Origin: Haplodiscus bocki
Lineage: Eukaryota
Reading direction: 5' to 3'
Length of the DNA: 64,000 bases
NCBI GenBank assembly: GCA_965655095.1
Contig: OZ296654.1
Location: forward strand, 39,618,001-39,682,000
Part shown: positions 1 to 64,000 of the stretch, piece after piece
Layout of the letters: the number at the start of each line of letters is the position of its first letter
Position numbering within the stretch: the stretch's first letter is position 1
Made by a program: the position numbers and the translations under genes
The notes under the pieces: model-generated
Told to the model about the DNA's origin: nothing
The model's input: the letters and a program-made list of their open reading frames with translations, nothing else
Databases searched by the model: none

Positions 1-57
1 ACAGCGCAATAGTTTGAATCTTGAACAGAAACTAACCAGTCCAAAAGAAACTCACAT

Positions 58-688
58 TGTTGCGATCACAAATTTTGAAAACTCATTTAATGTATTTTGC
101 CCACACTACGCTAACCCCTATTACCACTTTTCCCACCCGCAGCGTGTTCATCTTCATATGGTGCACTAGTTATACCATAAGGAATTGATTTAGCAAAAAA
201 AGCAGTGTCTGTCTGGTTTTTGAAATTGACCTGTCACTGGATGCGCTAATTTGCAAGACCCCGCTTTAACCCCTGTCTGACAGTGAAAAAGCACCACAAT
301 TGCTCTATAGTTTTTCATAAAATGTTCAAATCGCCCACTCATTATATAGAGGTCATTCAATTGCCATATTGGACACCTTGTTCATTTATTTTATTGGTAA
401 ATCTCTATTTGTGTGTTGAATAAATTTCATGAATACCAGAGAGTTTGTTATAACTATATTAACCACGCCTATTACATTCCAAATTCATATTCCTGACTTA
501 TTTGGAAGTATAGCCTCAATGAGCTGTTGGTTCTTTGTTTATGCAGTGTAAATTTGATCGATAGTAGCATTTCCTGCTTAAAATTGATCAGAACAAGAAA
601 TTGGTTGAACAAAATACAGTCCTTTGAATCAGGTCAATTTTGACGAACCAGGCTGCCCAAACTCGCAAGGAAGAGAGCGGCAGTAACA
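58..688 (+). repeat. 5' LTR core of BEL/Pao element
   Basis: Direct repeat of 7088-7717 with TG...CA ends. Confidence 0.93.
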
Positions 689-1088
689 CACATGAAGACA
701 CAAATATTGCATAACACACTAGAGCTAGCGTTAAGTATGACTCTTGGGAAGACGCAAGCGTTGAGTGAATGATTTTCTTTCTATATTATTGACACCGATG
801 GAAAATAAAAAAAATTTGACGTCACGAAGCCTCAGGTGACGTCCCAAAATAATTGATTCAACTAAAAATTGAACAAGAAATGAGTGGTCTATTCTCAGTA
901 CGTCACAATTAATCACAAGAGGTGTCCCGGGCAACTCAAACAAATACACCAATTTGAAAGTACACGTCGCTGTACCTCTTATGCTGAAATTGCTGCACAA
1001 GCGAAATGGAAACTTCCACCATATGATAAAAAATTGATCAGTGATTATCTATTTTGAATTCCAGAGTAAGAAATTTGTAGTGTCAAGA
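689..1088 (+). repeat. Duplicate of the element's 3' flank (7718-8125), inserted between LTR end and PBS
   Basis: Near-identical to 7718-8125. Bracketed by the 18-bp direct repeat AAGAGAGCGGCAGTAACA (671-688 and 1085-1102). Confidence 0.9.
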
Positions 1089-1104
1089 GAGCGGCAGTAA
1101 CAAT

Positions 1105-1122
1105 TGATCCACCGACCCGGAC
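1105..1122 (+). promoter_or_regulatory. Primer binding site (tRNA-Tyr-like, TGG mutated to TGA)
   Basis: TGATCCACCGACCCGGAC, 2 nt after the repeated LTR end at 1102. Resembles the TGGTCCTTCGAGCCGGA PBS common in BEL/Pao elements. Confidence 0.6.
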
Positions 1123-1153
1123 ACTGGGCATATCTAACGTTGGATTTTGAACA

Positions 1154-3230
1154 ATGTTCAAAAGAAAGTCAGGCGACAAAGGGGATTCCAAGCAGCCGAA
1201 GCTGGAGTCTAGAATCCGACGAGGGGTGGGTGCAAAAGTTGCAGAATTTGAAAACGTGATAACGGCTAGTGACCGATTTGTTCAAGAAAGACTGAAGAGC
1301 ATCAATGCAAGCATTGACAAGCTACGTCAAGAAAAGTTCCTTCTGGATATGGACATGAAGTCTACTGTGACCAGAGCGTCATCATTTAAACTGAGGCTGA
1401 AGCAATATCTTGAATTGGAAGAAAAGGTTACTGGACAGTTACTTCTTTGTGAACAGAAAGCCTCTTCAATGGAATGGATTGCTGATTCAAGGGAGGCTCG
1501 AAAGCACCTCGAAGAGAGAAGTGCCAAACTCCTTGACCTATGGGATCGCAAAATGAAAAAGGCTAAAGTAACAGAAAGGGTCTCATTTGCGACGCAACAA
1601 ACAGTTTTGGTTTCTTCATCCAATGAGAAAGATGAAAAGTCTTAAAATGATGAATAGCAGAGCCAATCTTCATCAGGGTCGTCTTCAGTTAGCGCTCAAG
1701 CATCACCCAACGCTGAGACAACCTCATTAGAAAAGGAAATTGCTAGGGGAGTTACACAGAACAAAGAAATATTGAGAGAGAATAAAGAATTGAAGGAATT
1801 TAAACGCTTGGCTAAAGAACCGCGCAAATTGGAAGTTGCCGGTGAACAAGAGGAAAAAAATCCAGCAAAGCCAGACGGATGGAAAAAATACAGATGAGGA
1901 TTGAGTTGAAGAGACAGGAAATCAACCTTGAGCGTGACCGCTGGATGCGCAAAGCGGAAAAAGAAATGAAGCAATTGGAGGAAGAAGACCGGTTGCCCAT
2001 TTTGAAAGCCAAAAATGACAGTGACTCCTCTGAAAATTTCTTTGATTCAGAAACTGAGAACCCAGATTGCCATCAAGTTGATATTAAAGACAAGAAGGTC
2101 ACGGAAGACTTTTCTTCAGAAGACAGTTTCAGCATGCTCGATGTTCATCCCGATAACGACGAAACATTGGGTGAAAAAAAGTTTAATGAGACTTATCCTT
2201 TCCTTTTTGTGACTAAACTGTGCAAAATTCTGCCACTACACGTGAAAGGCCACGTGTTGATAACCCTGATAAGCTATTCAACTTACAATCTTCAACGCCA
2301 AAACTAAAAGCTAATCGAAACCCCAAAACGATTACAAAAACATCGGGAAACTCTTCACATGGCAAACAAGCAGCCTCTACGCTGACCAGAACTTTACCTA
2401 AACTCAAGTTGAAAGAGTTTGATGGAGATCCACTTGAATGGCTTGAGTGGAGCGGTATGTTTCTATCAACAATCCATCGATGCGCAATCTCAGATGACGA
2501 AAAAATGACACATCTAAAGACGTTGTTGACTGGGCCGGCAAAGAGAGCTTTCATGGGCATGGGCTATTCCGGAGTGATGCACGATACGGCTTGGCAAACA
2601 TTGCAACGCAAATTTGGGCAACCCCACTTGATTGTATCAACGCAGCTAAGTAAAATTCAAAATCATCCTTAATTGAAACCGTACGATAGCGAGTCTTTCA
2701 TCCATTTTGTGGAAACAGTTTCCAATTTTGTAAATGTGCTGCAACAGTTTGGGTACAGTTAGGATTTATTTTCATCAAGCATTTTAGAAGTAATGGTAAA
2801 CAAGTTGCCATCCGACATCAAGCGACGTTGGTTTGCATTTGTTGAGGCTCCAACGCGACGATCAAACGGATGAAGATGTATTCTTTTAAAGCTAACTTTG
2901 ATAAACATCACTTTAAAGGCAAAGTTTCTAGAAACGATAATACCAAAGGATCGACAAATTTCAGTGCCAGTTACAATAATCAGATCGAGATAAGCAAATG
3001 CTATCTTGGTGACGGGGATCAACCTTTATGAAAATGCGAGAAATTCAAAGCTCTAACCTTTCAACAGCGATTTGACAAGTTGAAAGAATTAGATATTTGC
3101 TTCAGTTGTCTCAATGGGAAACATATAATTCGTGACTGGAAAAATTTGAGAAAATGTAACTTTGATGGGTGTAAAATGGAGCACAATAGACTTTTACACA
3201 TTCCAGAAGGTACAAAAAATGACATTGTTT
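1154..3230 (+). pseudogene. gag: BEL/Pao gag (coiled-coil N-terminus, DUF1759-like capsid region, Cys/His knuckles), disrupted
   Basis: ORF fragments 1154-1645, 1879-2307 and 2220-2672 (LPKLKLKEFDGDPLEWLEW...KMTHLKTLLTGPAK), then CFSCLNGKH...KCNFDGCKMEHNRLLH from 3080. Separated by stops and frameshifts. Confidence 0.85.
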
Positions 3231-6200
3231 CGGATAGTAATCAAACGAACCTAGCAAACGACGGTTCGTTCACAGTGCAAGGCCTGCTTCAGATTGCACC
3301 CGTGAGAATATATGCTGCACGAGATAAATATTTTGATACTTTCGCCGTTTGTGACTCTGCCTCTTCACAAACGTGGATGGACGAAGATTTGATGCGATCG
3401 TTATGCATAGAAGGAACTCCAGGCACAATTTCAGTTTCCGGAATTCACGGAACATCTCCGATCACGTGTTTGACAACAAAAATTCAGATTGGACCATCAA
3501 ATGGGAACATGAATGATTGCATAAACGTTACAGCAAGTAGTCATAAAAGTTTGTTAGTTGGAACATCAGTATACAACATAAATGACTTGAAAGTCAAATA
3601 TCCGCATTTGTCGTGTATCAAGCAGAAACAACTTGATTTACGCGCTGTAAAAATGATATTTGGTCAGGATGCTTATCCACTAATTCGACCATTGGAGTAG
3701 AAGCACAGTGGAAGTTATTCTCCTTCGGCAGTAAAGGTTCCCTTGGGATGGACAATCAGTGGACCATTGCTGTCAACTGAAAAATCCCAGAGTATTTTTT
3801 TGTCGTTCAATAGTCAACAAGATTAGGATTTAGCTGTTGCTGTCAGAGAATGGTGGGAAATTGAGTCATATGGGACAACAATTCAAGCAAGTCAAAAATC
3901 GCGCGAAGAAGAACGATCGTTGAATATTCTTCAGGCTACGATAATCAAAAAGGAGGACAGTTACGAAGTCAGCATGTTAATCAATGGCAACCAAGAGAAG
4001 CTAGAGAACAATTTTAATCCAGCTCTTGGTCAATTACGTTCACTGGAAAAAAGATTGGACAAAGATCCGGATTTAAAGATCAGATACCAATCCACTCTAA
4101 CAATTGATCAAAAAAAGGGTTATATCTCTGAGTTATCAGTAGAAAAGTTGGAAAGGCAAGATGTGTGGTACCTTCCACATCATCCAGTAGTTAATCCAAA
4201 GAAGCCGGAAAAAGTTCGTAGGGTGTGTAACGCTGCAAGAAAGTACAAAGGCTTGTGCCTGAATGACACTTTAATGAAAGGACCAGATCTTCTGAGAAAT
4301 CTACTGGGAATTCTCTTCCAATTCCGAGAAAACAAAATAGCGATTACAGCAGACATTCAGGAAAGGTTTCTCCAAGTTGAAGTACCAAACGATCAAAGGA
4401 GATATTTGCGATTTTTGTGGAGAATTTCTGAAAACCAACTAGTCGCAATGCAGTACAATCGACATATATTTGGTGCAAAATCATCTCCCGCCTGTGCCAA
4501 CTTCAGTCTTCAAGAATGTGCTCGAACTAATGAGCACAAGATTCCTAATGCAGCAAAAAAGGTCCTTGAAAACTTCTATGTCGATGAAATGTTAATATCC
4601 GTTGCAGATAGAGAAACTGCTACGTTATTGGTTACAGATACCATCGAAGTACTAAAAAAAGGTGGTTTCAAATTAACTAAATGGTTCTCAAGTGACATGA
4701 ATTTATTTGAGAACTTGGATATTGTGGCAGCAGACAACAGAAAAAATCCGAAAATTCTGGGGATAGAATGGATATCTGACCAAGATCAGTTGACGATTAG
4801 ACGAAATTTAGAGTTCAGTACTAAAGAGAGTTGGACGCAGAGGCAACTTCTCTCCACGGTTTCTCAAGTGTTCGATCCATTGGGTTTTCTGGCACAATTT
4901 CTAATCAGAGGAAGATTGCTAATGAAGAGATTTTGGCAACTGCAGGGTCAAAAATGGGATGTCGCAATTGCCAGCGATATCAACTGTATATTCAACGATT
5001 GGATAAAGGAACTGATGTCGCATTGGATCATTAAAGTACCCCGATGGTATGCAGGGATTACAAAAGATAATGTCGAATTACATGTCTTTGGAGACGCATC
5101 ATAAGATGCATTTTGTGCAAAGGCCTACAGTGTTGCAACAAAGAAAACTGGTGAACGAATTGTAAGATACATTTTGGGAGAAGCAAGAGTCGCTCCAATA
5201 AAGCACCACACAATACCGAAGCTGGAGTTGATGGCAGCCCTAACTGCAAATAGGTTGAAACATCTCATTATTAGAGAACATTCAATCGAGTTCCAGACAA
5301 AATTCGTATGGAGTGAATCAACAAGTGTTTTGCAATGGCTTCAAAACAGCGACAACAAACAACCTACGTTCGTTGCGAATAGACTGGCTGAAATACTGGA
5401 CACTTCTACTGTAGATGAATGGCGACTTATCTCAGGTGAAAACAACCCAGCAGATCTTGGAACACGCGGATTAATTATCGAACAGCTTCAACACAGTGTT
5501 TGGCTTCACGGTCCCGAAGGGCTAATGCAACCCGTCAATGAACCTGAACCATGGTAGAAGGAATTAATCGCAATTGAGCCTGAAGAAGCTTTCATTCAAA
5601 CAACAAATTTTGCTGATGCGAAACAACTCATACAGTGGAAGCGATTTAGTCAATTTAGAAGGTTACGGAACATGATTGCTAGAGTTTTGTGCTGGAGAAA
5701 AATGGATTCGAATTTTTCAGCAGAAATTCTCAGATTGGCAGAATCTAAAATTTGGATGTTAATTCAAAAGGAGCTTTTTCCTAATGGATGGAAAGACCTT
5801 TCAAAAACAATGGAAGTGCCCAACAACAGCCCAATTAGAATTTTGAGTCCTTTTATGACAGACAATGTCATAAAAGCAAGGGGACGTTTGCGTAAGGCAA
5901 AATTAAGTTTCACGTGGAAGCATCCAATGCTGCTGACTGGCAAGCATCCCACTGTTAAGCTTTACTTGCAGTTCATGCATAATACACACCATCACCAAGG
6001 TGTGGAATACTTGCGAAGCGTGATTCAAAAGGAATATCGGATTTGGGCGCTGAGAAACTCGCTCAGAGCTATCAAGTACAATTGAATTCATTGTAAAGTT
6101 TGAAGTTCAAAAGGGGTGACCACTATGATGTCCGACCTCCCCAGCTACAGTGTTCGTGATAATGTTACACCGTTTAGTACCACTAGAATAGATTATTTTG

Positions 6201-7050
6201 AGCCATTTGTTGTGAAAATGTTTAGAAAGACAGTGAAGAGATGGATATGCTTGTTCACCTGCTTAAGTGTTCGAGCAGTACATCTAGACGTTGTTCACTC
6301 ATTGGACACACAGTCTTGTCTAGATGCCATTTATCGATTCACTGCCCGTCGAGGCAAGCCACGTTCGATATTTTCAGACAACTGGACAATTTTCGTTGGA
6401 GTTGCAAATCAACTACGGAAAGCATTTGAGTTATTGTACGAGTCACAAATGAACGAAACGCTGGCTATCGAAGGAGTAGATTGGCAATCCAACCCTGCTG
6501 GGGCGCCGCAATTTGGTGGAGCATGGGAATCATTGGTAAAGTCCACCAAAAGAGCGATGTTCAATGTATTGGGCAAGGAAGAAAAATTAAACACTATCGT
6601 TTGTTTAACTGAACAACAGCTCAACCGACCCTTAACTCCAGTAAGCGTGAATATAGATGACCTGCACACCATTACGCCGAGTCTTTTTCTGATTGCAGGA
6701 CCAAACTATTACTGGCCTCAGTGGCTAATGAGCGATAAAAATGTATCATATCGCAAAATGTTCAGAACGGTTACTGAGCAATTGAAACACTCTTGGAAAC
6801 GATGGATGACTGAATGTCTACCAACGTTACAACAGCGGAAGAAACGGTATTCGAGTGGAAATTCAGTCATCAAGGAAGGGGATTTAGTGTGGATTGTTGA
6901 CGAAAGAGATTCGTATTTCATTTACTCTCTAGGAAGAATCCAAGCTATTCACCGAGGAGATGATCAAGTGATACGATCAACGACAATCGAAACATTGAAA
7001 GGAATCTTCAAGAGACCTATTATTAAACTAATACCCTTAGAACTTGATCG
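3231..7050 (+). pseudogene. pol: BEL/Pao pol: aspartic protease, RT, RNase H, integrase; multiple premature stops
   Basis: Protease AVCDSASSQT. RT in 3920-5104 (ADIQERFLQV, FGAKSSP, NFYVDE replacing YVDD). RNase H in 5174-5557. Integrase Zn region in 5672-6085. Integrase core in 6116-7050 (IDYFEPF, FTCLSVRAVHLD, SDN, GGAWE). Confidence 0.92.
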
Positions 7051-7087
7051 CAGTAATTTATGTTGGGACCCAAAATGGGGCCGGCTA

Positions 7088-7717
7088 TGTTGCGATCACA
7101 AATTTGGAAACTCACTTAACGCATTTTGCCCACACTGGACTAACCCCTATTACCACTTTTCCCACCCGCAGCGTGTTCATCTTCATATGGTGCACTAGTT
7201 ATACCATAAGGAATTGATTTAGCAAAAAAAGCAGTGTCTGTCTGGTTTTTGAAATTGACCTGTCACTGGATGCGCTAATTTGCAAGACCCCGCTTTAACC
7301 CCTGTCTGACAGTGAAAAAGCACCACAATTGCTCTATAGTTTTTCATAAAATGTTCAAATCGCCCACTCATTATATAGAGGTCATTCAATTGCCATATTG
7401 GACACCTTGTTCATTTATTTTATTGGTAAATCTCTATTTGTGTGTTGAATAAATTTCATGAATACCAGAGAGTTTGTTATAACTATATTAACCACGCCTA
7501 TTACATTCCAAATTCATATTCCTGACTTATTTGGAAGTATAGCCTCAATGAGCTGTTGGTTCTTTGTTTATGCAGTGTAAATTTGATCGATAGTAGCATT
7601 TCCTGCTTAAAATTGATCAGAACAAGAAATTGGTTGAACAAAATACAGTCCTTTGAATTAGGTCAATTTTGACGAACCAGGCTGCCCAAACTCGCAAGGA
7701 AGAGAGCGGCAGTAACA
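7088..7717 (+). repeat. 3' LTR of BEL/Pao element
   Basis: Preceded by the BEL-type PPT GGGGCCGGCTA (7077-7087) and followed by TSD CACAT. Confidence 0.93.
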
Positions 7718-10700
7718 CACATGAAGACACAAATATTGCATAACACACTAGAGCTAGCGTTAAGTATGACTCTTGGGAAGACGCAAGCGTTGAGTGAATG
7801 ATTTTCTTTCTATATTATTGACACCGATGGAAAATAAAAAAAAATTTGACGTCACGAAGCCTCAAGTGACGTCCCAAAATAATTGATTCAACTTTCAACT
7901 AAAAATTGAACAAGAAATGAGTGGTCTATTCTCAGTACGTCACAATTAATCACAAGAGGTGTCCCGGGCAACTCAAACATATACACCATTTTGAAAGTAC
8001 ACGTCGCTGTACCTCTTATGCTGAGATTGCTGCACAAGCGAAATGGAAACTTCCACCATATGATAAAAAATTGATCAGTGATTATCTATTTTGAATTCCA
8101 GAGTAAGAAATTTGTAGTGTCAAGACACATCGCATGCCAAAAATTCTGCTGAGCATATTTGCTTTGCAGTTGAAAGCTTCACTTTTGAGACGTCACGTCA
8201 ATTGGTGAATATTTTCATACCTCATTTCCTGAAGATGTTCCATCACACCTCACCTCAAGTGAAGGACAAACGACACAGCCGCTAAGCGTCTGTTAACAGC
8301 AAAAACATAAACCTGCCTACCACTAAATGTCAGTTAACGACACCTGAGCTTAAGTACTGTAAATAACTATTTTAATAGCTTGTATTGAAACATAATTTAT
8401 GTGACCATTCTGCATATACATTAAAACAGTTTAAGATTGTATTTTTGATTTACATCACGTAGGAGTTTTTATAACCCTGACCTGCCAGTGAGTCTCAAGC
8501 CCTAGTAGCAGCAACTTTTGATGCTTCATCTGATGATTTAAACGTGTAATTCGCCTTCCCAACATTCAACTCTAGCTCAAACACAAGATACATAACTTCT
8601 ACGCATTAAACATATAAGTTTTGGTTATTCAATAATTCTGATATGCATTCTATCAGAAATAACGTTGCTTTACATCATTAATTTCAGTTAAATTTTCCCC
8701 TGTGAAACTAATTCAATCACTAAACATTATCCAACGAATTAAATGTTAACCTAGATTGTGTTTTCTTCTCACAGTCCCTGAAGTTAAGGAACGTCAAGGC
8801 AGTTATTTGCAAAAATCCAAATCGCAAGACAAAAATGGTTCAACAAAACAAACCTGTTAGCACTGAGAAACGACGAAGCCAAGGAGATGAGTATCCTTGC
8901 CGTTCAGCACCAAACTCGCAAACTGACGTACAAGCGCTAGAGGAATAATTTATTATGTTGCTGGAAACTCGTGTGAACACCAGAACGAAAGAGTCAGAGA
9001 ATAAGTTTGACAAGTTATCTGGTTTCGTACAATGTCTGGTGGAAAGCCGAATAGAGAATTCTCCATCGGCATTGTTCAACCACCTAGGAGGTCCAACATT
9101 GTTGAATTGACAATTTAATCTAAGCCCATTGTCTACTTCGAAAATTGTATCTTCTTGCCGTAGAATCCCAGAACAAAATCGGAAACCTCGATGACTTCAT
9201 GTAGAAAGATTTCCAGTTTTTGTAAATTTTAGGTAATTGCAATGGACGGTATAGGAACATTGTTACAGCTGTTTAAAACATTTGCCCATTTCTTTTCGAA
9301 AGTCAAATTCCAACTGTCAAATTCATTATTGAAGAAGCATCCGAGTCTCCTTAGGTGAATTTACGATTTTCCTGCAATATTAACCACTACCTAAATTTGG
9401 AAGTCGAATCAATTAATGTTTTATCTTTGTTCATTAAATAAGGCATAAGACTATCCTCGAGAGATTTTTTCTGATAAATAAATCTCTTCATATACATTTC
9501 TATGCTGGGAGATTACAAAGGTTTCCGAAAACAAGGTGATTGGTTTTTCTTTTACGACTATATTTCAGTTTATAGCAAAATCTTCAATCCAGTAGTCTGC
9601 TTCTTTTTCAAAAAAGTATAGCGCGGCATTCTGCCATTCCAGTAGACTGATTTCTTGATCTACCACAATGCTTAATTCCAAAGTTTACTGATGAAAGACA
9701 ATGAGAGCCGATCACATGCAATATTTCAGTACAACGGTTCGGGTTCGATCCCCACAATGACCAAATTTTTCAACACCTGTCTCGCGTTTGTTTCAATTTC
9801 TTCAATTTTTTCAAGACAAAGTTTTATTTTCTCATGATTAAAGTTTGAAATTTTTGTAGCACTACGGAATTTTTGCCCGTTTCATTGTATTTGCAGAAAT
9901 GTGTACAGTTTGCTAAACTTTCGATATCAAAAAAATTTAAGTTTATTTCATGGTTTTTGGGTAAGTTCTTCTAATTCTTGCAATAGTTCTCCTTTTTTCG
10001 AGAAAAACTGAAAAAAAAACGGAAAATGTGGGAGACAGCCAAAAAAATATGCAGGGTAAGTTGCCGAAAATGGCGAATGTTAGAGTGAAGCATAGTAGAG
10101 AGACTAAGATAATGGCGTTAAAAAAGAAGACTGAATAGACTGGCAGATAATCGAACAATAAATGGAATTATCGCCTTTTCTTGTACTTTTGGCAGAAAAA
10201 ATACAATTTAAAAGTGAAGCCAAAAACCTGCATTATAGGTTGGCACAAAAGTGGCGAATATTGGAGTTGCGGATAATCGAGGTATAAACCGTTCCAATAC
10301 GAAATTTCTGGCATATGCAGAGGGTGCATCATGAAAGTTCCCAAAGTTTGGCTCTAGAAGTTTCTCCCAAATGCAATCCTCCGCAGTTTGCTATGATCTC
10401 TTACTTTTTCATTGAAAACTTTCTGATCACACTTTCTCACTACTGCTTCACGTTTTCCCATTTTTTTCAATGTTTTTGGCAGGCGTAGTCGCAAAATATC
10501 GAAGTGCTACTGTGTCTCTTGTTTATTGCCTACCTCTTGAAATAATCTGAAGTGTGTGACGTTAACTTGGTGTACACTTAAATGTTTTCTCAGATTGCTT
10601 TAAGTGAGAAAATAACTTTTAACTTTTCGTTTTTTTTTTGTTTTTGAGACCTGTTTCAAAAAGGGATACATTTCGAATTACTCCTTTTAAATCTAATTCC

Positions 10701-12087
10701 CTTTACTGAACGACTCATTTAAAGCGGAGTTTGCAGTGAAGTTTTGCATTGATTTTGCGTCTTCCAATTGCAATGTTCCATTCAAATTTGAATTTGGTCT
10801 TGGGATTAACCAAAATGATTGAAGTTTGGGATTTTGTCCCGGAAAGTAATATTCTACAAAGCCTACTAGATTAACTTGAAATCAGATTGTCGACACAAAC
10901 TAATTTCTAATTTATTTTTTGATTTTATCGAACCACCTCAATTTTCGGAAGATTAGTTTTACGCCTTAGTTGAAGAATCGTTTTATCCTCTGAAGTTAAT
11001 TGACTTCAAATAACCGAATTCTCCAGTCAAGGTATGTCCTGATAGCTAAAAATCACATTTAAAAAGTAACTTTCAAACATTTCGTTATTATGATGCAGAA
11101 AACGCTCAGCATGATTTTGCTTTGGAATGGGCGGTGCGACAAAAAAGTCATTGAGCAAGTTTTTTCCTGACTTTTCCGGAGTGTTTTTTTAGAAACAAAA
11201 AGAAGTTTGGTTTTCAAAATTCGCCGGACCGGTGTGATATTTTGAGAAATGAGAATTAAACCAAATGGAACGAAAAAACCTTCGTAAGGCCAATGATTAA
11301 AACTTAAATGAATAACCCATCCATGCTATACTCTCTCCCAGTATTGAGAAAATGACCCGGTTACATGGATTTGAAAAATCAAAATTATTGAAGAAACTTC
11401 GAAACGTTAATTTTTTGGAACTGATAACCGATATTTATTGATTTCTCTTTTAACTTTGAATACGATGAAACATGTTTTTTTCTGATAATTACTGGAAATT
11501 TGCGATATAGTTTACAGTGCATTATCATTAAGCAACTAATTTGTTCAATTGATTTGCTTCAATCTGTAGTCGACGTTTTAATGTATTTCGCCAATGGGAA
11601 TGAAGTTTAGTTCTCACACAAAAATGCGTTCAGGTACTATTGTGTCTGAACTATACTTCATTTTGATCATCGAAAACGTCAAAATGTTGCGTGAAAAATG
11701 ACGGAACCAGATCATTTTATATAATGAAGTTATATATTTTTGAAGTGTTGATGAAATTTTCCGTTTTTTTGGGTTAGTGTTCCATTCCATAGAAAAAAGA
11801 ATTTGTTTCTTGGCAAAAACTGAGAGTCAATTCCAAATCAAAATGGACATTTGAGAACAATACAAGTTTGTGAACACATAAGGTATCAAAATTGTCCTCA
11901 TTTTCAGGTTCACTGCATTGTTCAAATCACGCTTGGGCAGCAAAATCATTGACGAAATTCGATTGGCTGCTACGGACCTCAATCCTATCGGCCGAAAAAC
12001 GACAACTCAATTCTATTGGTTCACAGGGAATTGAATCTCATTGGTTGTCACTCTTATTCTAAGCTGATTGGCTGAAACACTGGAGTG

Positions 12088-12241
12088 ATGGAAGAGAAGT
12101 ATTGGAAGTGTGTGCATATCGCTCAAACGGGTCTGGGTATGTTAATAGCTTTTGTGGGGCTAATAGGCAATGCAGCTGTGACGTACATCTACACGAGGAA
12201 ACCCAGCTGGTCGCCCACCGAAAAACTTATCATATCTATTA
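12088..12241 (+). CDS. Class A (rhodopsin-like) GPCR, coding exon 1 (N-terminus, TM1, ICL1)
   Basis: ATG at 12088 with in-frame TGA upstream at 12073. Translates MEEKYWKCVHIAQTGLGMLIAFVGLIGNAAVTYIYTRKPSWSPTEKLIISI with the TM1 GN motif. Donor A|GTTAGT, phase 1. Confidence 0.8.
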
Positions 12242-13068
12242 GTTAGTAAACTAGTTATCACCAGGATTTCTAACAACAAATTTTTCTGGAATTCAAATGG
12301 AGAGGACATGTTTTGAGAACAAAATGAATAATTGAAATGGGTGTTGGAATTGGAAGTTTACTTAAAGTTCAAACTTTCAATTTTTGAATTTTCTACATGA
12401 ACTTTAAAAATTTCATTCCTGTTTGGAAACTGAAATTAAAGTGCATGATATCCCTAGCAGATGTCAAACAAGACAACTGGCTACCTCAGGCATATTTTCC
12501 GCCCTCCAACTTTTACGGAGATGTTTTTTAGAAGGTTAAAAGCGTTTTTTCTGATACATACTCTTTCTTCAGCAAAACTTCTAGGTTTTCCAAATTTAAA
12601 AAAAAATCATTTTTTCCAAAAAAACTCAATTTATGTGGTAAAAAATTATTTTTGAGAAATTTTATCATTTTGTACTAATTCTACATTAAATCTGCTACTG
12701 TGGCACGTGGTAGGGGTATTGGTATTGCAAATCTCTTATTTACTTGTTTGTGCTGGCGGCTGACTCAGTCAGCACTAATATGCTATAGCGACGGTTATTT
12801 TTTATAAGTCTCAATAGAGTGCCTTGCTTAACGTGCGAACAAAGGGATTGCGTGAATTCAAGCAAGGACTTGTGAGCTATAAAGATATAGAGAATACAAA
12901 AGAAAATTTAAATTGTAAACAGTGACAATTCAAAATGTTAAACCGTGAAGGAAATATTACTGCGCGTATGGGAAAGGGGAATTACTCATATGGTCTTTTA
13001 AGTTAGAATCTGGCATTGGTCGTGTTGATGTTGGCTGTTGTTGATTACTGCTGATTGCTGATGGCTGC

Positions 13069-13185
13069 TGCTGGTTGCTGGATGGTTGCTAACTGCGGCT
13101 TGGATACGGCTGGTTGCTGGATGATTGCTGATTGCGGCTGGGATACGGCTGGTTGCTGGACGATTGCTGATTGCGGCTGGGATAC
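13069..13185. repeat. 3 x 39-bp tandem repeat in LTR (also ~17603-17719)
   Basis: Unit GGCTGGTTGCTGGATGATTGCTGATTGCGGCTGGGATAC. Confidence 0.9.
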
Positions 13186-13208
13186 TGCTTGCAGGCGGAA
13201 AAATCTTT

Positions 13209-13512
13209 GAATATTTTCGAAGAGGCGATGAAGGAATTTGGCTAAGACACAGTTTGAAATTGTCTTAGAATATTTTCAATAAGATGCGATTGGAATTTGG
13301 CTAACACACAACTTGAAATTGTCTCAGAATATTTTCGAAGAGATGCGATTGGAATTTGGCTAAGACACAATTTGGAATTGTCTTAGAATATTTTCGAAGA
13401 GATGCGATCGGAATTTGGCTGAGACAGAATTTGGAATTGTCTTAGAGTTTTTTCAATGAGAAGCGTTTGGAATTTGGTAAAGACATTATTTAAAAACGTC
13501 TTAGAAAATTTT
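13209..13512. repeat. 5 x 59-bp tandem repeat in LTR (also ~17743-18046)
   Basis: Unit GAATATTTTCGAAGAGATGCGATTGGAATTTGGCTAAGACACAATTTGGAATTGTCTTA, containing an internal TAAGACA...TGTCTTA inverted repeat. Confidence 0.9.
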
Positions 13513-15956
13513 CAGAGCAAGAATAAAGCTTTAGGAATATAATGAAGGGAAAGTGGAAGAGAGTTTCGCCTCGGGGAAATAGGCCCATTTGACGGTAGGA
13601 AAGGGAATGAAGAGAATGAGAGAGTACGGGGTGTTTTAACTCTGTTATATAGCAATCGAGTAATTGACCAATAGGAGAGCGCCACAAATAGCAATATCAA
13701 CGAAGATTATCCAGTCGGTAGAAACAGCTTGAAATTTGGAAAAGGGACGGTTTCTGCATATTTAATCCGTAACTCGGAATTTAGAATAAATTCTAAAGAC
13801 CACGGTAGCAGACGAGGTGAGAATGATCTATGAGTAACGTCAATTCTCTTTGCCTAAGAACCTCGTGGGGGGTCGTACAGTTTAAGATCCACTCATGCTT
13901 CAGAACCGAAGTTCATCCACGGAATCAGCACACGCTATTACCGAAGCTAGCGTTAGTGGACACCGTTTATACTCCGATGGCAAGAGTATAGAATTTGTAG
14001 AAGGAAAGAGGAAATTTTTCTAAGTCAGAATGAAAATGGGACTTGGAATATTTTTGTCCGAAGAGAAGCAGGAAGAGAATTTAGAATAAATTTAACCAAG
14101 CAAGAATGGAAAGAAAATAACGTTAAAAGGAAAGGGAGTAAAGTAAAAGGGAAGAGGAGAGTAATGTAAAGTAAAAGGGAAAGAAGTAAGGCTGCCGTCC
14201 GGTAAGCGAGTAAGGCAGTAATATTCAAGCCGCTTTCCTCTACCAGCTACAAAATGTAGCTAACGCGCGCGTGTCTTTATTTTGTGCGTTGAACCACATT
14301 TCAACGCGTTTAGAATTTTTCCTTTTCTTTCCTTTTACCTTTGTTTAAGCGTTAGCTATAACGCGACAACTTACCGGGGTTAAAGGGATAGAAAAATGAT
14401 TGGGGGGTGCTAGGGAAAAGTGAACGGGATGAGTGGGTAGAGTTTGGCAAAGCAACAATTCTAGAGAGTTTAAAATCCTGATTGAGGAAGAGCAGTGACA
14501 GCTTGTAGGGGAACCACATTTCACTCGAGTAGGCAAAACGTTTTCTGAACATGCTGGTCGTTTCGTCAGTTGTCCCGAAAGATAATTTCCCATGAAGCGA
14601 AGTCGAAAATTAAGCCATCGTGGAGGCGGGAGTTCAGCTGTGATCTGCTAATTGTTCTCGTTTTGTTCGTCAGCCGAGGCTGGGTTAGAAAAGTACGTCG
14701 TACTAGAAGTTGAATGTGAAGGATATATTACGTCTGGGATAATGAGGACAGCTGGCCAAGACCCAATAATCTTCTAGCTGCAATCAAGATGTTTACTGTA
14801 AGCTTTGTGTAACCTAACTTTCATCTGCAATCAGGTTAGCGGGAGAAAAGAAAAATAGCTTACTTCGCCACCGGATTCCCAAGTGGAAAAGGTCTCTCTA
14901 TTCTGCCAGAGGAATAGCTATGGACGAATGCCGTAATATCAAACCGGCGCTCTGTGGGCACTAAGACAGAGTAGGAGCTAAAATTTTAAAGTAGTAGCTC
15001 CACTACTATTAAAACGACGCCCAGATTTTTTTAGAGGACGCTGGATCGAACCCAGTATCGTCAAAAAAGTGCCAAATGAAATTTGCTTCTTCCGTAATTA
15101 GTATCAAAGTTATTAGAGTCTGTCAGCCTATTTTCAGGCCGTTTGTTATGCTTGTTTGAGAGTAATGTCGTCTGGAAGACCTCGTCAGGCTCAATTCCTT
15201 TTGGTCTGCTAGTGAAGTTTCAACAAGTAAGAGAAGTGTGGGCCCTTCAGTTATTATCCGGAAAGAAGACGAATAGATTATTTCAGAAAAATTGATTTAG
15301 GGGATCCATGAAAGTAATTTCGAAATTGTTCCAGGCTTGTAAGCATGAAGAACAACTGTCTCAAATTTAGTTATTGAATCGTGGGTGGGATGCTAATCAG
15401 TGACACCTCGTGAAATACCCCAAGGTCTCGATCCTAAATCCAGAAGATCGTCTAGGCTTTGGTTTTCCCATTTGTCCATTTTTCGGAGATTACTAGGGTC
15501 ACAAAGAGGCTGGCGAACCCTTCTGTTTAGGCTGTTTTGGGTTGAACATTGCAGCGAGTAGATTCTCAGCAATCCCGATCTTGACTTTGAAGAAATGTTT
15601 TCGTCAGAATTTTAAAAGTTTGATACAGGTTTTCCAAAAGTTTTCCTTGTTTATATGCTCCCGTTGGAGTTGCTTGTTTTCCATTTGCAGCGAAGAGTTA
15701 ATTTTGGTTGGTTTTTGGTGTGGCTAGGGCATTATGATCGATTTCCTTGCGGGTCAAGAATTCCAGGTAATTAATTGCGTGGATAATCCTTGCTGAGAAG
15801 ATTTCTGTATGCATGTCTGATGCCGGTTATTTGGATTAGAAGAATAGATGTTGGATTAGACGTAAGCAATGAAGAAGGTGCAATCAACTATAGTTAAGTT
15901 ACAAAAAGTTTGAAGGGGGTAAAAAAAAAGAAAATATAAAAGAGATTTTGGAGGCT

Positions 15957-17126
15957 TCAGAAACCTAACGGATGTGAGTCCGACGATTCACCGTCAGACT
16001 CGCCGATTGATATAGCTTCTGCCTTATTGAAGCTCATGCCATTGTTCCTTGGAAAGAGTCTTCGTTCGGGAGGAGTAAACTGTTCATCTTCATGTTGCCA
16101 ATTTGCATCCTCGTTAGATAGCCGTTCGATCGATGGGCTGTTTCTATCGTCCAGATCAAGAAAATCGTTCATGGCCTCATGGTTTGGTGGTTTACGGTTG
16201 AATTGGTCAGTGGAAGAGTTCTTCATGAGACTGATAATCCTTTTAGATGACATATCATTGCGTATTTTGCGTACTTCTTCATCTCGCATCTTTTTGCGAC
16301 ACCAATTTAGTGTATGTCCATTTTAATGGCAGTAATTACAGAATCGGGTAGTTTTTTGTCTTCCCTGTTGATTGGGATGAAAAGTTCGTGAAGTTACTGC
16401 TACGGCATTGACGTGATATTCTTTCAACTCTGATCGAAGGTTTTTTATCTCCTGTCCAAGTGTTGCCAATTCTGCTTTGGTTTGTGTTTCATGGGATAGA
16501 AAGGTCGAAGATACTTCTAGTATCAAATCTTTCTGAATTATATGAGCCCAGAAATCGTTCCACGTGGCGTTTGGACGCTCCATTAGATATTCTTGAGCTT
16601 TCCGTTGCAGATATCTAGGTCTAAGTCCTCGCAAACTGTAGTCCATGTACCTTGGTCTCCTTTGTCCGCCTTGTGCTGCCCGTTCCGCATTTTGTTGAGC
16701 GGCCTCAATACCGTTTAAATCATCGGGCCATCTTTTATCAACCGTTCGTTTGATACGGTGTAAAAAATTCCGAATTTCTTCTCCATCTCCTCTAATACAA
16801 TGTTCCACTTCCATGCGGTATCGGAATTTGTTTCGTCCATCTGAAAATCTAGTGATGAAATTTGTTCGAACATTCTCCCATGTTGCTGCGTTGCTAATAT
16901 TGCTCTCGTACCACTCAGCGGCTGGTCCTCGGAGTAAAGAGGAAAAGAGCGCTTTCTTCCTGAAAGTGTAATTTGCCAGTTCACCAGCATCTGCAGGTGC
17001 GTCTCCAAGAGCAAAGTTGATTTTTCGTTCGATTAGTTGGATGAAAGATTCGGCATCTTGATCGGGGTCCGTGCCAGAAAATTTGTCCATCGCCAGGTCG
17101 TGATAGGCGAGATGAGCAGCAGCCAT
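15957..17126 (-). pseudogene. gag: Ty3/gypsy gag (capsid plus CCHC nucleocapsid) with one in-frame TAA
   Basis: MAAAHLAYHDLAMDKFSGTD...LRGPAAEWY...W..VRTNFITRF...RGDGEEIRNFLHRIK. Knuckle CNYCH*NGHTLNWC; the frame continues into ORF 15957-16289. Confidence 0.88.
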
Positions 17127-17211
17127 TGTAATAATTATCAGAACAACATAACCCATACAAATACAGCTCCAGCAAAAACGGATTTTAGTTAAAAGGGTTG
17201 CTCACTGTTGG

Positions 17212-17229
17212 GCCTCACTGGTCGCACCA
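17212..17229 (-). promoter_or_regulatory. Primer binding site of gag-only element 1
   Basis: Minus strand TGGTGCGACCAGTGAGGC, 3 nt from the LTR. The TGGTGC-N5-GTGAGG pattern matches the 3' ends of elongator tRNA-Met or tRNA-Ile(UAU). Confidence 0.7.
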
Positions 17230-17232
17230 GTT

Positions 17233-18902
17233 TGTGGCACGTGGTAGGGGTATTGGTATAGCAAATCTCTTATTTACTTGTTTGTGCTGGCGGCTGACTC
17301 AGTCAGCACTAATATGCTATAGCGACAGTTATTTTTTATAAGTCTCAATAGAGTACCTTGCTTAACGTGCGAACAAAGGGATTGCGTGAATTCAAGCAAG
17401 GACTTGTGAGCTATAAAGATATAGAGAATACAAAAGAAAATTTAAATTGTAAACAGTGACAATTCAAAATGTTAAACCGTGAAGGAAATATTACTGCGCG
17501 TATGGGAAAGGGGAATTACTCATATGGTCTTTTAAGTTAGAATCTGGCATTGGTCGTGTTGATGTTGGCTGTTGTTGATTACTGCTGATTGCTGATGGCT
17601 GCTGCTGGTTGCTGGATGGTTGCTAACTGCGGCTTGGATACGGCTGGTTGCTGGATGATTGCTGATTGCGGCTGGGATACGGCTGGTTGCTGGACGATTG
17701 CTGATTGCGGCTGGGATACTGCTTGCAGGCGGAAAAATCTTTGAATATTTTCGAAGAGGCGATGAAGGAATTTGGCTAAGACACAGTTTGAAATTGTCTT
17801 AGAATATTTTCAATAAGATGCGATTGGAATTTGGCTAACACACAACTTGAAATTGTCTCAGAATATTTTCGAAGAGATGCGATTGGAATTTGGCTAAGAC
17901 ACAATTTGGAATTGTCTTAGAATATTTTCGAAGAGATGCGATCGGAATTTGGCTGAGACAGAATTTGGAATTGTCTTAGAATTTTTTCAATGAGAAGCGT
18001 TTGGAATTTGGTAAAGACATTATTTAAAAACGTCTTAGAAAATTTTCAGAGCAAGAATAAAGCTTTAGGAATATAATGAAGGGAAAGTGGAAGAGAGTTT
18101 CGCCTCGGGGAAATAGGCCCATTTGACGGTAGGAAAGGGAATGAAGAGAATGAGAGAGTACGGGGTATTTTTACTCTGTTATATAGCAATCGAGTAATTG
18201 ACCAATAGGAGAGCGCCACAAATAGCAATGTCAACGAAGATTATCTAGTCGGTAGAAATAGCTTGAAATTTGGAAAAGGGACGGTTTCTGCATATTTAAT
18301 CCGTAACTCGGAATTTAGAATAAATTCTAAAGACCACGGTAGCAGACGAGGTGAGAATGATCTATGAGTAACGTCAATTCTCTTTGCCTAAGAACCTCGT
18401 GGGGGGTCGTACAGTTTAAGATCCACTCATGCTTCAGAACCGAAGTTCATCCACGGAATCAGCACACGCTATTACCGAAGCTAGCGTTAGTGGACACCGT
18501 TTATACTCCGATGGCAAGAGTATAGAATTTGTAGAAGGAAAGAGGAAATTTTTCTAAGTCAGAATGAAAATGGGACTTGGAATATTTTTGTCCGAAGAGA
18601 AGCAGGAAGAGAATTTAGAATAAATTTAACCAAGCAAGAATGGAAAGAAAATAACGTTAAAAGGAAAGGGAGTAAAGTAAAAGGGAAGAGGAGAGTAATG
18701 TAAAGTAAAAGGGAAAGAAGTAAGGCTGCCGTCCGGTAAGCGAGTAAGGCAGTAATATTCAAGCCGCTTTCCTCTACCAGCTACAAAATGTAGCTAACGC
18801 GCGCGTGTCTTTATTTTGTGCGTTGAACCACATTTCAACGCGTTTAGAATTTTTCCTTTTCTTTCCTTTTACCTTTGTTTAAGCGTTAGCTATAACGCGA
18901 CA
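17233..18902 (-). repeat. 5' LTR of gag-only element 1
   Basis: Direct repeat of 12699-14368, adjacent to the PBS on the minus strand. Confidence 0.95.
17308..17340 (-). promoter_or_regulatory. Putative LTR core promoter (TATA plus Inr)
   Basis: Minus strand TATAAAAA (17340-17333) about 30 nt upstream of Inr-like TTAGT (17312-17308). Implies ~1.59 kb U3 and a very short R/U5. Confidence 0.45.
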
Positions 18903-20899
18903 CTACCTTTAATGGTTCTGGAAAAAGTCATTTTTAAAAAAAAGAACCCGACGTTTTTCTCCAAAAATCCCAAATTTCGTACCTTTTAGGAATTCTTACT
19001 TTTTCAGTCGCATTCTGCTGCAAATTTGCTATAATTTTGTGATAAAAAGTTTTCAAATTCAGAATCGGACATTTCGGTTGGACAATATCTATTGGCAACT
19101 AAACGTAAAAAAACGTCCCCGTTGATTGGATAATCTTCCTTCCATATTATAAACATGGGCGAAAAATATTGAAAATAAAGATCGACGAGGAGTCCATTCA
19201 CTTAATTTCGCGAAGTAACAAGCATCAGGACCCCCATTAGTTTCTTTTCAAATCAAGTTGTAAAACTGTAGATCAAAAATTGCCCTGAGTTGATGAATAA
19301 TAAAAATTTTCCATTAGCAGAATGATCAAGGCACATTTTGTTACAAATATGAAAAAAAGAGGTGCCGCAGCGCTGCAATATTTTCCGTCGACGAAGTATT
19401 TGAACGAAGTATCTGCACTTTACCTAAATGCGGCCTTGCAAACAGCAGGAATTTTTGCAATTTTTGAACTATGAGTCTCCCAATACAAGGAACAAAACCT
19501 AAAGAACCTAAAGTGGTGACTTTTTTGGAAAAGAGTTTTCGGAAGACGCAATCATGAAAACAATTTCAGGGGACAGTTCTAGAGTGAAAAACATTTGATT
19601 TTGGAAGAAATCTTAAAGTGTGCAGTTTTTGATTTTTGCCGCCTACCAGAGTTCAAAAGGAATCGAACAAACTTAAGATTTTACTGTTTAATGATTTTTT
19701 ACACCCAGAGCGCGGTCTACTGAGACCATGATCCAGCGGATAATTTCAGCAATAAGTTGAGTGAGAAAGTCAGAAATAACGAATACTTAGGCACCTTTTG
19801 GGCCCTTCAGCCTATCACGACACTGATGTCTTTAAAAAAGCTGATATTTTAACGCGGAACACTTTTTAACATGTAGAAAACTGTAGATTGATGCAAGAAC
19901 GGAAAAAATCACGCCGCAGTTTCGGAGAAAACGAAAGTTGAATGTCAACAAACTTCATTACCAACCACATTATTGGCATTTTCGGCATACCAAGGCTCGA
20001 AGGAGGCAAAAAGGCATTACATGTCTCCAGAAAATATAGCAGCTGGCTGTCGATTTTTGTTTCCGTGGAAGAAGTTCAACTCGCAGTGTATGGAAAAAAT
20101 GGTTTGAACTTTGTGAAGGATTCTTAGAAATTGCACTTGTTGATGGTTTCGAACAATCAAAAAACCGCTTCTTACAAAAACACTAGAAAAATTTCTTGAT
20201 TCACTTTCCGCACCTACAAAAATGACGATTCAGAATTTGATCAAAGATAACCAGTCAGTTGATGTGCTTAAGTCAAACTGGATGTTAAAACCTAGAAATG
20301 TTGAAACTTCTGGCATTTTTTGACTTCCTCTGTCCCTGAGAAGTCCAATGCAGTGATGACCAACCCTGAGTTTGGTGTTGGATGCCCTTGCGAAAAGTCA
20401 AAAGTGTCGATTAAGATGTTGATTGAGGAAATCAAGCTGATAGATAAAGTTATAGGCAAAAATCACTCCGAAAATCGAGAAAAGTCAATGCTCATAAAAA
20501 ATCTTTACCAGGTTGGCCAATCAAGATTCCCCTAGAACATCCAAAATCTGACAAACTTGTGTTGAAAGCCAAAGGACAAAAAAGAAACCTTTCCTTCAGG
20601 CCTTCAATGAAGAAATCAGTCCGGTACTTCAGAAAGGAAGTGAAACTGAATATCCAAAAAAAAACATTTTCCAATGGAACTTCTTGGCATTTCCATTTCC
20701 TCAGAATTCGGAAATAAAGACTATTAACCAAAAAATACCACTGAAAGCTCTTCCAAAAGACATTAATTATCGATTAAGACCTTGATAAGAGAAAGCAAGC
20801 CCGCAGTTTGCAAAATTTTCAGCTTGAATACAAAGAAAACCTAATAATAAAGAATTTTTTTTCACTTCAGTTTCTGAGAAAAATTATCCATCTAATATA

Positions 20900-22950
20900 A
20901 TATCAGTTCTAGTGTTGAAGATTATTCTTGAAGTTAAAAGTTGTTAATTTGGACAAAGTTGGGAAAATTAAAGACGATGTTTACGGGCAAAAAGTGCCGT
21001 TTTCTTTTCAAGGAAATTATTAGTGTCGGAAAGTTTTGACAATTTCAGTCTGTGAGAAATCGAATAGCTTCAAGAAAACCCAAATATCCTTGTTAAATGC
21101 TTTTTTACAAGCTAACAGTTGTTGGTAAAGATATTGATTGAAGAGATTAAGTCGTTTGTTTAGGAGAAACTTGGAGTTGGAACTTAATTTTTGATTTCAA
21201 TTCTTTACTCTTTGGCTCATCAATTTTCTATTGCACTGATCAGAACCTAAAATTTTTGAGTCTAATGTTCTTTTACAAATGAAAAATTTTTGATTGAGGC
21301 CCTGAAAGAAAACCTAAGCCAGTTGTTTAAGAGGAATGTGAGTTTGAACATCGATTACAGCCAATATTAACTTGTAGTCATTGAAATGCAATTTTTGGCT
21401 TCTAAGGCCTCGCAAGATTCTTTTGCATTATTCAAACCCACTAATGTTTTTGCACTTACTTTCAGAACAAAAACGCTACTCGGTTGAGGTACTGTTGTGA
21501 AAAATTAAGCTGGTTAACCAGAAAAGCGAGTTTGCAAGAAGACTCAAAGTCACTAGAAGTCGAGACAAATCACTTTCTTCGGCAATGTCTGCCATTATGG
21601 ATTGTGAAGCAAAGAACACAATCCAAAATTTATATGCTGTATTTTTTTATGCATGTTGGAAGTTGTACACTGAGACTTTGTTGGAAGTAATCCTGTGGGT
21701 TGTTAAGCAGAAAGATGTGTTCGATCAAAGAAAAAATCAGTACCATATCTGTGAGAAACCAAATGGCACACTTTATTTTTTGTCGTTTTATAGTCAGGTC
21801 AGGCAAAAAATCGAGAATTTGATTAACACAACCGCTTCTTATTGTTTGCTTTTCAAGATTTGTGCTAACAAAGTTGATCTCAAAAGCTTGAGATTCTAGA
21901 TATTAGATGGTTTGTAAACCTACTCCTAAACTGTTATTTTAGACAATTTTTTTCGAAATCTGATATTTGCTCATCCAAGAAATTATATTTTCAATTTCTT
22001 TTAATGTGAGCCGATATCTTATCACTTAGTGGGCTTATTAGTTTGTTTGAATTTAGGAAACTCAAAAATTTCATAGAAAATCATCAAGTTCCATGCAAAA
22101 ACTGCTATACGTTATCTTATTACATGTAGAAGCAAATTTCTTTGTCTAAACACTCACTTTTTTATGGATAACAGAATTTTGAGGGTTATTATGCACTTTC
22201 TGGCTTTCAAAAGTTGAGAAATGTTATGCTGAGAAAAATTTTGCCAATTGGTTTAAAATACTTTAAATTTGTCCAAATTTTTGAAAGATGATTGCTCCAG
22301 GAGTAAAACTGCGGGTGCCTATTTTCTATTATATTGATGCAATTTTTTTTAAACAAAAACCCTTGTAATCTACGTTTAAATGCAAGAAGCTTTTGTTCCT
22401 AAGAGTTCCTTGTAGGTTCGTTTGACTTTTAGATATTCAGCTGTCGCATTTATTGTTCACATCTTTGTGTTCCATTTCTTTATCACAGCACTGTATTCTG
22501 ATTACGCTGATATGAGTTGTCCGTATGTCACCGCTTATATCAGGAAATAATTACGCAACATATTTTACCTCTTGTGTCCCAAATCAGAATTAATTTGAAT
22601 AACCGTTCGAATAAATCAGATTAGGTTAGAGGGCGACGTGAAAAAGTTCATCAACCTCAAGCAAGAGTTCTTCTGATCACGTTCACTTATTTTCTGGCAA
22701 TCTTTTTCTTTTTTTTTCAGACGATAAGTTTGATTCTGATCTCTATGGACGTGATAGAGCTTCTAGATTTTCGGTGTTTTAAAGAATTTGGTTTTAGAAA
22801 AGGAATACTTGTAAAAAATTATCCCAACAAAACTGTGTGTGAAGGCTCCACCTTCTTTTAGAGAACTTCATTTAATGGCAAAAGCCAGGCGATTTACGGC
22901 TGTCTAAGAATTCATAAAAAAGGAACGTATTTTTTGAATTTGTTGAAAGC
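20900..22950 (+). pseudogene. Highly decayed protein-primed DNA polymerase B-like remnant (Polinton/Maverick)
   Basis: Scattered frame fragments in colinear order resembling Polinton pPolB: FDFNS (~21190), KPVV.KRN, EMQFLASKASQDSF (~21385), IELLDFRCFKEF (~22755), LMAKA..IYG (~22870). Boundaries approximate. Confidence 0.35.
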
Positions 22951-24255
22951 GAATCCCGTTAAAGGTCACATGATCACTGAGTGATTGAAGTTGACCGCAA
23001 CAAGCATTCCATAACTTCTGCTCTGTGTTATCTCTGGCAAGTTATTTTTATTTTCTAGGAAATTTGAAGACTGCTCATAAATAACCGAGTCGTATCACCT
23101 GTCTTATTACCAGAAAAGGGGAGGTAATACGACAGAGCATGAAGCAGACCTAAAATTTTCTCAGAAACTGCAAATTGCTCCTGTTATGTCCTGGACCTTA
23201 AAATTCTACGTCTTCCGCTTCTAGTCGGTGCTTTTCCGTTAAAAGTGCCAAAAAAACCGCCATTTTTTTCGTAAGACTAAATATTAAGGAATCAATTTTC
23301 TTTACCCTCATTATTTCTTTGAGAAATCACGTTTTGAACTTTGGGAGTACGATGATTTGGAGTCCAAATGAAAAAAAAATCAACGAATTGCTTTATAAAA
23401 ATCCTTGTAAATTTTGAACCACAGCACCAACTTGAACCTTCGTGGGTTCTATTGACAAGATGTGAGATATTTGTGACGATTGTGTGGTTAATTTTGGTTT
23501 CGAGTGGCTTACTTCAATTATTTTGATTGGTGATGGTTTAATTCCAACTATTCAACTATTCGTATTAAAGAAATCACTCTATGCTGTTTGGTATAAATGC
23601 GCGAAGTCCAGTTCACAACCAGGCATTAGTAGGTACTATAAACAATGCGGTAGTTTCTTTATCTTTGCGACAGGGGGATGCTACGTTGGTACCTTACCAC
23701 CACTGGGCTCACGGCTTTCAATCAGCCACTGGCGGACCAGGACCTAAACGGGCTTCTTCTTAATTTTGTCCGCTCAGTATAGAGTAATTTCAATAATAGA
23801 TGTTATCAGCTCTATGCAAACGAGTTGTTTTTTAATTCTTCAATATCTAAATTCTACAATTTCTATTACTGGTGGTGGTGGTGGTTCTGACTTTCTATCT
23901 TCTCAAATTTTAGCGAACTCTGAACAAATTTCATCTCTTTCTAATTTTCTTTCGAATGCGTGTTTCTGGTTCTCGTCACACATATAATTTTTGTTAGTAG
24001 CGAGTCTGGGGTTACTTTACTACTATTGAATTGAAAAAGTTGTTTAACTACTTTATAGTTACTGAAAAGGGATTTGTTTTAAGTTTCCTATATTAAACGT
24101 GGAAGAAAGAAATTTTTAAAGTTGGTTGGTTATTTTCTTTTTCGCCTCGATATTGTTAAAGCAAATGAAATTTTACACGACTAATATTATATTAATATTT
24201 TAACTAACGACATTATTCTTTTAACTGGATATAGAAGTGGTAGTATTGAGGATAT

Positions 24256-24372
24256 TCCAAATGGTAGACCCAAGTTCCAAATGAGAGATCCAAAGTCCAG
24301 GTGATAGATTCGAATCCAAATGAAAGATCCAGAAAGCCCAGATGAGAAATACCAAGTCCATATGAGAGAATA
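24256..24372. repeat. Degenerate ~20-bp tandem repeat (about 6 units)
   Basis: CCAAATGAGAGATCCAAAGT-like units. Confidence 0.65.
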
Positions 24373-24511
24373 GACGTCTAACGTCGAGCTCGCGGTCTTT
24401 ATTTTGTTTTTCTAAGTTGGGTGTCTGAAAGCAGAGATTTGTGATGCTGTCTTATATACTCTGCCCGGCGTGATCAATTTTTATGCCTGTTGGTCTTTTG
24501 ACGTTATTTGA

Positions 24512-25010
24512 TTATTTTTGTCGATCTGGTGCAATCGATGTCGTAAAAAGTCTCTGGAGTTCGTCCTTGGAATGTTCTGGAATATTCGTTACCAAAGCGT
24601 TTCCAGGACGTTGCTGTCGTGTAGCGACTGTCTCCAAGAGATTGTTTAAAGCACCAGAAAGATTGTTGAAAGCACCAGAAACTGTCATCATTTTAATATC
24701 AAATCTGTATTTTTGAAATGTCGTGATATAGGTACTTTTGAGGTGGCGTGATATCTGCACAAGATGCTTCGAGATCAAGTGGTGGACACAGCATGAACAA
24801 GTGATGGTTTTTTTGCATTTTTTGGTTCGTTTATTGAAGACCTGCGCCAGAAGAGAAGTAATTTTGTTTTAATTAATATATATTAGGCAGCATATTAGGG
24901 TGATTAAAATATGCGAGTTAAATGTTTTGTGTTTTGAAAAATAAGATGTTGTTTTCTGTTTGTCCGATATTTATGGACTCAGTTAATCCATATTCTGAGA
25001 ACGATGCAAC
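24512..25010 (-). pseudogene. Decayed A32/FtsK-like packaging ATPase remnant (Polinton-type)
   Basis: Minus-strand fragments ENNILFF (Walker-B-like position) and STYITTFQKYRFD...ATRQQRPGNALVTNIPEHSKDELQRLFT, resembling the C-terminal half of Polinton ATPases. Confidence 0.35.
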
Positions 25011-27785
25011 ATCCTTGTAGTGCGCGATCTTTTGGTATGGTGCATTGATCAATACACGTAAATGCTGCTTTAAAAAAATCGTACTTTTAGGTATGAAAAA
25101 ATTGGGCAAAACACGTTTTTCCTATATTCTCGAAAATGGATGAAAATCATAAGATACGGTCAAAAAAATCGTCTCCTAGAATGTTATTTAGTTCAAGATG
25201 GTGTTTGTTTGAAACGTCTGGGATTAATGTTACAGTAATTTGAAGATTTTGCGGCTACATGTGCGTTTTGCATCACAAGTTTTCATATTTTTGAATGCTT
25301 TAATCGCGGATATACATTTATTCACTTAAAAGATGCCTGTCATCAACTGATAGCTCTCAAAATGGCAGCCCCTTGATAATTACACTGCTCAAGAAAATTA
25401 ACAATGCTTCAGAAAGAATTACCTTTACATGTAATAAGATTAGGTATAAAATTGCTTTTCAAAGATTCTCGATATTCTTGAAGCAGTGTAAATATTAAAG
25501 GGCTGCAAACTTTTGAGTGTTAGCAGTATGTGATGGGTATTTTGTGAGGAAAAATGTAAACATTATGGGAATTTAAGGCACTCGAAACATGAAAACTTTT
25601 CATACAAAGCAAAACTCCATTCTTAACTCCTGGAGAGGCAAATTCTTCAAAGCACAGTAGTATAAAACCTAAAACAAACACCATTCTGTTTGACATAAAA
25701 TTCAAAGCAACCTTGGTTCTGACCGTATCTTACCATTTTTGTAGTTTGGGAGCAGCAGGAGGGAAGAAAGTATTGTCCGAAACATTGAAAGCAAAAGCTT
25801 GGAACATTCATCACACTTCTATAGTTGATAAAAATTCAAAAATTCAGACATTTAGCGTAATTTTATTCCCACAAATTTTGCTGCTGCATCAATAGATGTT
25901 TTAAATATAAAAAATAACCATCTCGCACTGTTATCGACTCTATTATCACGTTTTAGGTGTTGCTGATGTTTTTTTTGCTTTTTTGCTGCGTTAACCGTTA
26001 AGCATTTATTTGTTCACAGGGGACTCGGAGTCGGCTGCTATAACCGTAATTTGTACAATTTTTGCTCCAATGCGAGGTAAAATTGTGGGGTTTTCTTTCA
26101 CTTGTCGAGTTAATTGAAAAGGATTCAAAATTTATCGTTTGTCAGAGTTTGGAAGTCGGTTAAAAAACGCCTCATTAGATAATTTTTTTAGATGACTATC
26201 ACAGCAACAAAAAAAATTTCGCATCAAAAATTTTATATGACTCATATAAATTCCTCCAGATAATGTCTAGATAACAATATGGTTTCATGCTCGCTGACTT
26301 TGAAAAGCGTGACAAAATTTCAGAATATTTTTGGTGGCTTGGGTGTTTTGAACGTTTTGCTAAACGTTTAATATGCTATTTTGTTGTCGGAAATTTGTTA
26401 GTCTCACAGTGCTATAAAATTGTAGAGTTACTTTTTGATACGATGCACACGGCCTGAGAATCTCAGTGGCTCAATTTTTGTTGGTATTTGACATGTGGGA
26501 GAGCTGCCATACATAAATGGGGTCATCCAAAATTTCTTCGGTATTCGCTCTCTTGAAAATATTCTTGTATTAGCAATAGAGGCTGCTTCACGAAATTTTA
26601 TTTAACCGCATTTTGGGGGGAAATGAAGAGAACGGGAAAGGCAAAGGGGGTGTCACCAATTTGTTTGGTGTGCTTCTTCTGAAGATATTTGAGGACAAAC
26701 TACCGTTGTCGTAGAGAAACCAAGGCAAGCTCTTCGTTTTAGAGTATAACTTGAAACAGGACGCTTCAAAGGGAATTAATTATTTCCAACTGACAATATT
26801 TTTCTCCGGATCTCCAATTTGTACTTATATCCTTGAGGATTTTTTAAATTCAATTTTTTATTTTTCAGTCCAATTTTCGCCTGAAAATGAAAATTCAACG
26901 GAATTTAGCTGACCTTTTAGTTTCAATTTCTTGACAAGCGGAAAATAATTAAATCCTGATAAACAGTTCTGTTGTTCATTTTCTCCTCAAGTGACCGAAC
27001 TGAGGTGTGACTAAAACCCAAACAAGAAATTACATGTTTTCAACAACAAACTTTTCCTTCATGACAAAAAAAAAGCAATAAAATCAGTCAAATTCTCTAT
27101 GAAGTGACGTCATAGAAACCTGCCGAAATATTAGACAGTCATGAAGACCTTTTAAATATTATAGGATTCAACTGCTTTCATCTTGCAAAAACTTCCAATA
27201 GATTCTCGACTATTTTACTCTGTATGATGCAATCAAAATACGGAGAAATCAGAATTTTCTACAAGATAGTCTCAGTTATTTTTACAACTTTTTCCAATTC
27301 ATATAGTTTCTGAGCCTTCGAACTGCAATTAATTGTGATTTTTCAATTTGTTTCACCCAGAAAATACCATGAAAGCCAAAAATTTTCCGAAAAAATTTTT
27401 GGCGAAAAAAAATCGCTTAGTCTTGTGGAGGTGAAGCAAAAAAATACCACGGTGCCATACGCCCCAAAATGAAGTTTTTAAATAAATTTTCTGGTATATG
27501 TCACTAAGTCTGCGAAAACATAAAATAAACAATAACAAAAACAAAACGTTGACAGATGGGTTCTCGTTTCAGTCGAAGCCCTAAAATCGAAAGCCACTGT
27601 AATAGTCGGGCATTTCTTCTCTAAAAAACGCCGACTAAAAGTGTATTGTCAGTGGAATGCGGTGCTTTGAAAATTTCACAGTTTTGACTTTTTACATGTG
27701 AAATAACATTCATTGTAGTTGAAACTGAGCTTGAAATAGTGTTTTCACTTTTCAATATTCGTATATTTGTTTTCTAGAACAACAT

Positions 27786-28534
27786 TACCCGTGATGAATA
27801 CCCACGGAAGACACAGGGCATTCATAGTAAGACAGGGATAGGGTACAGGGGAACCAGGGATGACTGAGTACGGGCACAGGTATGCAGCATGAGGTCTACT
27901 AAGTTATCCCTGGAATCCGCTCTGGGACTGCAGTAACTCATTTAAGGGCCCGGTGCGTACGCATTACATCATTGTGTAACGTTCTGATAATACAAGCATT
28001 TCACCGAAAATCAAGCATAATAAACTTTTGGAGGTGAAATCTGATGAACTTTATCCCCATTGAATGCATTTTGTCAACGAACATGTCCAAAAGTATCAGG
28101 AATAATGAATTTTTTAAAAACTTCTGTTTTGTAATAGCTTAATTTGTCTGAAAAAAATACAAAAGGAACATTTTTTTTTCTAAAATTATATTATCTCGTC
28201 GTTTTGGATAAGATCATTTTTGGCGTTTTCTGAACATGCGCGAAACGCTCGTTCTGAATTGGCTGTTAGATTTTAACTACAATTTTGTAGAGGAGAACCC
28301 TAAACTTAGAAAAAAAAGTATCTTGATCCGGAATTTTTTTATGGGGTGCAAGGGATTCAAACTACGGTGCATCCCTGGGCACAGAGCATTCTTACTAAGG
28401 CTATCTGTGGGCACAAGGCATTCTTACTAAGGTCATCATGGACACAGGGCTTTCTTACCAAGTTCTTGTCACGAGTTTTGCCAAAGACAGGGCTGGGGTA
28501 CAGGGTTGTGCCGTAGTAAGTTATCACTGGGGTA
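27786..28534. mobile_element. MITE-like element (family A), imperfect TIRs, TA flanks
   Basis: Left end TACCCGTGATGAATACCCACGG versus right-end reverse complement TACCCCAGTGATAACTTACTACGG. Interior homologous to ~61727-63268. Confidence 0.6.
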
Positions 28535-29352
28535 GTAATCCCGGGTGTTCCCGTTCGCATCTTTTATTCCCAATTTACTTCACATTTTTGACTGACAAAT
28601 ACTAAAACTGAAACTCGCAATAGGTTTGGCAAAATGTTTACGATGTTTGGAAGTTATGAAGCTGCTTCAAAATATTTGTAGTTAAGTATTGCTAGCAAAT
28701 ATTTATGTAATGAAAACCGGCAAAAACTCAAGTACTACTGGAGAGTCAAATTTTGTAGGTAACTTGCAATACTCGACAAAAATTAGCAACTCTGAGAAAT
28801 TCTCAGAAAGACAAAACATCAGAAAATTTTAAGGAGAAAACTTTTTAAAAAGACTCGTCCAGAAAAAATAAGTTAATTTGAGATCATTAAAAAGCAAAAT
28901 ACTGCGGTCTGCCTTCACAAAAAAACTTTTTAGCTGAGCACACTGCAAGGTTCAATTTTTGGTTTTTCATTTTGAAAAAATGAAAAATTTTAGTTTGAGC
29001 CTTGCTTTCACAATACAAAAGATAAAAAGTTTCTTGCATGGGGTGCAAAATGTCGAAGCTTTAGCATCTCAGTCAACTACTTTACTCTCTCAGGTTCATG
29101 ACCCAATCATGAGAAATCTTCAATGATCTTGATTTTTCAAGACTTCATCAGTGGTTACTTTCTACCTCACAAAAATCAGCATATGATCATGTTTGGAAAA
29201 CGATGCAAGTTCCGTTACGTATTCATTGATCCAAGAAAATTTACGGTATTGTATGTCATGTTCAACATATGCCAGAAACAGGAAATATAATTTTAGAAAA
29301 TCACCATAAAATTTTTATTCTATCTTTTTACATTTTTCTCTGCTTTTTTTCT

Positions 29353-30569
29353 TGTATATATGCGTACTTCAACATGTTCATTGTTTAGAACCACTTGTCG
29401 CTAATAGCCACCAACAGTCTTTTTGCATGCTTTTCCCTGGCCAAACAACAATAGAATCTGACGTCATTTCAAGCCATGTATGTAATAATATCATGATTAT
29501 TAAAAACTCCAACAACGCGTGGTCAGTCACTTGACCTGTCATCTTTTTCGCGGCCAATCCTGTGTTACTCCAACTCTGATTGACCGACGAATCGACAAAG
29601 TTTATTATTTATACCCAGCGATTTTGCCCTATAAGCTGCCGCCAAATTCAGTTGAGAACAGAATTCAGGAGCGCGTCTTTTCATTCCGGCCACTTTCACC
29701 CAAAGACAGTTCGATTCCCCAAGCAGTGCTCAGAGCAATGATCGTGATTTGAGGAATGTGTTAATTATCTCTGTCAACTTCGTTTTTGTTTTCCGGTGAT
29801 TGTTTTGTAAATTCAGCTTTGTTTTATATTTTGATGAGATGTAAATCAAGTATTTCAGCAATCAAGCTCAACTTTTGAAAACGATTAATAAAACAGACCT
29901 GACTCAAAACAATTTCTCCAATATGATTCTTGCTCAGAGTCTACTTTGCCAATCTTCTCAATTTGGGGAAATTGATTTTTTTCTTCAGAGATAGTCAACC
30001 AGGAGCGCACAATCAAGGTTCCAGCAATATTTCTGATATTAAAAAAAACTAAAGCCAACCTTTGCAACTGTGGACGTGAGGTTCTACCTTAGGAGTAAAG
30101 TCTTTGCTTAACGCGGACAACTTTAGCAATCTGGCTTGAAAAAGTTGTCCTTAGTTGAAAACAAGGTCGGAACTAGAGATTAGGACAAACAAAATCGTAA
30201 GACTAAGTTATGATTGAATTTTTCAGTAACAGCTGTTGTAAAGATACTTTGCTTCGATTGTACTGTTTATCTGTTTCGCTCTTCTTTTGCATTTGCGATT
30301 GTACTAACATACGTACTTTTAATATTGATGACACTCTAATTCCTAATTCATCTAATGACAAATTTCAAGTTTTTTCGATATCGCCAGACAACAAAACTAA
30401 AGAACTTCCTTTCGAATTCGCCCCTGACACGAGCTATGTTGAAATAAAGGAAAGCAAGTCGCAAAATTGAAACAAGAACTTATCTTAGGACTATGTTAAG
30501 TAATCTAGCTTGGAATAGAGAGGCTTTTGAGACTTTCCATTGCTATTTCCAGGACACCTCTATAAGACA
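29353..30569 (+). mobile_element. Possible solo LTR
   Basis: TGT...ACA ends with near-TSD TTTCT/CTTCT, plus a CRE, CCAAT, TATAAG and TCAGTT cluster at 29459-29653. No second copy in the window. Confidence 0.3.
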
Positions 30570-31023
30570 CTTCTCACGCAGTCAACCATATTTTTTCCGC
30601 TTAAATTGCGAATCATTGCCATAATATTGATCGTTTTCCGGAAACCAAAATTATTCAATATGTGAATTTACTTATACAGATGGCAATATGCGTGTTTGTG
30701 TGTGTCGTGGAAGGAGGTTGAATTAAAATTAAAAGCAGGCTTTTAACTGGTTTGCACTTTTGATGAAAATAAAACTGTTGTTCTCTCCCCCTACCTTTCG
30801 AAAACAACTCTCTGACTGTTTCCATTTTTGACGTCTGAAAATGATTTCACTTCAACTAACCCTATAATTTACACCAGAAAATTCAAACAAAAAAATGAAT
30901 GTTACGAACACAAAAGTTCCCATCAAGGGGTTTAGGAAAACTATTGAATAAATCAATTTATTTGGTCTGAACTATTTGTTTTAGTTTATTTATTTCTCTT
31001 TATTTAACTTGTGTTTTTTTCAG

Positions 31024-31186
31024 GTGTTGTGGATATTCTTTCCTGTCTCTATTTCCTGACGTTCCCCATGATAAAAGTGTTCTACGACCAGTTCCTGCCC
31101 CTAGAACCCTGTCTGGTGGACCAGTTCATCCTTTGGTTTATCCCTCTCGTGTCTCTTTTTCTCATGACGGCCATATGCTTTAACAG
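31024..31186 (+). CDS. GPCR coding exon 2 (TM2-TM3)
   Basis: Acceptor TTTTTTTCAG, phase 1 matching exon 1. Translates (S)VVDILSCLYFLTFPMIKVFYDQFLPLEPCLVDQFILWFIPLVSLFLMTAICFN(R) with TM2 Asp and TM3 Cys. Donor AG|GTTCGT, phase 2. Confidence 0.85.
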
Positions 31187-31222
31187 GTTCGTTGGAAATA
31201 CCACCCCCTCCCCCAGATGAAA

Positions 31223-31707
31223 TTATTTTTTTCCGCCATATTTATAATATGGGAGGAAAATCACCCACTCAACGCAAACGTTTTTTTGAGTTGCTTGCCA
31301 ATTGCGTTCACGTTTGTCCACGTTTTTCACCAGATTGGCGTATTTGCCGTAAAATTCGACTGAAATAGTAAATTTTCTCAAAACGTTCAAAATTTGGGGT
31401 ATTTTTGGAAAAATTGATAGGTTTTTTTCGAAAAAAACTTTGACTTTCTCCAAAATCGCTAAAGGTGGCAAATATGCGGTAGAATGCGTATCAATTGATG
31501 TTATCTCTTTATAAAATGTTTTCTCTACTTTAATTGTAAGGTTCTTTTGGCAAAAAAATCAGAAAATTTTTAAAGGTGGAAAAATTAAAAAATATGACGA
31601 TGAAGGAGTGTTTCTTCGAAAAAAAAAACGTTTGCATCTTTTTAAAAGCCTTCTTCACAAAAACGGTAAGGCGAAAAATATGCCAGTGGTAGTCAGCCGT
31701 CTTGTTT
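31223..31707 (-). mobile_element. Helentron/DINE-1-like non-autonomous element, uninterrupted copy
   Basis: Reverse complement begins AAACAAGACGGCTGACTACCACTGGCATATTTTTCGCC and ends CCATATTATAAATATGGCGGAAAAAAATAA. Homologous to the 12466-12698 and 18903-19170 halves. Confidence 0.65.
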
Positions 31708-32537
31708 AAGGTTTCCGTAGTCGGTGTTTTACGTCTCGCGAAAGCACAGAAATCAAAGACATGGCCAAGTCTTAGCAATTTAGACATAAAACGAGCACTC
31801 ATACGCGGGCCACCAAGTCCTGCAAAAAGTGAAGATCATCTTCAAAGCTTCAAAAGAACATGAGATGAGAAACCTTGAACAAACTGGGGCAACACAAGAA
31901 TTCTTGAGGCTAACTGCAGGAAATTTTTGCTTTTCCCTCACAAAGTGCCAAATATTTATTAAATTAATTTTTAAATAGATTATAAAAACATATTAGAAAT
32001 GTTGACTAATATTGCAAAAATATTCCATTATAAAGAAAATTGAAAATTATATCGAAAATTCGAAAAGATAACGTGTTGGAGGTGGGGGGGGGGAGCCAAT
32101 TTCAGATCTTATCAGCAATGATGCAGAAGGCAAATTAAAGAGATGGGATGAAACCACCCAGGTGCTGGTGAAAACAGCTCTTCAGACTGGCACCTTTCGA
32201 AGGAAGAACTACGTAAATGCAATGATAGCCAATTCAGTACATAGGAGCGTAGAAACAAACAAGTAATCAGCACAAAAACTACCAAAAACACGGTGATGTC
32301 AAGGATGTGAACAAAGTTTCTTGCACCCTACAGAGACCAGAAAAAAAATTTAAACGCCGTACATTTCGAATTGGAACCTGCAGACCTAACAAAGCAATCC
32401 AAGAAACAAATCTAAAAGAGCTTATGAGGTAGGTTCTTAACCGGCAAACACGGAACTCAAAACCATGTTTGCCTGATGAGAACGGGAACAGCAAAATGGC
32501 ATTAGCGCTCACATTTCAGATTCGAGGCAGCTTGTTT

Positions 32538-32574
32538 AACAACAACAACAACAATAAAAACAACAACAACAACA
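32538..32574. repeat. (AAC)n microsatellite
   Basis: Imperfect AAC run. Confidence 0.85.
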
Positions 32575-34512
32575 AGGTGTGAATATTCACACTACAACAT
32601 GATGCCACCATCATGAACTGCGCCTACTGATTATGACAAGTCGGATCGTCATTGGGTGATGCCAACACGACTAAGTTAAAACAGACGGAGCAGGCAAGCT
32701 TCAGAGACAATCAAAGCGAATTGTGACTGAACGTGGTTTTTTTCTAAGTTACAGGCCTGATGTAATTACGTTTAGCGAAGGAGATAAATAAAGCCACTCA
32801 ACTGCGTGTGGTCTTTGCGAAGGATGCGGTATTCGTCCTTCCATCGGATTTGTGTTCCACCATTCCATTGATGTGTTACATCGGATAGTGATTAAATTAA
32901 CTGGCGGATAAACTGGCGGTGAAACACCTGGGAAAACAGTTGGCATCATATGGACTACAAGGAGCAAAACAAACCCTCTCTTCAGTGAGGGCCAAATCGG
33001 AATAACCTGTAGACTCAAACTGAGTCGTCCACATCAATGTTCCAGCATTTTAAGATCACTAAAAAACAGCAATTAAATTCAATGAATGGACAACTAAATG
33101 AAACATGGTTAACTTTATTATGGGAGAAATTTCAATTTTCAGGAGCGTGTTTTAAGTGTATTGTTACAAATTTCTAAGTGTTTAACCTAAGCTTTAAATT
33201 CATCAACCAATCAAAATTCATTTGAGTTTCACATCGGTTTTTTAAGAAAAAGTCTTCAGTTGCTCAGAACTTCACGTTCAACCAAATGGTGTCATTTCTG
33301 ACGAGACTGTGTAAGATTTCCAGGCCTCAAATTGGTTTTTTTTCTGATTAAATATTGCTAATTTAGAATAAAATTGCAACATCAACCACTTCTTCCGACA
33401 GAGTATCAAATAAAACTCAAGCTTGCTGTTCAAAGCTTTTCTATACCAGTCCCAAATTTTTATGACCAGTCTGCGATCAAGTCTTGTGCACGAGAGGATT
33501 ATCCATTTTTTTCTCTGATACGTTCAGTACCTCGAGATTTTTGAGTCAATATTAAAAATGTCTTGACTTCAATTTTTAATTTTAAGAATGTCCATACTCA
33601 GTTATGAAGGATAGATTTCCATCATAACTTAATTTATAAACAACGTTACCAGAATTGTACAGTATATGCAAATGTGATTGGAAATTTTCATTTTTGCAGA
33701 ACATAGATTCCCCAGAATGTATTTGGGTGCTAATGTCCACCACTCAGGTTGTATTCTATGTGCTTCTCAAAATCGATAAAAATTGAAGTAAAAAAAATTT
33801 AACAGGAATTTGTTAATTTATGTTTCCCTCAGGAGTCTAAAGAGACTTAGCCCCGAGGCTTAGCCCTGGTAGAAACTTTGAATCCTCCTGGGAGATATTT
33901 TGATCTATAGTGTCAAGGTGAGATATTTCTGGCGCCAAATTGTCGCGGCTTTATTTATTTGATCTGCTTGTTGATGTTGTTGATGTTTAAGCCACAATAC
34001 TTCTTACTTTTTTGAGACCCGGGCTGAATCAAAAAACATGTTCGAATGTTTGCAAACTTTCCGTAACACCACAAAGGAACAACAAACGTTATTTTTTTGA
34101 TAAAGTTGAGACATAAGCAAATACATTCATGACGCCTCTTGGAAACTTAACATACGGAAAGTTATTCTGTAATAGCCCCCCTCCCCCACNNNNNNNNNNN
34201 NNNNNNNNNNNNNNNNNNNNNNNNNNNNNNNNNNNNNNNNNNNNNNNNNNNNNNNNNNNNNNNNNNNNNNNNNNNNNNNNNNNNNNNNNNNNNNNNNNNN
34301 NNNNNNNNNNNNNNNNNATTTGGTACTGTTATTTTAAAATGCTTTACAAAAATCCCCTTTTACCTCAGGCTGGCGATCATAGATCACACGTCAAGCATTT
34401 TTTCAGCGTTTGAGATATATAATTGGAAGGTTGTTCCAATTTTACACTTCCTGGCTTAATAAAACAAAAATAAACGACAGAAAAAAAACAAGATTTTTTA
34501 CTCCCTTTTCAG

Positions 34513-34761
34513 ATTGACTGCCGTCTGTTTTCCGATCCAGTACCCGCAATTTTTCTCAGTACGGAATGTGCGTCGGCTGATCTGTGGCTCCGTGCTCTAC
34601 TCAGCATCCACTGGAATGACGTTTGGCATGCTCTGTTTCTACTACCACGCCACCTTCACGAGCTGGCAGTACGAGGAGTCTTTCTGGATGATGATCAACA
34701 AAATCGCCACTCTGCATGTCATGGGACTGTACACAATGGCCATCTTCGGAATCGTCATAAG
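34513..34761 (+). CDS. GPCR coding exon 3 (ICL2, TM4, TM5)
   Basis: Acceptor CTTTTCAG, phase 2 matching. Translates (R)LTAVCFPIQYPQFFSVRNVRRLICGSVLYSAST...TLHVMGLYTMAIFGIVI. Donor AG|GTCACT. Confidence 0.85.
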
Positions 34762-35716
34762 GTCACTTTCATAGCATGTTTTCTGAAAAATATTCTTTTT
34801 GACGATATTTTATTGCGATTATATTGTTTGACACCTTGCACATTGAATATCTCCTTAACCACCGAAGGCGTTTTGATAAAAACTGGACACTGTAAAAAAA
34901 GCGTTCAAGTTTTTTTGTGATAGATTCTAGGCCTCAATGGGAACTACAACGTTTTGCACAGTGAATTATTAAACTTTCCGATTATCTAAATTTTGAAGAA
35001 AGTTGACCTTTTGAGGCTTTTTGTTCAGATTTTCAATGTTCTCAGCACATTAGGAAGGTGAACAAACTCATGTCTTTGTGTAGTATAAATGTCTCTTCTG
35101 ATAAAAAGTTTAAACACGCATGATTTTTTCAATATTATATCGTCACTCTGTAGGACGAGTAGCCATCATGTATCAAATAGATCCGTTTATCTCTTTGCTT
35201 TGATGCAATAACGATTTTTCAAGTTTCTTTTCCATTTGACAGAAGGTGAAACGGCCTACGTTTCCAGAAATATCTGTTGAAGATGTGTTTAAGAAATATA
35301 GCTCAGTGATTGAGTGACAAGGAGGCTCGAACAAATTTCCTTCAGCTAAGAACTTCAATAAATGAATTATTCTATTTTCCTCAAACGTGGACAAAAACCG
35401 ATAATCGGAAAATTGAATCAGAACACTTGAGTTGTATACGAAAAATAGTTTAAATTTTTATTATTACATGTCAAAAAATTCAAAGTTGAAAAACATAGAC
35501 GCAACAACTAGCGTTGACTATTGGCTCAATTGAGCGAACAAAAAAAAACTGCTGGATGGCTTGTTCTTGTTGATTGACTGCTCGAATCCCTACGTCAGAA
35601 ATACACCGCCCAAGCTAGTAGTAAAATGGGAGAATTCCTTAAGATCCAAATCCAATGAATATCTTCTCATTTTCGGTCAAGTTACGTGTTTTTGGAAATA
35701 TTTCGTCATCGAATAA

Positions 35717-38700
35717 TGTGAGATTTGTGCCATCGTTTTTTTTTTAAATGTTAATTAAATTTTAATAGTCAATACTCGATAGGATATAAGATGAAAACAA
35801 GAATATTGGTTAAATGAGAGCCAATGAGATTGCTCTACGAGAGTAAACAGCAACCGCAGCATCTAATTTAAAAGTTGGTCTAATTCGAACCCCAACTTTA
35901 ACGTCCATTTTCTCGAAGACTATTATAGATAGAGCAAAACGGTTTGCACCAATGAAAACTACATTCCAAGACGAACAAGTTGGGTGATTTTCACCGCATT
36001 CTAAAAATTAAAAGTTGTCGAAAAATTAAAACGAAAATTATTACGGTCCGGAAAATGGTAAAATCGTGATTTCACAGTTCAGTTGCAACTTTAGAAGCGT
36101 ATAAAAATGAAAGCGGAGTGAAAACAAAATGTCATCAATACAAAAGGAATACAATAGGAGTGCTTTTTGGAGTGAATTTTGACCACGCGCACGGCCGCCA
36201 CCACCCCACGTATTAGCATATTTACGCTCTCGCTGCTCAAAATCAGACCGGTTTTTTTAATGTTCCCCAATGTTTGCTTGCTTATTTCTCAAAGATGAAA
36301 AAAGATATCGACGAACGGTTTTCACCATTAAAAACTACATCTATAGGAAAACTTAAGTTTGGAATATGAGCAAAATCGGACGAATTTAAGATATTGAAAA
36401 ATTATAGTAAACGAAAAGTACACTCCCGAAATTGCCAAATTGACTTCAGTTAAAAATTCATTTTGAGCGAACCACGCATCAGAAAAGGCTTGTATTAGTC
36501 TTAATCGGATGATATTTAAATGGACTAATGTCCCTGAAAAGATGAATTGATTATATTCAGTCATAATCTATTCAGTCATAATCATATTCAGTCTCAGGAG
36601 AACTGAGTAAGAAATCGCCAAAAAACGCCCAAAATAGCCTAAAATCGTCAAAAATCGCAGTTTTTCCGCTTATTAGTTAACGAGTAGCCAAAATAGAAAT
36701 TAACCATATTACTAGCGATTGAAAACTTTTTATTAGGAGGAATGAAGAATAACAATAGAACAAGTTTAGCAAGCTAAAAATGGCCGCCCCGCAAATTTAC
36801 AACAAGCTAAAACCACGGATTTTGGAAAATGTCGACTTGCAAAACGGCTACCCCCCGCACCTTTTTGAAGAGAGAAACCTGAAAATTTAACATAATGTTC
36901 CTAACAACCTCCCCCAGGAAAGTTACCAAGGATTTTCCGAAACTTTGCCTGTACGTTGAGAAAATCGACTTTGAAGGTGGACCCAGATAGTGAAAAATGG
37001 CCAAAATAGTTACTTTTGCGGAAAAGTGAATAACTTTTTTTTCAGACCAGCTAGAGAGCTCATCTTTTCGTTAAAATACTCTTACTTAAGTGTACTAACG
37101 AGAAAATACCACCCGCGCGCTGGGAAAACTTTATATGTTGAGAAAAATGACATCAAAATGACCAAAAATCGATTTTTCGGACATGGAATTTTGACCACTT
37201 TCAGAAAATCATATTTTTTTTCGACCATGAATATTGAAAATAACTATAACAAGTTATATACTGCCAAAAACTACATTGAATACCGCGTGTAGTGATCTGC
37301 TCATTTTATATTCACGATGTATATGATAGACGCAATTAATTATTGAATTTTAGACAAAAACTACGCCTTTTTTCGGACATTTATTTTTGCATGGATTCTA
37401 TGACGGGAATGGTTAGGGAAGATGTTTTAACCACTTACTTTGGAAGTACTTGGTCACGCGCGACGAATAAAAAAGCTGACGCATCAGCCGAAAGGGGTTG
37501 TTAATCAAAATGGCGACATAAACGAATGGAAACGAAGAGGAAAATTTTAGTCATTCTTTCACCACCCCCGTTTTGCCAGTGGATACGACCAAATACAATT
37601 AATCATAACTAATGTAAGCAAAAAAAAATAAACACCGATTAGTACCAAAACTGATGATTACCGTACCGAAGTGAAATAAACGAAATAACCAACGAATATT
37701 CAATAAGTCATTTTATAAATTATTGGACTCGAATAACCGGATGACTGACAGTAATGCCGAAAGTAATTGAATGGTACCGAAAGCCAGAAAAGTGGCTGAA
37801 AACGGAACTCTCCATTATTAATAGATGACGAATAGACCAAAATGTGATAAGATTGGAAACGAGTAAGACGAATGACTAAAATGATTAATTCGATGAAAAT
37901 ACACCCGAAGACGAACGAAAAAGTGAAGTGCTAGGCGCACAAAGTGAGTTGCAATCTGGAGAACGGTTTGCTACTTTGCTGTCAACGGATAGAGTACGAG
38001 TCTTTGAGTCCGGGACTAAAGATTGCAGGTTTACTTCAACAACCCTTGTTAGAGAGTCCGGGACTTTTTAACATTAGATTGTGGTCCGGGATCATAGTTT
38101 GTTGTCTTGACTGAATTGGGAAGTTGGACTTGGCCAGAATCTTTTGAGATGTTCTGCTTTAACGCCGTGAGACGCGGGTTAGAGAGTAAATTGGGCCCCA
38201 GCGGTGGTTGAACCGTGGATTAGTTGGAAATAGCAGTCCGGGACTGTTTTGCATCACTCCAAGAACGTTAGAGACTGGCGGCGAAATAATAAAGCACAAC
38301 TTCATCATTTTCGTAAGCATTCGTTAATTGAGTACCTTTCAATTCTTCCTTCGGGAAATCTTCTTGTTGTTGTAACCCCGTTTAATCTGAGTTGTTTATT
38401 GGTTCTGTGAACAATATATTACTCAAAGTATTATCCATTATTTAATCGATATCCAGTAATAAAAGTATTAATCAATGAAAGATATTATTTAGCATGATTG
38501 ATTATTCCATTACTTTGTGTCATTTAATTAACTTTGAGATAGTTTCTCACGAGAAAACATTTTATTTAACAATCAAGAGCTACGAGACACTCCTTAAAAG
38601 AAGAATCAAGACAGAACCGCGTTTCTTAGCGCATCTTACCCCCACCGCCTCCGAAATATTAGACTTGTCTTTTCTTTCGGAGTTATAAATTTTTTGTGGA

Positions 38701-38843
38701 TGCTCCGCCAATCCCCCGTCTCGTGGATCTGGTACACGTGTTTAAAGGAGTAGTAGTGGAGCAATTTAAAAACAGACTAGAAAAACTCTCAGTGATTCGA
38801 TTCTTCTTTGGCGATTGTTAAAGCTACTTTTCAAAAATCTACA
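35717..38843 (+). repeat. 5' LTR of gag-only element 2
   Basis: Direct repeat of 40438-43584. Confidence 0.95.
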
Positions 38844-38844
38844 G

Positions 38845-38864
38845 TGGCGCTCCTGGATGGGCTC
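38845..38864 (+). promoter_or_regulatory. Primer binding site, tRNA-Asn-like
   Basis: TGGCGCTCCTGGATGGGCTC 1 nt after the LTR. Close to the metazoan tRNA-Asn complement TGGCGTCCCTGGGTGGGCTC. Confidence 0.75.
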
Positions 38865-38958
38865 ATCTCTGTTTTGATTTATTCTTCTACCCTTTAAGTC
38901 AAAATTTCTTGTTTTCCCAGTTATTCCCCTTCCTGTTATTCTCTGGTTCTTTTACCCG

Positions 38959-39821
38959 ATGGAGAGCGACGAAGACAACACCCCACAGCAGCAGCAAGAG
39001 GAAGGCGACACCGACACAGGTGGTAAAAAGAAATGCTCCAGTAAGTCCCATCCTTGTTTCCACTCTCAGACTCCAGTAGGAAGGCCCAAAGACGTGAAGC
39101 TCAGTGCAAGTTGTATGAACTTCAATGCGAACTGGAAAAACTCAAACTGGAAGCAGAAGACGACTCAGAAGAATCAGACGTCGCAGAAAACATTTGTCGA
39201 AGAAAATCTAGAACGGTATACCAAGAATGCCCCATTAAACCCGAGAAATTTCCGGGTACATTTTTTTCTCGTTGGGAACAGTGGGTCAAGCATTATAAAT
39301 CGGTAGTTAAAGCTAACATATGGTCTGATGCGCAAGCGATTGAGGCCCTTCCTGCTTGCCTAACTTCATGGGCTCTTGAAGAATTTGAAACCGTACCCCG
39401 CCATTATGTTGAAAAAGTTCTAGGGAAGAAGACGCCAAATTTTGATGCATTACTAGAAGTACTTGAACTTAAAATGCAACAATACCGCAGTAAGAGAGCC
39501 GCAAGATCTGAGTTCAAAGCAGTAAAACAAATGGAAAACGAAAGCTTGAAAGATCATTTCCGAAGATTACGTTACTTGGGAGATTTAGCACTTTCAGAAA
39601 AATCACACAAAGAAAAAGATGAGAATTTACGTGATCAGTTTTTGGATGGACTCTTCGACCTTCGGTTGCAACAAAAACTCTTTGAAGACGAAACGGACCG
39701 CAATTTTTGCGAGGTTTTATACAGGGCAGAAGAACTGGATCTCATCCAGAAAAATTCTGAAGAAAGACGCGGATCACTGCTGTATTTTTTCCGGGATGTG
39801 AGAACGACCGACCAAGGATAA
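38959..39821 (+). pseudogene. gag: Ty3/gypsy-type gag capsid ORF with a frameshift near 39055
   Basis: ATG 38959 (MESDEDNTPQQQQ) shifts into frame 39054-39821: PIKPEKFPG..FSRWEQW...ANIWSDAQAIEALPACLTSWA...KQMENESLKDHFRRLRYL (MHR-like)...LRDQFLDGL. No CCHC knuckle seen. Confidence 0.8.
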
Positions 39822-40437
39822 CCAGAAGCCTCTGGGAGGAAGGAGCCATCGTCGTGACCGTAAGACTGAAATTATCTTAATAACTCTAAATTATTGTAAA
39901 CACTCTACCCTCCTGTATTTATTTGCCCCATAAATGAGTGAAGTTATTTTGTCCCGTATTTAAGAAGTCCCTTCTCAGGTCTCTCCCTGCTTGGACAAAA
40001 AAAGATGAAAGAAATAGGTTAGATAAAAGTTGGAAAACGATAAAAAGAACGCGGTTAATAACCTCCCAGTTTTTGTTGAATTCAATCTGACTTACAAATT
40101 GTTGCTTGTCAGTTGTCTGCTTGATCTTGATAAAAAAAATAGTTTTACGAAGAACGAAATATACGTTGGCTGGATCAAAATAACTGAGAGAAACGGAATC
40201 AAACTGGTGTTTTGGAATTAAAGGAAAAAAAAGAAGCAGCGAAAACGCAAAATCCTTTGTTTGTGTCATGTTGAAGTGTTTCTAATTGCAGTAGAACTAA
40301 TATTTGTGGAAATTAGATATTAAAATTGAAAATGATAGAATGCAACCTGACCAGACAGTCCTTAAGAAAATAGGAACGATGCGAAAAATTTAATAAACCA
40401 ACTACTCAGGAGAAGTAGTAGTCCAAGTGGGGGGAAA

Positions 40438-43400
40438 TGTGAGATTTGTGCCATCGTTTTTTTCTTTAACTGTTTATTAAATTTTGATAGTCAACTAAAA
40501 TTACTTAAAGTGAAAGGTACTCGATAGGATATAAGATGAAAACAAGAATATTGGTTAAATGAGAGCCAATGAGATTGCTCTACGAGAGTAAACAGCAACC
40601 GCAGCATCTAATTTAAAAGTTGGTCTAATTCGAACCCCAACTTTAACGTCCATTTTCTCGAAGACTATTATAGATAGAGCAAAACGGTTTGCACCAATGA
40701 AAACTACATTCCAAGACGAACAAGTTGGGTGATTTTCACCGCATTCTAAAAATTAAAAGTTGTCGAAAAATTAAAAGGAAAATTATTACGGTCCGGAAAA
40801 TGGTAAAATCGTGATTTCACAGTTCAGTTGCAACTTTAGAAGCGTATAAAAATGAAAGCGGAGTGAAAACAAAATGTCATCAATACAAAAGGAATACAAT
40901 AGGAGTGCTTTTTGGAGTGAATTTTGACCACGCGCACGGCCGCCACCACCCCACGTATTAGCATATTTACGCTCTCGCTGCTCAAAATCAGACCGGTTTT
41001 TTTAATGTTCCCCAATGTTTGCTTGCTTATTTCTCAAAGATGAAAAAAGATATCGACGAACGGTTTTCACCATTAAAAACTACATCTATAGGAAAACTTA
41101 AGTTTGGAATATGAGCAAAATCGGACGAATTTAAGATATTGAAAAATTATAGTAAACGAAAAGTACACTCCCGAAATTGCCAAATTGACTTCAGTTAAAA
41201 ATTCATTTTGAGCGAACCACGCATCAGAAAAGGCTTGTATTAGTCTTAATCGGATGATATTTAAATGGACTAATGTCCCTGAAAAGATGAATTGATTATA
41301 TTCAGTCATAATCTATTCAGTCATAATCATATTCAGTCTCAGGAGAACTGAGTAAGAAATCGCCAAAAAACGCCCAAAATAGCCTAAAATCGTCAAAAAT
41401 CGCAGTTTTTCCGCTTATTAGTTAACGAGTAGCCAAAATAGAAATTAACCATATTACTAGCGATTGAAAACTTTTTATTAGGAGGAATGAAGAATAACAA
41501 TAGAACAAGTTTAGCAAGCTAAAAATGGCCGCCCCGCAAATTTACAACAAGCTAAAACCACGGATTTTGGAAAATGTCGACTTGCAAAACGGCTACCCCC
41601 CGCACCTTTTTGAAGAGAGAAACCTGAAAATTTAACATAATGTTCCTAACAACCTCCCCCAGGAAAGTTACCAAGGATTTTCCGAAACTTTGCCTGTACG
41701 TTGAGAAAATCGACTTTGAAGGTGGACCCAGATAGTGAAAAATGGCCAAAATCGTTACTTTTGCGGAAAAGTGAATAACTTTTTTTTCAGACCAGCTAGA
41801 GAGCTCATCTTTTCGTTAAAATACTCTTACTTAAGTGTAATAACGGGAAAATACCACCCGCGCGCTGGGAAAACTTTATATGTTGAGAAAAATGACATCA
41901 AAATGACCAAAAATCGATTTTTCGGACATGGAATTTTGACCACTTTCAGAAAATCATATTTTTTTCGACCATGAATATTGAAAATAACTATAACAAGTTA
42001 TATACTGCCAAAAACTACATTGAATACCGCGTGTAGTGATCTGCTCATTTTATATTCACGATGTATATGATAGACGCAATTAATTATTGAATTTTAGACA
42101 AAAACTACGCCTTTTTTCGGACATTTATTTTTGCATGGATTCTATGACGGGAATGGTTAGGGAAGATGTTTTAACCACTTACTTTGGAAGTACTTGGTCA
42201 CGCGCGACGAATAAAAAAGCTGACGCATCAGCCGAAAGGGGTTGTTAATCAAAATGGCGACATAAACGAATGGAAACGAAGAGGAAAATTTTAGTCATTC
42301 TTTCACCACCCGCGTTTTGCCAGTGGATACGACCAAATACAAATAATCATAACTGATGTAAGCAAAAAAATAAACACCGATTAGTACCAAAACTGATGAT
42401 TACCGTACCGAAGTGAAATAAACGAAATAACCAACGAATATTCAATAAGTCATTTTATAAATTATTGGACACGAATAACCGGATGACTGACAGTAATGCC
42501 GAAAGTAATTGAATGGTACCGAAAGCCAGAAAAGTGGCTGAAAACGGAACTCTCCATTAGTAATAGATGACGAATAGTCTAAAATGTGATAAGATTGGAA
42601 ACGAGTACGACGAATGACTAAAATGATTAATTCGATGAAAATACACCCGAAGACGAACGAAAAAGTGAAGTGCTAGGCGCACAAAGTGAGTTGAAATCTG
42701 GAGAACGGTTTGCTACTTTGCTGTCAACGGATAGAGTACGAGTCTTTGAGTCCGGGACTAAAGATTGCAGATTTACTTCAACAACCCTTGTTAGAGAGTC
42801 CGGGACTTTTTAACATTAGATTGTGATCCGGATCATAGTTTGTTGTCTTGACTGAATTGGGGAGTTGGACTTCGCCAGATTCTTTTGAGATGTTCTGCTT
42901 TAACGCCGTGAGACGCGGGTTAGAGAGTAATTTGGGCCCCAGCGGTGGCTGAACCGTGGATTAGTTAGAAATAGGAGTCCGGGACTGTTTTGCATCACTC
43001 CAAGAATGTTAGAGAAGGCGGCGAGTTATTGAAATACAAGTTATTTGTTTTCTCAATCATTCGTTGATTGAGTACCTTTCAATTCTTCCTTCGGGAAATC
43101 TTCTTGTTGTTGTAACCCCGTTTTATCTGATTTGTTTATTGGTTCTGTGAACAATATATTACTCAAAGTATTATCCATTATTTAATTGATATCCAGTAAT
43201 ACAAGTATTAATCAATGAAAGATATTATTTAGCATGATTGTAATATTCTATTACTTTGTGTCATTTAATTAACTTTGAGATAGTTCCTCATCAGAGAACA
43301 TTTTATTTAACAGTCAAGAGCTACGAGACACCCCTTAAAAGAGGAATCAAAACAGAACCGCGTTTCTTAGCGCATCTTACCCCCACCGCCTCCGAAATTT

Positions 43401-43584
43401 TAGACTTTTCTTTTCTTTCGGAGTTATAAATTTTTTGTGGATGCTCCGCCGATCCCCCGTCTCGTGGATCTGGTACACGTGTTTAAAGGTGTAGTAGTGG
43501 AGCAATTTAAAAAGAGATTAGAAAAACTCCCAGTGATTCGATTCTTCTTTGGCGATTGTTGAAGCCACTTTTCAAAATTCTACA
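40438..43584 (+). repeat. 3' LTR of gag-only element 2
   Basis: Preceded by PPT (40425-40437) and followed by TSD AATAA. Confidence 0.95.
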
Positions 43585-46500
43585 AATAAGTTCCAAGGAA
43601 ATTGTTCTTGACCACATCCACTCGAAAGCCTTTTTACATACGAGCAGCTGAAAGTAAAAATTTTACCTACAATGCTTTAGAAAGTTCATTTACACCGTTT
43701 CTTTTCGGAAGAAAACCGTTGTTAGCTACGGCAACGAAGTGTTATATGAATAACTGCAATAAAAATGCAACACATTTTCTTGTAACTCGAGTACGTTTTC
43801 TTACAAGATACTCCAGAGAGTCAGGTACAGCTAGAAAAGTACCTTCAATAAAAAAATACTTCTGAACGTTGTTTATTCAACGGTTTTCAAAAACTTTTTT
43901 TTGCATAAAAATCACTCAGACGAAAATGTAGCTTTCTTGACTGCCAACTTTTTAGTGAATTAAAAATGCCAACAGGTTAATTAGTCTCAGAGCTGAGGAC
44001 AATCAAACAAAAAATCTTGAAAAATCTGCGAAAACAACAACAAGTTGCAAACAAAAAAGCATTGTTGTTTCACCAGAAGCCCTGAAAAAAAGTGAAACGC
44101 TGCAAGTTGGCGCGTTCCATCGTCGACCATGACCATGGGGACAAAAATCGGAACAGTTATCAGGTTATTGCGAGAAAGTGTGTTTCACAACGAAAACTAT
44201 CAGTAGTTGCTTTTGAAAACTTCTGCTTTCATTCATAGGGGTAACAAAAATGTCTTGCTTTCGCGGCTCAAAAACCTTTAAAATCAAAACTGTTGAATTT
44301 TTGCAGAATATTGTTGCGCGGGGAAGTAGATTTTGGTTCAATTTAATGTTGACAAAAACTTATTGCTTTCTTGGTGTGTGGCTGTTATTGATTAAACGAA
44401 CTTAAACCTCAAATTTGCCTTGCCGACCCGCGTAAACAAAGTAGATCGTGAATTCGCTAGAAAGAACTTAGTGGACAGCTATTGAGTGGCTGAAGGTTTT
44501 GTCAAAAATTTATTCAACGCGAGCAATTTTGTTATAAAAACTGGGCAAGTTATGCTTCCAAATACAATGAATGCAATGTCAAATTTGGTAGCGAGTTTAC
44601 AGGGGACGGTACTGGTTTAGGCGCAGAAAGCTTTGGTTCTGAATTCACTCTATTCCAATATCAATCAAAGTAAGAACGCGAGCAGTTTTACCATACAATG
44701 TTATTTGATCAAAATTTATTAACACTCAGAATTTTATGCCAGTATTATCAATTTAAATTTTTCAAACTAAATTTCATAGATAATATTGTTGCACGCGCTT
44801 TTAATTGACGCAAAAATGAAATACAAAAATAACAGTAGCTCCGGTACTGATAATTAAGCAATACCTTTTCTCATCTTGCAGGAGTTGAGTTGCTTTTGAG
44901 CACCATCGGTTTGCTCTGTTTTAAGTTTGTGCTAGAACGGAGAATATAATCATCCGTCTTTTCTAGCAGTTTAATTTCTAAGTGAACTTCTAAGTCACTT
45001 TTAGTTACGACTAAGTAATTCACGTAATGAATCAACCAGGCGAGTTCTCTAGGGCCAGTTCATAGTTGGGCCAGTTCATAGTCGTCAACCAGTAGAAAAG
45101 ATCTAGGGATTTTGTTGACCGCTTGCTCAATTTCGGTCAGATGTTTGGGTTAGTAACTAAGATTGGGTAACTCGCTTTATAGCGTAGCAATGGAGCGATT
45201 TCTCCTATGTTCAGGCAATTACCATCGGATAACCAATGAACCTGATTCTGATCGAAACTGGGTTACTAAATAGTTTTATCTAATAGGACTCAGCATCATT
45301 GCACTTCAATGGAGGCAGCCTGAAAAGGCACAATCCCAAATGGCAGAACCACTGAGCACTTTTTTTTAAGTTTCTGACAATTGTCAATGGACTCTTGTTA
45401 AGAGTGCTCTTGTTCAGAGCAATTTCCGTTGTTTGGTGATTTCAGTACGTATCGGTGTGCTGTTTATAGTCCTTTTCGATGCACTTTTGCAAAAAAAAAC
45501 GATTTTCTGAGAGTCTTTGCATAGTAGATTTCGTGCCCGAATAAGAAGGATTTTCCAAATTTCAGAGGTTTCAAAGTTTTTGAGAGAAAAGAGAGTTGAA
45601 ATTTCAGTGTTTGCTAATTTCTGTGTTCGTTGTTGACGGTAGGTGATCACGAGAGTTATGATTTTTGCTGTTTTTGGCCGGCCGTTTAGTTTTTCCGAGC
45701 CCTCGTACTTTTCAAGGTTATGACAAAGTACGGTAGACCTTACGCCAAGGAGCATCAAATGTGGTGATCCTCTAAAAGAAGTCTAAAATTGAACTCTTGG
45801 GAAGCAAGGTGTGCCGTTCGTGAAGCAATAAAATCAATCACCGGGAACGGGGTGTAGGAAATAGAAAAACTTCGTTGCGATTCGTTTTGGGCATGTTAAC
45901 GAATTTTTGAAGTTTCAAATTGTGCAAATCGAACTTCGTTACCGCTCTCCAACAACCATTCCTTCAAATGGTAAGTAACTGTTAATACCTCTATCATGTC
46001 ATTTTCTGAATTGAAAACTAGCACAGTTTAGCCTTATGGCTACCGCGACAATAAATATCACAAAATTTCTCCGAACTGGCAGTTGTGAAAGTTTGTCGAA
46101 AAAAAGGTTTTACATGCCCTTATTGTTTCTTTGTGCGAATTTAGGTACACTTTTCAGTTGAACTTTTGCTCGTTTTTTATCTTCCATGGTATTCCAGGAA
46201 AAACGAAACGAAAACGAAAAATAGGAGCTAAGATGCTTAGCGCTAGGCTTGCGAAAAGCAAGTCTCGTGCTTTTTATGATTGCTGCGGTGATGGAAATTT
46301 TCGCAGAAAATGCGGATCAGACGAAAGAACAATTTGCAGCTCCAAAATGGAAAAAAGTTGTTGAGAAAACTAATAGTAGTAATTTCCATAAGAATCGCTC
46401 AAAACTTTAGTAGACCCAAAAATGCCAAAACTCACGGTTGGTTTCTGGTAAAATTTTTTTATCAGATTCAAAATTTTTGTACGACCCGTAAAAAACAACA

Positions 46501-47180
46501 GATTTTCTTTCGCGATGCGATCATTTTCCCCAGTTTTTTCAAGCAAAAGTTGCATAAGAAATTGGAAAAAATTGCACACCTTCCATTTGATGTTTCAGTT
46601 CAACAGCACCCAATCAATTTATGCAACAAACCAACCAACCCAATTTTGTAAATACAAATAAGTGGTTGAAAATGGAGTTCTTCAGGTTTTTTGGAATTTT
46701 TTCTTCATAACTCGCCGGAAAAAAGCAAAACTTCGAGGAAAGATCAGATGAACCAACTAAGACAAATAATCATCACCCTAGAGGGCCAAAAATTTTCAGT
46801 GTAACTTTTTCTTCGCCAAAAGTTTCGTTCTTGTTATTTTTTTGTGAAAAATGTTAAGAGATTTGCAGATTTTGGGTAAAGTAAGTCATCCAAACTTAAA
46901 AATATTAAAATAGTCTTTTCAACTCATTTCAACCCTCTAAATTTTAAAATGACTTTTCCGATAAAATTTAAAAATGCATGCAGATAGGCAGATAAAAGTC
47001 TTCATTCACTTTATTCAGAAGACAAAAGTTATAAAAATTCATTGAAGCACAACATTGAATGGTTTGCACATTTTTTCAAAGATGTTATCAATAAAAGATG
47101 GTTACGGTTGAATTTCTTGATGATTTTTTCCGATAATGATATGTTTCGCAATCCCTAAAGTTTTCATGTTTTGTTTTCAG

Positions 47181-47979
47181 TTCTCTGATATCAGCGGCAT
47201 CTCTCAAAAAACGAATCCGAAGAAAAGCGAGTTTGATCGGATCGCGTTTCAAAGAGACCATCTCCAAGGACGANNNNNNNNNNNNNNNNNNNNNNNNNNN
47301 NNNNNNNNNNNNNNNNNNNNNNNNNNNNNNNNNNNNNNNNNNNNNNNNNNNNNNNNNNNNNNNNNNNNNNNNNNNNNNNNNNNNNNNNNNNNNNNNNNNN
47401 NNNNNNNNNNNNNNNNNNNNNNNNNNNNNNNNNNNNNNNNNNNNNNNNNNNNNNNNNNNNNNNNNNNNNNNNNNNNNNNNNNNNNNNNNNNNNNNNNNNN
47501 NNNNNNNNNNNNNNAATGACGTTATCATAAACAGTCCCCTAGAAGGCAGAAAAATTGGAAAAAATGGGCGGGGCAAGGAATGTCGCAACAAAATGTTCAT
47601 CAGCAGTAATATTAGTAATAATAATATTATTAATTATAATCATAATAACCACCCAGTTAGAGGTTCTTGTCAATTATCATTTTGTGAAGATTCTATTCAG
47701 CAAGACCACAAAACCTTCTCACCCCAGTCACCGATAGAGGGCGTGGTTGGAGCTGCTCTCGCAGCAGCTGCCGCAGCCGACGAGAACCGAATCAGTCGAT
47801 GCGACTCGGATGAAACGTTATCGTGCAGTCGATCGGGAATAACTCTTGCAGCCAATCAGAGATGCGCACCGTCAAATTATAGTCGACAAAGCAGTGCAGT
47901 CAGGATTAACAATGTCGAGGGAGAGGCTGGAGGAGGGGGCAATGGGAACCGGGGAAGGGAGACGCCTAAAGATTTGAAG
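47181..47979 (+). CDS. GPCR coding exon 4 (long intracellular loop 3), spanning N-gap 47274-47514
   Basis: Acceptor TGTTTTCAG, phase 2. Translates (S)SLISAASLKKRIRRKASLIGSRFKETISKD-[gap]-NDVIINSP...RGRETPKDLK, frame preserved across the gap. Donor AAG|GTTACT, phase 0. Confidence 0.7.
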
Positions 47980-48357
47980 GTTACTTGGGGGAGGGGGTCC
48001 CTAATAGTTCACATTGTTCGAGGATGTTCTGTATGGAGTATTTCATTCAAAATTTACATGGAGGACCTTTTGTTTAGTAGGTTGTTTAATAATTTCTATG
48101 AATCTACTAGAACTAAAAATCAACGGGTATCGAAAAATTATTGCCACTTGTTAAATTCTGAAGCGGATGGATCGATTTGTGGACATATCTCGATATTTGG
48201 TCATAAATTTAATCGTTAGCACGAAAGCAATATGTCACTTCAAGTTCATGTTTATATTCTAGTACTTAACTTGGTTTATAATTCAACTGCTAGACGCATT
48301 AGCTCAATTCATAACTCAGGTAATCTCGTCAGAAGTAACGATAAATTTTTTTTTCAG

Positions 48358-48446
48358 CTCACAAAAGCGCTGCTGGTAATTGCTCTTGCTTACGTCATCT
48401 TGTGCACCCCGTACATACTCTATCACCTCCTATTTCGCATCTACAT
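48358..48446 (+). CDS. GPCR coding exon 5 (TM6)
   Basis: Acceptor TTTTTTTTTCAG, phase 0. Translates LTKALLVIALAYVILCTPYILYHLLFRIY with the TM6 Pro. Canonical donor AT|GTAAGT. Confidence 0.85.
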
Positions 48447-49160
48447 GTAAGTCAGTTATAAAATCGTAACAAATTAGATGAAAATTAAATTAACTAGCAT
48501 ACATAAATCACCAGTCTATGAAATTAACCAGTGTGAAAAAACCTAATTGCGGGAAAAGTCCATCCTGATTCCACTGCCTCTTTCCCGCCAAGTTTTTCCA
48601 CTTTTTTACGCTGTCGGAAAAACGTGTGAACAGAATTTTTAATGGTCAAGTGTCCACGGACAGGAAATTAGACTACTTGTTTTCCATGATGCACATGGAA
48701 AATACTTGGAAATAAGTATGTTCACGTTGGAATGAATTATAAAATGATGGATGGGAGTTGCGGTCACAAAACGTATCTCTCAAAATATACTACGAGACAT
48801 AAATCAATTCCACTGCCGTCAAAATCGGTCAGCTTGAAAATTCCTTCTTTCACTGCCATGCAGAAAAATGCGACATTTCGGATTACATTCACTGAGCTGG
48901 AAAATTTAAGGATAAAAAATTGTTTATAAAAATAAATTGTGAGTGTTTATCACAAACGCCTATGATACAGTTCTGAAAGCTTCTGGAGTAGGTCTTTGAA
49001 GTTCCATGCAAAACCGAGTTGATTTTTTTTGTTTTAGCAATCATTGTTTACTGCTCAAAATCTTGTTCATTTTATAAATGTCTTCGAGATGTTTCGCAAC
49101 AAGAGGCTCAGCAATTCTGTGATATTTTCTGTTCACGGGGCCACGAAAAAAACATTGAAC

Positions 49161-49848
49161 TCATACACTGTCATTTATAGTGATGTATGAAAACATGAAG
49201 ATCATACATACACTGTATCATAAAGACAAATGGATGTCACGAGAATCATAAAAGTCCATAAAATAGCGCAGTTTAGGACTTGCATGGCCATAATGTTTTA
49301 TTATTCCATGAATGTCAAAAAATGAACTATATTATGGCCATTGTATGGGGAAACGTGCGTGACTTTGTGAAATTAGGATAATGTATTCTAATGAACAAAA
49401 ATTTGACCTGAAATACTTATGGAAAAAATTGCATTAAAGGGTGAAGTTCGAAAATTACGACAATATGACTAAAAATCGGAATAAATGCCAATGAAGTTCA
49501 TTTTTTAGTGGATAGAAGTAAATAGCAGATATCTTGAATTCCCTTTTCCAAAATGTATGATCTCCAATGTCTAGTATTGAAGATATTAGGATAACGCTAC
49601 CAAGCCGTTTTCCTGAAAAACAAAGTGTAAGGTTCCGAAAGCTGGTCTTAGTGGTGGGTCTTGAAATTTTTAGGTCCTCTGACTCAATCAAAATTATCAA
49701 AAAAGAAAATATACACTAATTGGTTGCAAAATTGATCTACGGGTTATGGTTGTCAGGTGAGTCATAGAATGGTGGTCATGAATGAAATTGCCAGATCTTC
49801 AACTGTTTTTTATGGAAGTGAATGGTCCATAAACTGGACAGTGTATGA
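49161..49848. mobile_element. Possible MITE
   Basis: 12-bp perfect inverted repeat TCATACACTGTC (49161-49172) / GACAGTGTATGA (49837-49848), extending imperfectly inward. Confidence 0.45.
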
Positions 49849-49959
49849 CATTCATGTTATATCAAACCGGGAGGGTAAGATAAAACTCTAAAGGCAAATG
49901 GCGGAAAATTTCGAGAAAAACATAGGCACCCTAGGATGCGAGGGGGCTTGCTTTTAGCA

Positions 49960-50290
49960 CGGTAAGTAAAATATTAGACAAAAATGGTATTCTCAAACTC
50001 ATTTCTATGTGTCCAAGAGAATATTTTTTTTTGAAAAACTAAAAGTTTAGAAATTTATTTGGACTTTTATCGAAAAAATTGTCGGCAAGGTTGTCAAAAC
50101 TGCATTCTATGTGGCCAGAAAAACAATGTCGGAAGAAAAAAATTGAGAAAAAGCTATAAATTTAGGAACTTTTTCGGTTTTCGAGCGAAAGATTTTGGGA
50201 CTTTGTGGAAAAAATTTTCGGCACGATTGTCAAAACTACTTTCTACGCGTCCGCGGGAAAAGTTTGAGCGAATAAAATTTTCCCACAAAA
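49960..50290. repeat. Degenerate ~135-bp subrepeats
   Basis: AAAATTGTCGGCAAGGTTGTCAAAACTGCATTCTA (~50075) repeats as AAATTTTCGGCACGATTGTCAAAACTACTTTCTA (~50212), with a weaker third copy near 49990. Confidence 0.55.
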
Positions 50291-52659
50291 TGACGTACTT
50301 GACGCAGCCGGAATAGGCAGATCACTGAAAACAAAACTACATACTGAGGGCAAGATTTTCTATTCGTAATGAACATGTTACGACGGAAAACAATACGTTG
50401 GATAAATTGTGTTGTCTTTTGCAAAACTCAGTTCTTAGACGTTCCATGAGGTACTCACCATTTTGTATAATCTTGGACTTTTAATTGTATTTCTAAGATC
50501 TTGGAAAATATACTAGTCGACCGTAGTTCACATTCAGTAGGGGTTAAATTTGAAGCCTCAATTTTGTTGACAACTTCTCGTTTCCGAAGAAACGTTCAGA
50601 AACTTAATAATTTAAGACTTGAAGCCCTTTTTTGGTGCTTTTTGTGTAGAACTTGGATAAGTTTTTGAGAATTTATGATACCCTAAATTTGACGCGCGTT
50701 TGCGAGCACGTTTGATGGATGCTTTCGCCAAAAAAGTTTTCAGCCACGAGAAATATCTAAAACTTCACTGGTGTTCTTCTCTGGCCAAAGTTGTCATACA
50801 AAACTTTAAATTTCAACTTTTCTCGAGAAACACACTACTGAGTGGCGACTTCAAAATGAATTTTTCAACAAACAAAACAAAAAGAACTGTGTCGACGATT
50901 GTTGTTAATCTCGACTTGCAAAACAAAGTGTATTTAGGATTTTGATTTTCTACATCGTGGGAGCGAACCATCAGGAATAATAATAGCTCTCGAACTTCCA
51001 ACACGGAGTGGGTTAATCAAAAATACTCAGAAAATGTGACTTCTCAGACCATCAAATTCCCCTTTTCATATCCAATTCTGTAATCAACAATGAATATGTA
51101 GCAAGTTGAAAACAATATAGATTTCGGAATTCACAACGCAATGTAGAAATGTAACTGAAACGGCTGACTTAAATGCCAACAACTGATTTAGGCTTGTGGC
51201 CGTCTCAAGTTCTCTCTACTTTTCACTAATAAAACCGGGAACAAAAATTGTGTGACACAGGTATCTTTGAAAAAGACTCAAGTCAAATTTCTTCAAAGCT
51301 GAGAACATTTTTCTTGTTTTTCAGTTTTTTTATTCGAACAAGCAATACTGCGATAAAAGTCCAAACGTCAACTAATATCTACTTTTATCGCCGGACTAAA
51401 ACGCTCATGAAAAACTCGAATATATAAAAACAAGATTTCTATCGTCTATTCTAATCCGTCTAACTAACTAATAAAACATTTGTTTACACAACAAATAGTC
51501 AACATCACTCGAACTTCTAAAAATATACTGCGTGAATATGACATGGAATTGAGGCGTTTAAGATCGCCGGTCATGTGACGGAATTACGTTTGAGGACGGC
51601 GGAGCTCCATGTATGGTCATAAAACCTTTGAACAGATAAGCAAAAAATAACAAAAAATCGCCATAAATCTAAGTAATGACACATTCATTTTTCAGAAAAG
51701 AATTTCTAAGATGCTTTGCAGAGTTATCTGGCACCAAATTGGTTGATTTCTATCCAAAGCACGCTGTTTTTGCGGAGTGCAACGAACTTGATATTTATGA
51801 GGGTTAAAGCAACTGCAGGTCAAACTAGGCGTTTTAGAACAACAAAATTGACTCCAAACTTGTCAAATCTTTACATTTTTGTCAATTTAATGCACAAACG
51901 AAAGTCAAAACTGTCCAAAAAATGAAATATGAAAGACTTCTGCCATCTAATCATCTGAGTTTTTCAATAAAGCAAAAATTAGGTTTTGAAACTAGTTCTT
52001 TGTATAGGAAGTTTTGTAAAGGTATAAGAATTAAGCTATTCTTCCGGCTAAAAACGACTATCGTCTGGCTAAAAATGTGCCGTTGTAAGTATAAACATCC
52101 CAAGGCACACTTTGAGAGATATACTACTTGTATAGAGCAATCCAGTATCAACATCAATTTTGAGTAATTCAAAAAAAAACAAAAAACAGAAGTTGCTATT
52201 GCGTTAAAGTTTCAACAGGGAAGTGAGCCATGGCGCACGGAAAATTTTTTTATTCCCGATTCGACTATAATTTGGTATATAAGTTCACCGGGTAAACTTG
52301 AGAAGCTACACTCCAAAACTGGTGAGCTAGCATCAACAGTGTGAATTGCAGGGTCATTTGAAAGGTCAAGCTGGTGTATTAAACTAATGCCTGACTTCCA
52401 TCTTTTTAAAAGATCCCAATGTGCGTGTTTCCACAAAAAAATAGATACCAAGCTAGGTTTATCCTAACGGGACTTCTATGGGTCAAAAAATGGTTTTGTG
52501 ACAAGATATGCAATTTCCAATAGCTTCAGAAATGTTGATTTCTCGTTGCTAAAATGTTTAGTTTTGGCGCCAACAGTAACGTTTTATTAATTACACGTAT
52601 CAATAGCAACAATTACATCAGTGACAATGTCATTTTCTTTCTTTTCTTGTTTTCCTCAA

Positions 52660-52940
52660 CTTTGAATAATGTGATCTTTTCTCAGTATTTTTCTGGAGCT
52701 CGTATAACCCTTTCACCTATAGGAGTCATGCTTTTCACACTTCTGCACTTCGAGCACAAGGCTCACAAATTGCTCAGTAGTTCCTTCCGCCCAACCAGCT
52801 ATGCCATCCACTATAAAACTTTCCGGCGTCTTTTTCCGCTAGTCGAACCACCTTTGGTCGCAATTGCTCCTTCTATCTGCAACGGCCGTCCCTTGCAGAC
52901 TTTCTCTAATCCAACTCAACTTCGTTTCTGCTGGCTAAAG
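52660..52940 (-). pseudogene. Decayed retrotransposon integrase zinc-binding fragment
   Basis: Minus-strand fragments LRPKVVRLA..AG and EQFVS.CSKCRKCEK resemble the HHCC region of a gypsy integrase. Confidence 0.35.
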
Positions 52941-55399
52941 TTCCATCACTTTTATTCATTTTTAGAATTAATTGTAACTATTAACTCAATTGTGTTTCAT
53001 TTTCTCCCCGATGTATTTCAAATGGCCATTTACCAGCCTTCTTTTTCCTTAGTGCATATGACAATTCTAAAAAGAACGTAATGTCTTTTCCTCCATTACA
53101 CTTCTTGCCTCTACTCTCCATTTTTCGATTTTATTTATTAATCTCTTGACTGTTCCATTGCCACGAAGCTTAAGGCTTGGGCAAATGATATGTCTATTTT
53201 CCCACCGTTTTTAGAACTTTTTTTGTTCNNNNNNNNNNNNNNNNNNNNNNNNNNNNNNNNNNNNNNNNNNNNNNNNNNNNNNNNNNNNNNNNNNNNNNNN
53301 NNNNNNNNNNNNNNNNNNNNNNNNNNNNNNNNNNNNNNNNNNNNNNNNNNNNNNNNNNNNNNNNNNNNNNNNNNNNNNNNNNNNNNNNNNNNNNNNNNNN
53401 NNNNNNNNNNNNNNNNNNNNNNNNNNNNTCAGGGGCTTCATTAAAAATCCATTGAAATCTAACGGTACGTGCTATCTCCGCATTTGATCGCCAGGGTTTT
53501 TCTAAAATACCTGACAAACAACAGACAAAATTTAGGCAATAAAAAATTTATATGAATCCTTTAAAATCATTCAAAAAGTGCAGGCTAACATATTTAATCA
53601 TATAAAAATTTCATGTAAATTTAGCTAGGGCTGTTCAGAATATTAATACATGTTTTTGGTAAGAAGATAAACCTTGAATGGGAAGGCGATGGATCTATCA
53701 GGATAGGTGATTGAGATACTGAAAGGTCATAATACTTTATTTGGTTAACCAGTCAGCCGTTTAACGGTGTCAAACCGTACTCTTGCTTGTAGTTTTTTTT
53801 GCTCATTTACAGATAATGTCGTGCTGTGGTGGAACGTTAATATATTAGTTTTAGTCGGCTTTGACGAAGCCGACCATGGTAGTGAGTTTGTTGTTTTAAC
53901 CTCACAGCGAAATGTCGTGGCTTCTTTTTTAGCAATCGAACGGCTATTCTTTAAAGTTTTAATAGTTACTGTATTTCTATACTACTGAATATATGACAAA
54001 AAAATTATGAAGTAAAAAAACAACCGTTCTATGATTCACCTAAATTTTTGGACCCATCCGATCCAATTCGGTTTCATGTTCACCTGCTGTCAGTACCCCC
54101 AAAAAATTTGTTCTACTTAGGCACTAAATGTCGCGGCAATTGTTCTGTTTGACATTAAAAACGATTGAGTATGAATTTAATTTCTCTTCTTGGCCAACTT
54201 TTATCGCGTATGTATCTCTACGTAAATGGAACTTTGCCAATAATAAAACAAAATTTACAAACAAGCAAGTTTTCGGTAAACAGTTTGTGTAATGCTGACA
54301 TTGACATCAACTAAGTTGATGTGACACTCGACTTCTACATTTCGCTCCATTATTATTGTTGATTCAGTACGAATATTCGGGGTTGTAGTCTTCGTCGCAT
54401 TATTTTTGGCCAAATGGTTTGCGAGCTTTTTTCCTAACAGTCCTGAGAATATCATAAAAACAAAATAGTAAGACAAGATTAATTTTTTTAAAATATGTAT
54501 GCTACCCAATCTTTCTCGTAGTCTACAGCTTAGTAAAACGACCTCCGCAAATTAAACTTTCCCGATATTCTCGACCCATCTTTGAATATTATATAGGACT
54601 TTTATATATAGTATATAGTATATAGGAATAATATATAGGGTTCTTCTGACCTTTTGGGTGGTAAGTCTAAATTTTCAGTTGGTTTGCTAGTTTCAGCCTA
54701 TTTTTTCATGTCACTTTCCTCATCAAAGCTCTGTCGTTAATATTTGTGGGCTTTGAAACTCCGATTTCACTCTTCTGTTCCTGCATCAGTTCCTCTGACG
54801 GTATTTCCTTTCGACGAGATTACACTTTCTCCCGGTTGCGGCCATGTCTGAAGTAATACCGGCGTTGAAAATAACTTCCGGTTTAAACTTTTACTTTTTT
54901 CTGTAGTTGCAGTGTGTTCCGTCCTCGCAACTGAAGCTTGTTAAAAAGCTGAAATCTTCGTGCCCGGGAGTTTCTCTCTTGATTTTTCTGGGAAACTTTT
55001 CTATGAATACTTTTTACTAACTGAGGTAAAAAGTTTTCGTTTCAGTGACTTTCTTTTTGAGCTGCGCGCTTTCGCCGTTTTCTGTGGATCATCCGTTGGT
55101 TGGTAATTTTCCATCATCGATTCTTCCGAATTATGTTAGCTGTTTTGGGTTTCGCCAAAATAGTTAAACCATCCTCTTTTAAAAAACAAGATTTGCCGTC
55201 CTTTTAAGTTCTCGTGGGCTCGGTTCTGGGTCTGTTACCGTGATGCATATCAAAAAGGCTTTCACGTAGACCAGTATGTACCATGATTTTTTTGCTTTTG
55301 ACGTTCCATTCACGTTTTTAATACAGCCGATTTTTACTTCTATTTGGGATTTTATCAGGCTTTCAAAAAATTTAATTGCGCTCATATTTGCTTGAGTAC

Positions 55400-58300
55400 C
55401 CGTATTCAACCCAAAATGCATCTAATTACTAATCATTTTTCGTATGTTTTTTCGGCTGCGGCTTCTCCTGCTGGTGTTGGGCTGAAATTTTCCGTGAATT
55501 TAAAATTGCTGCCGGTTGTGTGGTTTTTTGATTTATCGAAGTGGGACAATCTATTAGACCATCTTGTCGTTTTAGCACAATTTTGTGCGTTTCATCGGCT
55601 GCGTTTGATCAAAAGCTCTAATGCTTGGTAGTCGGGTTTAAATAAACTTTTTTCGTATGAGTAAAGGTGGACAGTTACTTTTTGCCAAACTAATGCAATT
55701 AGCGCTCTTTCTCCCACAGAGTACTTCAATTTTACTGCATTGAATTATCCGCTGTTTCTGCTATAATGTATTTTCCAGTCCGGTTCTGTTTGCTATCGAG
55801 CAAAATGCCCAAGTCATGGAATTTTGGAGCACATTTTCCCTAACTCCATAATTTTTTCCTCTTTTTCGGTATTCCGGAACCATTCATTCCCTGCTCCTTC
55901 TTAAAAGTTGTCTAAAGATATCCGTGTAGGCTGATAACTTAGAAGCAGTTTTGTTTTGTGTTGCATTATGCCGAGCAAAAATTTCAAAAACTTCTGGCAA
56001 TCTCGGTTGTTTGGTTTTATTTTACTATTCTTTTTGATCAAATTGCTAGAGCTCTCATGATTTTCATAACCGACAGCCTGTAGACTTATTTAAAAAGACT
56101 CAAGCTTTTCCTTCACTAGTTGTAAATCCTGCTTATTCAAGTATCCACACGTTTTTGTAAAAATGTTTCTTTGTTTTTGTTTCGACGTGATGATCACAGT
56201 AAAAATTACATTGTCTAGCGGGATTTGTGTAAGGAGTGTATAGTATTTTGAAATTTGGTCCATTTTTTTCCACGAAAGTGTTGGAAGATCAGCTAAACCA
56301 TAAAATTTTTCCAAAAAGTCTACATTAACCCTCTATATTTTCCCTGCTAATTGCAGAAATGGATTTTCAGCACATTTCTCCGGCATTTTTTTCCATATGT
56401 GTAGTCAAAATTGACCTTTTAAACCTATAGTTCTTTTCTCTCACCCATTATCTTGGGAATTTAGCGTTCAGACATTTTTCGATGTTCGGAGTGTATGCTC
56501 GAGTTTTGACGCAGCGATCACTGAGTTTTCTTGAATTGACTTTTTTCTAACGGTTTTCTTTCTATCCGTCATAAACATTGGAGAAAAGAAGTAAGGTTCA
56601 ATCATAGTCTGTCTCTTTTTTAATAGTCCGGGTTTGGATATTTTTTTGATTTTGGTTTCAGCGTCTTTCTTTCGAGCAAATGAGGTGAATTTTGTTTTTT
56701 GTTTAGTTGGAAACGTTAAGGTTTCAGTTGAGTTTTGATTTCTGTGTCTTTCACTGCTTCTTTTGTTCGGAATAAATTTTTGAATTGTTCACTTATGGTG
56801 TTATTCTCTGATTCATTGATATCCGTCGTGATAATTGGGTCATCGACTGAAGTTCTTGGAACCAGTCTATACCGAATAGCATCTTTGTATCTTTTCGTTC
56901 GGTAAGTTATCTCGTCGATCTTTTTCGTTAAAATTCTTTTGCTTGCAGTTACTGTTTTTGTTCCGATGGACTCTATTTGACTTTTGTTGACGTTGTGGTA
57001 GTTTCAAATGAATTTTTGTGCCAGTTTTTTCATCAACTTTCCGTTCGGTGGTTCAATAGTAACCGGCGGTTCCATGTCAGAGTTAATTTCTGTTTCGGTA
57101 CCTTTAGGTTTGGTTTTGGTTAAATTGTTTTCTTTTCAGTCTTTCAGACGTTTTTGATATCTTTGATCAAATTGTTGACTCTTCTGACTCACTTTTACGT
57201 TTGATGAACTTCTTTCTGTTTCGGTGTTATTTTTTTTGTTTCTCAACAACATGACTTTCTGAAATTGTCCTCCTTTTTACAATTGTTCCTGGGCTATGTG
57301 GTGCGTTACATCATATGCATTTTTGTTCATTGCTTCCGTTTTCGGCTTAGCACCACTCGTTTGCCTGTGTCTTTGAAATTTTCGTTGTTTTGGTTCTCTT
57401 CAATTTCTTTTTTTTTTGCGTTTTGTTAGTGCGTACTGTAATGTGTTCCTTTCATTCCATCGGTGGTATGTGTTTTTATCTTCTACTATTTTCGATGTAT
57501 CACCATCTTTTCCTCTCAAAAACCATTTCCGTAGTTTTTTGTACGCGATTGATGTTTTCACTTCTGAATTTGGCCTCGAAGCCTGAGAAATCCGTTTTTT
57601 TTCTGCGAAGCCAATAGTTTTCCTCAATGGTCGTCCAGAGTTTCCGTATCTGTTTGTTTAGCCCAAAAAATCCTCTGCTGTTGTCTTTTTAGGTGAGCGG
57701 AACGAAGCCTATTCGCACAAGGACTCGTTGGAATGATTTCTTTTTTTTCTCGTCCTTGAAATCTTTTTGTGTTTCTTGTCTGTAAATGTAAGTTTCTCGG
57801 CACCTATTGACTCGATTTGTTTGATTTTTGTACAAGCACTACGATGGGTTTACGGTTTATCATCAAGCAAGGTTCTGGTATGTGAAATTTTTTCGGCGAC
57901 TTTTGAGCGGTAAGTATTTCAGTGTCTGGATCTTCCAGAGGGATGAGAAAACACTTTTGAGTCCTGTCTTTAAAGAAAACTTGGAAAAACTAATATTTTT
58001 GCAATATTTGTTAGAGGAACATTCTATTGAGAAACGTCTTGTGAAATTTTTTGCCAATTTTTTGGTAAGTTAGTTGATGTCAAAAAACCCAAAAATTTTA
58101 AGTTTTCTCAAAACCGATTTGGCATTCCCCCGTGCCCACTGCGTTTCTTAACTTAGACGTTCATATTCCATAAACGCATTTGTAAATTTCGTTTGCTTTT
58201 TGCTTGGTCCCATTGGCATGGTTGTAGGTGTGCAGGATTGAAGGTTTCGGTGGCTGAAAATGTTTCAGTTGCGAGTCTTTGCCGAAATTATTTGAACACA

Positions 58301-59650
58301 GAAATTTTTTCGGAGGACAATTGTTCCTTTGTCGCACATTTCTACCCTAAAATCCCATGTATGGCATCCCAAAACTTTTAAGCAATGGTATTTGGAAGGC
58401 AAGTTGCATTCAGTTCTTGGCCTATAAAATTCAGTTTTTTTCGCATTATTTTGACTAAAAATTTTTGTGCAAGAAAACTCAATTTTCAATAAAACTTCTG
58501 CATTATCCAAGGTTTAGCGCATTCAGCATTCCCAGAGTCAAGCATATCACCTGAAATTGTAAAAAAATGTGAACAACAGTGAGTTTTGATGCATTTTTTT
58601 ATTCCTAGCGAACTTTTCTCATGGATTTGTTGCCGAGAGGTGTCAAAAAATAGGTTTTATAGAGACGTGTCAATCCTTCTAAAGACCTTCTATCTTGCTG
58701 AGCTATCAAACAGAGTAAAAAAGGTTTCGCAACGACCTTTTGGTTGCCTAGAAAAGCCTTTGAGAGTTTGTCAGGCTACGTTCAGTCTTGGATAGTTGGT
58801 CTGGCCATGATACTCTTTAGATGTAGAGCAATTCTTTTTCAATCATTTTGCCCTTTGCGATATACTACTGCGACTCTCATTGCCCAGAAAAACCCAGCCA
58901 ATGCCCGTTTCCTAAAGACGCTCAGCGTCTCCGTAGTGTTTATTTTTTCATATGGCCTTCGTTGTGCGCGACAAACCAATCGAGTTTTCTGAGAAAAACT
59001 TCCAACAAAACAACGCTCTTTGGGAAGATATTCTGTTTTCAATTTTGTATTTCTTCACTTAACGCCCTAGTTGTCTCTCTTTGCAACTCTGAGACGGCAT
59101 TTGCCAAACAGTGGTTGGCTTTTGTTGACTTTTGAAATGATAAAATTTTGTTTTTAAGCTAAATTATGTTCGAAGTTAGGGTAGCAACTTTGATCCTCCG
59201 TTGTCATCTCTATTGGTTGTTCGCTGCCTAATCTCTACGGATATTGCTACATGCTTTCTGGCATTGCATAGGCATGTGGTCATTGATGTTAGGAAGAGGT
59301 TGAGTACTTGAGCACCGCAGCGCCCTTTTTTGGTAGATAGTAACTGTTAAAAATTTAGTTGTCTTGTCGATCTTCATCTTTTACGGTTTAGTCTGGTCTT
59401 CGTATGAGGTGATTTGATGTATCGCTTTCAAACCCACTCCCCACAAAAAGTCTTAGGGTATTTTGTTTTCTTTCTCGTTCAGTAATACTCCAGTTGACTC
59501 GTCTTCTATCATTAAGGCCCCGATTTCAATCTCGTGTACCCTCTTCATATTTTGTTTGAATCTTGACAGCCATTGTCTCGGTTTGTATATTTACTAACCA
59601 TCGGTTGTTTTCTCATGGATTGGTTTTTTCTCTTCACTCATTAGCTTTTT
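55400..59650 (-). mobile_element. Old, decayed Ty3/gypsy element (gag-pol remnant), gag split by an insertion
   Basis: RNase H KYSVGERALIALVW...DYQALELLIKR...TRWSNRLSHFD (55500-55760). RT FYGLADLPT...LDNVI (56090-56314). gag C-part ETLDDH...NTYHRWNERNT (57300-57660). gag N-part QWLSRFKQ...DFLWGVG (59330-59590). Boundaries approximate. Confidence 0.7.
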
Positions 59651-61726
59651 TTGGATAGATTGAATTCAGTATTTTGTAAAACTGAATTTAAAAAATCCTT
59701 TTTACTGCGCCATGTTCTAATCTACGGTAAACACGAGTAAGTATGATTTTAGTTTTCTTCTTGGTCAACTATTACCGAGTATGAATTTTTATATAAATAG
59801 CACTTCGGTTATGGTACAGCAAAACTTACAAACAAGCATGTTTTTGTTAAATTTAATATGTAATGTATCAATTGATATCTAGTCCGGTTACATAGCCTTC
59901 GGTAACTACAAACTATACTGTGCTGCTATCTTGAAAAAATTCAAGATGCATCTTGATTAAAACCGATAGTTTTAGCTGTTTTCAGGGCTCTTTTTCCCCA
60001 CGCTATCTTATTCAAGTTTTCAATGTAATTTTCTTCAGAAGGGTTGTTTTTGGGCAATTTTATTCAAGCTTTCTTCAAAAAATTTCAAAAACCTTCAAAA
60101 GTCCTGTTTTTATCTATTTGAAATTCCGCTTGAATGAATGTGTGTGTATATGTGGGGAGCTCCTTTTTTACTCTTAATATAGCTTATAGTGCACCCAAAA
60201 ATTCCTGATCCTAATCTCATTTGCCTTTCGCAGACATTGACAAGCGTTATCGGTCAAATAAGCTGCATACAATTTGATAACCTGAATACGCTTTACTAAT
60301 TTATGCATTTTGACATGCAATATAAGCGTCATTTTTATCTTCTGTCCTAAATCATTGAGTGATTCCGACGAACATCCCTCTCCTTGTTTGCTGAGCCAGC
60401 GGTTTCAACACACGATGTAGTATACCAGATACCAGCAAATAGTTTGCTTTATTTTGTTAAAATTCTCCAAAATTTGATTTCGTGCGGCCTTAAATGTTGC
60501 AAACTGTCAATTGAATCTGGAGAAGTTTTAGAAGTTCTTGCCAGCAGTTGAGTGAACATACCAGTTTCAAAAAAGTATATAAACTGGAAACAATGGTGTC
60601 GCTATCAAAGGCCTCCACATCTGAGTAATCTGAGTAAAAAATTGAAGGTGAGCCGAAAAAGACCCTTCCTTGAAGATAAATATCAAATTCCTTTTTCGTT
60701 GGCAGGTCATATTACCCGTATTTTGATTTAATGCAAGGTAATAACTAATAGATTATTCCTATGATATTAAATTCAAGGTGGTACAAAAAAAACAGAAGTC
60801 TGAATTTTTTCAATTTTTCAGCTCATCTCAGATCTTCTCTTCGGAGTTTTCTCGGCCCGAATAAAGGTCGTTTAATACAGTGCCCGCTCAAAAGTATGAT
60901 CAAGGTGGGATGAACTCATGAAATTGAAAAAAACTTGATTCTGGGAACAGAATGTTAGTTTAAAAAATATTGTAGGACTGAAAGCTTCATGATTTTTCGT
61001 GAGGACTATCAGAATTTTTCAGTTTTCAAATCAGTCAATTTTTAGGATTTTTTGCCCCTCCATGTTGAAAATTTTCACTCAAATTTGCTCTTTAAGAACA
61101 ATTTTATTACTACTAACCATTACAGAGAACGTTCATAAATATTTGACGATTCAAATCTGTGGGAGCTTTCCATAACTTGACTATTTTTGCGGAGTTTCAA
61201 TTATTTCTGAATGAAAGGAATGTCTCATTTCTAAAGCATGGACAATGTATTCAGTTGACCGTTTTACTACATTAAGAAACTTTGAGCTGATTAAAAGCTT
61301 CAATCGTGTTATGAGTAGAAGTTTAAACTTAGTGGGATTTAAACTTATGAAATCTCCGTTGATGGAGAGAGAGAAAATGAGCAAAAGTTTCCGAGTGTTG
61401 CAAAACTGGCGCACTATATACATAAATGCCAACAGCAAATTAGTTCCACTTCAGTACTTCCGTTAAAATATACCACATGAAATTTGATGAGAAATCTTTG
61501 GTAATGAATGTATCACTTTTCGCAGCAAAATTCAGGTTGCATCGATCTTTCCCACTATTGATGATTTTTTGCGTTAAGTGTTAAACTATCAAAATAAACT
61601 GATTAACCGGTTTAGTGTGATTTATAACTTGTCCGTGCCCTACTCCTTTCGGAAACTTGTTTGGTTTTACCGATTACACAGCAACTCACCGGGATTTTTA
61701 AATGGAAGACTCCTAGGATATCTTGG

Positions 61727-63268
61727 TCCGTGTTTACCACCCAGGGATGACGCAGGGAATTCTGAGTCAGACAAGTATGGGGTATATGGGAATTAAGGAT
61801 GTCTTAGTACGGACACAGGCGTATCCCTGTTACCAGAGGTACCCATGTTGACATATCAGAGACATTCAGCGCTGATGAGCTTTGATTCAGAAATGTTTCA
61901 TTCTGATTCAGAACTGTACATTGCCTGAGAATCTCTGAACAGCACTGATTCAGCTCTGAACAGCGCTGGAAACAAATTTTTTCAGAACTAAAAATCAGAG
62001 TTGAACAGCGCTGATTTTTTCTGAGACAGCGCTATTTCTTGACGGATTCAGGGTGACCATTTTTGGTTAATTTTTCAATTTTTTCTGAAACATTCGAAAG
62101 TACCTCAATTTCGAGATGCAAACTTCTGGTCTTCAATTTGCGAAAGGAAGTGAGCATGAAAAATTCAGTTGTTCAATCTCTTACGGGTTCTTACGGGCCA
62201 AAGATATAACAAAAACTCGAATTTTTGGGTTTTTTGCTACTGCTCAAGTAACAAAACTGATATCGATCAAATTCTGAAAAACGTTTCCTCTTTTAGTGGT
62301 ATGAATTTTCAAGATTTATTTTTAAAAAATGAGTTTTTGCTGTCATTTTGCAGAATATTATCGAAATTACATTCTTTGAATATCAGGAATGCCATTTTAA
62401 TGACCACTTCATGCGTTTTCAGCACTTCTGGCTAAGTTATCACATTTTGATATTCTAATCTACAAATGTAAATATTAGAGCTGATTCAGAATAAATCAGC
62501 TTTGAATCAGCGCTCTTCAGCGCTAAAAACCCAGTGTTTCAGAGCTCAAAAAAGCGCTGATGCATAGCTGATTCTTGCTAAAACGGTACTGATCAGCGCC
62601 TAATTTTTCAGTTCTGGACAGCGCTGATTCAGAGGAAGTCAGAGCTGATCAGTTTTGAATCAGCGCCGATTAGCGCTTGTTTTTCATGTTCTCTGAATCA
62701 GCTCTAAAATGTATCAAGAATCTGAAACTGCGCTGTTCAGCGCTGATTATCGGTGAGATTTCATTCCGGGTAATATCCATGGGGTTCATATGGTTATCGC
62801 TGCGCCTAACCTAGAGGCCTTAGTCAGTTATATATGTCTCAAGTAAGTGCACGTTACGTAATTGTTGACGTTCTGATAATTTACGTATTTCAGATAATCT
62901 GAAGCATAGTCAACCCCGTGAATTGAAAATTGATTCAAAAGTTATACTTTTTAAGATATTTTTGCCAAAGAACATGTCAGAAGTCATCAAGAATTACCAG
63001 TTATCGAATGGTGTGTTTTTATTGGCCTATTTTGTCTGAAAATGAATACAAAACTAGAAAAGTTTTCTATAATTACCTTCAGTCGTCCTTTTGAAAAAGA
63101 TCATCTTTGTCGTTCCCTGAACCGGCGCAAAACGTTTGGTTATGAATTGAAAGTTGGATGCTCACTTCACTTCCGTAGTTGAAAACACAATTGCTGAAAA
63201 AGAAGCATATTGGTTCAACGCGTAAACTTCTCTTCTAGGGTACACGGCATGCCTATTACGGTGCATGA
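61727..63268 (+). mobile_element. Second diverged copy of MITE family A, interrupted by MITE B
   Basis: Colinear similarity to 27786-28370 (ACGTTCTGATAAT, TTTGTCTGAAAA, AAGATCAT.TTTG.CGTT..CTGAAC blocks). Confidence 0.55.
61840..62772. mobile_element. MITE B with TA-CCC...GGG-TA ends and arrays of CAGCGCTG / CTGATTCAG palindromes
   Basis: Left end TACCCATGTTGACATATCAG versus right-end reverse complement TACCCGGAATGAAATCTCAC. Dense palindromic subrepeats in both arms around an AT-rich core. Confidence 0.6.
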
Positions 63269-63289
63269 ATATTATAGTATATTGCGGAT

Positions 63290-63900
63290 AATACCAGTTA
63301 CCCTCGCTATCGCTCTTGCCACTGATATTATCCGACAATATACCCGCTCGCTCGTCAGCCTCTCGCTTATAATATTGCTCGGCTACGCCTCGCCTGTTTT
63401 GTTATAATCAGATTAGATGAAGTTTTCATCTTCGCAATCATACACGTATTCATCACCTCTCGCTTATATTATTGCTCGTCTACACCTCGCCTCTTGCTTA
63501 TATTATTGGCTGCGCCACCTACTCATGGTAATATTCAGAATCTATGATCTCCAAGTCAAGAGCTTTCGAATGATATATCACATGTATTATTATCTGAAAA
63601 TTTTATAATCTCTTCTTGTTTAAGGGTTTGAGATGGTATAATTTCACTTCAGCGTGTCTGATCATGGTGATATTTAAAATCTGTGATCTCCTAGTCAAGA
63701 GCTTTCCAACGATATATCATACGTGTGTCTATCTCAAAATTTTATAATCTGTACATTTTTGAGATCTAGGGTTTGATATTATGTAATTTTACCTGTGTAT
63801 GTCCGATCAAACTGATATTCATCATCTATGATCTCCAAGTCAAGAGCTTTCCAATAATGCATCATATGTACGTTTATCTTAAACTTTTATAATCTCTACA
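63290..63900. repeat. Helitron-like repeat cluster: GCTCGGCTACGCCTCGC-type short repeats and 3 x ~145-bp tandem units
   Basis: Unit containing ATCTATGATCTCCAAGTCAAGAGCTTTC.AA.GATATATCA recurs at ~63540, ~63679 and ~63824. Helitron assignment is inference. Confidence 0.6.
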
Positions 63901-64000
63901 AAGTTAAAGATCGTTTAACCGTGCTTAAAACATTGAGCTCAGGAAATTCCATATTTCACGATTTGTCAAATCAAGGTAATTCCCGAAAATCCCTAAATAT

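What the first reader, a model, noticed from the sequence alone, without database searches (positions are those of the whole stretch)
12699..18902. Young gag-only LTR retroelement (TR-GAG-like) in an animal genome
Seen: near-identical 1670-bp LTRs, perfect TSD, tRNA-type PBS and gag starting ~85 nt after the PBS. Gag is followed by ~1.6 kb of non-coding sequence with no recognisable PR/RT/RH/IN remnant. Established: TR-GAG elements (LTRs plus gag only) are described mainly from plants. Inference: a non-autonomous family that supplies its own capsid and borrows Pol in trans. Together with the unrelated gag-only element at 35717-43584, this suggests a recurrent capsid-only satellite retroelement strategy in this genome, the best candidate here for an undescribed system.
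Basis: partly seen in the sequence, partly recalled or inferred. Interest (0 to 1): 0.72.

Follow-up and report, generated by a model that had tools for sequence, protein, structure and literature searches.

The report
Capsid-only satellite LTR retroelement family
This is a recently inserted copy of a multi-copy LTR retroelement family in an unidentified animal genome. The family keeps only the capsid (gag) gene of an envelope-carrying gypsy-type element, and most likely spreads by borrowing that relative's enzymes. The kind is known (from plants) but poorly documented in animals.

Summary
Two 1670-bp LTRs (12699-14368 and 17233-18902; 9 mismatches, no indels) are flanked by a perfect 4-bp duplication (CTAC). 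The element lies on the minus strand, with a TGG-type primer-binding site and a 399-codon gag. The gag has one in-frame stop inside its zinc knuckle.

The 1.6-kb tail has no PR/RT/RNase H/IN remnant. It is not anonymous, though. It is collinear with non-pol parts of a 20-kb autonomous Ty3/gypsy relative (gag-PR-RT-RH-IN-env) found in ENA assembly ERZ26859043.

Eight further copies at seven other loci share the same pol-less interior; of the four with both flanks readable, three have distinct perfect 4-bp duplications. All 52 sampled gag proteins of this type form one clade. Their gag is under purifying selection (median dN/dS 0.33).

The primer-binding site, LTR tips, a 315-bp LTR segment, the last 60 nt and a roughly 220-nt non-coding block upstream of the env start are conserved with the relative. 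Synonymous sites between the two lineages are saturated (dS above 1).

The second gag-only element (35717-43584) is also a multi-copy pol-less family.

Verdict: a real, long-lived, TR-GAG-like non-autonomous family. It is a new member of a known kind, not a new system. Trans-mobilisation is inferred, not shown.

The parts
12695..12698 (.). Target-site duplication, left copy (CTAC)
   Evidence: identical 4 bp directly flank both LTR outer ends.
12699..14368 (-). 3' LTR (element orientation), 1670 bp
   Evidence: 99.46% identical to 17233-18902, with no indels and TG..CA ends.
13049..13514 (-). Tandem arrays inside the 3' LTR (39-bp unit x3.6 at 13049-13189; 59-bp unit x5.3 at 13204-13514). The same arrays lie in the 5' LTR at 17583-18048.
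   Evidence: The repeat number varies among copies, and related repeats are present in the autonomous relative's LTR.
13742..14056 (-). 315-bp LTR segment conserved with the autonomous relative (78-90% identity). The 5' LTR copy is at 18276-18590.
   Evidence: It is much more conserved than gag synonymous sites (dS above 1).
14369..14429 (-). Last 61 nt of the interior, with a short purine stretch (GGTAAG) abutting the 3' LTR; weak polypurine-tract region
   Evidence: aligns to the 61 nt before the relative's 3' LTR (70%). The relative has GAGCGGGGTGAG here.
14485..14670 (-). Pseudogenised remnant of the C-terminus of a 205-aa ORF that follows env in the autonomous relative
   Evidence: tblastn E 5e-11, 42% over 62 aa; the same in-frame stops are shared by the other copies.
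14822..14865 (-). Splice-acceptor-like tract (pyrimidine run, CTAAC, ..TTGCAG ending at 14825) followed by an ATG at 14824-14822. This ATG lies within a few columns of the relative's env start codon in the alignment; only a short ORF follows here.
   Evidence: The role as an acceptor is inferred from sequence only.
14866..15090 (-). Conserved non-coding block: 93-96% identical among gag-only copies and about 84% in its 140-column core to the autonomous relative, where it sits just upstream of env
   Evidence: Flanking tail sequence is only 81-88% identical among copies and cannot be aligned to the relative.
15388..15649 (-). Segment homologous to the IN-env spacer of the autonomous relative (70-74% identity)
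14369..15956 (-). Whole non-coding tail between the gag stop and the 3' LTR; no PR/RT/RH/IN remnant
   Evidence: tblastn with the relative's proteins; Pfam on pieces; no Rfam family.
15957..17156 (-). gag, 399 codons including its native stop. The Retrotrans_gag match is at 16737-16949 and the CCHC knuckle at 16299-16340.
   Evidence: Intact 399-aa versions occur in L001, L005, L006 and L007, and a 398-aa one in L008.
16323..16325 (-). In-frame TAA that breaks gag of this copy inside the zinc knuckle
   Evidence: The stop count of the gag region in the other copies shows three intact copies and two with a 1-bp frameshift, none with this stop.
17211..17232 (-). AAC spacer plus the 19-nt primer-binding site (TGG...)
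   Evidence: identical 22/22 in the autonomous relative and in five of the six other loci scanned; L007 differs by one mismatch.
17233..18902 (-). 5' LTR, 1670 bp
18903..18906 (.). Target-site duplication, right copy (CTAC)

Best explanation
The element is one young insertion of a long-lived, multi-copy, non-autonomous Ty3/gypsy-derived family. The family arose once from an envelope-carrying (errantivirus-like) ancestor. It lost PR-RT-RNase H-IN, env and most of the post-env region, and kept gag plus a small set of cis-acting modules.

Shown here:
- the structure of the element;
- the family, with several independent insertions;
- a single clade of its gag proteins;
- purifying selection on gag;
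- conserved modules shared with an autonomous relative.

Inferred mechanism:
- Family members are transcribed from the LTR.
- Intact copies translate their own Gag, which packages the family RNA.
- Pol (protease, reverse transcriptase, integrase) comes from Gag-Pol of an autonomous relative that co-assembles with this Gag.
- The shared primer-binding site, LTR tips and polypurine-proximal end let the borrowed RT and IN act on the RNA.
- The conserved pre-env block is a further cis signal of unknown role (packaging, export or splicing control).

The window copy itself has a truncated gag. It was either mobilised entirely in trans or mutated after insertion.
For: Structure.

Same pol-less interior in other copies. 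It is present in L001 (two tandem units), L004, L005, L006, L007 and L008, at 85-89% nucleotide identity and collinear through every junction. Distinct perfect duplications are AATG, ATTT and CTAG, against GTAG here in element orientation. No pol lies within +/-8 kb of the two deepest copies.

Abundance. There are 1188 gag homologues, many of exactly 399 aa. One 90%-identity cluster holds 277 distinct sequences.

Single clade. All 52 short-tail gag proteins form one clade, support 1.0, with no long-tail protein inside.

Selection. Pairwise dN/dS is 0.25-0.61, median 0.33. Three disjoint pairs have bootstrap upper limits of 0.39, 0.46 and 0.47. Codons 1-299 give 0.23 and the tail 0.61. CCHC is kept in 15 of 16 short-type proteins matched.

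Autonomous relative (L002/L003, L011). It has gag 479 aa, PR, RT-RH, IN and an env matching PF24664, with 2.4-2.6-kb LTRs and TSD TGTG. Its spacer plus primer-binding site is identical 22/22. Its LTR tips are nearly identical, and its polypurine-proximal end is homologous. The map is collinear.

Conservation of the shared modules. gag dS between the lineages is 1.1-1.4. Even so, the pre-env block core is 84% identical and a 315-bp LTR segment 78-90%.

Age. The LTR pair of this copy is the most similar of those measured: 99.46% against 96.7-98.4%.
Against: - No expression, particle or mobility data exist; trans-complementation is inference.
- The only autonomous relative found is distant (75% Gag identity, dS above 1). 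Both sampled copies of it have pol split into several ORFs, so a working helper has not been demonstrated.
- A closer helper with a fused Gag-Pol would have been invisible to the length-limited protein search.
- The polypurine tract is weak.
- This copy's gag is broken. Two of the seven gag copies first compared carry a 1-bp frameshift.
- Only nine copies, including this one, were inspected at DNA level. All the others come from one assembly (ERZ26859043), whose species is unknown and may not be that of the window.
- The tree was midpoint-rooted and covers only the best hits.
- RNA-structure support for the conserved block is weak: z-scores -1.55 and -0.57, and 3 compensatory pairs among 48.
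Confidence: 0.8

Rival explanations
1. A one-off deletion: this is an ordinary autonomous gypsy copy that lost pol after it inserted.
For: Internal deletions of LTR elements are common (general knowledge). The tail is made of collinear remnants of a full-length relative.
Against: Eight further copies at seven other loci carry the same junctions, and three of them have their own perfect target-site duplications. The copies differ by up to dS 0.28 in gag, so the deletion predates much diversification.
Confidence: 0.02
2. Passive hitch-hiker: the family is mobilised wholly in trans, like a LARD. Its gag ORF is irrelevant to its spread, and the apparent constraint comes from gene conversion or recombination with autonomous elements.
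For: The window copy was inserted recently yet has a broken gag. Some copies carry frameshifts. A 315-bp LTR segment of L001 is as close to the relative as to other gag-only copies, which could mean sequence exchange.
Against: gag dN/dS is 0.25-0.61 among copies that all share the deletion, with bootstrap limits below 0.5. The short-tail gag proteins form a clade well separated from the autonomous type (dS above 1), so conversion from that lineage cannot explain the pattern. The non-coding tail next to gag evolves faster (81-88% identity) than gag (93-95%).
Confidence: 0.1
3. Interfering element: the family's Gag mainly poisons or competes with particles of the autonomous relative (a defective-interfering or restriction-like role). 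This could benefit the host. It is not exclusive with parasitic spread.
For: Gag is 75% identical to the relative's over 299 residues, close enough to co-assemble. Gag-derived restriction factors are known in mammals (own knowledge: Fv1, enJS56A1).
Against: Hundreds of dispersed copies with LTRs and target-site duplications are the signature of a transposing parasite, not of a host gene. No single conserved syntenic locus was seen. Interference was not tested.
Confidence: 0.08
4. Amplification by DNA-level duplication (tandem or segmental) rather than by retrotransposition.
For: LTR-interior-LTR-interior-LTR tandems occur in L001, and for the second family in L009.
Against: The window copy and three other copies have different flanks and different perfect 4-bp duplications; a fourth (L008) has an imperfect one. 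The tandems are the usual product of unequal recombination between LTRs and account for one extra unit each.
Confidence: 0.02

Closest known systems
TR-GAG elements of plants (Chaparro et al. 2015, PMC4350172)
   Same: LTRs, primer-binding site and target-site duplication. A single ORF encoding Gag and no PR/RT/RH/IN. At least two copies per genome. Presumed mobilisation in trans.
   Different: The host is an animal. The element is 6.2 kb, against the operational limit of under 4 kb, because the LTRs are 1.67 kb. The duplication is 4 bp, not 5. The polypurine tract is poor. A related autonomous element was found here, whereas none was found for TR-GAG1. The ancestor carried env, and the element keeps a conserved pre-env block.
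LARD and TRIM non-autonomous LTR retrotransposons
   Same: They depend on an autonomous partner and retain LTRs, primer-binding site and 3' end (PMC4350172; PMC3286476).
   Different: LARDs and TRIMs have no coding capacity. This family keeps a selected gag.
BARE-2 of barley
   Same: A two-component parasite-of-a-parasite arrangement with an autonomous partner (PMC4350172).
   Different: The opposite deficit: BARE-2 lacks functional Gag and borrows it, whereas this family keeps Gag and lacks Pol.
Envelope-carrying Ty3/gypsy elements (errantivirus-like) of metazoans (PMC13524379)
   Same: The autonomous relative has the gag-pol-env order, a tRNA-type primer-binding site, LTRs and many similar copies.
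   Different: That paper classifies env as paramyxovirus-F-like or herpes-gB-like. Here env matches Pfam PF24664 (Monjiviricetes_fusion), and I did not place it in that scheme. The paper does not mention non-autonomous or gag-only derivatives (0 occurrences).
Mouse ETn/MusD and IAP I-delta-1 deletion derivatives (own knowledge, not checked here)
   Same: Deleted endogenous retrovirus derivatives that outnumber and are mobilised by full-length relatives.
   Different: ETn has no gag ORF. I-delta-1 makes a Gag-Pol fusion. Neither is a clean gag-only lineage with long-term selection on gag.

Membership tests
LTR retrotransposon (structural definition) | Two direct long terminal repeats with TG..CA ends | tested here: met
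   1670 bp, 99.46% identical, TG..CA ends.
LTR retrotransposon (structural definition) | Short target-site duplication | tested here: met
   CTAC on both sides. Three other copies have their own perfect 4-bp duplications.
LTR retrotransposon (structural definition) | tRNA-complementary primer-binding site next to the 5' LTR | tested here: inconclusive
   A TGG-starting 19-mer lies 3 nt after the LTR and is conserved 22/22 (with the spacer) in the relative. The matching tRNA was not found.
LTR retrotransposon (structural definition) | Polypurine tract next to the 3' LTR | tested here: inconclusive
   Only GGTAAG/GGTGAG is present. The relative has GAGCGGGGTGAG at the homologous place.
Ty3/gypsy (Metaviridae) lineage | Gag of the Retrotrans_gag type with a CCHC knuckle | tested here: met
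   (PF03732, 26.9 bits against a cut-off of 24.1). (the knuckle, interrupted in this copy). (the knuckle matches dArc1 and Ty3). The fold search was only suggestive (Arc lobes, E 0.4 or worse).
Ty3/gypsy (Metaviridae) lineage | pol with domain order PR-RT-RH-IN | tested here: not met
   Absent from this element. Present in that order in the autonomous relative, which places the family by descent.
TR-GAG (PMC4350172) | Similarity to Gag only; none to PR, RT, RNase H or IN | tested here: met
TR-GAG (PMC4350172) | At least two copies in the genome | tested here: met
   (copies in ENA assembly ERZ26859043). Only one copy lies in the window itself.
TR-GAG (PMC4350172) | Total length at most 4 kb | tested here: not met
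   6204 bp; the interior is 2864 bp. This is an operational filter of that study, not a biological property.
TR-GAG (PMC4350172) | Plant host | tested here: not met
   The window carries a BEL/Pao element (restricted to animals, own knowledge) and a GPCR-like exon. The relative's env is of an animal-virus type. The species is unknown.
Non-autonomous element mobilised in trans | Demonstrated dependence on a partner's Pol | not testable with these tools
   Only shared cis signals and co-occurrence in one assembly were shown.

The most novel reading that the evidence does not exclude
Capsid-only satellites are a stable, recurrent way of life for LTR retroelements in this animal. At least two unrelated families each keep a selected gag. 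They also keep only those non-coding modules that the helper's machinery needs.

The modules conserved across saturated divergence are the LTR tips, a 315-bp LTR segment, the primer-binding site, a roughly 220-nt pre-env block and the last 60 nt. Together they would form a natural deletion map of the cis-acting requirements of an envelope-carrying metazoan gypsy element. The pre-env block would be a previously unknown cis signal.
Probability: 0.3. Interest if true: 0.6.

Novelty: new member of a known kind. Interest (0 to 1): 0.4.

Why it matters
Gag-only non-autonomous LTR elements have been named and studied almost only in plants. All 19 papers found for 'TR-GAG' concern plants, and the metazoan env-gypsy survey does not mention such derivatives.

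This case pairs a gag-only family with an identifiable autonomous relative. It shows that gag stayed under selection after pol was lost. It also shows which non-coding pieces survived, giving concrete candidates for cis-acting signals of an animal retrovirus-like element.

It further warns annotators that abundant standalone gag ORFs in invertebrate assemblies can be satellites rather than decayed full-length elements or domesticated genes.

Tried and rejected
- Pol remnant in the tail: tblastn with the relative's PR, RT-RH and IN and Pfam on eight stop-to-stop pieces found nothing.
- A possible protease-like reading I saw by eye at about 15500-15700 was not supported by either test.
- Rfam: no family in the window at gathering score. 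In the tail there was only a chance-level NEAT1_2 match (E 0.29).
- RNA structure of the conserved block: MFE z-scores were -1.55 and -0.57, and alifold gave 3 compensatory pairs of 48. This is too weak to claim a structure beyond one invariant hairpin.
- A T-loop-like motif in the block is not a tRNA by ARAGORN.
- Gag fold: the AlphaFold model was poor (pLDDT 53.5). Foldseek put Arc lobes on top but at E 0.4 or worse, so this counts only as a hint.
- Host identity: no names or accessions came with any homologue. The window's gag ORF is not on record. There were no tRNA or rRNA genes.
- Primer tRNA: not identifiable, and the supplement of PMC13524379 is not held.
- Whether an intact helper exists: the two copies sampled both have a split pol, and the look-ups were exhausted.
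- The large representative search was not used, because at 50% clustering it could not separate near relatives.
- The first treekit run timed out and was replaced by FastTree.
- Handling of the broken gag: it was never read through its stop for a search. The two pieces were searched apart.
- The alignment tools print a majority-consensus line on their own. I did not save or use it.
- N runs were left untouched.
- Nothing suggests human sequence (CpG o/e 0.93, BEL/Pao and gypsy content).

Full report
OBSERVATION

The window holds two direct repeats of exactly 1670 bp, at 12699-14368 and 17233-18902. They differ at 9 positions, with no indel (99.46%). They begin TG and end CA, and are flanked on both outer sides by CTAC.

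The coding strand is the minus strand, so 17233-18902 is the 5' LTR. Three bases after it lies a TGG-starting 19-mer (17229-17211), a primer-binding site by position and form. An ORF starts at 17156, with a second ATG at 17126. It runs in one frame to 15957, 399 codons in all. It is interrupted by a single TAA at 16325-16323, which falls inside a CX2CX4HX4C knuckle.

The N-terminal piece matches Pfam Retrotrans_gag above the curated cut-off. A profile of the family matches the zinc-knuckle region of dArc1 and Ty3 among solved structures. A structure prediction was of low confidence. Its best fold matches, Arc capsid lobes, were not significant. The sequence in front of the 3' LTR is only weakly purine-rich. 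No other copy lies in the window.

IS THE POL-LESS STATE PRIVATE TO THIS COPY?

No. The 277-aa piece has 1188 homologues in the protein collection, all from ENA assemblies. Many are exactly 399 aa, the uninterrupted length, and one 90%-identity cluster holds 277 distinct sequences.

I fetched the DNA around seven of them, all from assembly ERZ26859043: L001, L004, L005, L006, L007 and L008. Every one is an LTR-interior-LTR unit whose interior aligns to this element end to end, through every junction. Nucleotide identity is 85-89%, with only small indels.

L004, L005 and L006 have their own perfect 4-bp duplications (AATG, ATTT, CTAG), and L008 an imperfect one. L001 is a tandem LTR-interior-LTR-interior-LTR. 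No pol is detectable within 8 kb of the two most diverged copies. LTR pairs of those copies are 96.7-98.4% identical, so the window copy is the youngest measured.

In a tree of the N-terminal 295 residues of 115 homologues, all 52 proteins with the short C-terminal tail form one clade. Its support is 1.0, and no long-tail protein sits inside it (midpoint root, best hits only).

SELECTION ON GAG

The seven gag sequences all share the deletion. Among them, Nei-Gojobori dN/dS ranges from 0.25 to 0.61, with a median of 0.33. Synonymous distances reach up to 0.28.

Three non-overlapping pairs give 0.30, 0.27 and 0.33. Their bootstrap upper limits are 0.46, 0.39 and 0.47. The first 299 codons (capsid plus knuckle) give 0.23, and the acidic tail gives 0.61.

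Three of the first six other copies are intact and two carry a 1-bp frameshift. The knuckle cysteines and histidine are kept in 15 of 16 short-type proteins that my pattern matched. Gag therefore stayed functional in the lineage that founds new copies, long after pol was lost.

THE AUTONOMOUS RELATIVE

The next group of homologues (467-479 aa; one cluster of 555 sequences) belongs to a roughly 20-kb element (L002+L003, contig ctg75341).
- LTRs of 2.6 and 2.4 kb, about 98.8% identical over their main alignment.
- Target-site duplication TGTG.
- gag, a protease ORF, RT-RNase H and integrase.
- Two ORFs that together cover Pfam PF24664 (a viral fusion glycoprotein).
- Two further unnamed ORFs after env.

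A second copy (L011) has an uninterrupted 729-aa env. In both copies pol is split into several ORFs. Envelope-carrying gypsy elements are reported to be widespread in invertebrates (PMC13524379).

Gag of the two lineages is 75% identical over 299 residues without gaps. Synonymous sites are saturated (dS 1.1-1.4, dN 0.13-0.15), so this relative is not the immediate parent.

WHAT THE TAIL IS

The 1588-bp tail has no similarity to the relative's PR, RT-RH or IN (best E 0.08). It has no Pfam match in its eight longest sense-strand pieces. Instead it is collinear with other parts of the relative:
- 15649-15388 matches the IN-env spacer.
- 15085-14846 matches the 240 nt just upstream of env.
- 14670-14485 matches the C-terminus of the 205-aa ORF behind env (tblastn E 5e-11). 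In-frame stops there are shared by all copies, so it is a fossil.
- The last 61 nt match the 61 nt before the relative's 3' LTR.

So pol, env and most of the post-env region were removed, and gag kept its own stop.

CONSERVED CIS MODULES

Synonymous sites are saturated between the lineages, yet five non-coding pieces remain recognisable:
- the LTR tips;
- the spacer plus primer-binding site, identical 22/22;
- a 315-bp LTR segment, 78-90% identical;
- the last 61 nt of the interior;
- a block at about 14866-15090.

Among gag-only copies that block is 93-96% identical, as conserved as the selected part of gag. The tail on either side of it is only 81-88% identical. Its 140-column core is 84% identical to the relative. 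It occurs nowhere else in the 250 kb I hold.

The block ends at a pyrimidine tract, a CTAAC and TTGCAG. An ATG follows that lies within a few columns of the relative's env start in the alignment. This looks like the env splice acceptor, but that is inference.

Evidence for a defined RNA structure is weak. I therefore regard the block as a functional non-coding element of unknown role. This pattern of retained modules is what one expects of an RNA that must be transcribed, packaged, primed and integrated by someone else's proteins.

MECHANISM

Shown: a monophyletic, multi-copy, pol-less lineage with a selected gag, and cis modules shared with an autonomous relative in the same assembly.

Inferred: intact members make Gag that packages family RNA. 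Pol arrives as Gag-Pol of an autonomous relative that co-assembles with it. The shared primer site, LTR tips and 3' end then allow reverse transcription and integration.

The window copy, with its truncated gag, either rode entirely in trans or acquired the stop afterwards. At 0.27% change per LTR since insertion, about three substitutions are expected in gag, so a post-insertion stop is plausible. That last figure is my arithmetic, not a test.

Weak points are listed in the Against line. The chief ones are that no intact helper was seen and that no expression or mobility data exist.

THE SECOND ELEMENT

35717-43584 has 3.1-kb LTRs (97%), a 5-bp duplication (AATAA), a TGG primer site and a good polypurine tract. 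It also has a 255-aa ORF.

The ORF has 311 homologues. Most are 275 aa, and a few are flagged Retrotrans_gag. More distant ones of 409-440 aa carry zf-CCHC. L009 holds a full-length collinear copy (88.9%), again in tandem form. L010, from another assembly (ERZ25074608), holds an autonomous relative with a 1552-aa pol.

HOST

The species was not identified. An animal is indicated by several features:
- a BEL/Pao element at 58-8125;
- a GPCR-like exon;
- the env type;
- a RUNDC1-like exon in L009.

CpG is not depleted (o/e 0.93). Nothing suggests human sequence.

COMPARISON AND NOVELTY

The element works like a plant TR-GAG (PMC4350172) and meets its biological criteria. It fails that study's 4-kb length filter and its plant host. 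It is the mirror image of BARE-2.

I file it as a new member of a known kind. The added value is threefold: an animal host, an identified autonomous relative, and the natural map of retained cis modules.

CONDUCT

- I searched the two gag pieces apart and put nothing at the break.
The alignment tools print a consensus line by themselves, and I did not use it.
- I do not say what would restore the ORF.
- One functional assay that would need a working helper element is referred.

Noticed in passing
window 58-8125: A BEL/Pao LTR retrotransposon with LTRs at 58-1088 and 7088-8125 (98% identical). Its ORFs match Peptidase_A17, RVT_1 and DUF5641.
   Followed up: partly
window 35717-43584: A second, unrelated gag-only LTR element: 3.1-kb LTRs, TSD AATAA and a 255-aa gag-like ORF without a knuckle. 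It also belongs to a multi-copy pol-less family, with an autonomous relative in another assembly.
   Followed up: partly
L001 5875-17200; L009 4764-16828: Both gag-only families occur as LTR-interior-LTR-interior-LTR tandems, presumably from unequal recombination between LTRs.
   Followed up: no
window 13049-13514 and 17583-18048: 39-bp and 59-bp tandem arrays lie inside the LTR. Their copy number differs among family members, and related repeats sit in a different order in the autonomous relative's LTR. They are possible regulatory repeats.
   Followed up: no
window 13742-14056 and 18276-18590: A 315-bp LTR segment is 78-90% identical to the autonomous relative although gag dS exceeds 1. L001's LTR is as close to the relative as to other gag-only copies. 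The cause is either strong constraint or sequence exchange between the two lineages.
   Followed up: partly
window 13633-13725 / 18167-18259: Five of the nine differences between the two LTRs fall within 93 bp.
   Followed up: no
P0003 cluster (277 sequences): The representative of the largest gag-only cluster lacks the first cysteine of the zinc knuckle, while most other short-type proteins keep CCHC.
   Followed up: no
L003 12203-13305 (contig ctg75341 18300-19405): The autonomous relative has two further ORFs (205 and 162 aa) after env with no family match. A fossil of the first survives in the gag-only family.
   Followed up: partly
window 34463-34771: An ORF piece next to an N run weakly matches a serpentine GPCR family (Srx, E 2.5e-4, below the cut-off). 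It may be a host exon.
   Followed up: no
window 63523-63897: A 145-bp tandem repeat, 2.7 copies, 76% matches.
   Followed up: no
window 54001-60000: Strongly negative AT skew (-0.18 to -0.34) over 6 kb, unlike the rest of the window.
   Followed up: no
L009 3592-3876 (minus strand): A called gene fragment matches Pfam RUNDC1, a hint of a host gene of animal type in the assembly that carries both families.
   Followed up: no

What the first reader, a model, noticed from the sequence alone, without database searches (positions are those of the whole stretch)
35717..43584. Second gag-only element in which the LTRs make up ~80% of the length
Seen: 3127- and 3147-bp LTRs around a 1594-bp interior containing only a tRNA-Asn PBS, a capsid-type gag without knuckle, ~600 bp of non-coding DNA, a small hairpin (ACTACT-caggaga-AGTAGT, 40401-40419) and a PPT, with a perfect AATAA TSD. 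LTRs above 3 kb are unusually long for animal elements. Inference: a minimal capsid-encoding satellite retroelement with a cargo- or regulatory-laden LTR. It is inserted in the sense orientation in GPCR intron 3, where LTR promoter or poly(A) signals could affect the host transcript.
Basis: partly seen in the sequence, partly recalled or inferred. Interest (0 to 1): 0.7.

Follow-up and report, generated by a model that had tools for sequence, protein, structure and literature searches.

The report
Gag-only LTR retrotransposon with 3-kb LTRs
This is a real 7.9-kb LTR retrotransposon in an intron of an animal receptor gene. It encodes only a shortened capsid protein and comes from a multi-copy family that probably borrows its copying enzymes from a related complete element, a lifestyle already known in plants and zebrafish.

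Summary
The LTRs are 3127 and 3147 bp with TG..CA ends, flanked by a perfect AATAA target-site duplication. The interior is 1594 bp and holds a 20-nt PBS, one gag gene, 616 bp with no recognisable coding and a G-rich PPT.

Gag folds as a retroelement capsid (best matches PNMA2, dArc1, MLV and Copia capsids) and has no zinc knuckle. The truncation is a family trait. At least 121 relatives of 75% identity or more end at the same place, and 54 of them are intact. Relatives at about 60% identity run on for another 160 residues to a CCHC knuckle, and one of them continues into a protease. Other copies also share the LTR end, PBS, leader and a mid-LTR stretch.

The best reading is a non-autonomous, capsid-only derivative of a Ty3/gypsy-like element, mobilised in trans. 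No cargo was found in the LTR, and the hairpin is at chance level.

Family-wide absence of pol is therefore inferred, not shown.

The kind is already known: TR-GAG in plants, BHIKHARI in zebrafish. Interest is moderate to low.

The parts
35712..35716 (+). 5' target-site duplication AATAA
   Evidence: Read directly. Identical to 43585-43589.
35717..38843 (+). 5' LTR, 3127 bp, TG..CA ends
   Evidence: Mismatches to the 3' LTR are about 0.4% over 35717-37966 and 5-9% over 38217-38843. No Pfam, Rfam or large internal repeat. The mid-LTR stretch 36818-37426 is colinear with ORF calls from 29 other clusters.
38845..38864 (+). Primer-binding site, 20 nt starting TGG, one base after the LTR
   Evidence: Conserved in read-through ORFs of other copies (P0060, P0123, P0126, P0137). 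The window copy differs from three of them by one inferred base. The Asn assignment rests on memory of tRNA-Asn T-arm sequences only.
38865..38958 (+). Untranslated leader between PBS and gag ATG
   Evidence: Colinear with the upstream read-through of other copies.
38959..39060 (+). Gag N-terminal piece (residues 1-34 of intact paralogs), first reading frame
   Evidence: tblastn of P0002: residues 1-34, 82% identity. ORF list.
39051..39821 (+). Gag main piece (residues 32-287, coiled-coil helix plus two-lobed capsid domain), second reading frame. The frame break lies within 39051-39060 and the stop at 39819-39821.
   Evidence: tblastn of P0002: residues 32-287, 87% identity. AlphaFold model of the intact paralog P0002 has pLDDT 81.5. 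Foldseek top hits are PNMA2, dArc1, MLV, Copia and HIV capsids. No CCHC.
39822..40424 (+). 3' interior with no recognisable coding
   Evidence: Stops in all six frames. No pol remnant found by tblastn with P0234 or P0100. Part of it (40054-40269) recurs at 2 other loci at 69-72% translated identity.
40401..40419 (+). Small hairpin (6-bp stem, 7-nt loop); not distinguishable from chance
   Evidence: 3 observed against 2.8 +/- 1.9 in shuffles.
40425..40437 (+). Polypurine tract AAGTGGGGGGAAA abutting the 3' LTR
40438..43584 (+). 3' LTR, 3147 bp
   Evidence: Carries a 23-bp insertion after LTR position 56 relative to the 5' LTR.
43585..43589 (+). 3' target-site duplication AATAA
34513..34761 (+). 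Host context: GPCR-like exon (end of TM3 to TM5) with AG acceptor and GT donor. The element starts 955 bp into the following intron.
   Evidence: Pfam 7TM_GPCR_Srx, E 2.5e-4, below the gathering score. Splice sites read. Other + strand exon-like frames at 12076-12243, 31008-31217 and 48220-48447.

Best explanation
This is one copy of a multi-copy family of non-autonomous LTR retrotransposons in an animal genome. The family descends from a Ty3/gypsy-like element. It keeps the cis signals needed for replication: long LTRs, a tRNA primer-binding site and a polypurine tract. Its only gene is a Gag cut short just after the capsid domain, so it lacks the nucleocapsid zinc knuckle, protease, reverse transcriptase and integrase. 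Inferred mechanism: the LTR drives a genomic RNA, the RNA is packaged, reverse-transcribed and integrated by proteins of a related autonomous element (Gag about 60% identical, with a knuckle), and integration makes 5-bp duplications. The family's own capsid-only Gag probably co-assembles with the partner's Gag, and the open frame has been kept during the family's spread. This particular copy has a frameshifted gag and is probably a dead insertion sitting in a GPCR intron.
For: Shown:
- Complete LTR-element anatomy with TSD, TG..CA ends, PBS and PPT.
- Gag has a capsid fold and no knuckle.
- 311 relatives were found by word search. Of these, 121 are at 75% identity or more, none has a knuckle, and all end after ..RGPLL or ..TDQG as the window copy does.
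- Every such member is colinear with the window copy, with no tail leading into other sequence.
- ORFs in four other copies read from the LTR end through the same PBS and leader into gag.
- The mid-LTR stretch recurs in 29 clusters. Two of these sit on contigs of the same length as gag-bearing contigs (47005 and 501826).
- Relatives at about 60% identity (P0100, P0113, P0147) continue about 160 aa to a CCHC knuckle. The more distant relative P0234 has capsid, knuckle and aspartic protease.

Inferred:
- ORF-preserving selection. 54 of 121 members are intact at a median 87% pairwise identity, against roughly 3% expected under neutral decay. Site variability is 4-5% in the capsid core against 9-14% at the N-terminus.
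Against: - Absence of pol in the other copies is therefore inferred from gag ends only.
- No partner element with matching LTR or PBS was identified, and its pol was not seen.
- The 3' interior was found at only two other loci.
- The intact-fraction argument is biased by the length window of the search and by an assumed indel rate.
- A Gag without a nucleic-acid-binding knuckle is not obviously able to help its own RNA.
Confidence: 0.75

Rival explanations
1. One-off deletion derivative. The family's active members carry pol downstream of the short gag, and this copy alone lost it, either after insertion or during one faulty reverse transcription.
For: Pol-lessness of other copies was not observed directly. 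The 3' interior recurs at only two other loci. This copy is already decaying: gag is frameshifted and the PBS is one base off the other copies.
Against: The gag end is shared by all 121 close relatives, none of which reads on into other coding sequence. A Ty3/gypsy-type lineage that lost its knuckle but kept pol would be unusual. The PBS, PPT, both LTRs and a perfect TSD are intact. No pol remnant is present.
Confidence: 0.12
2. The truncated capsid-only Gag is kept mainly as an interfering protein, in the manner of Ty1 p22, Fv1 or enJS56A1. It would poison or tax the partner's particle assembly, or it could be a host-exploited product as proposed for zebrafish Bik Gag, rather than a helper for its own RNA.
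For: The ORF is conserved in many copies. It consists of a coiled-coil helix plus a capsid domain only, about 60% identical to knuckle-bearing Gags. The precedent of developmentally required Bik-1/2 Gag comes from PMC12067270.
Against: There are no expression or functional data. High copy number with LTRs, PBS and PPT is what a replicating parasite looks like. The two readings are not mutually exclusive.
Confidence: 0.1
3. Chance or assembly artefact: two unrelated repeats flanking a gag fragment.
For: None specific. The window does contain assembly gaps elsewhere.
Against: Two 3.1-kb direct repeats at 98% identity have exact TG..CA ends. The PBS and PPT abut them, and a 5-bp TSD flanks the whole. 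No N run lies inside 35717-43584.
Confidence: 0.02

Closest known systems
[quoted passage not shown]
   Same: LTRs, PBS and PPT with a single gag ORF and no pol. Multi-copy, and presumed to be mobilised in trans.
   Different: TR-GAGs are under 4 kb with short LTRs (about 485 bp in TR-GAG1), and their Gag keeps a zinc-finger motif. This element is 7.9 kb, 80% of it LTR, and its Gag stops before the knuckle. The host is an animal, and the TR-GAG authors found no candidate in Drosophila.
BHIKHARI-1/2 (Bik) gag-only endogenous retrovirus families of zebrafish, PMC12067270, and chicken ENS-1 as cited there
   Same: Animal LTR families whose copies encode Gag but neither pol nor env. Gag has an N-terminal coiled coil plus a capsid domain without a classical knuckle. 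A partner is presumed to supply pol.
   Different: Bik elements are relatives of lokiretroviruses (vertebrate retroviruses) with a 617-aa Gag. This Gag is 287 aa, and its relatives carry Retrotrans_gag, PNMA-like and CCHC features typical of Ty3/gypsy-type elements. Sequence relatedness to Bik Gag was not tested.
LARD / TRIM non-autonomous LTR elements
   Same: LTR, PBS and PPT retained, no enzymatic genes, trans-mobilisation (general knowledge; also summarised in PMC3286476).
   Different: LARDs and TRIMs have no ORF. This element keeps a conserved gag.
Ty3/gypsy-derived capsid proteins (PNMA2, Arc/dArc1)
   Same: Best structural matches of the Gag model are PNMA2 capsid (E 1.7e-4) and dArc1. 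PNMA Pfam hits occur in relatives.
   Different: Those are single-copy domesticated host genes without LTRs. This is a dispersed repeat with full retrotransposon ends.

Membership tests
LTR retrotransposon (structural definition) | Two direct long terminal repeats with TG..CA ends, flanked by a short target-site duplication | tested here: met
   The LTRs are 97.9% identical in aligned columns, and the TSD is a 5-bp AATAA.
LTR retrotransposon (structural definition) | tRNA primer-binding site next to the 5' LTR and a polypurine tract next to the 3' LTR | tested here: met
   The PBS starts TGG one base after the LTR, and AAGTGGGGGGAAA abuts the 3' LTR. Which tRNA primes it was not testable (no tRNA gene in the window).
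Ty3/gypsy (Metaviridae) superfamily | Pol with the order PR-RT-RH-IN and an RT that groups with Ty3/gypsy | not testable with these tools
   The element has no pol, and the partner's pol was not found. Indirect support only: relatives carry Retrotrans_gag (PF03732) and CCHC, and one carries a gag-type aspartic protease.
Retroelement capsid (CA) fold | Two all-helical lobes matching known retroviral or retrotransposon capsids | tested here: met
   AlphaFold2 on a 34-sequence alignment gives pLDDT 81.5. Foldseek PDB top hits are PNMA2, dArc1, MLV, Copia and HIV CA at probability 0.96-1.0, with modest TM-scores of 0.26-0.35 on the query. BFVD hits are retroviral and metaviral Gag. Pfam on the window protein itself gave no hit.
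Nucleocapsid-bearing Gag | CCHC zinc knuckle at the C-terminus | tested here: not met
   No CX2CX4HX4C motif in the window Gag or in any of the 121 close relatives. It is present in the relatives at about 60% identity.
TR-GAG | Single gag ORF between LTRs, no RT motif | tested here: met
   Met for this copy.
TR-GAG | Short element (<4 kb) in a plant or algal genome | tested here: not met
   The element is 7868 bp. The host has a GPCR-like gene and BEL/Pao elements, so it is an animal.
Non-autonomous family (as opposed to a single deleted copy) | Many copies sharing the same pol-less interior with different insertion sites | tested here: inconclusive
   The shared gag truncation, LTR end, PBS, leader and mid-LTR are shown from proteins of other loci. 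The gag-to-PPT segment of other copies could not be read.
BHIKHARI-like gag-only ERV | Relationship to lokiretrovirus Gag | not tested
   No Bik sequence was at hand. Only the architecture was compared, from PMC12067270.

The most novel reading that the evidence does not exclude
An invertebrate Ty3/gypsy-derived family has evolved into a capsid-only 'satellite'. Its knuckle-less Gag would be under selection because it co-assembles with, and so hijacks or throttles, the particles of a related autonomous element. Its 3-kb LTR would carry the regulatory load. That would be an animal counterpart of plant TR-GAG and of Ty1 p22-type copy-number control combined in one element.
Probability: 0.2. Interest if true: 0.6.

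Novelty: new member of a known kind. Interest (0 to 1): 0.35.

Why it matters
Gag-only LTR families show that a capsid gene alone can be worth keeping for a genomic parasite. In zebrafish, such Gags have become needed by the host. A well-populated, knuckle-less family in an invertebrate would be a handy system for asking what a capsid-only Gag does: help its own RNA, parasitise a partner's particles, or restrain them. For annotation, the practical points are:
- This 7.9-kb block is a transposon, not host sequence.
- Its gag ORFs will appear as orphan 'proteins' in gene calls.
- Two different gag-only elements sit in introns of the same receptor gene.

Tried and rejected
- Spliceosomal intron. 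The gag frame break is flanked by GT..AG 29 nt apart, and removing those 29 nt would restore the frame. I rejected this because intact paralogs read straight through that stretch, so it is a plain frameshift.
- Deletion scar. MAFFT aligned the last 18 residues of the family Gag with the linker and knuckle of the longer relatives. Local alignment against shuffles gave p 0.3-0.99, so I make no such claim.
The two most conserved peptides had already drawn a blank, so the organism is not in those collections.
- Antisense 116-aa ORF of the 3' interior as a proxy for copy structure. It gave only 2 hits, and the window's own ORF is not in the database, so the result is uninformative.
- LTR cargo. Ten open frames scanned against Pfam, Rfam at gathering and at E<=1, internal repeats, tandem repeats and a bacterial-type promoter/terminator scan (not relevant to a eukaryote) found nothing.
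- PDB sequence search with the Gag profile gave 0 hits. Only the fold comparison worked.
- Relatedness to the other gag-only element in the window: none.
- GPCR exons searched singly against PDB sequences gave only E of about 0.9. One exon reached E 2.5e-4 against 7TM_GPCR_Srx.
- Organism identity: not obtained. The database carries no names or accessions for these proteins.
Full report
**1. Observation**

The repeat finder, a self-BLAST and a MAFFT alignment agree on two direct repeats, at 35717-38843 (3127 bp) and 40438-43584 (3147 bp). Both begin TGTGAG and end CTACA. AATAA lies immediately outside each end, at 35712-35716 and 43585-43589. The interior, 38844-40437, is 1594 bp. One base after the 5' LTR comes a 20-nt PBS beginning TGG (38845-38864). 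A G-rich polypurine tract (40425-40437) abuts the 3' LTR. No assembly gap lies inside the element; the N runs are at 34190-34317, 47274-47514 and 53229-53428, and I left them alone.

The hairpin at 40401-40419 exists but is at chance level. The interior holds three such hairpins, against 2.8 +/- 1.9 in shuffles.

**2. The gene**

The gag ATG is at 38959. The ORF from it closes after 115 codons, and the main open frame (39054-39821) is in another phase. Intact paralogs read straight through. tblastn places residues 1-34 of one such paralog at 38959-39060 and residues 32-287 at 39051-39818.

A GT..AG pair 29 nt apart around the break briefly suggested an intron. The paralogs rule that out.

Pfam does not recognise the window protein, and a PDB sequence search with the family profile gave nothing. 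An AlphaFold2 model of the intact paralog P0002, built on a 34-sequence alignment, has mean pLDDT 81.5. It shows a long N-terminal helix (residues 38-68) followed by two helical lobes. Foldseek against the PDB returns PNMA2 capsid (E 1.7e-4), dArc1, MLV, Copia and HIV capsids. BFVD returns retroviral and metaviral Gag and caulimovirid coat proteins. 'Capsid-type gag' is therefore supported. There is no CCHC motif.

**3. The family**

The word-index search found 311 relatives, all from ENA-only assemblies without names. Of these, 121 are at 75% identity or more to the window protein.
- 54 are full length and intact (274-276 aa, ending just after ..RGPLL, or 286-287 aa, ending ..TDQG like the window copy).
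- Median pairwise identity among the intact ones is 87%.
- The window copy's nearest relatives are 89-91% identical.
- None has a knuckle.

Mapped back by tblastn, every one of these proteins is colinear with the window element and none has a tail leading elsewhere. Four longer ORF calls (P0060, P0123, P0126, P0137) start inside the LTR and read through the LTR end, the PBS and the leader into gag. Those parts are therefore shared too. In three of the four, the PBS codons imply one base different from the window copy.

A frame from the middle of the LTR (36975-37289) has 29 relatives, colinear over 36818-37426. Two of them sit on contigs whose lengths (47005 and 501826) equal those of gag-bearing contigs. 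The long LTR is thus a repeated family component, not a private oddity.

The antisense ORF of the 3' interior found only two loci. The database does not hold the window's own copy of that ORF either, so this says little.

**4. Relatives with more parts**

Proteins at about 60% identity (P0100, P0113, P0147 and others; 410-440 aa) align up to about residue 270. They then continue about 160 residues to a CCHC knuckle. The exhaustive profile search of 1.84 billion representatives found only 410 hits. The longest, P0234 (785 aa), has capsid, knuckle and a gag-type aspartic protease. Other mid-length hits have capsid plus knuckle, with Retrotrans_gag or PNMA matches. The normal state of this Gag lineage is therefore CA-NC(-PR...), as in Ty3/gypsy-type elements, and the window family is a truncated offshoot.

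MAFFT had suggested that the family's last 18 residues are a scar of the knuckle region. A shuffle test showed that this is not significant, so I do not claim it.

**5. Constraint on gag (inference)**

From the codon make-up of the unbroken 255-codon piece, nonsense changes are 8.6% as frequent as missense changes. At the observed divergence, a neutrally decaying copy would stay open about 20% of the time for stops alone. With an assumed indel-to-substitution ratio of 0.1, that falls to about 3%. The observed figure is 54 of 121.

Site variability is 4-5% in the capsid core, against 9-14% at the N-terminus.

Both figures point to ORF-preserving selection during the family's spread. Both are rough, because the search has a length window and no codon alignments were available.

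**6. LTR content and age**

The LTR has no Pfam match worth the name, no Rfam match, no sizeable internal repeat and only two tiny tandem repeats. 'Cargo' is not supported; regulatory content cannot be judged from sequence.

LTR-LTR divergence is very uneven. It is about 0.4% over the first 2.2 kb and 5-9% over the last 0.6 kb, including a 45-bp patch with 16 mismatches. Two explanations fit:
- one LTR received a conversion tract from another copy, and the insertion is young; or
- the insertion is old, and the 5' parts of its LTRs were homogenised.

The lack of any Gag closer than 91% favours the second, but only if the database holds the whole genome. I therefore give no age.

**7. Host context**

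On the + strand there are exon-like frames with transmembrane character at 12076-12243, 31008-31217, 34513-34761 and 48220-48447. Searched exon by exon, only the third reached a meaningful score (7TM_GPCR_Srx, E 2.5e-4, below the gathering score). PDB sequence searches gave E of about 0.9 to a TAAR and an opioid receptor.

The element starts 955 bp after the GT donor of the third exon and has the same orientation as the gene. 'Sense orientation in intron 3' therefore holds if the TM1 exon is counted as the first. Each LTR carries 3-5 AATAAA hexamers on that strand. Whether they act is untested.

**8. Mechanism**

The cis parts are shown. Trans-mobilisation by a knuckle-bearing relative, and co-assembly of the short Gag with the partner's Gag, are inferred. 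Nothing here shows transcription, packaging or recent movement of this copy. With a broken gag and a PBS one base off its relatives, this copy is most likely dead.

**9. What is known**

- Gag-only LTR elements were named TR-GAG in plants and brown algae. They are under 4 kb, have LTRs of about 485 bp, their Gag has a zinc-finger motif, and none was found in Drosophila (PMC4350172).
- In zebrafish, the BHIKHARI-1/2 families encode only Gag (coiled coil plus capsid, no pol in any copy) and are thought to use a partner. Chicken ENS-1 is cited in the same paper as a non-autonomous variant (PMC12067270).
- Coding-free LTR elements are common in mosquitoes (PMC3286476).

The present element is therefore a new member of a known kind. 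It stands out by its 3.1-kb LTRs, its Gag cut right after the capsid domain, and its Ty3/gypsy-like rather than retroviral ancestry.

**10. Limits**

- All three word-index searches and the one exhaustive search were used.
- I met no contig that I took for human.

Noticed in passing
window 58-8125 (+): A BEL/Pao LTR retrotransposon. Its LTRs (58-1088 and 7088-8125) are 98% identical and it has a CACAT target-site duplication. Gag is of the DUF1759 type, and RT, Peptidase_A17 and DUF5641 hits are present. Pol is split over at least six ORFs, so it is degraded.
   Followed up: partly
window 12699-18902 (gene on - strand): The 'first' gag-only-looking element. Its LTRs are 1670 bp and 99.5% identical, with internal 39- and 59-bp tandem repeats. 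The TSD is CTAC and the interior is 2.86 kb. Its 277-aa Retrotrans_gag ORF ends at the start of a knuckle-like CxxC and is unrelated in sequence to the gag studied here. It lies antisense in the intron after the TM1 exon of the same GPCR-like gene.
   Followed up: partly
window 38217-38843 vs 42958-43584: LTR-LTR divergence is concentrated in the last 0.6 kb (5-9% against about 0.4% elsewhere). It includes a 45-bp patch (38276-38320) with 16 mismatches. This suggests gene conversion in one direction or the other and makes LTR dating unreliable.
   Followed up: partly
window 38288, 38458 vs 3' LTR: Two AATAAA hexamers in the 5' LTR are absent from the matching positions of the 3' LTR. Three others (LTR positions about 1750-1960) are shared.
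   Followed up: no
window 35717-47000: CpG observed/expected is about 0.85-1.4 in the element and flanks. There is no CpG depletion, which suggests little or no germline cytosine methylation in this animal.
   Followed up: no
window 47233-48219 (+): A long open frame next to the TM6 exon, with Asn-, Ala- and Gly-rich low-complexity runs. It is probably the receptor's third intracellular loop. It is interrupted by the N run at 47274-47514, which I left untouched.
   Followed up: no
window 63484-63900: Three tandem copies of a unit of about 140 bp at 65-77% identity. There is also a dispersed 125-bp repeat pair at 54156-54280 and 59728-59851 (77% identity).
   Followed up: no
database proteins P0001-P0150, P0301-P0329: The public protein collection holds hundreds of bacterial-style ORF calls, some with TTG or GTG starts, from this family's gag and even from frames inside its non-coding LTR. 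They look like orphan 'proteins' but are transposon sequence.
   Followed up: partly
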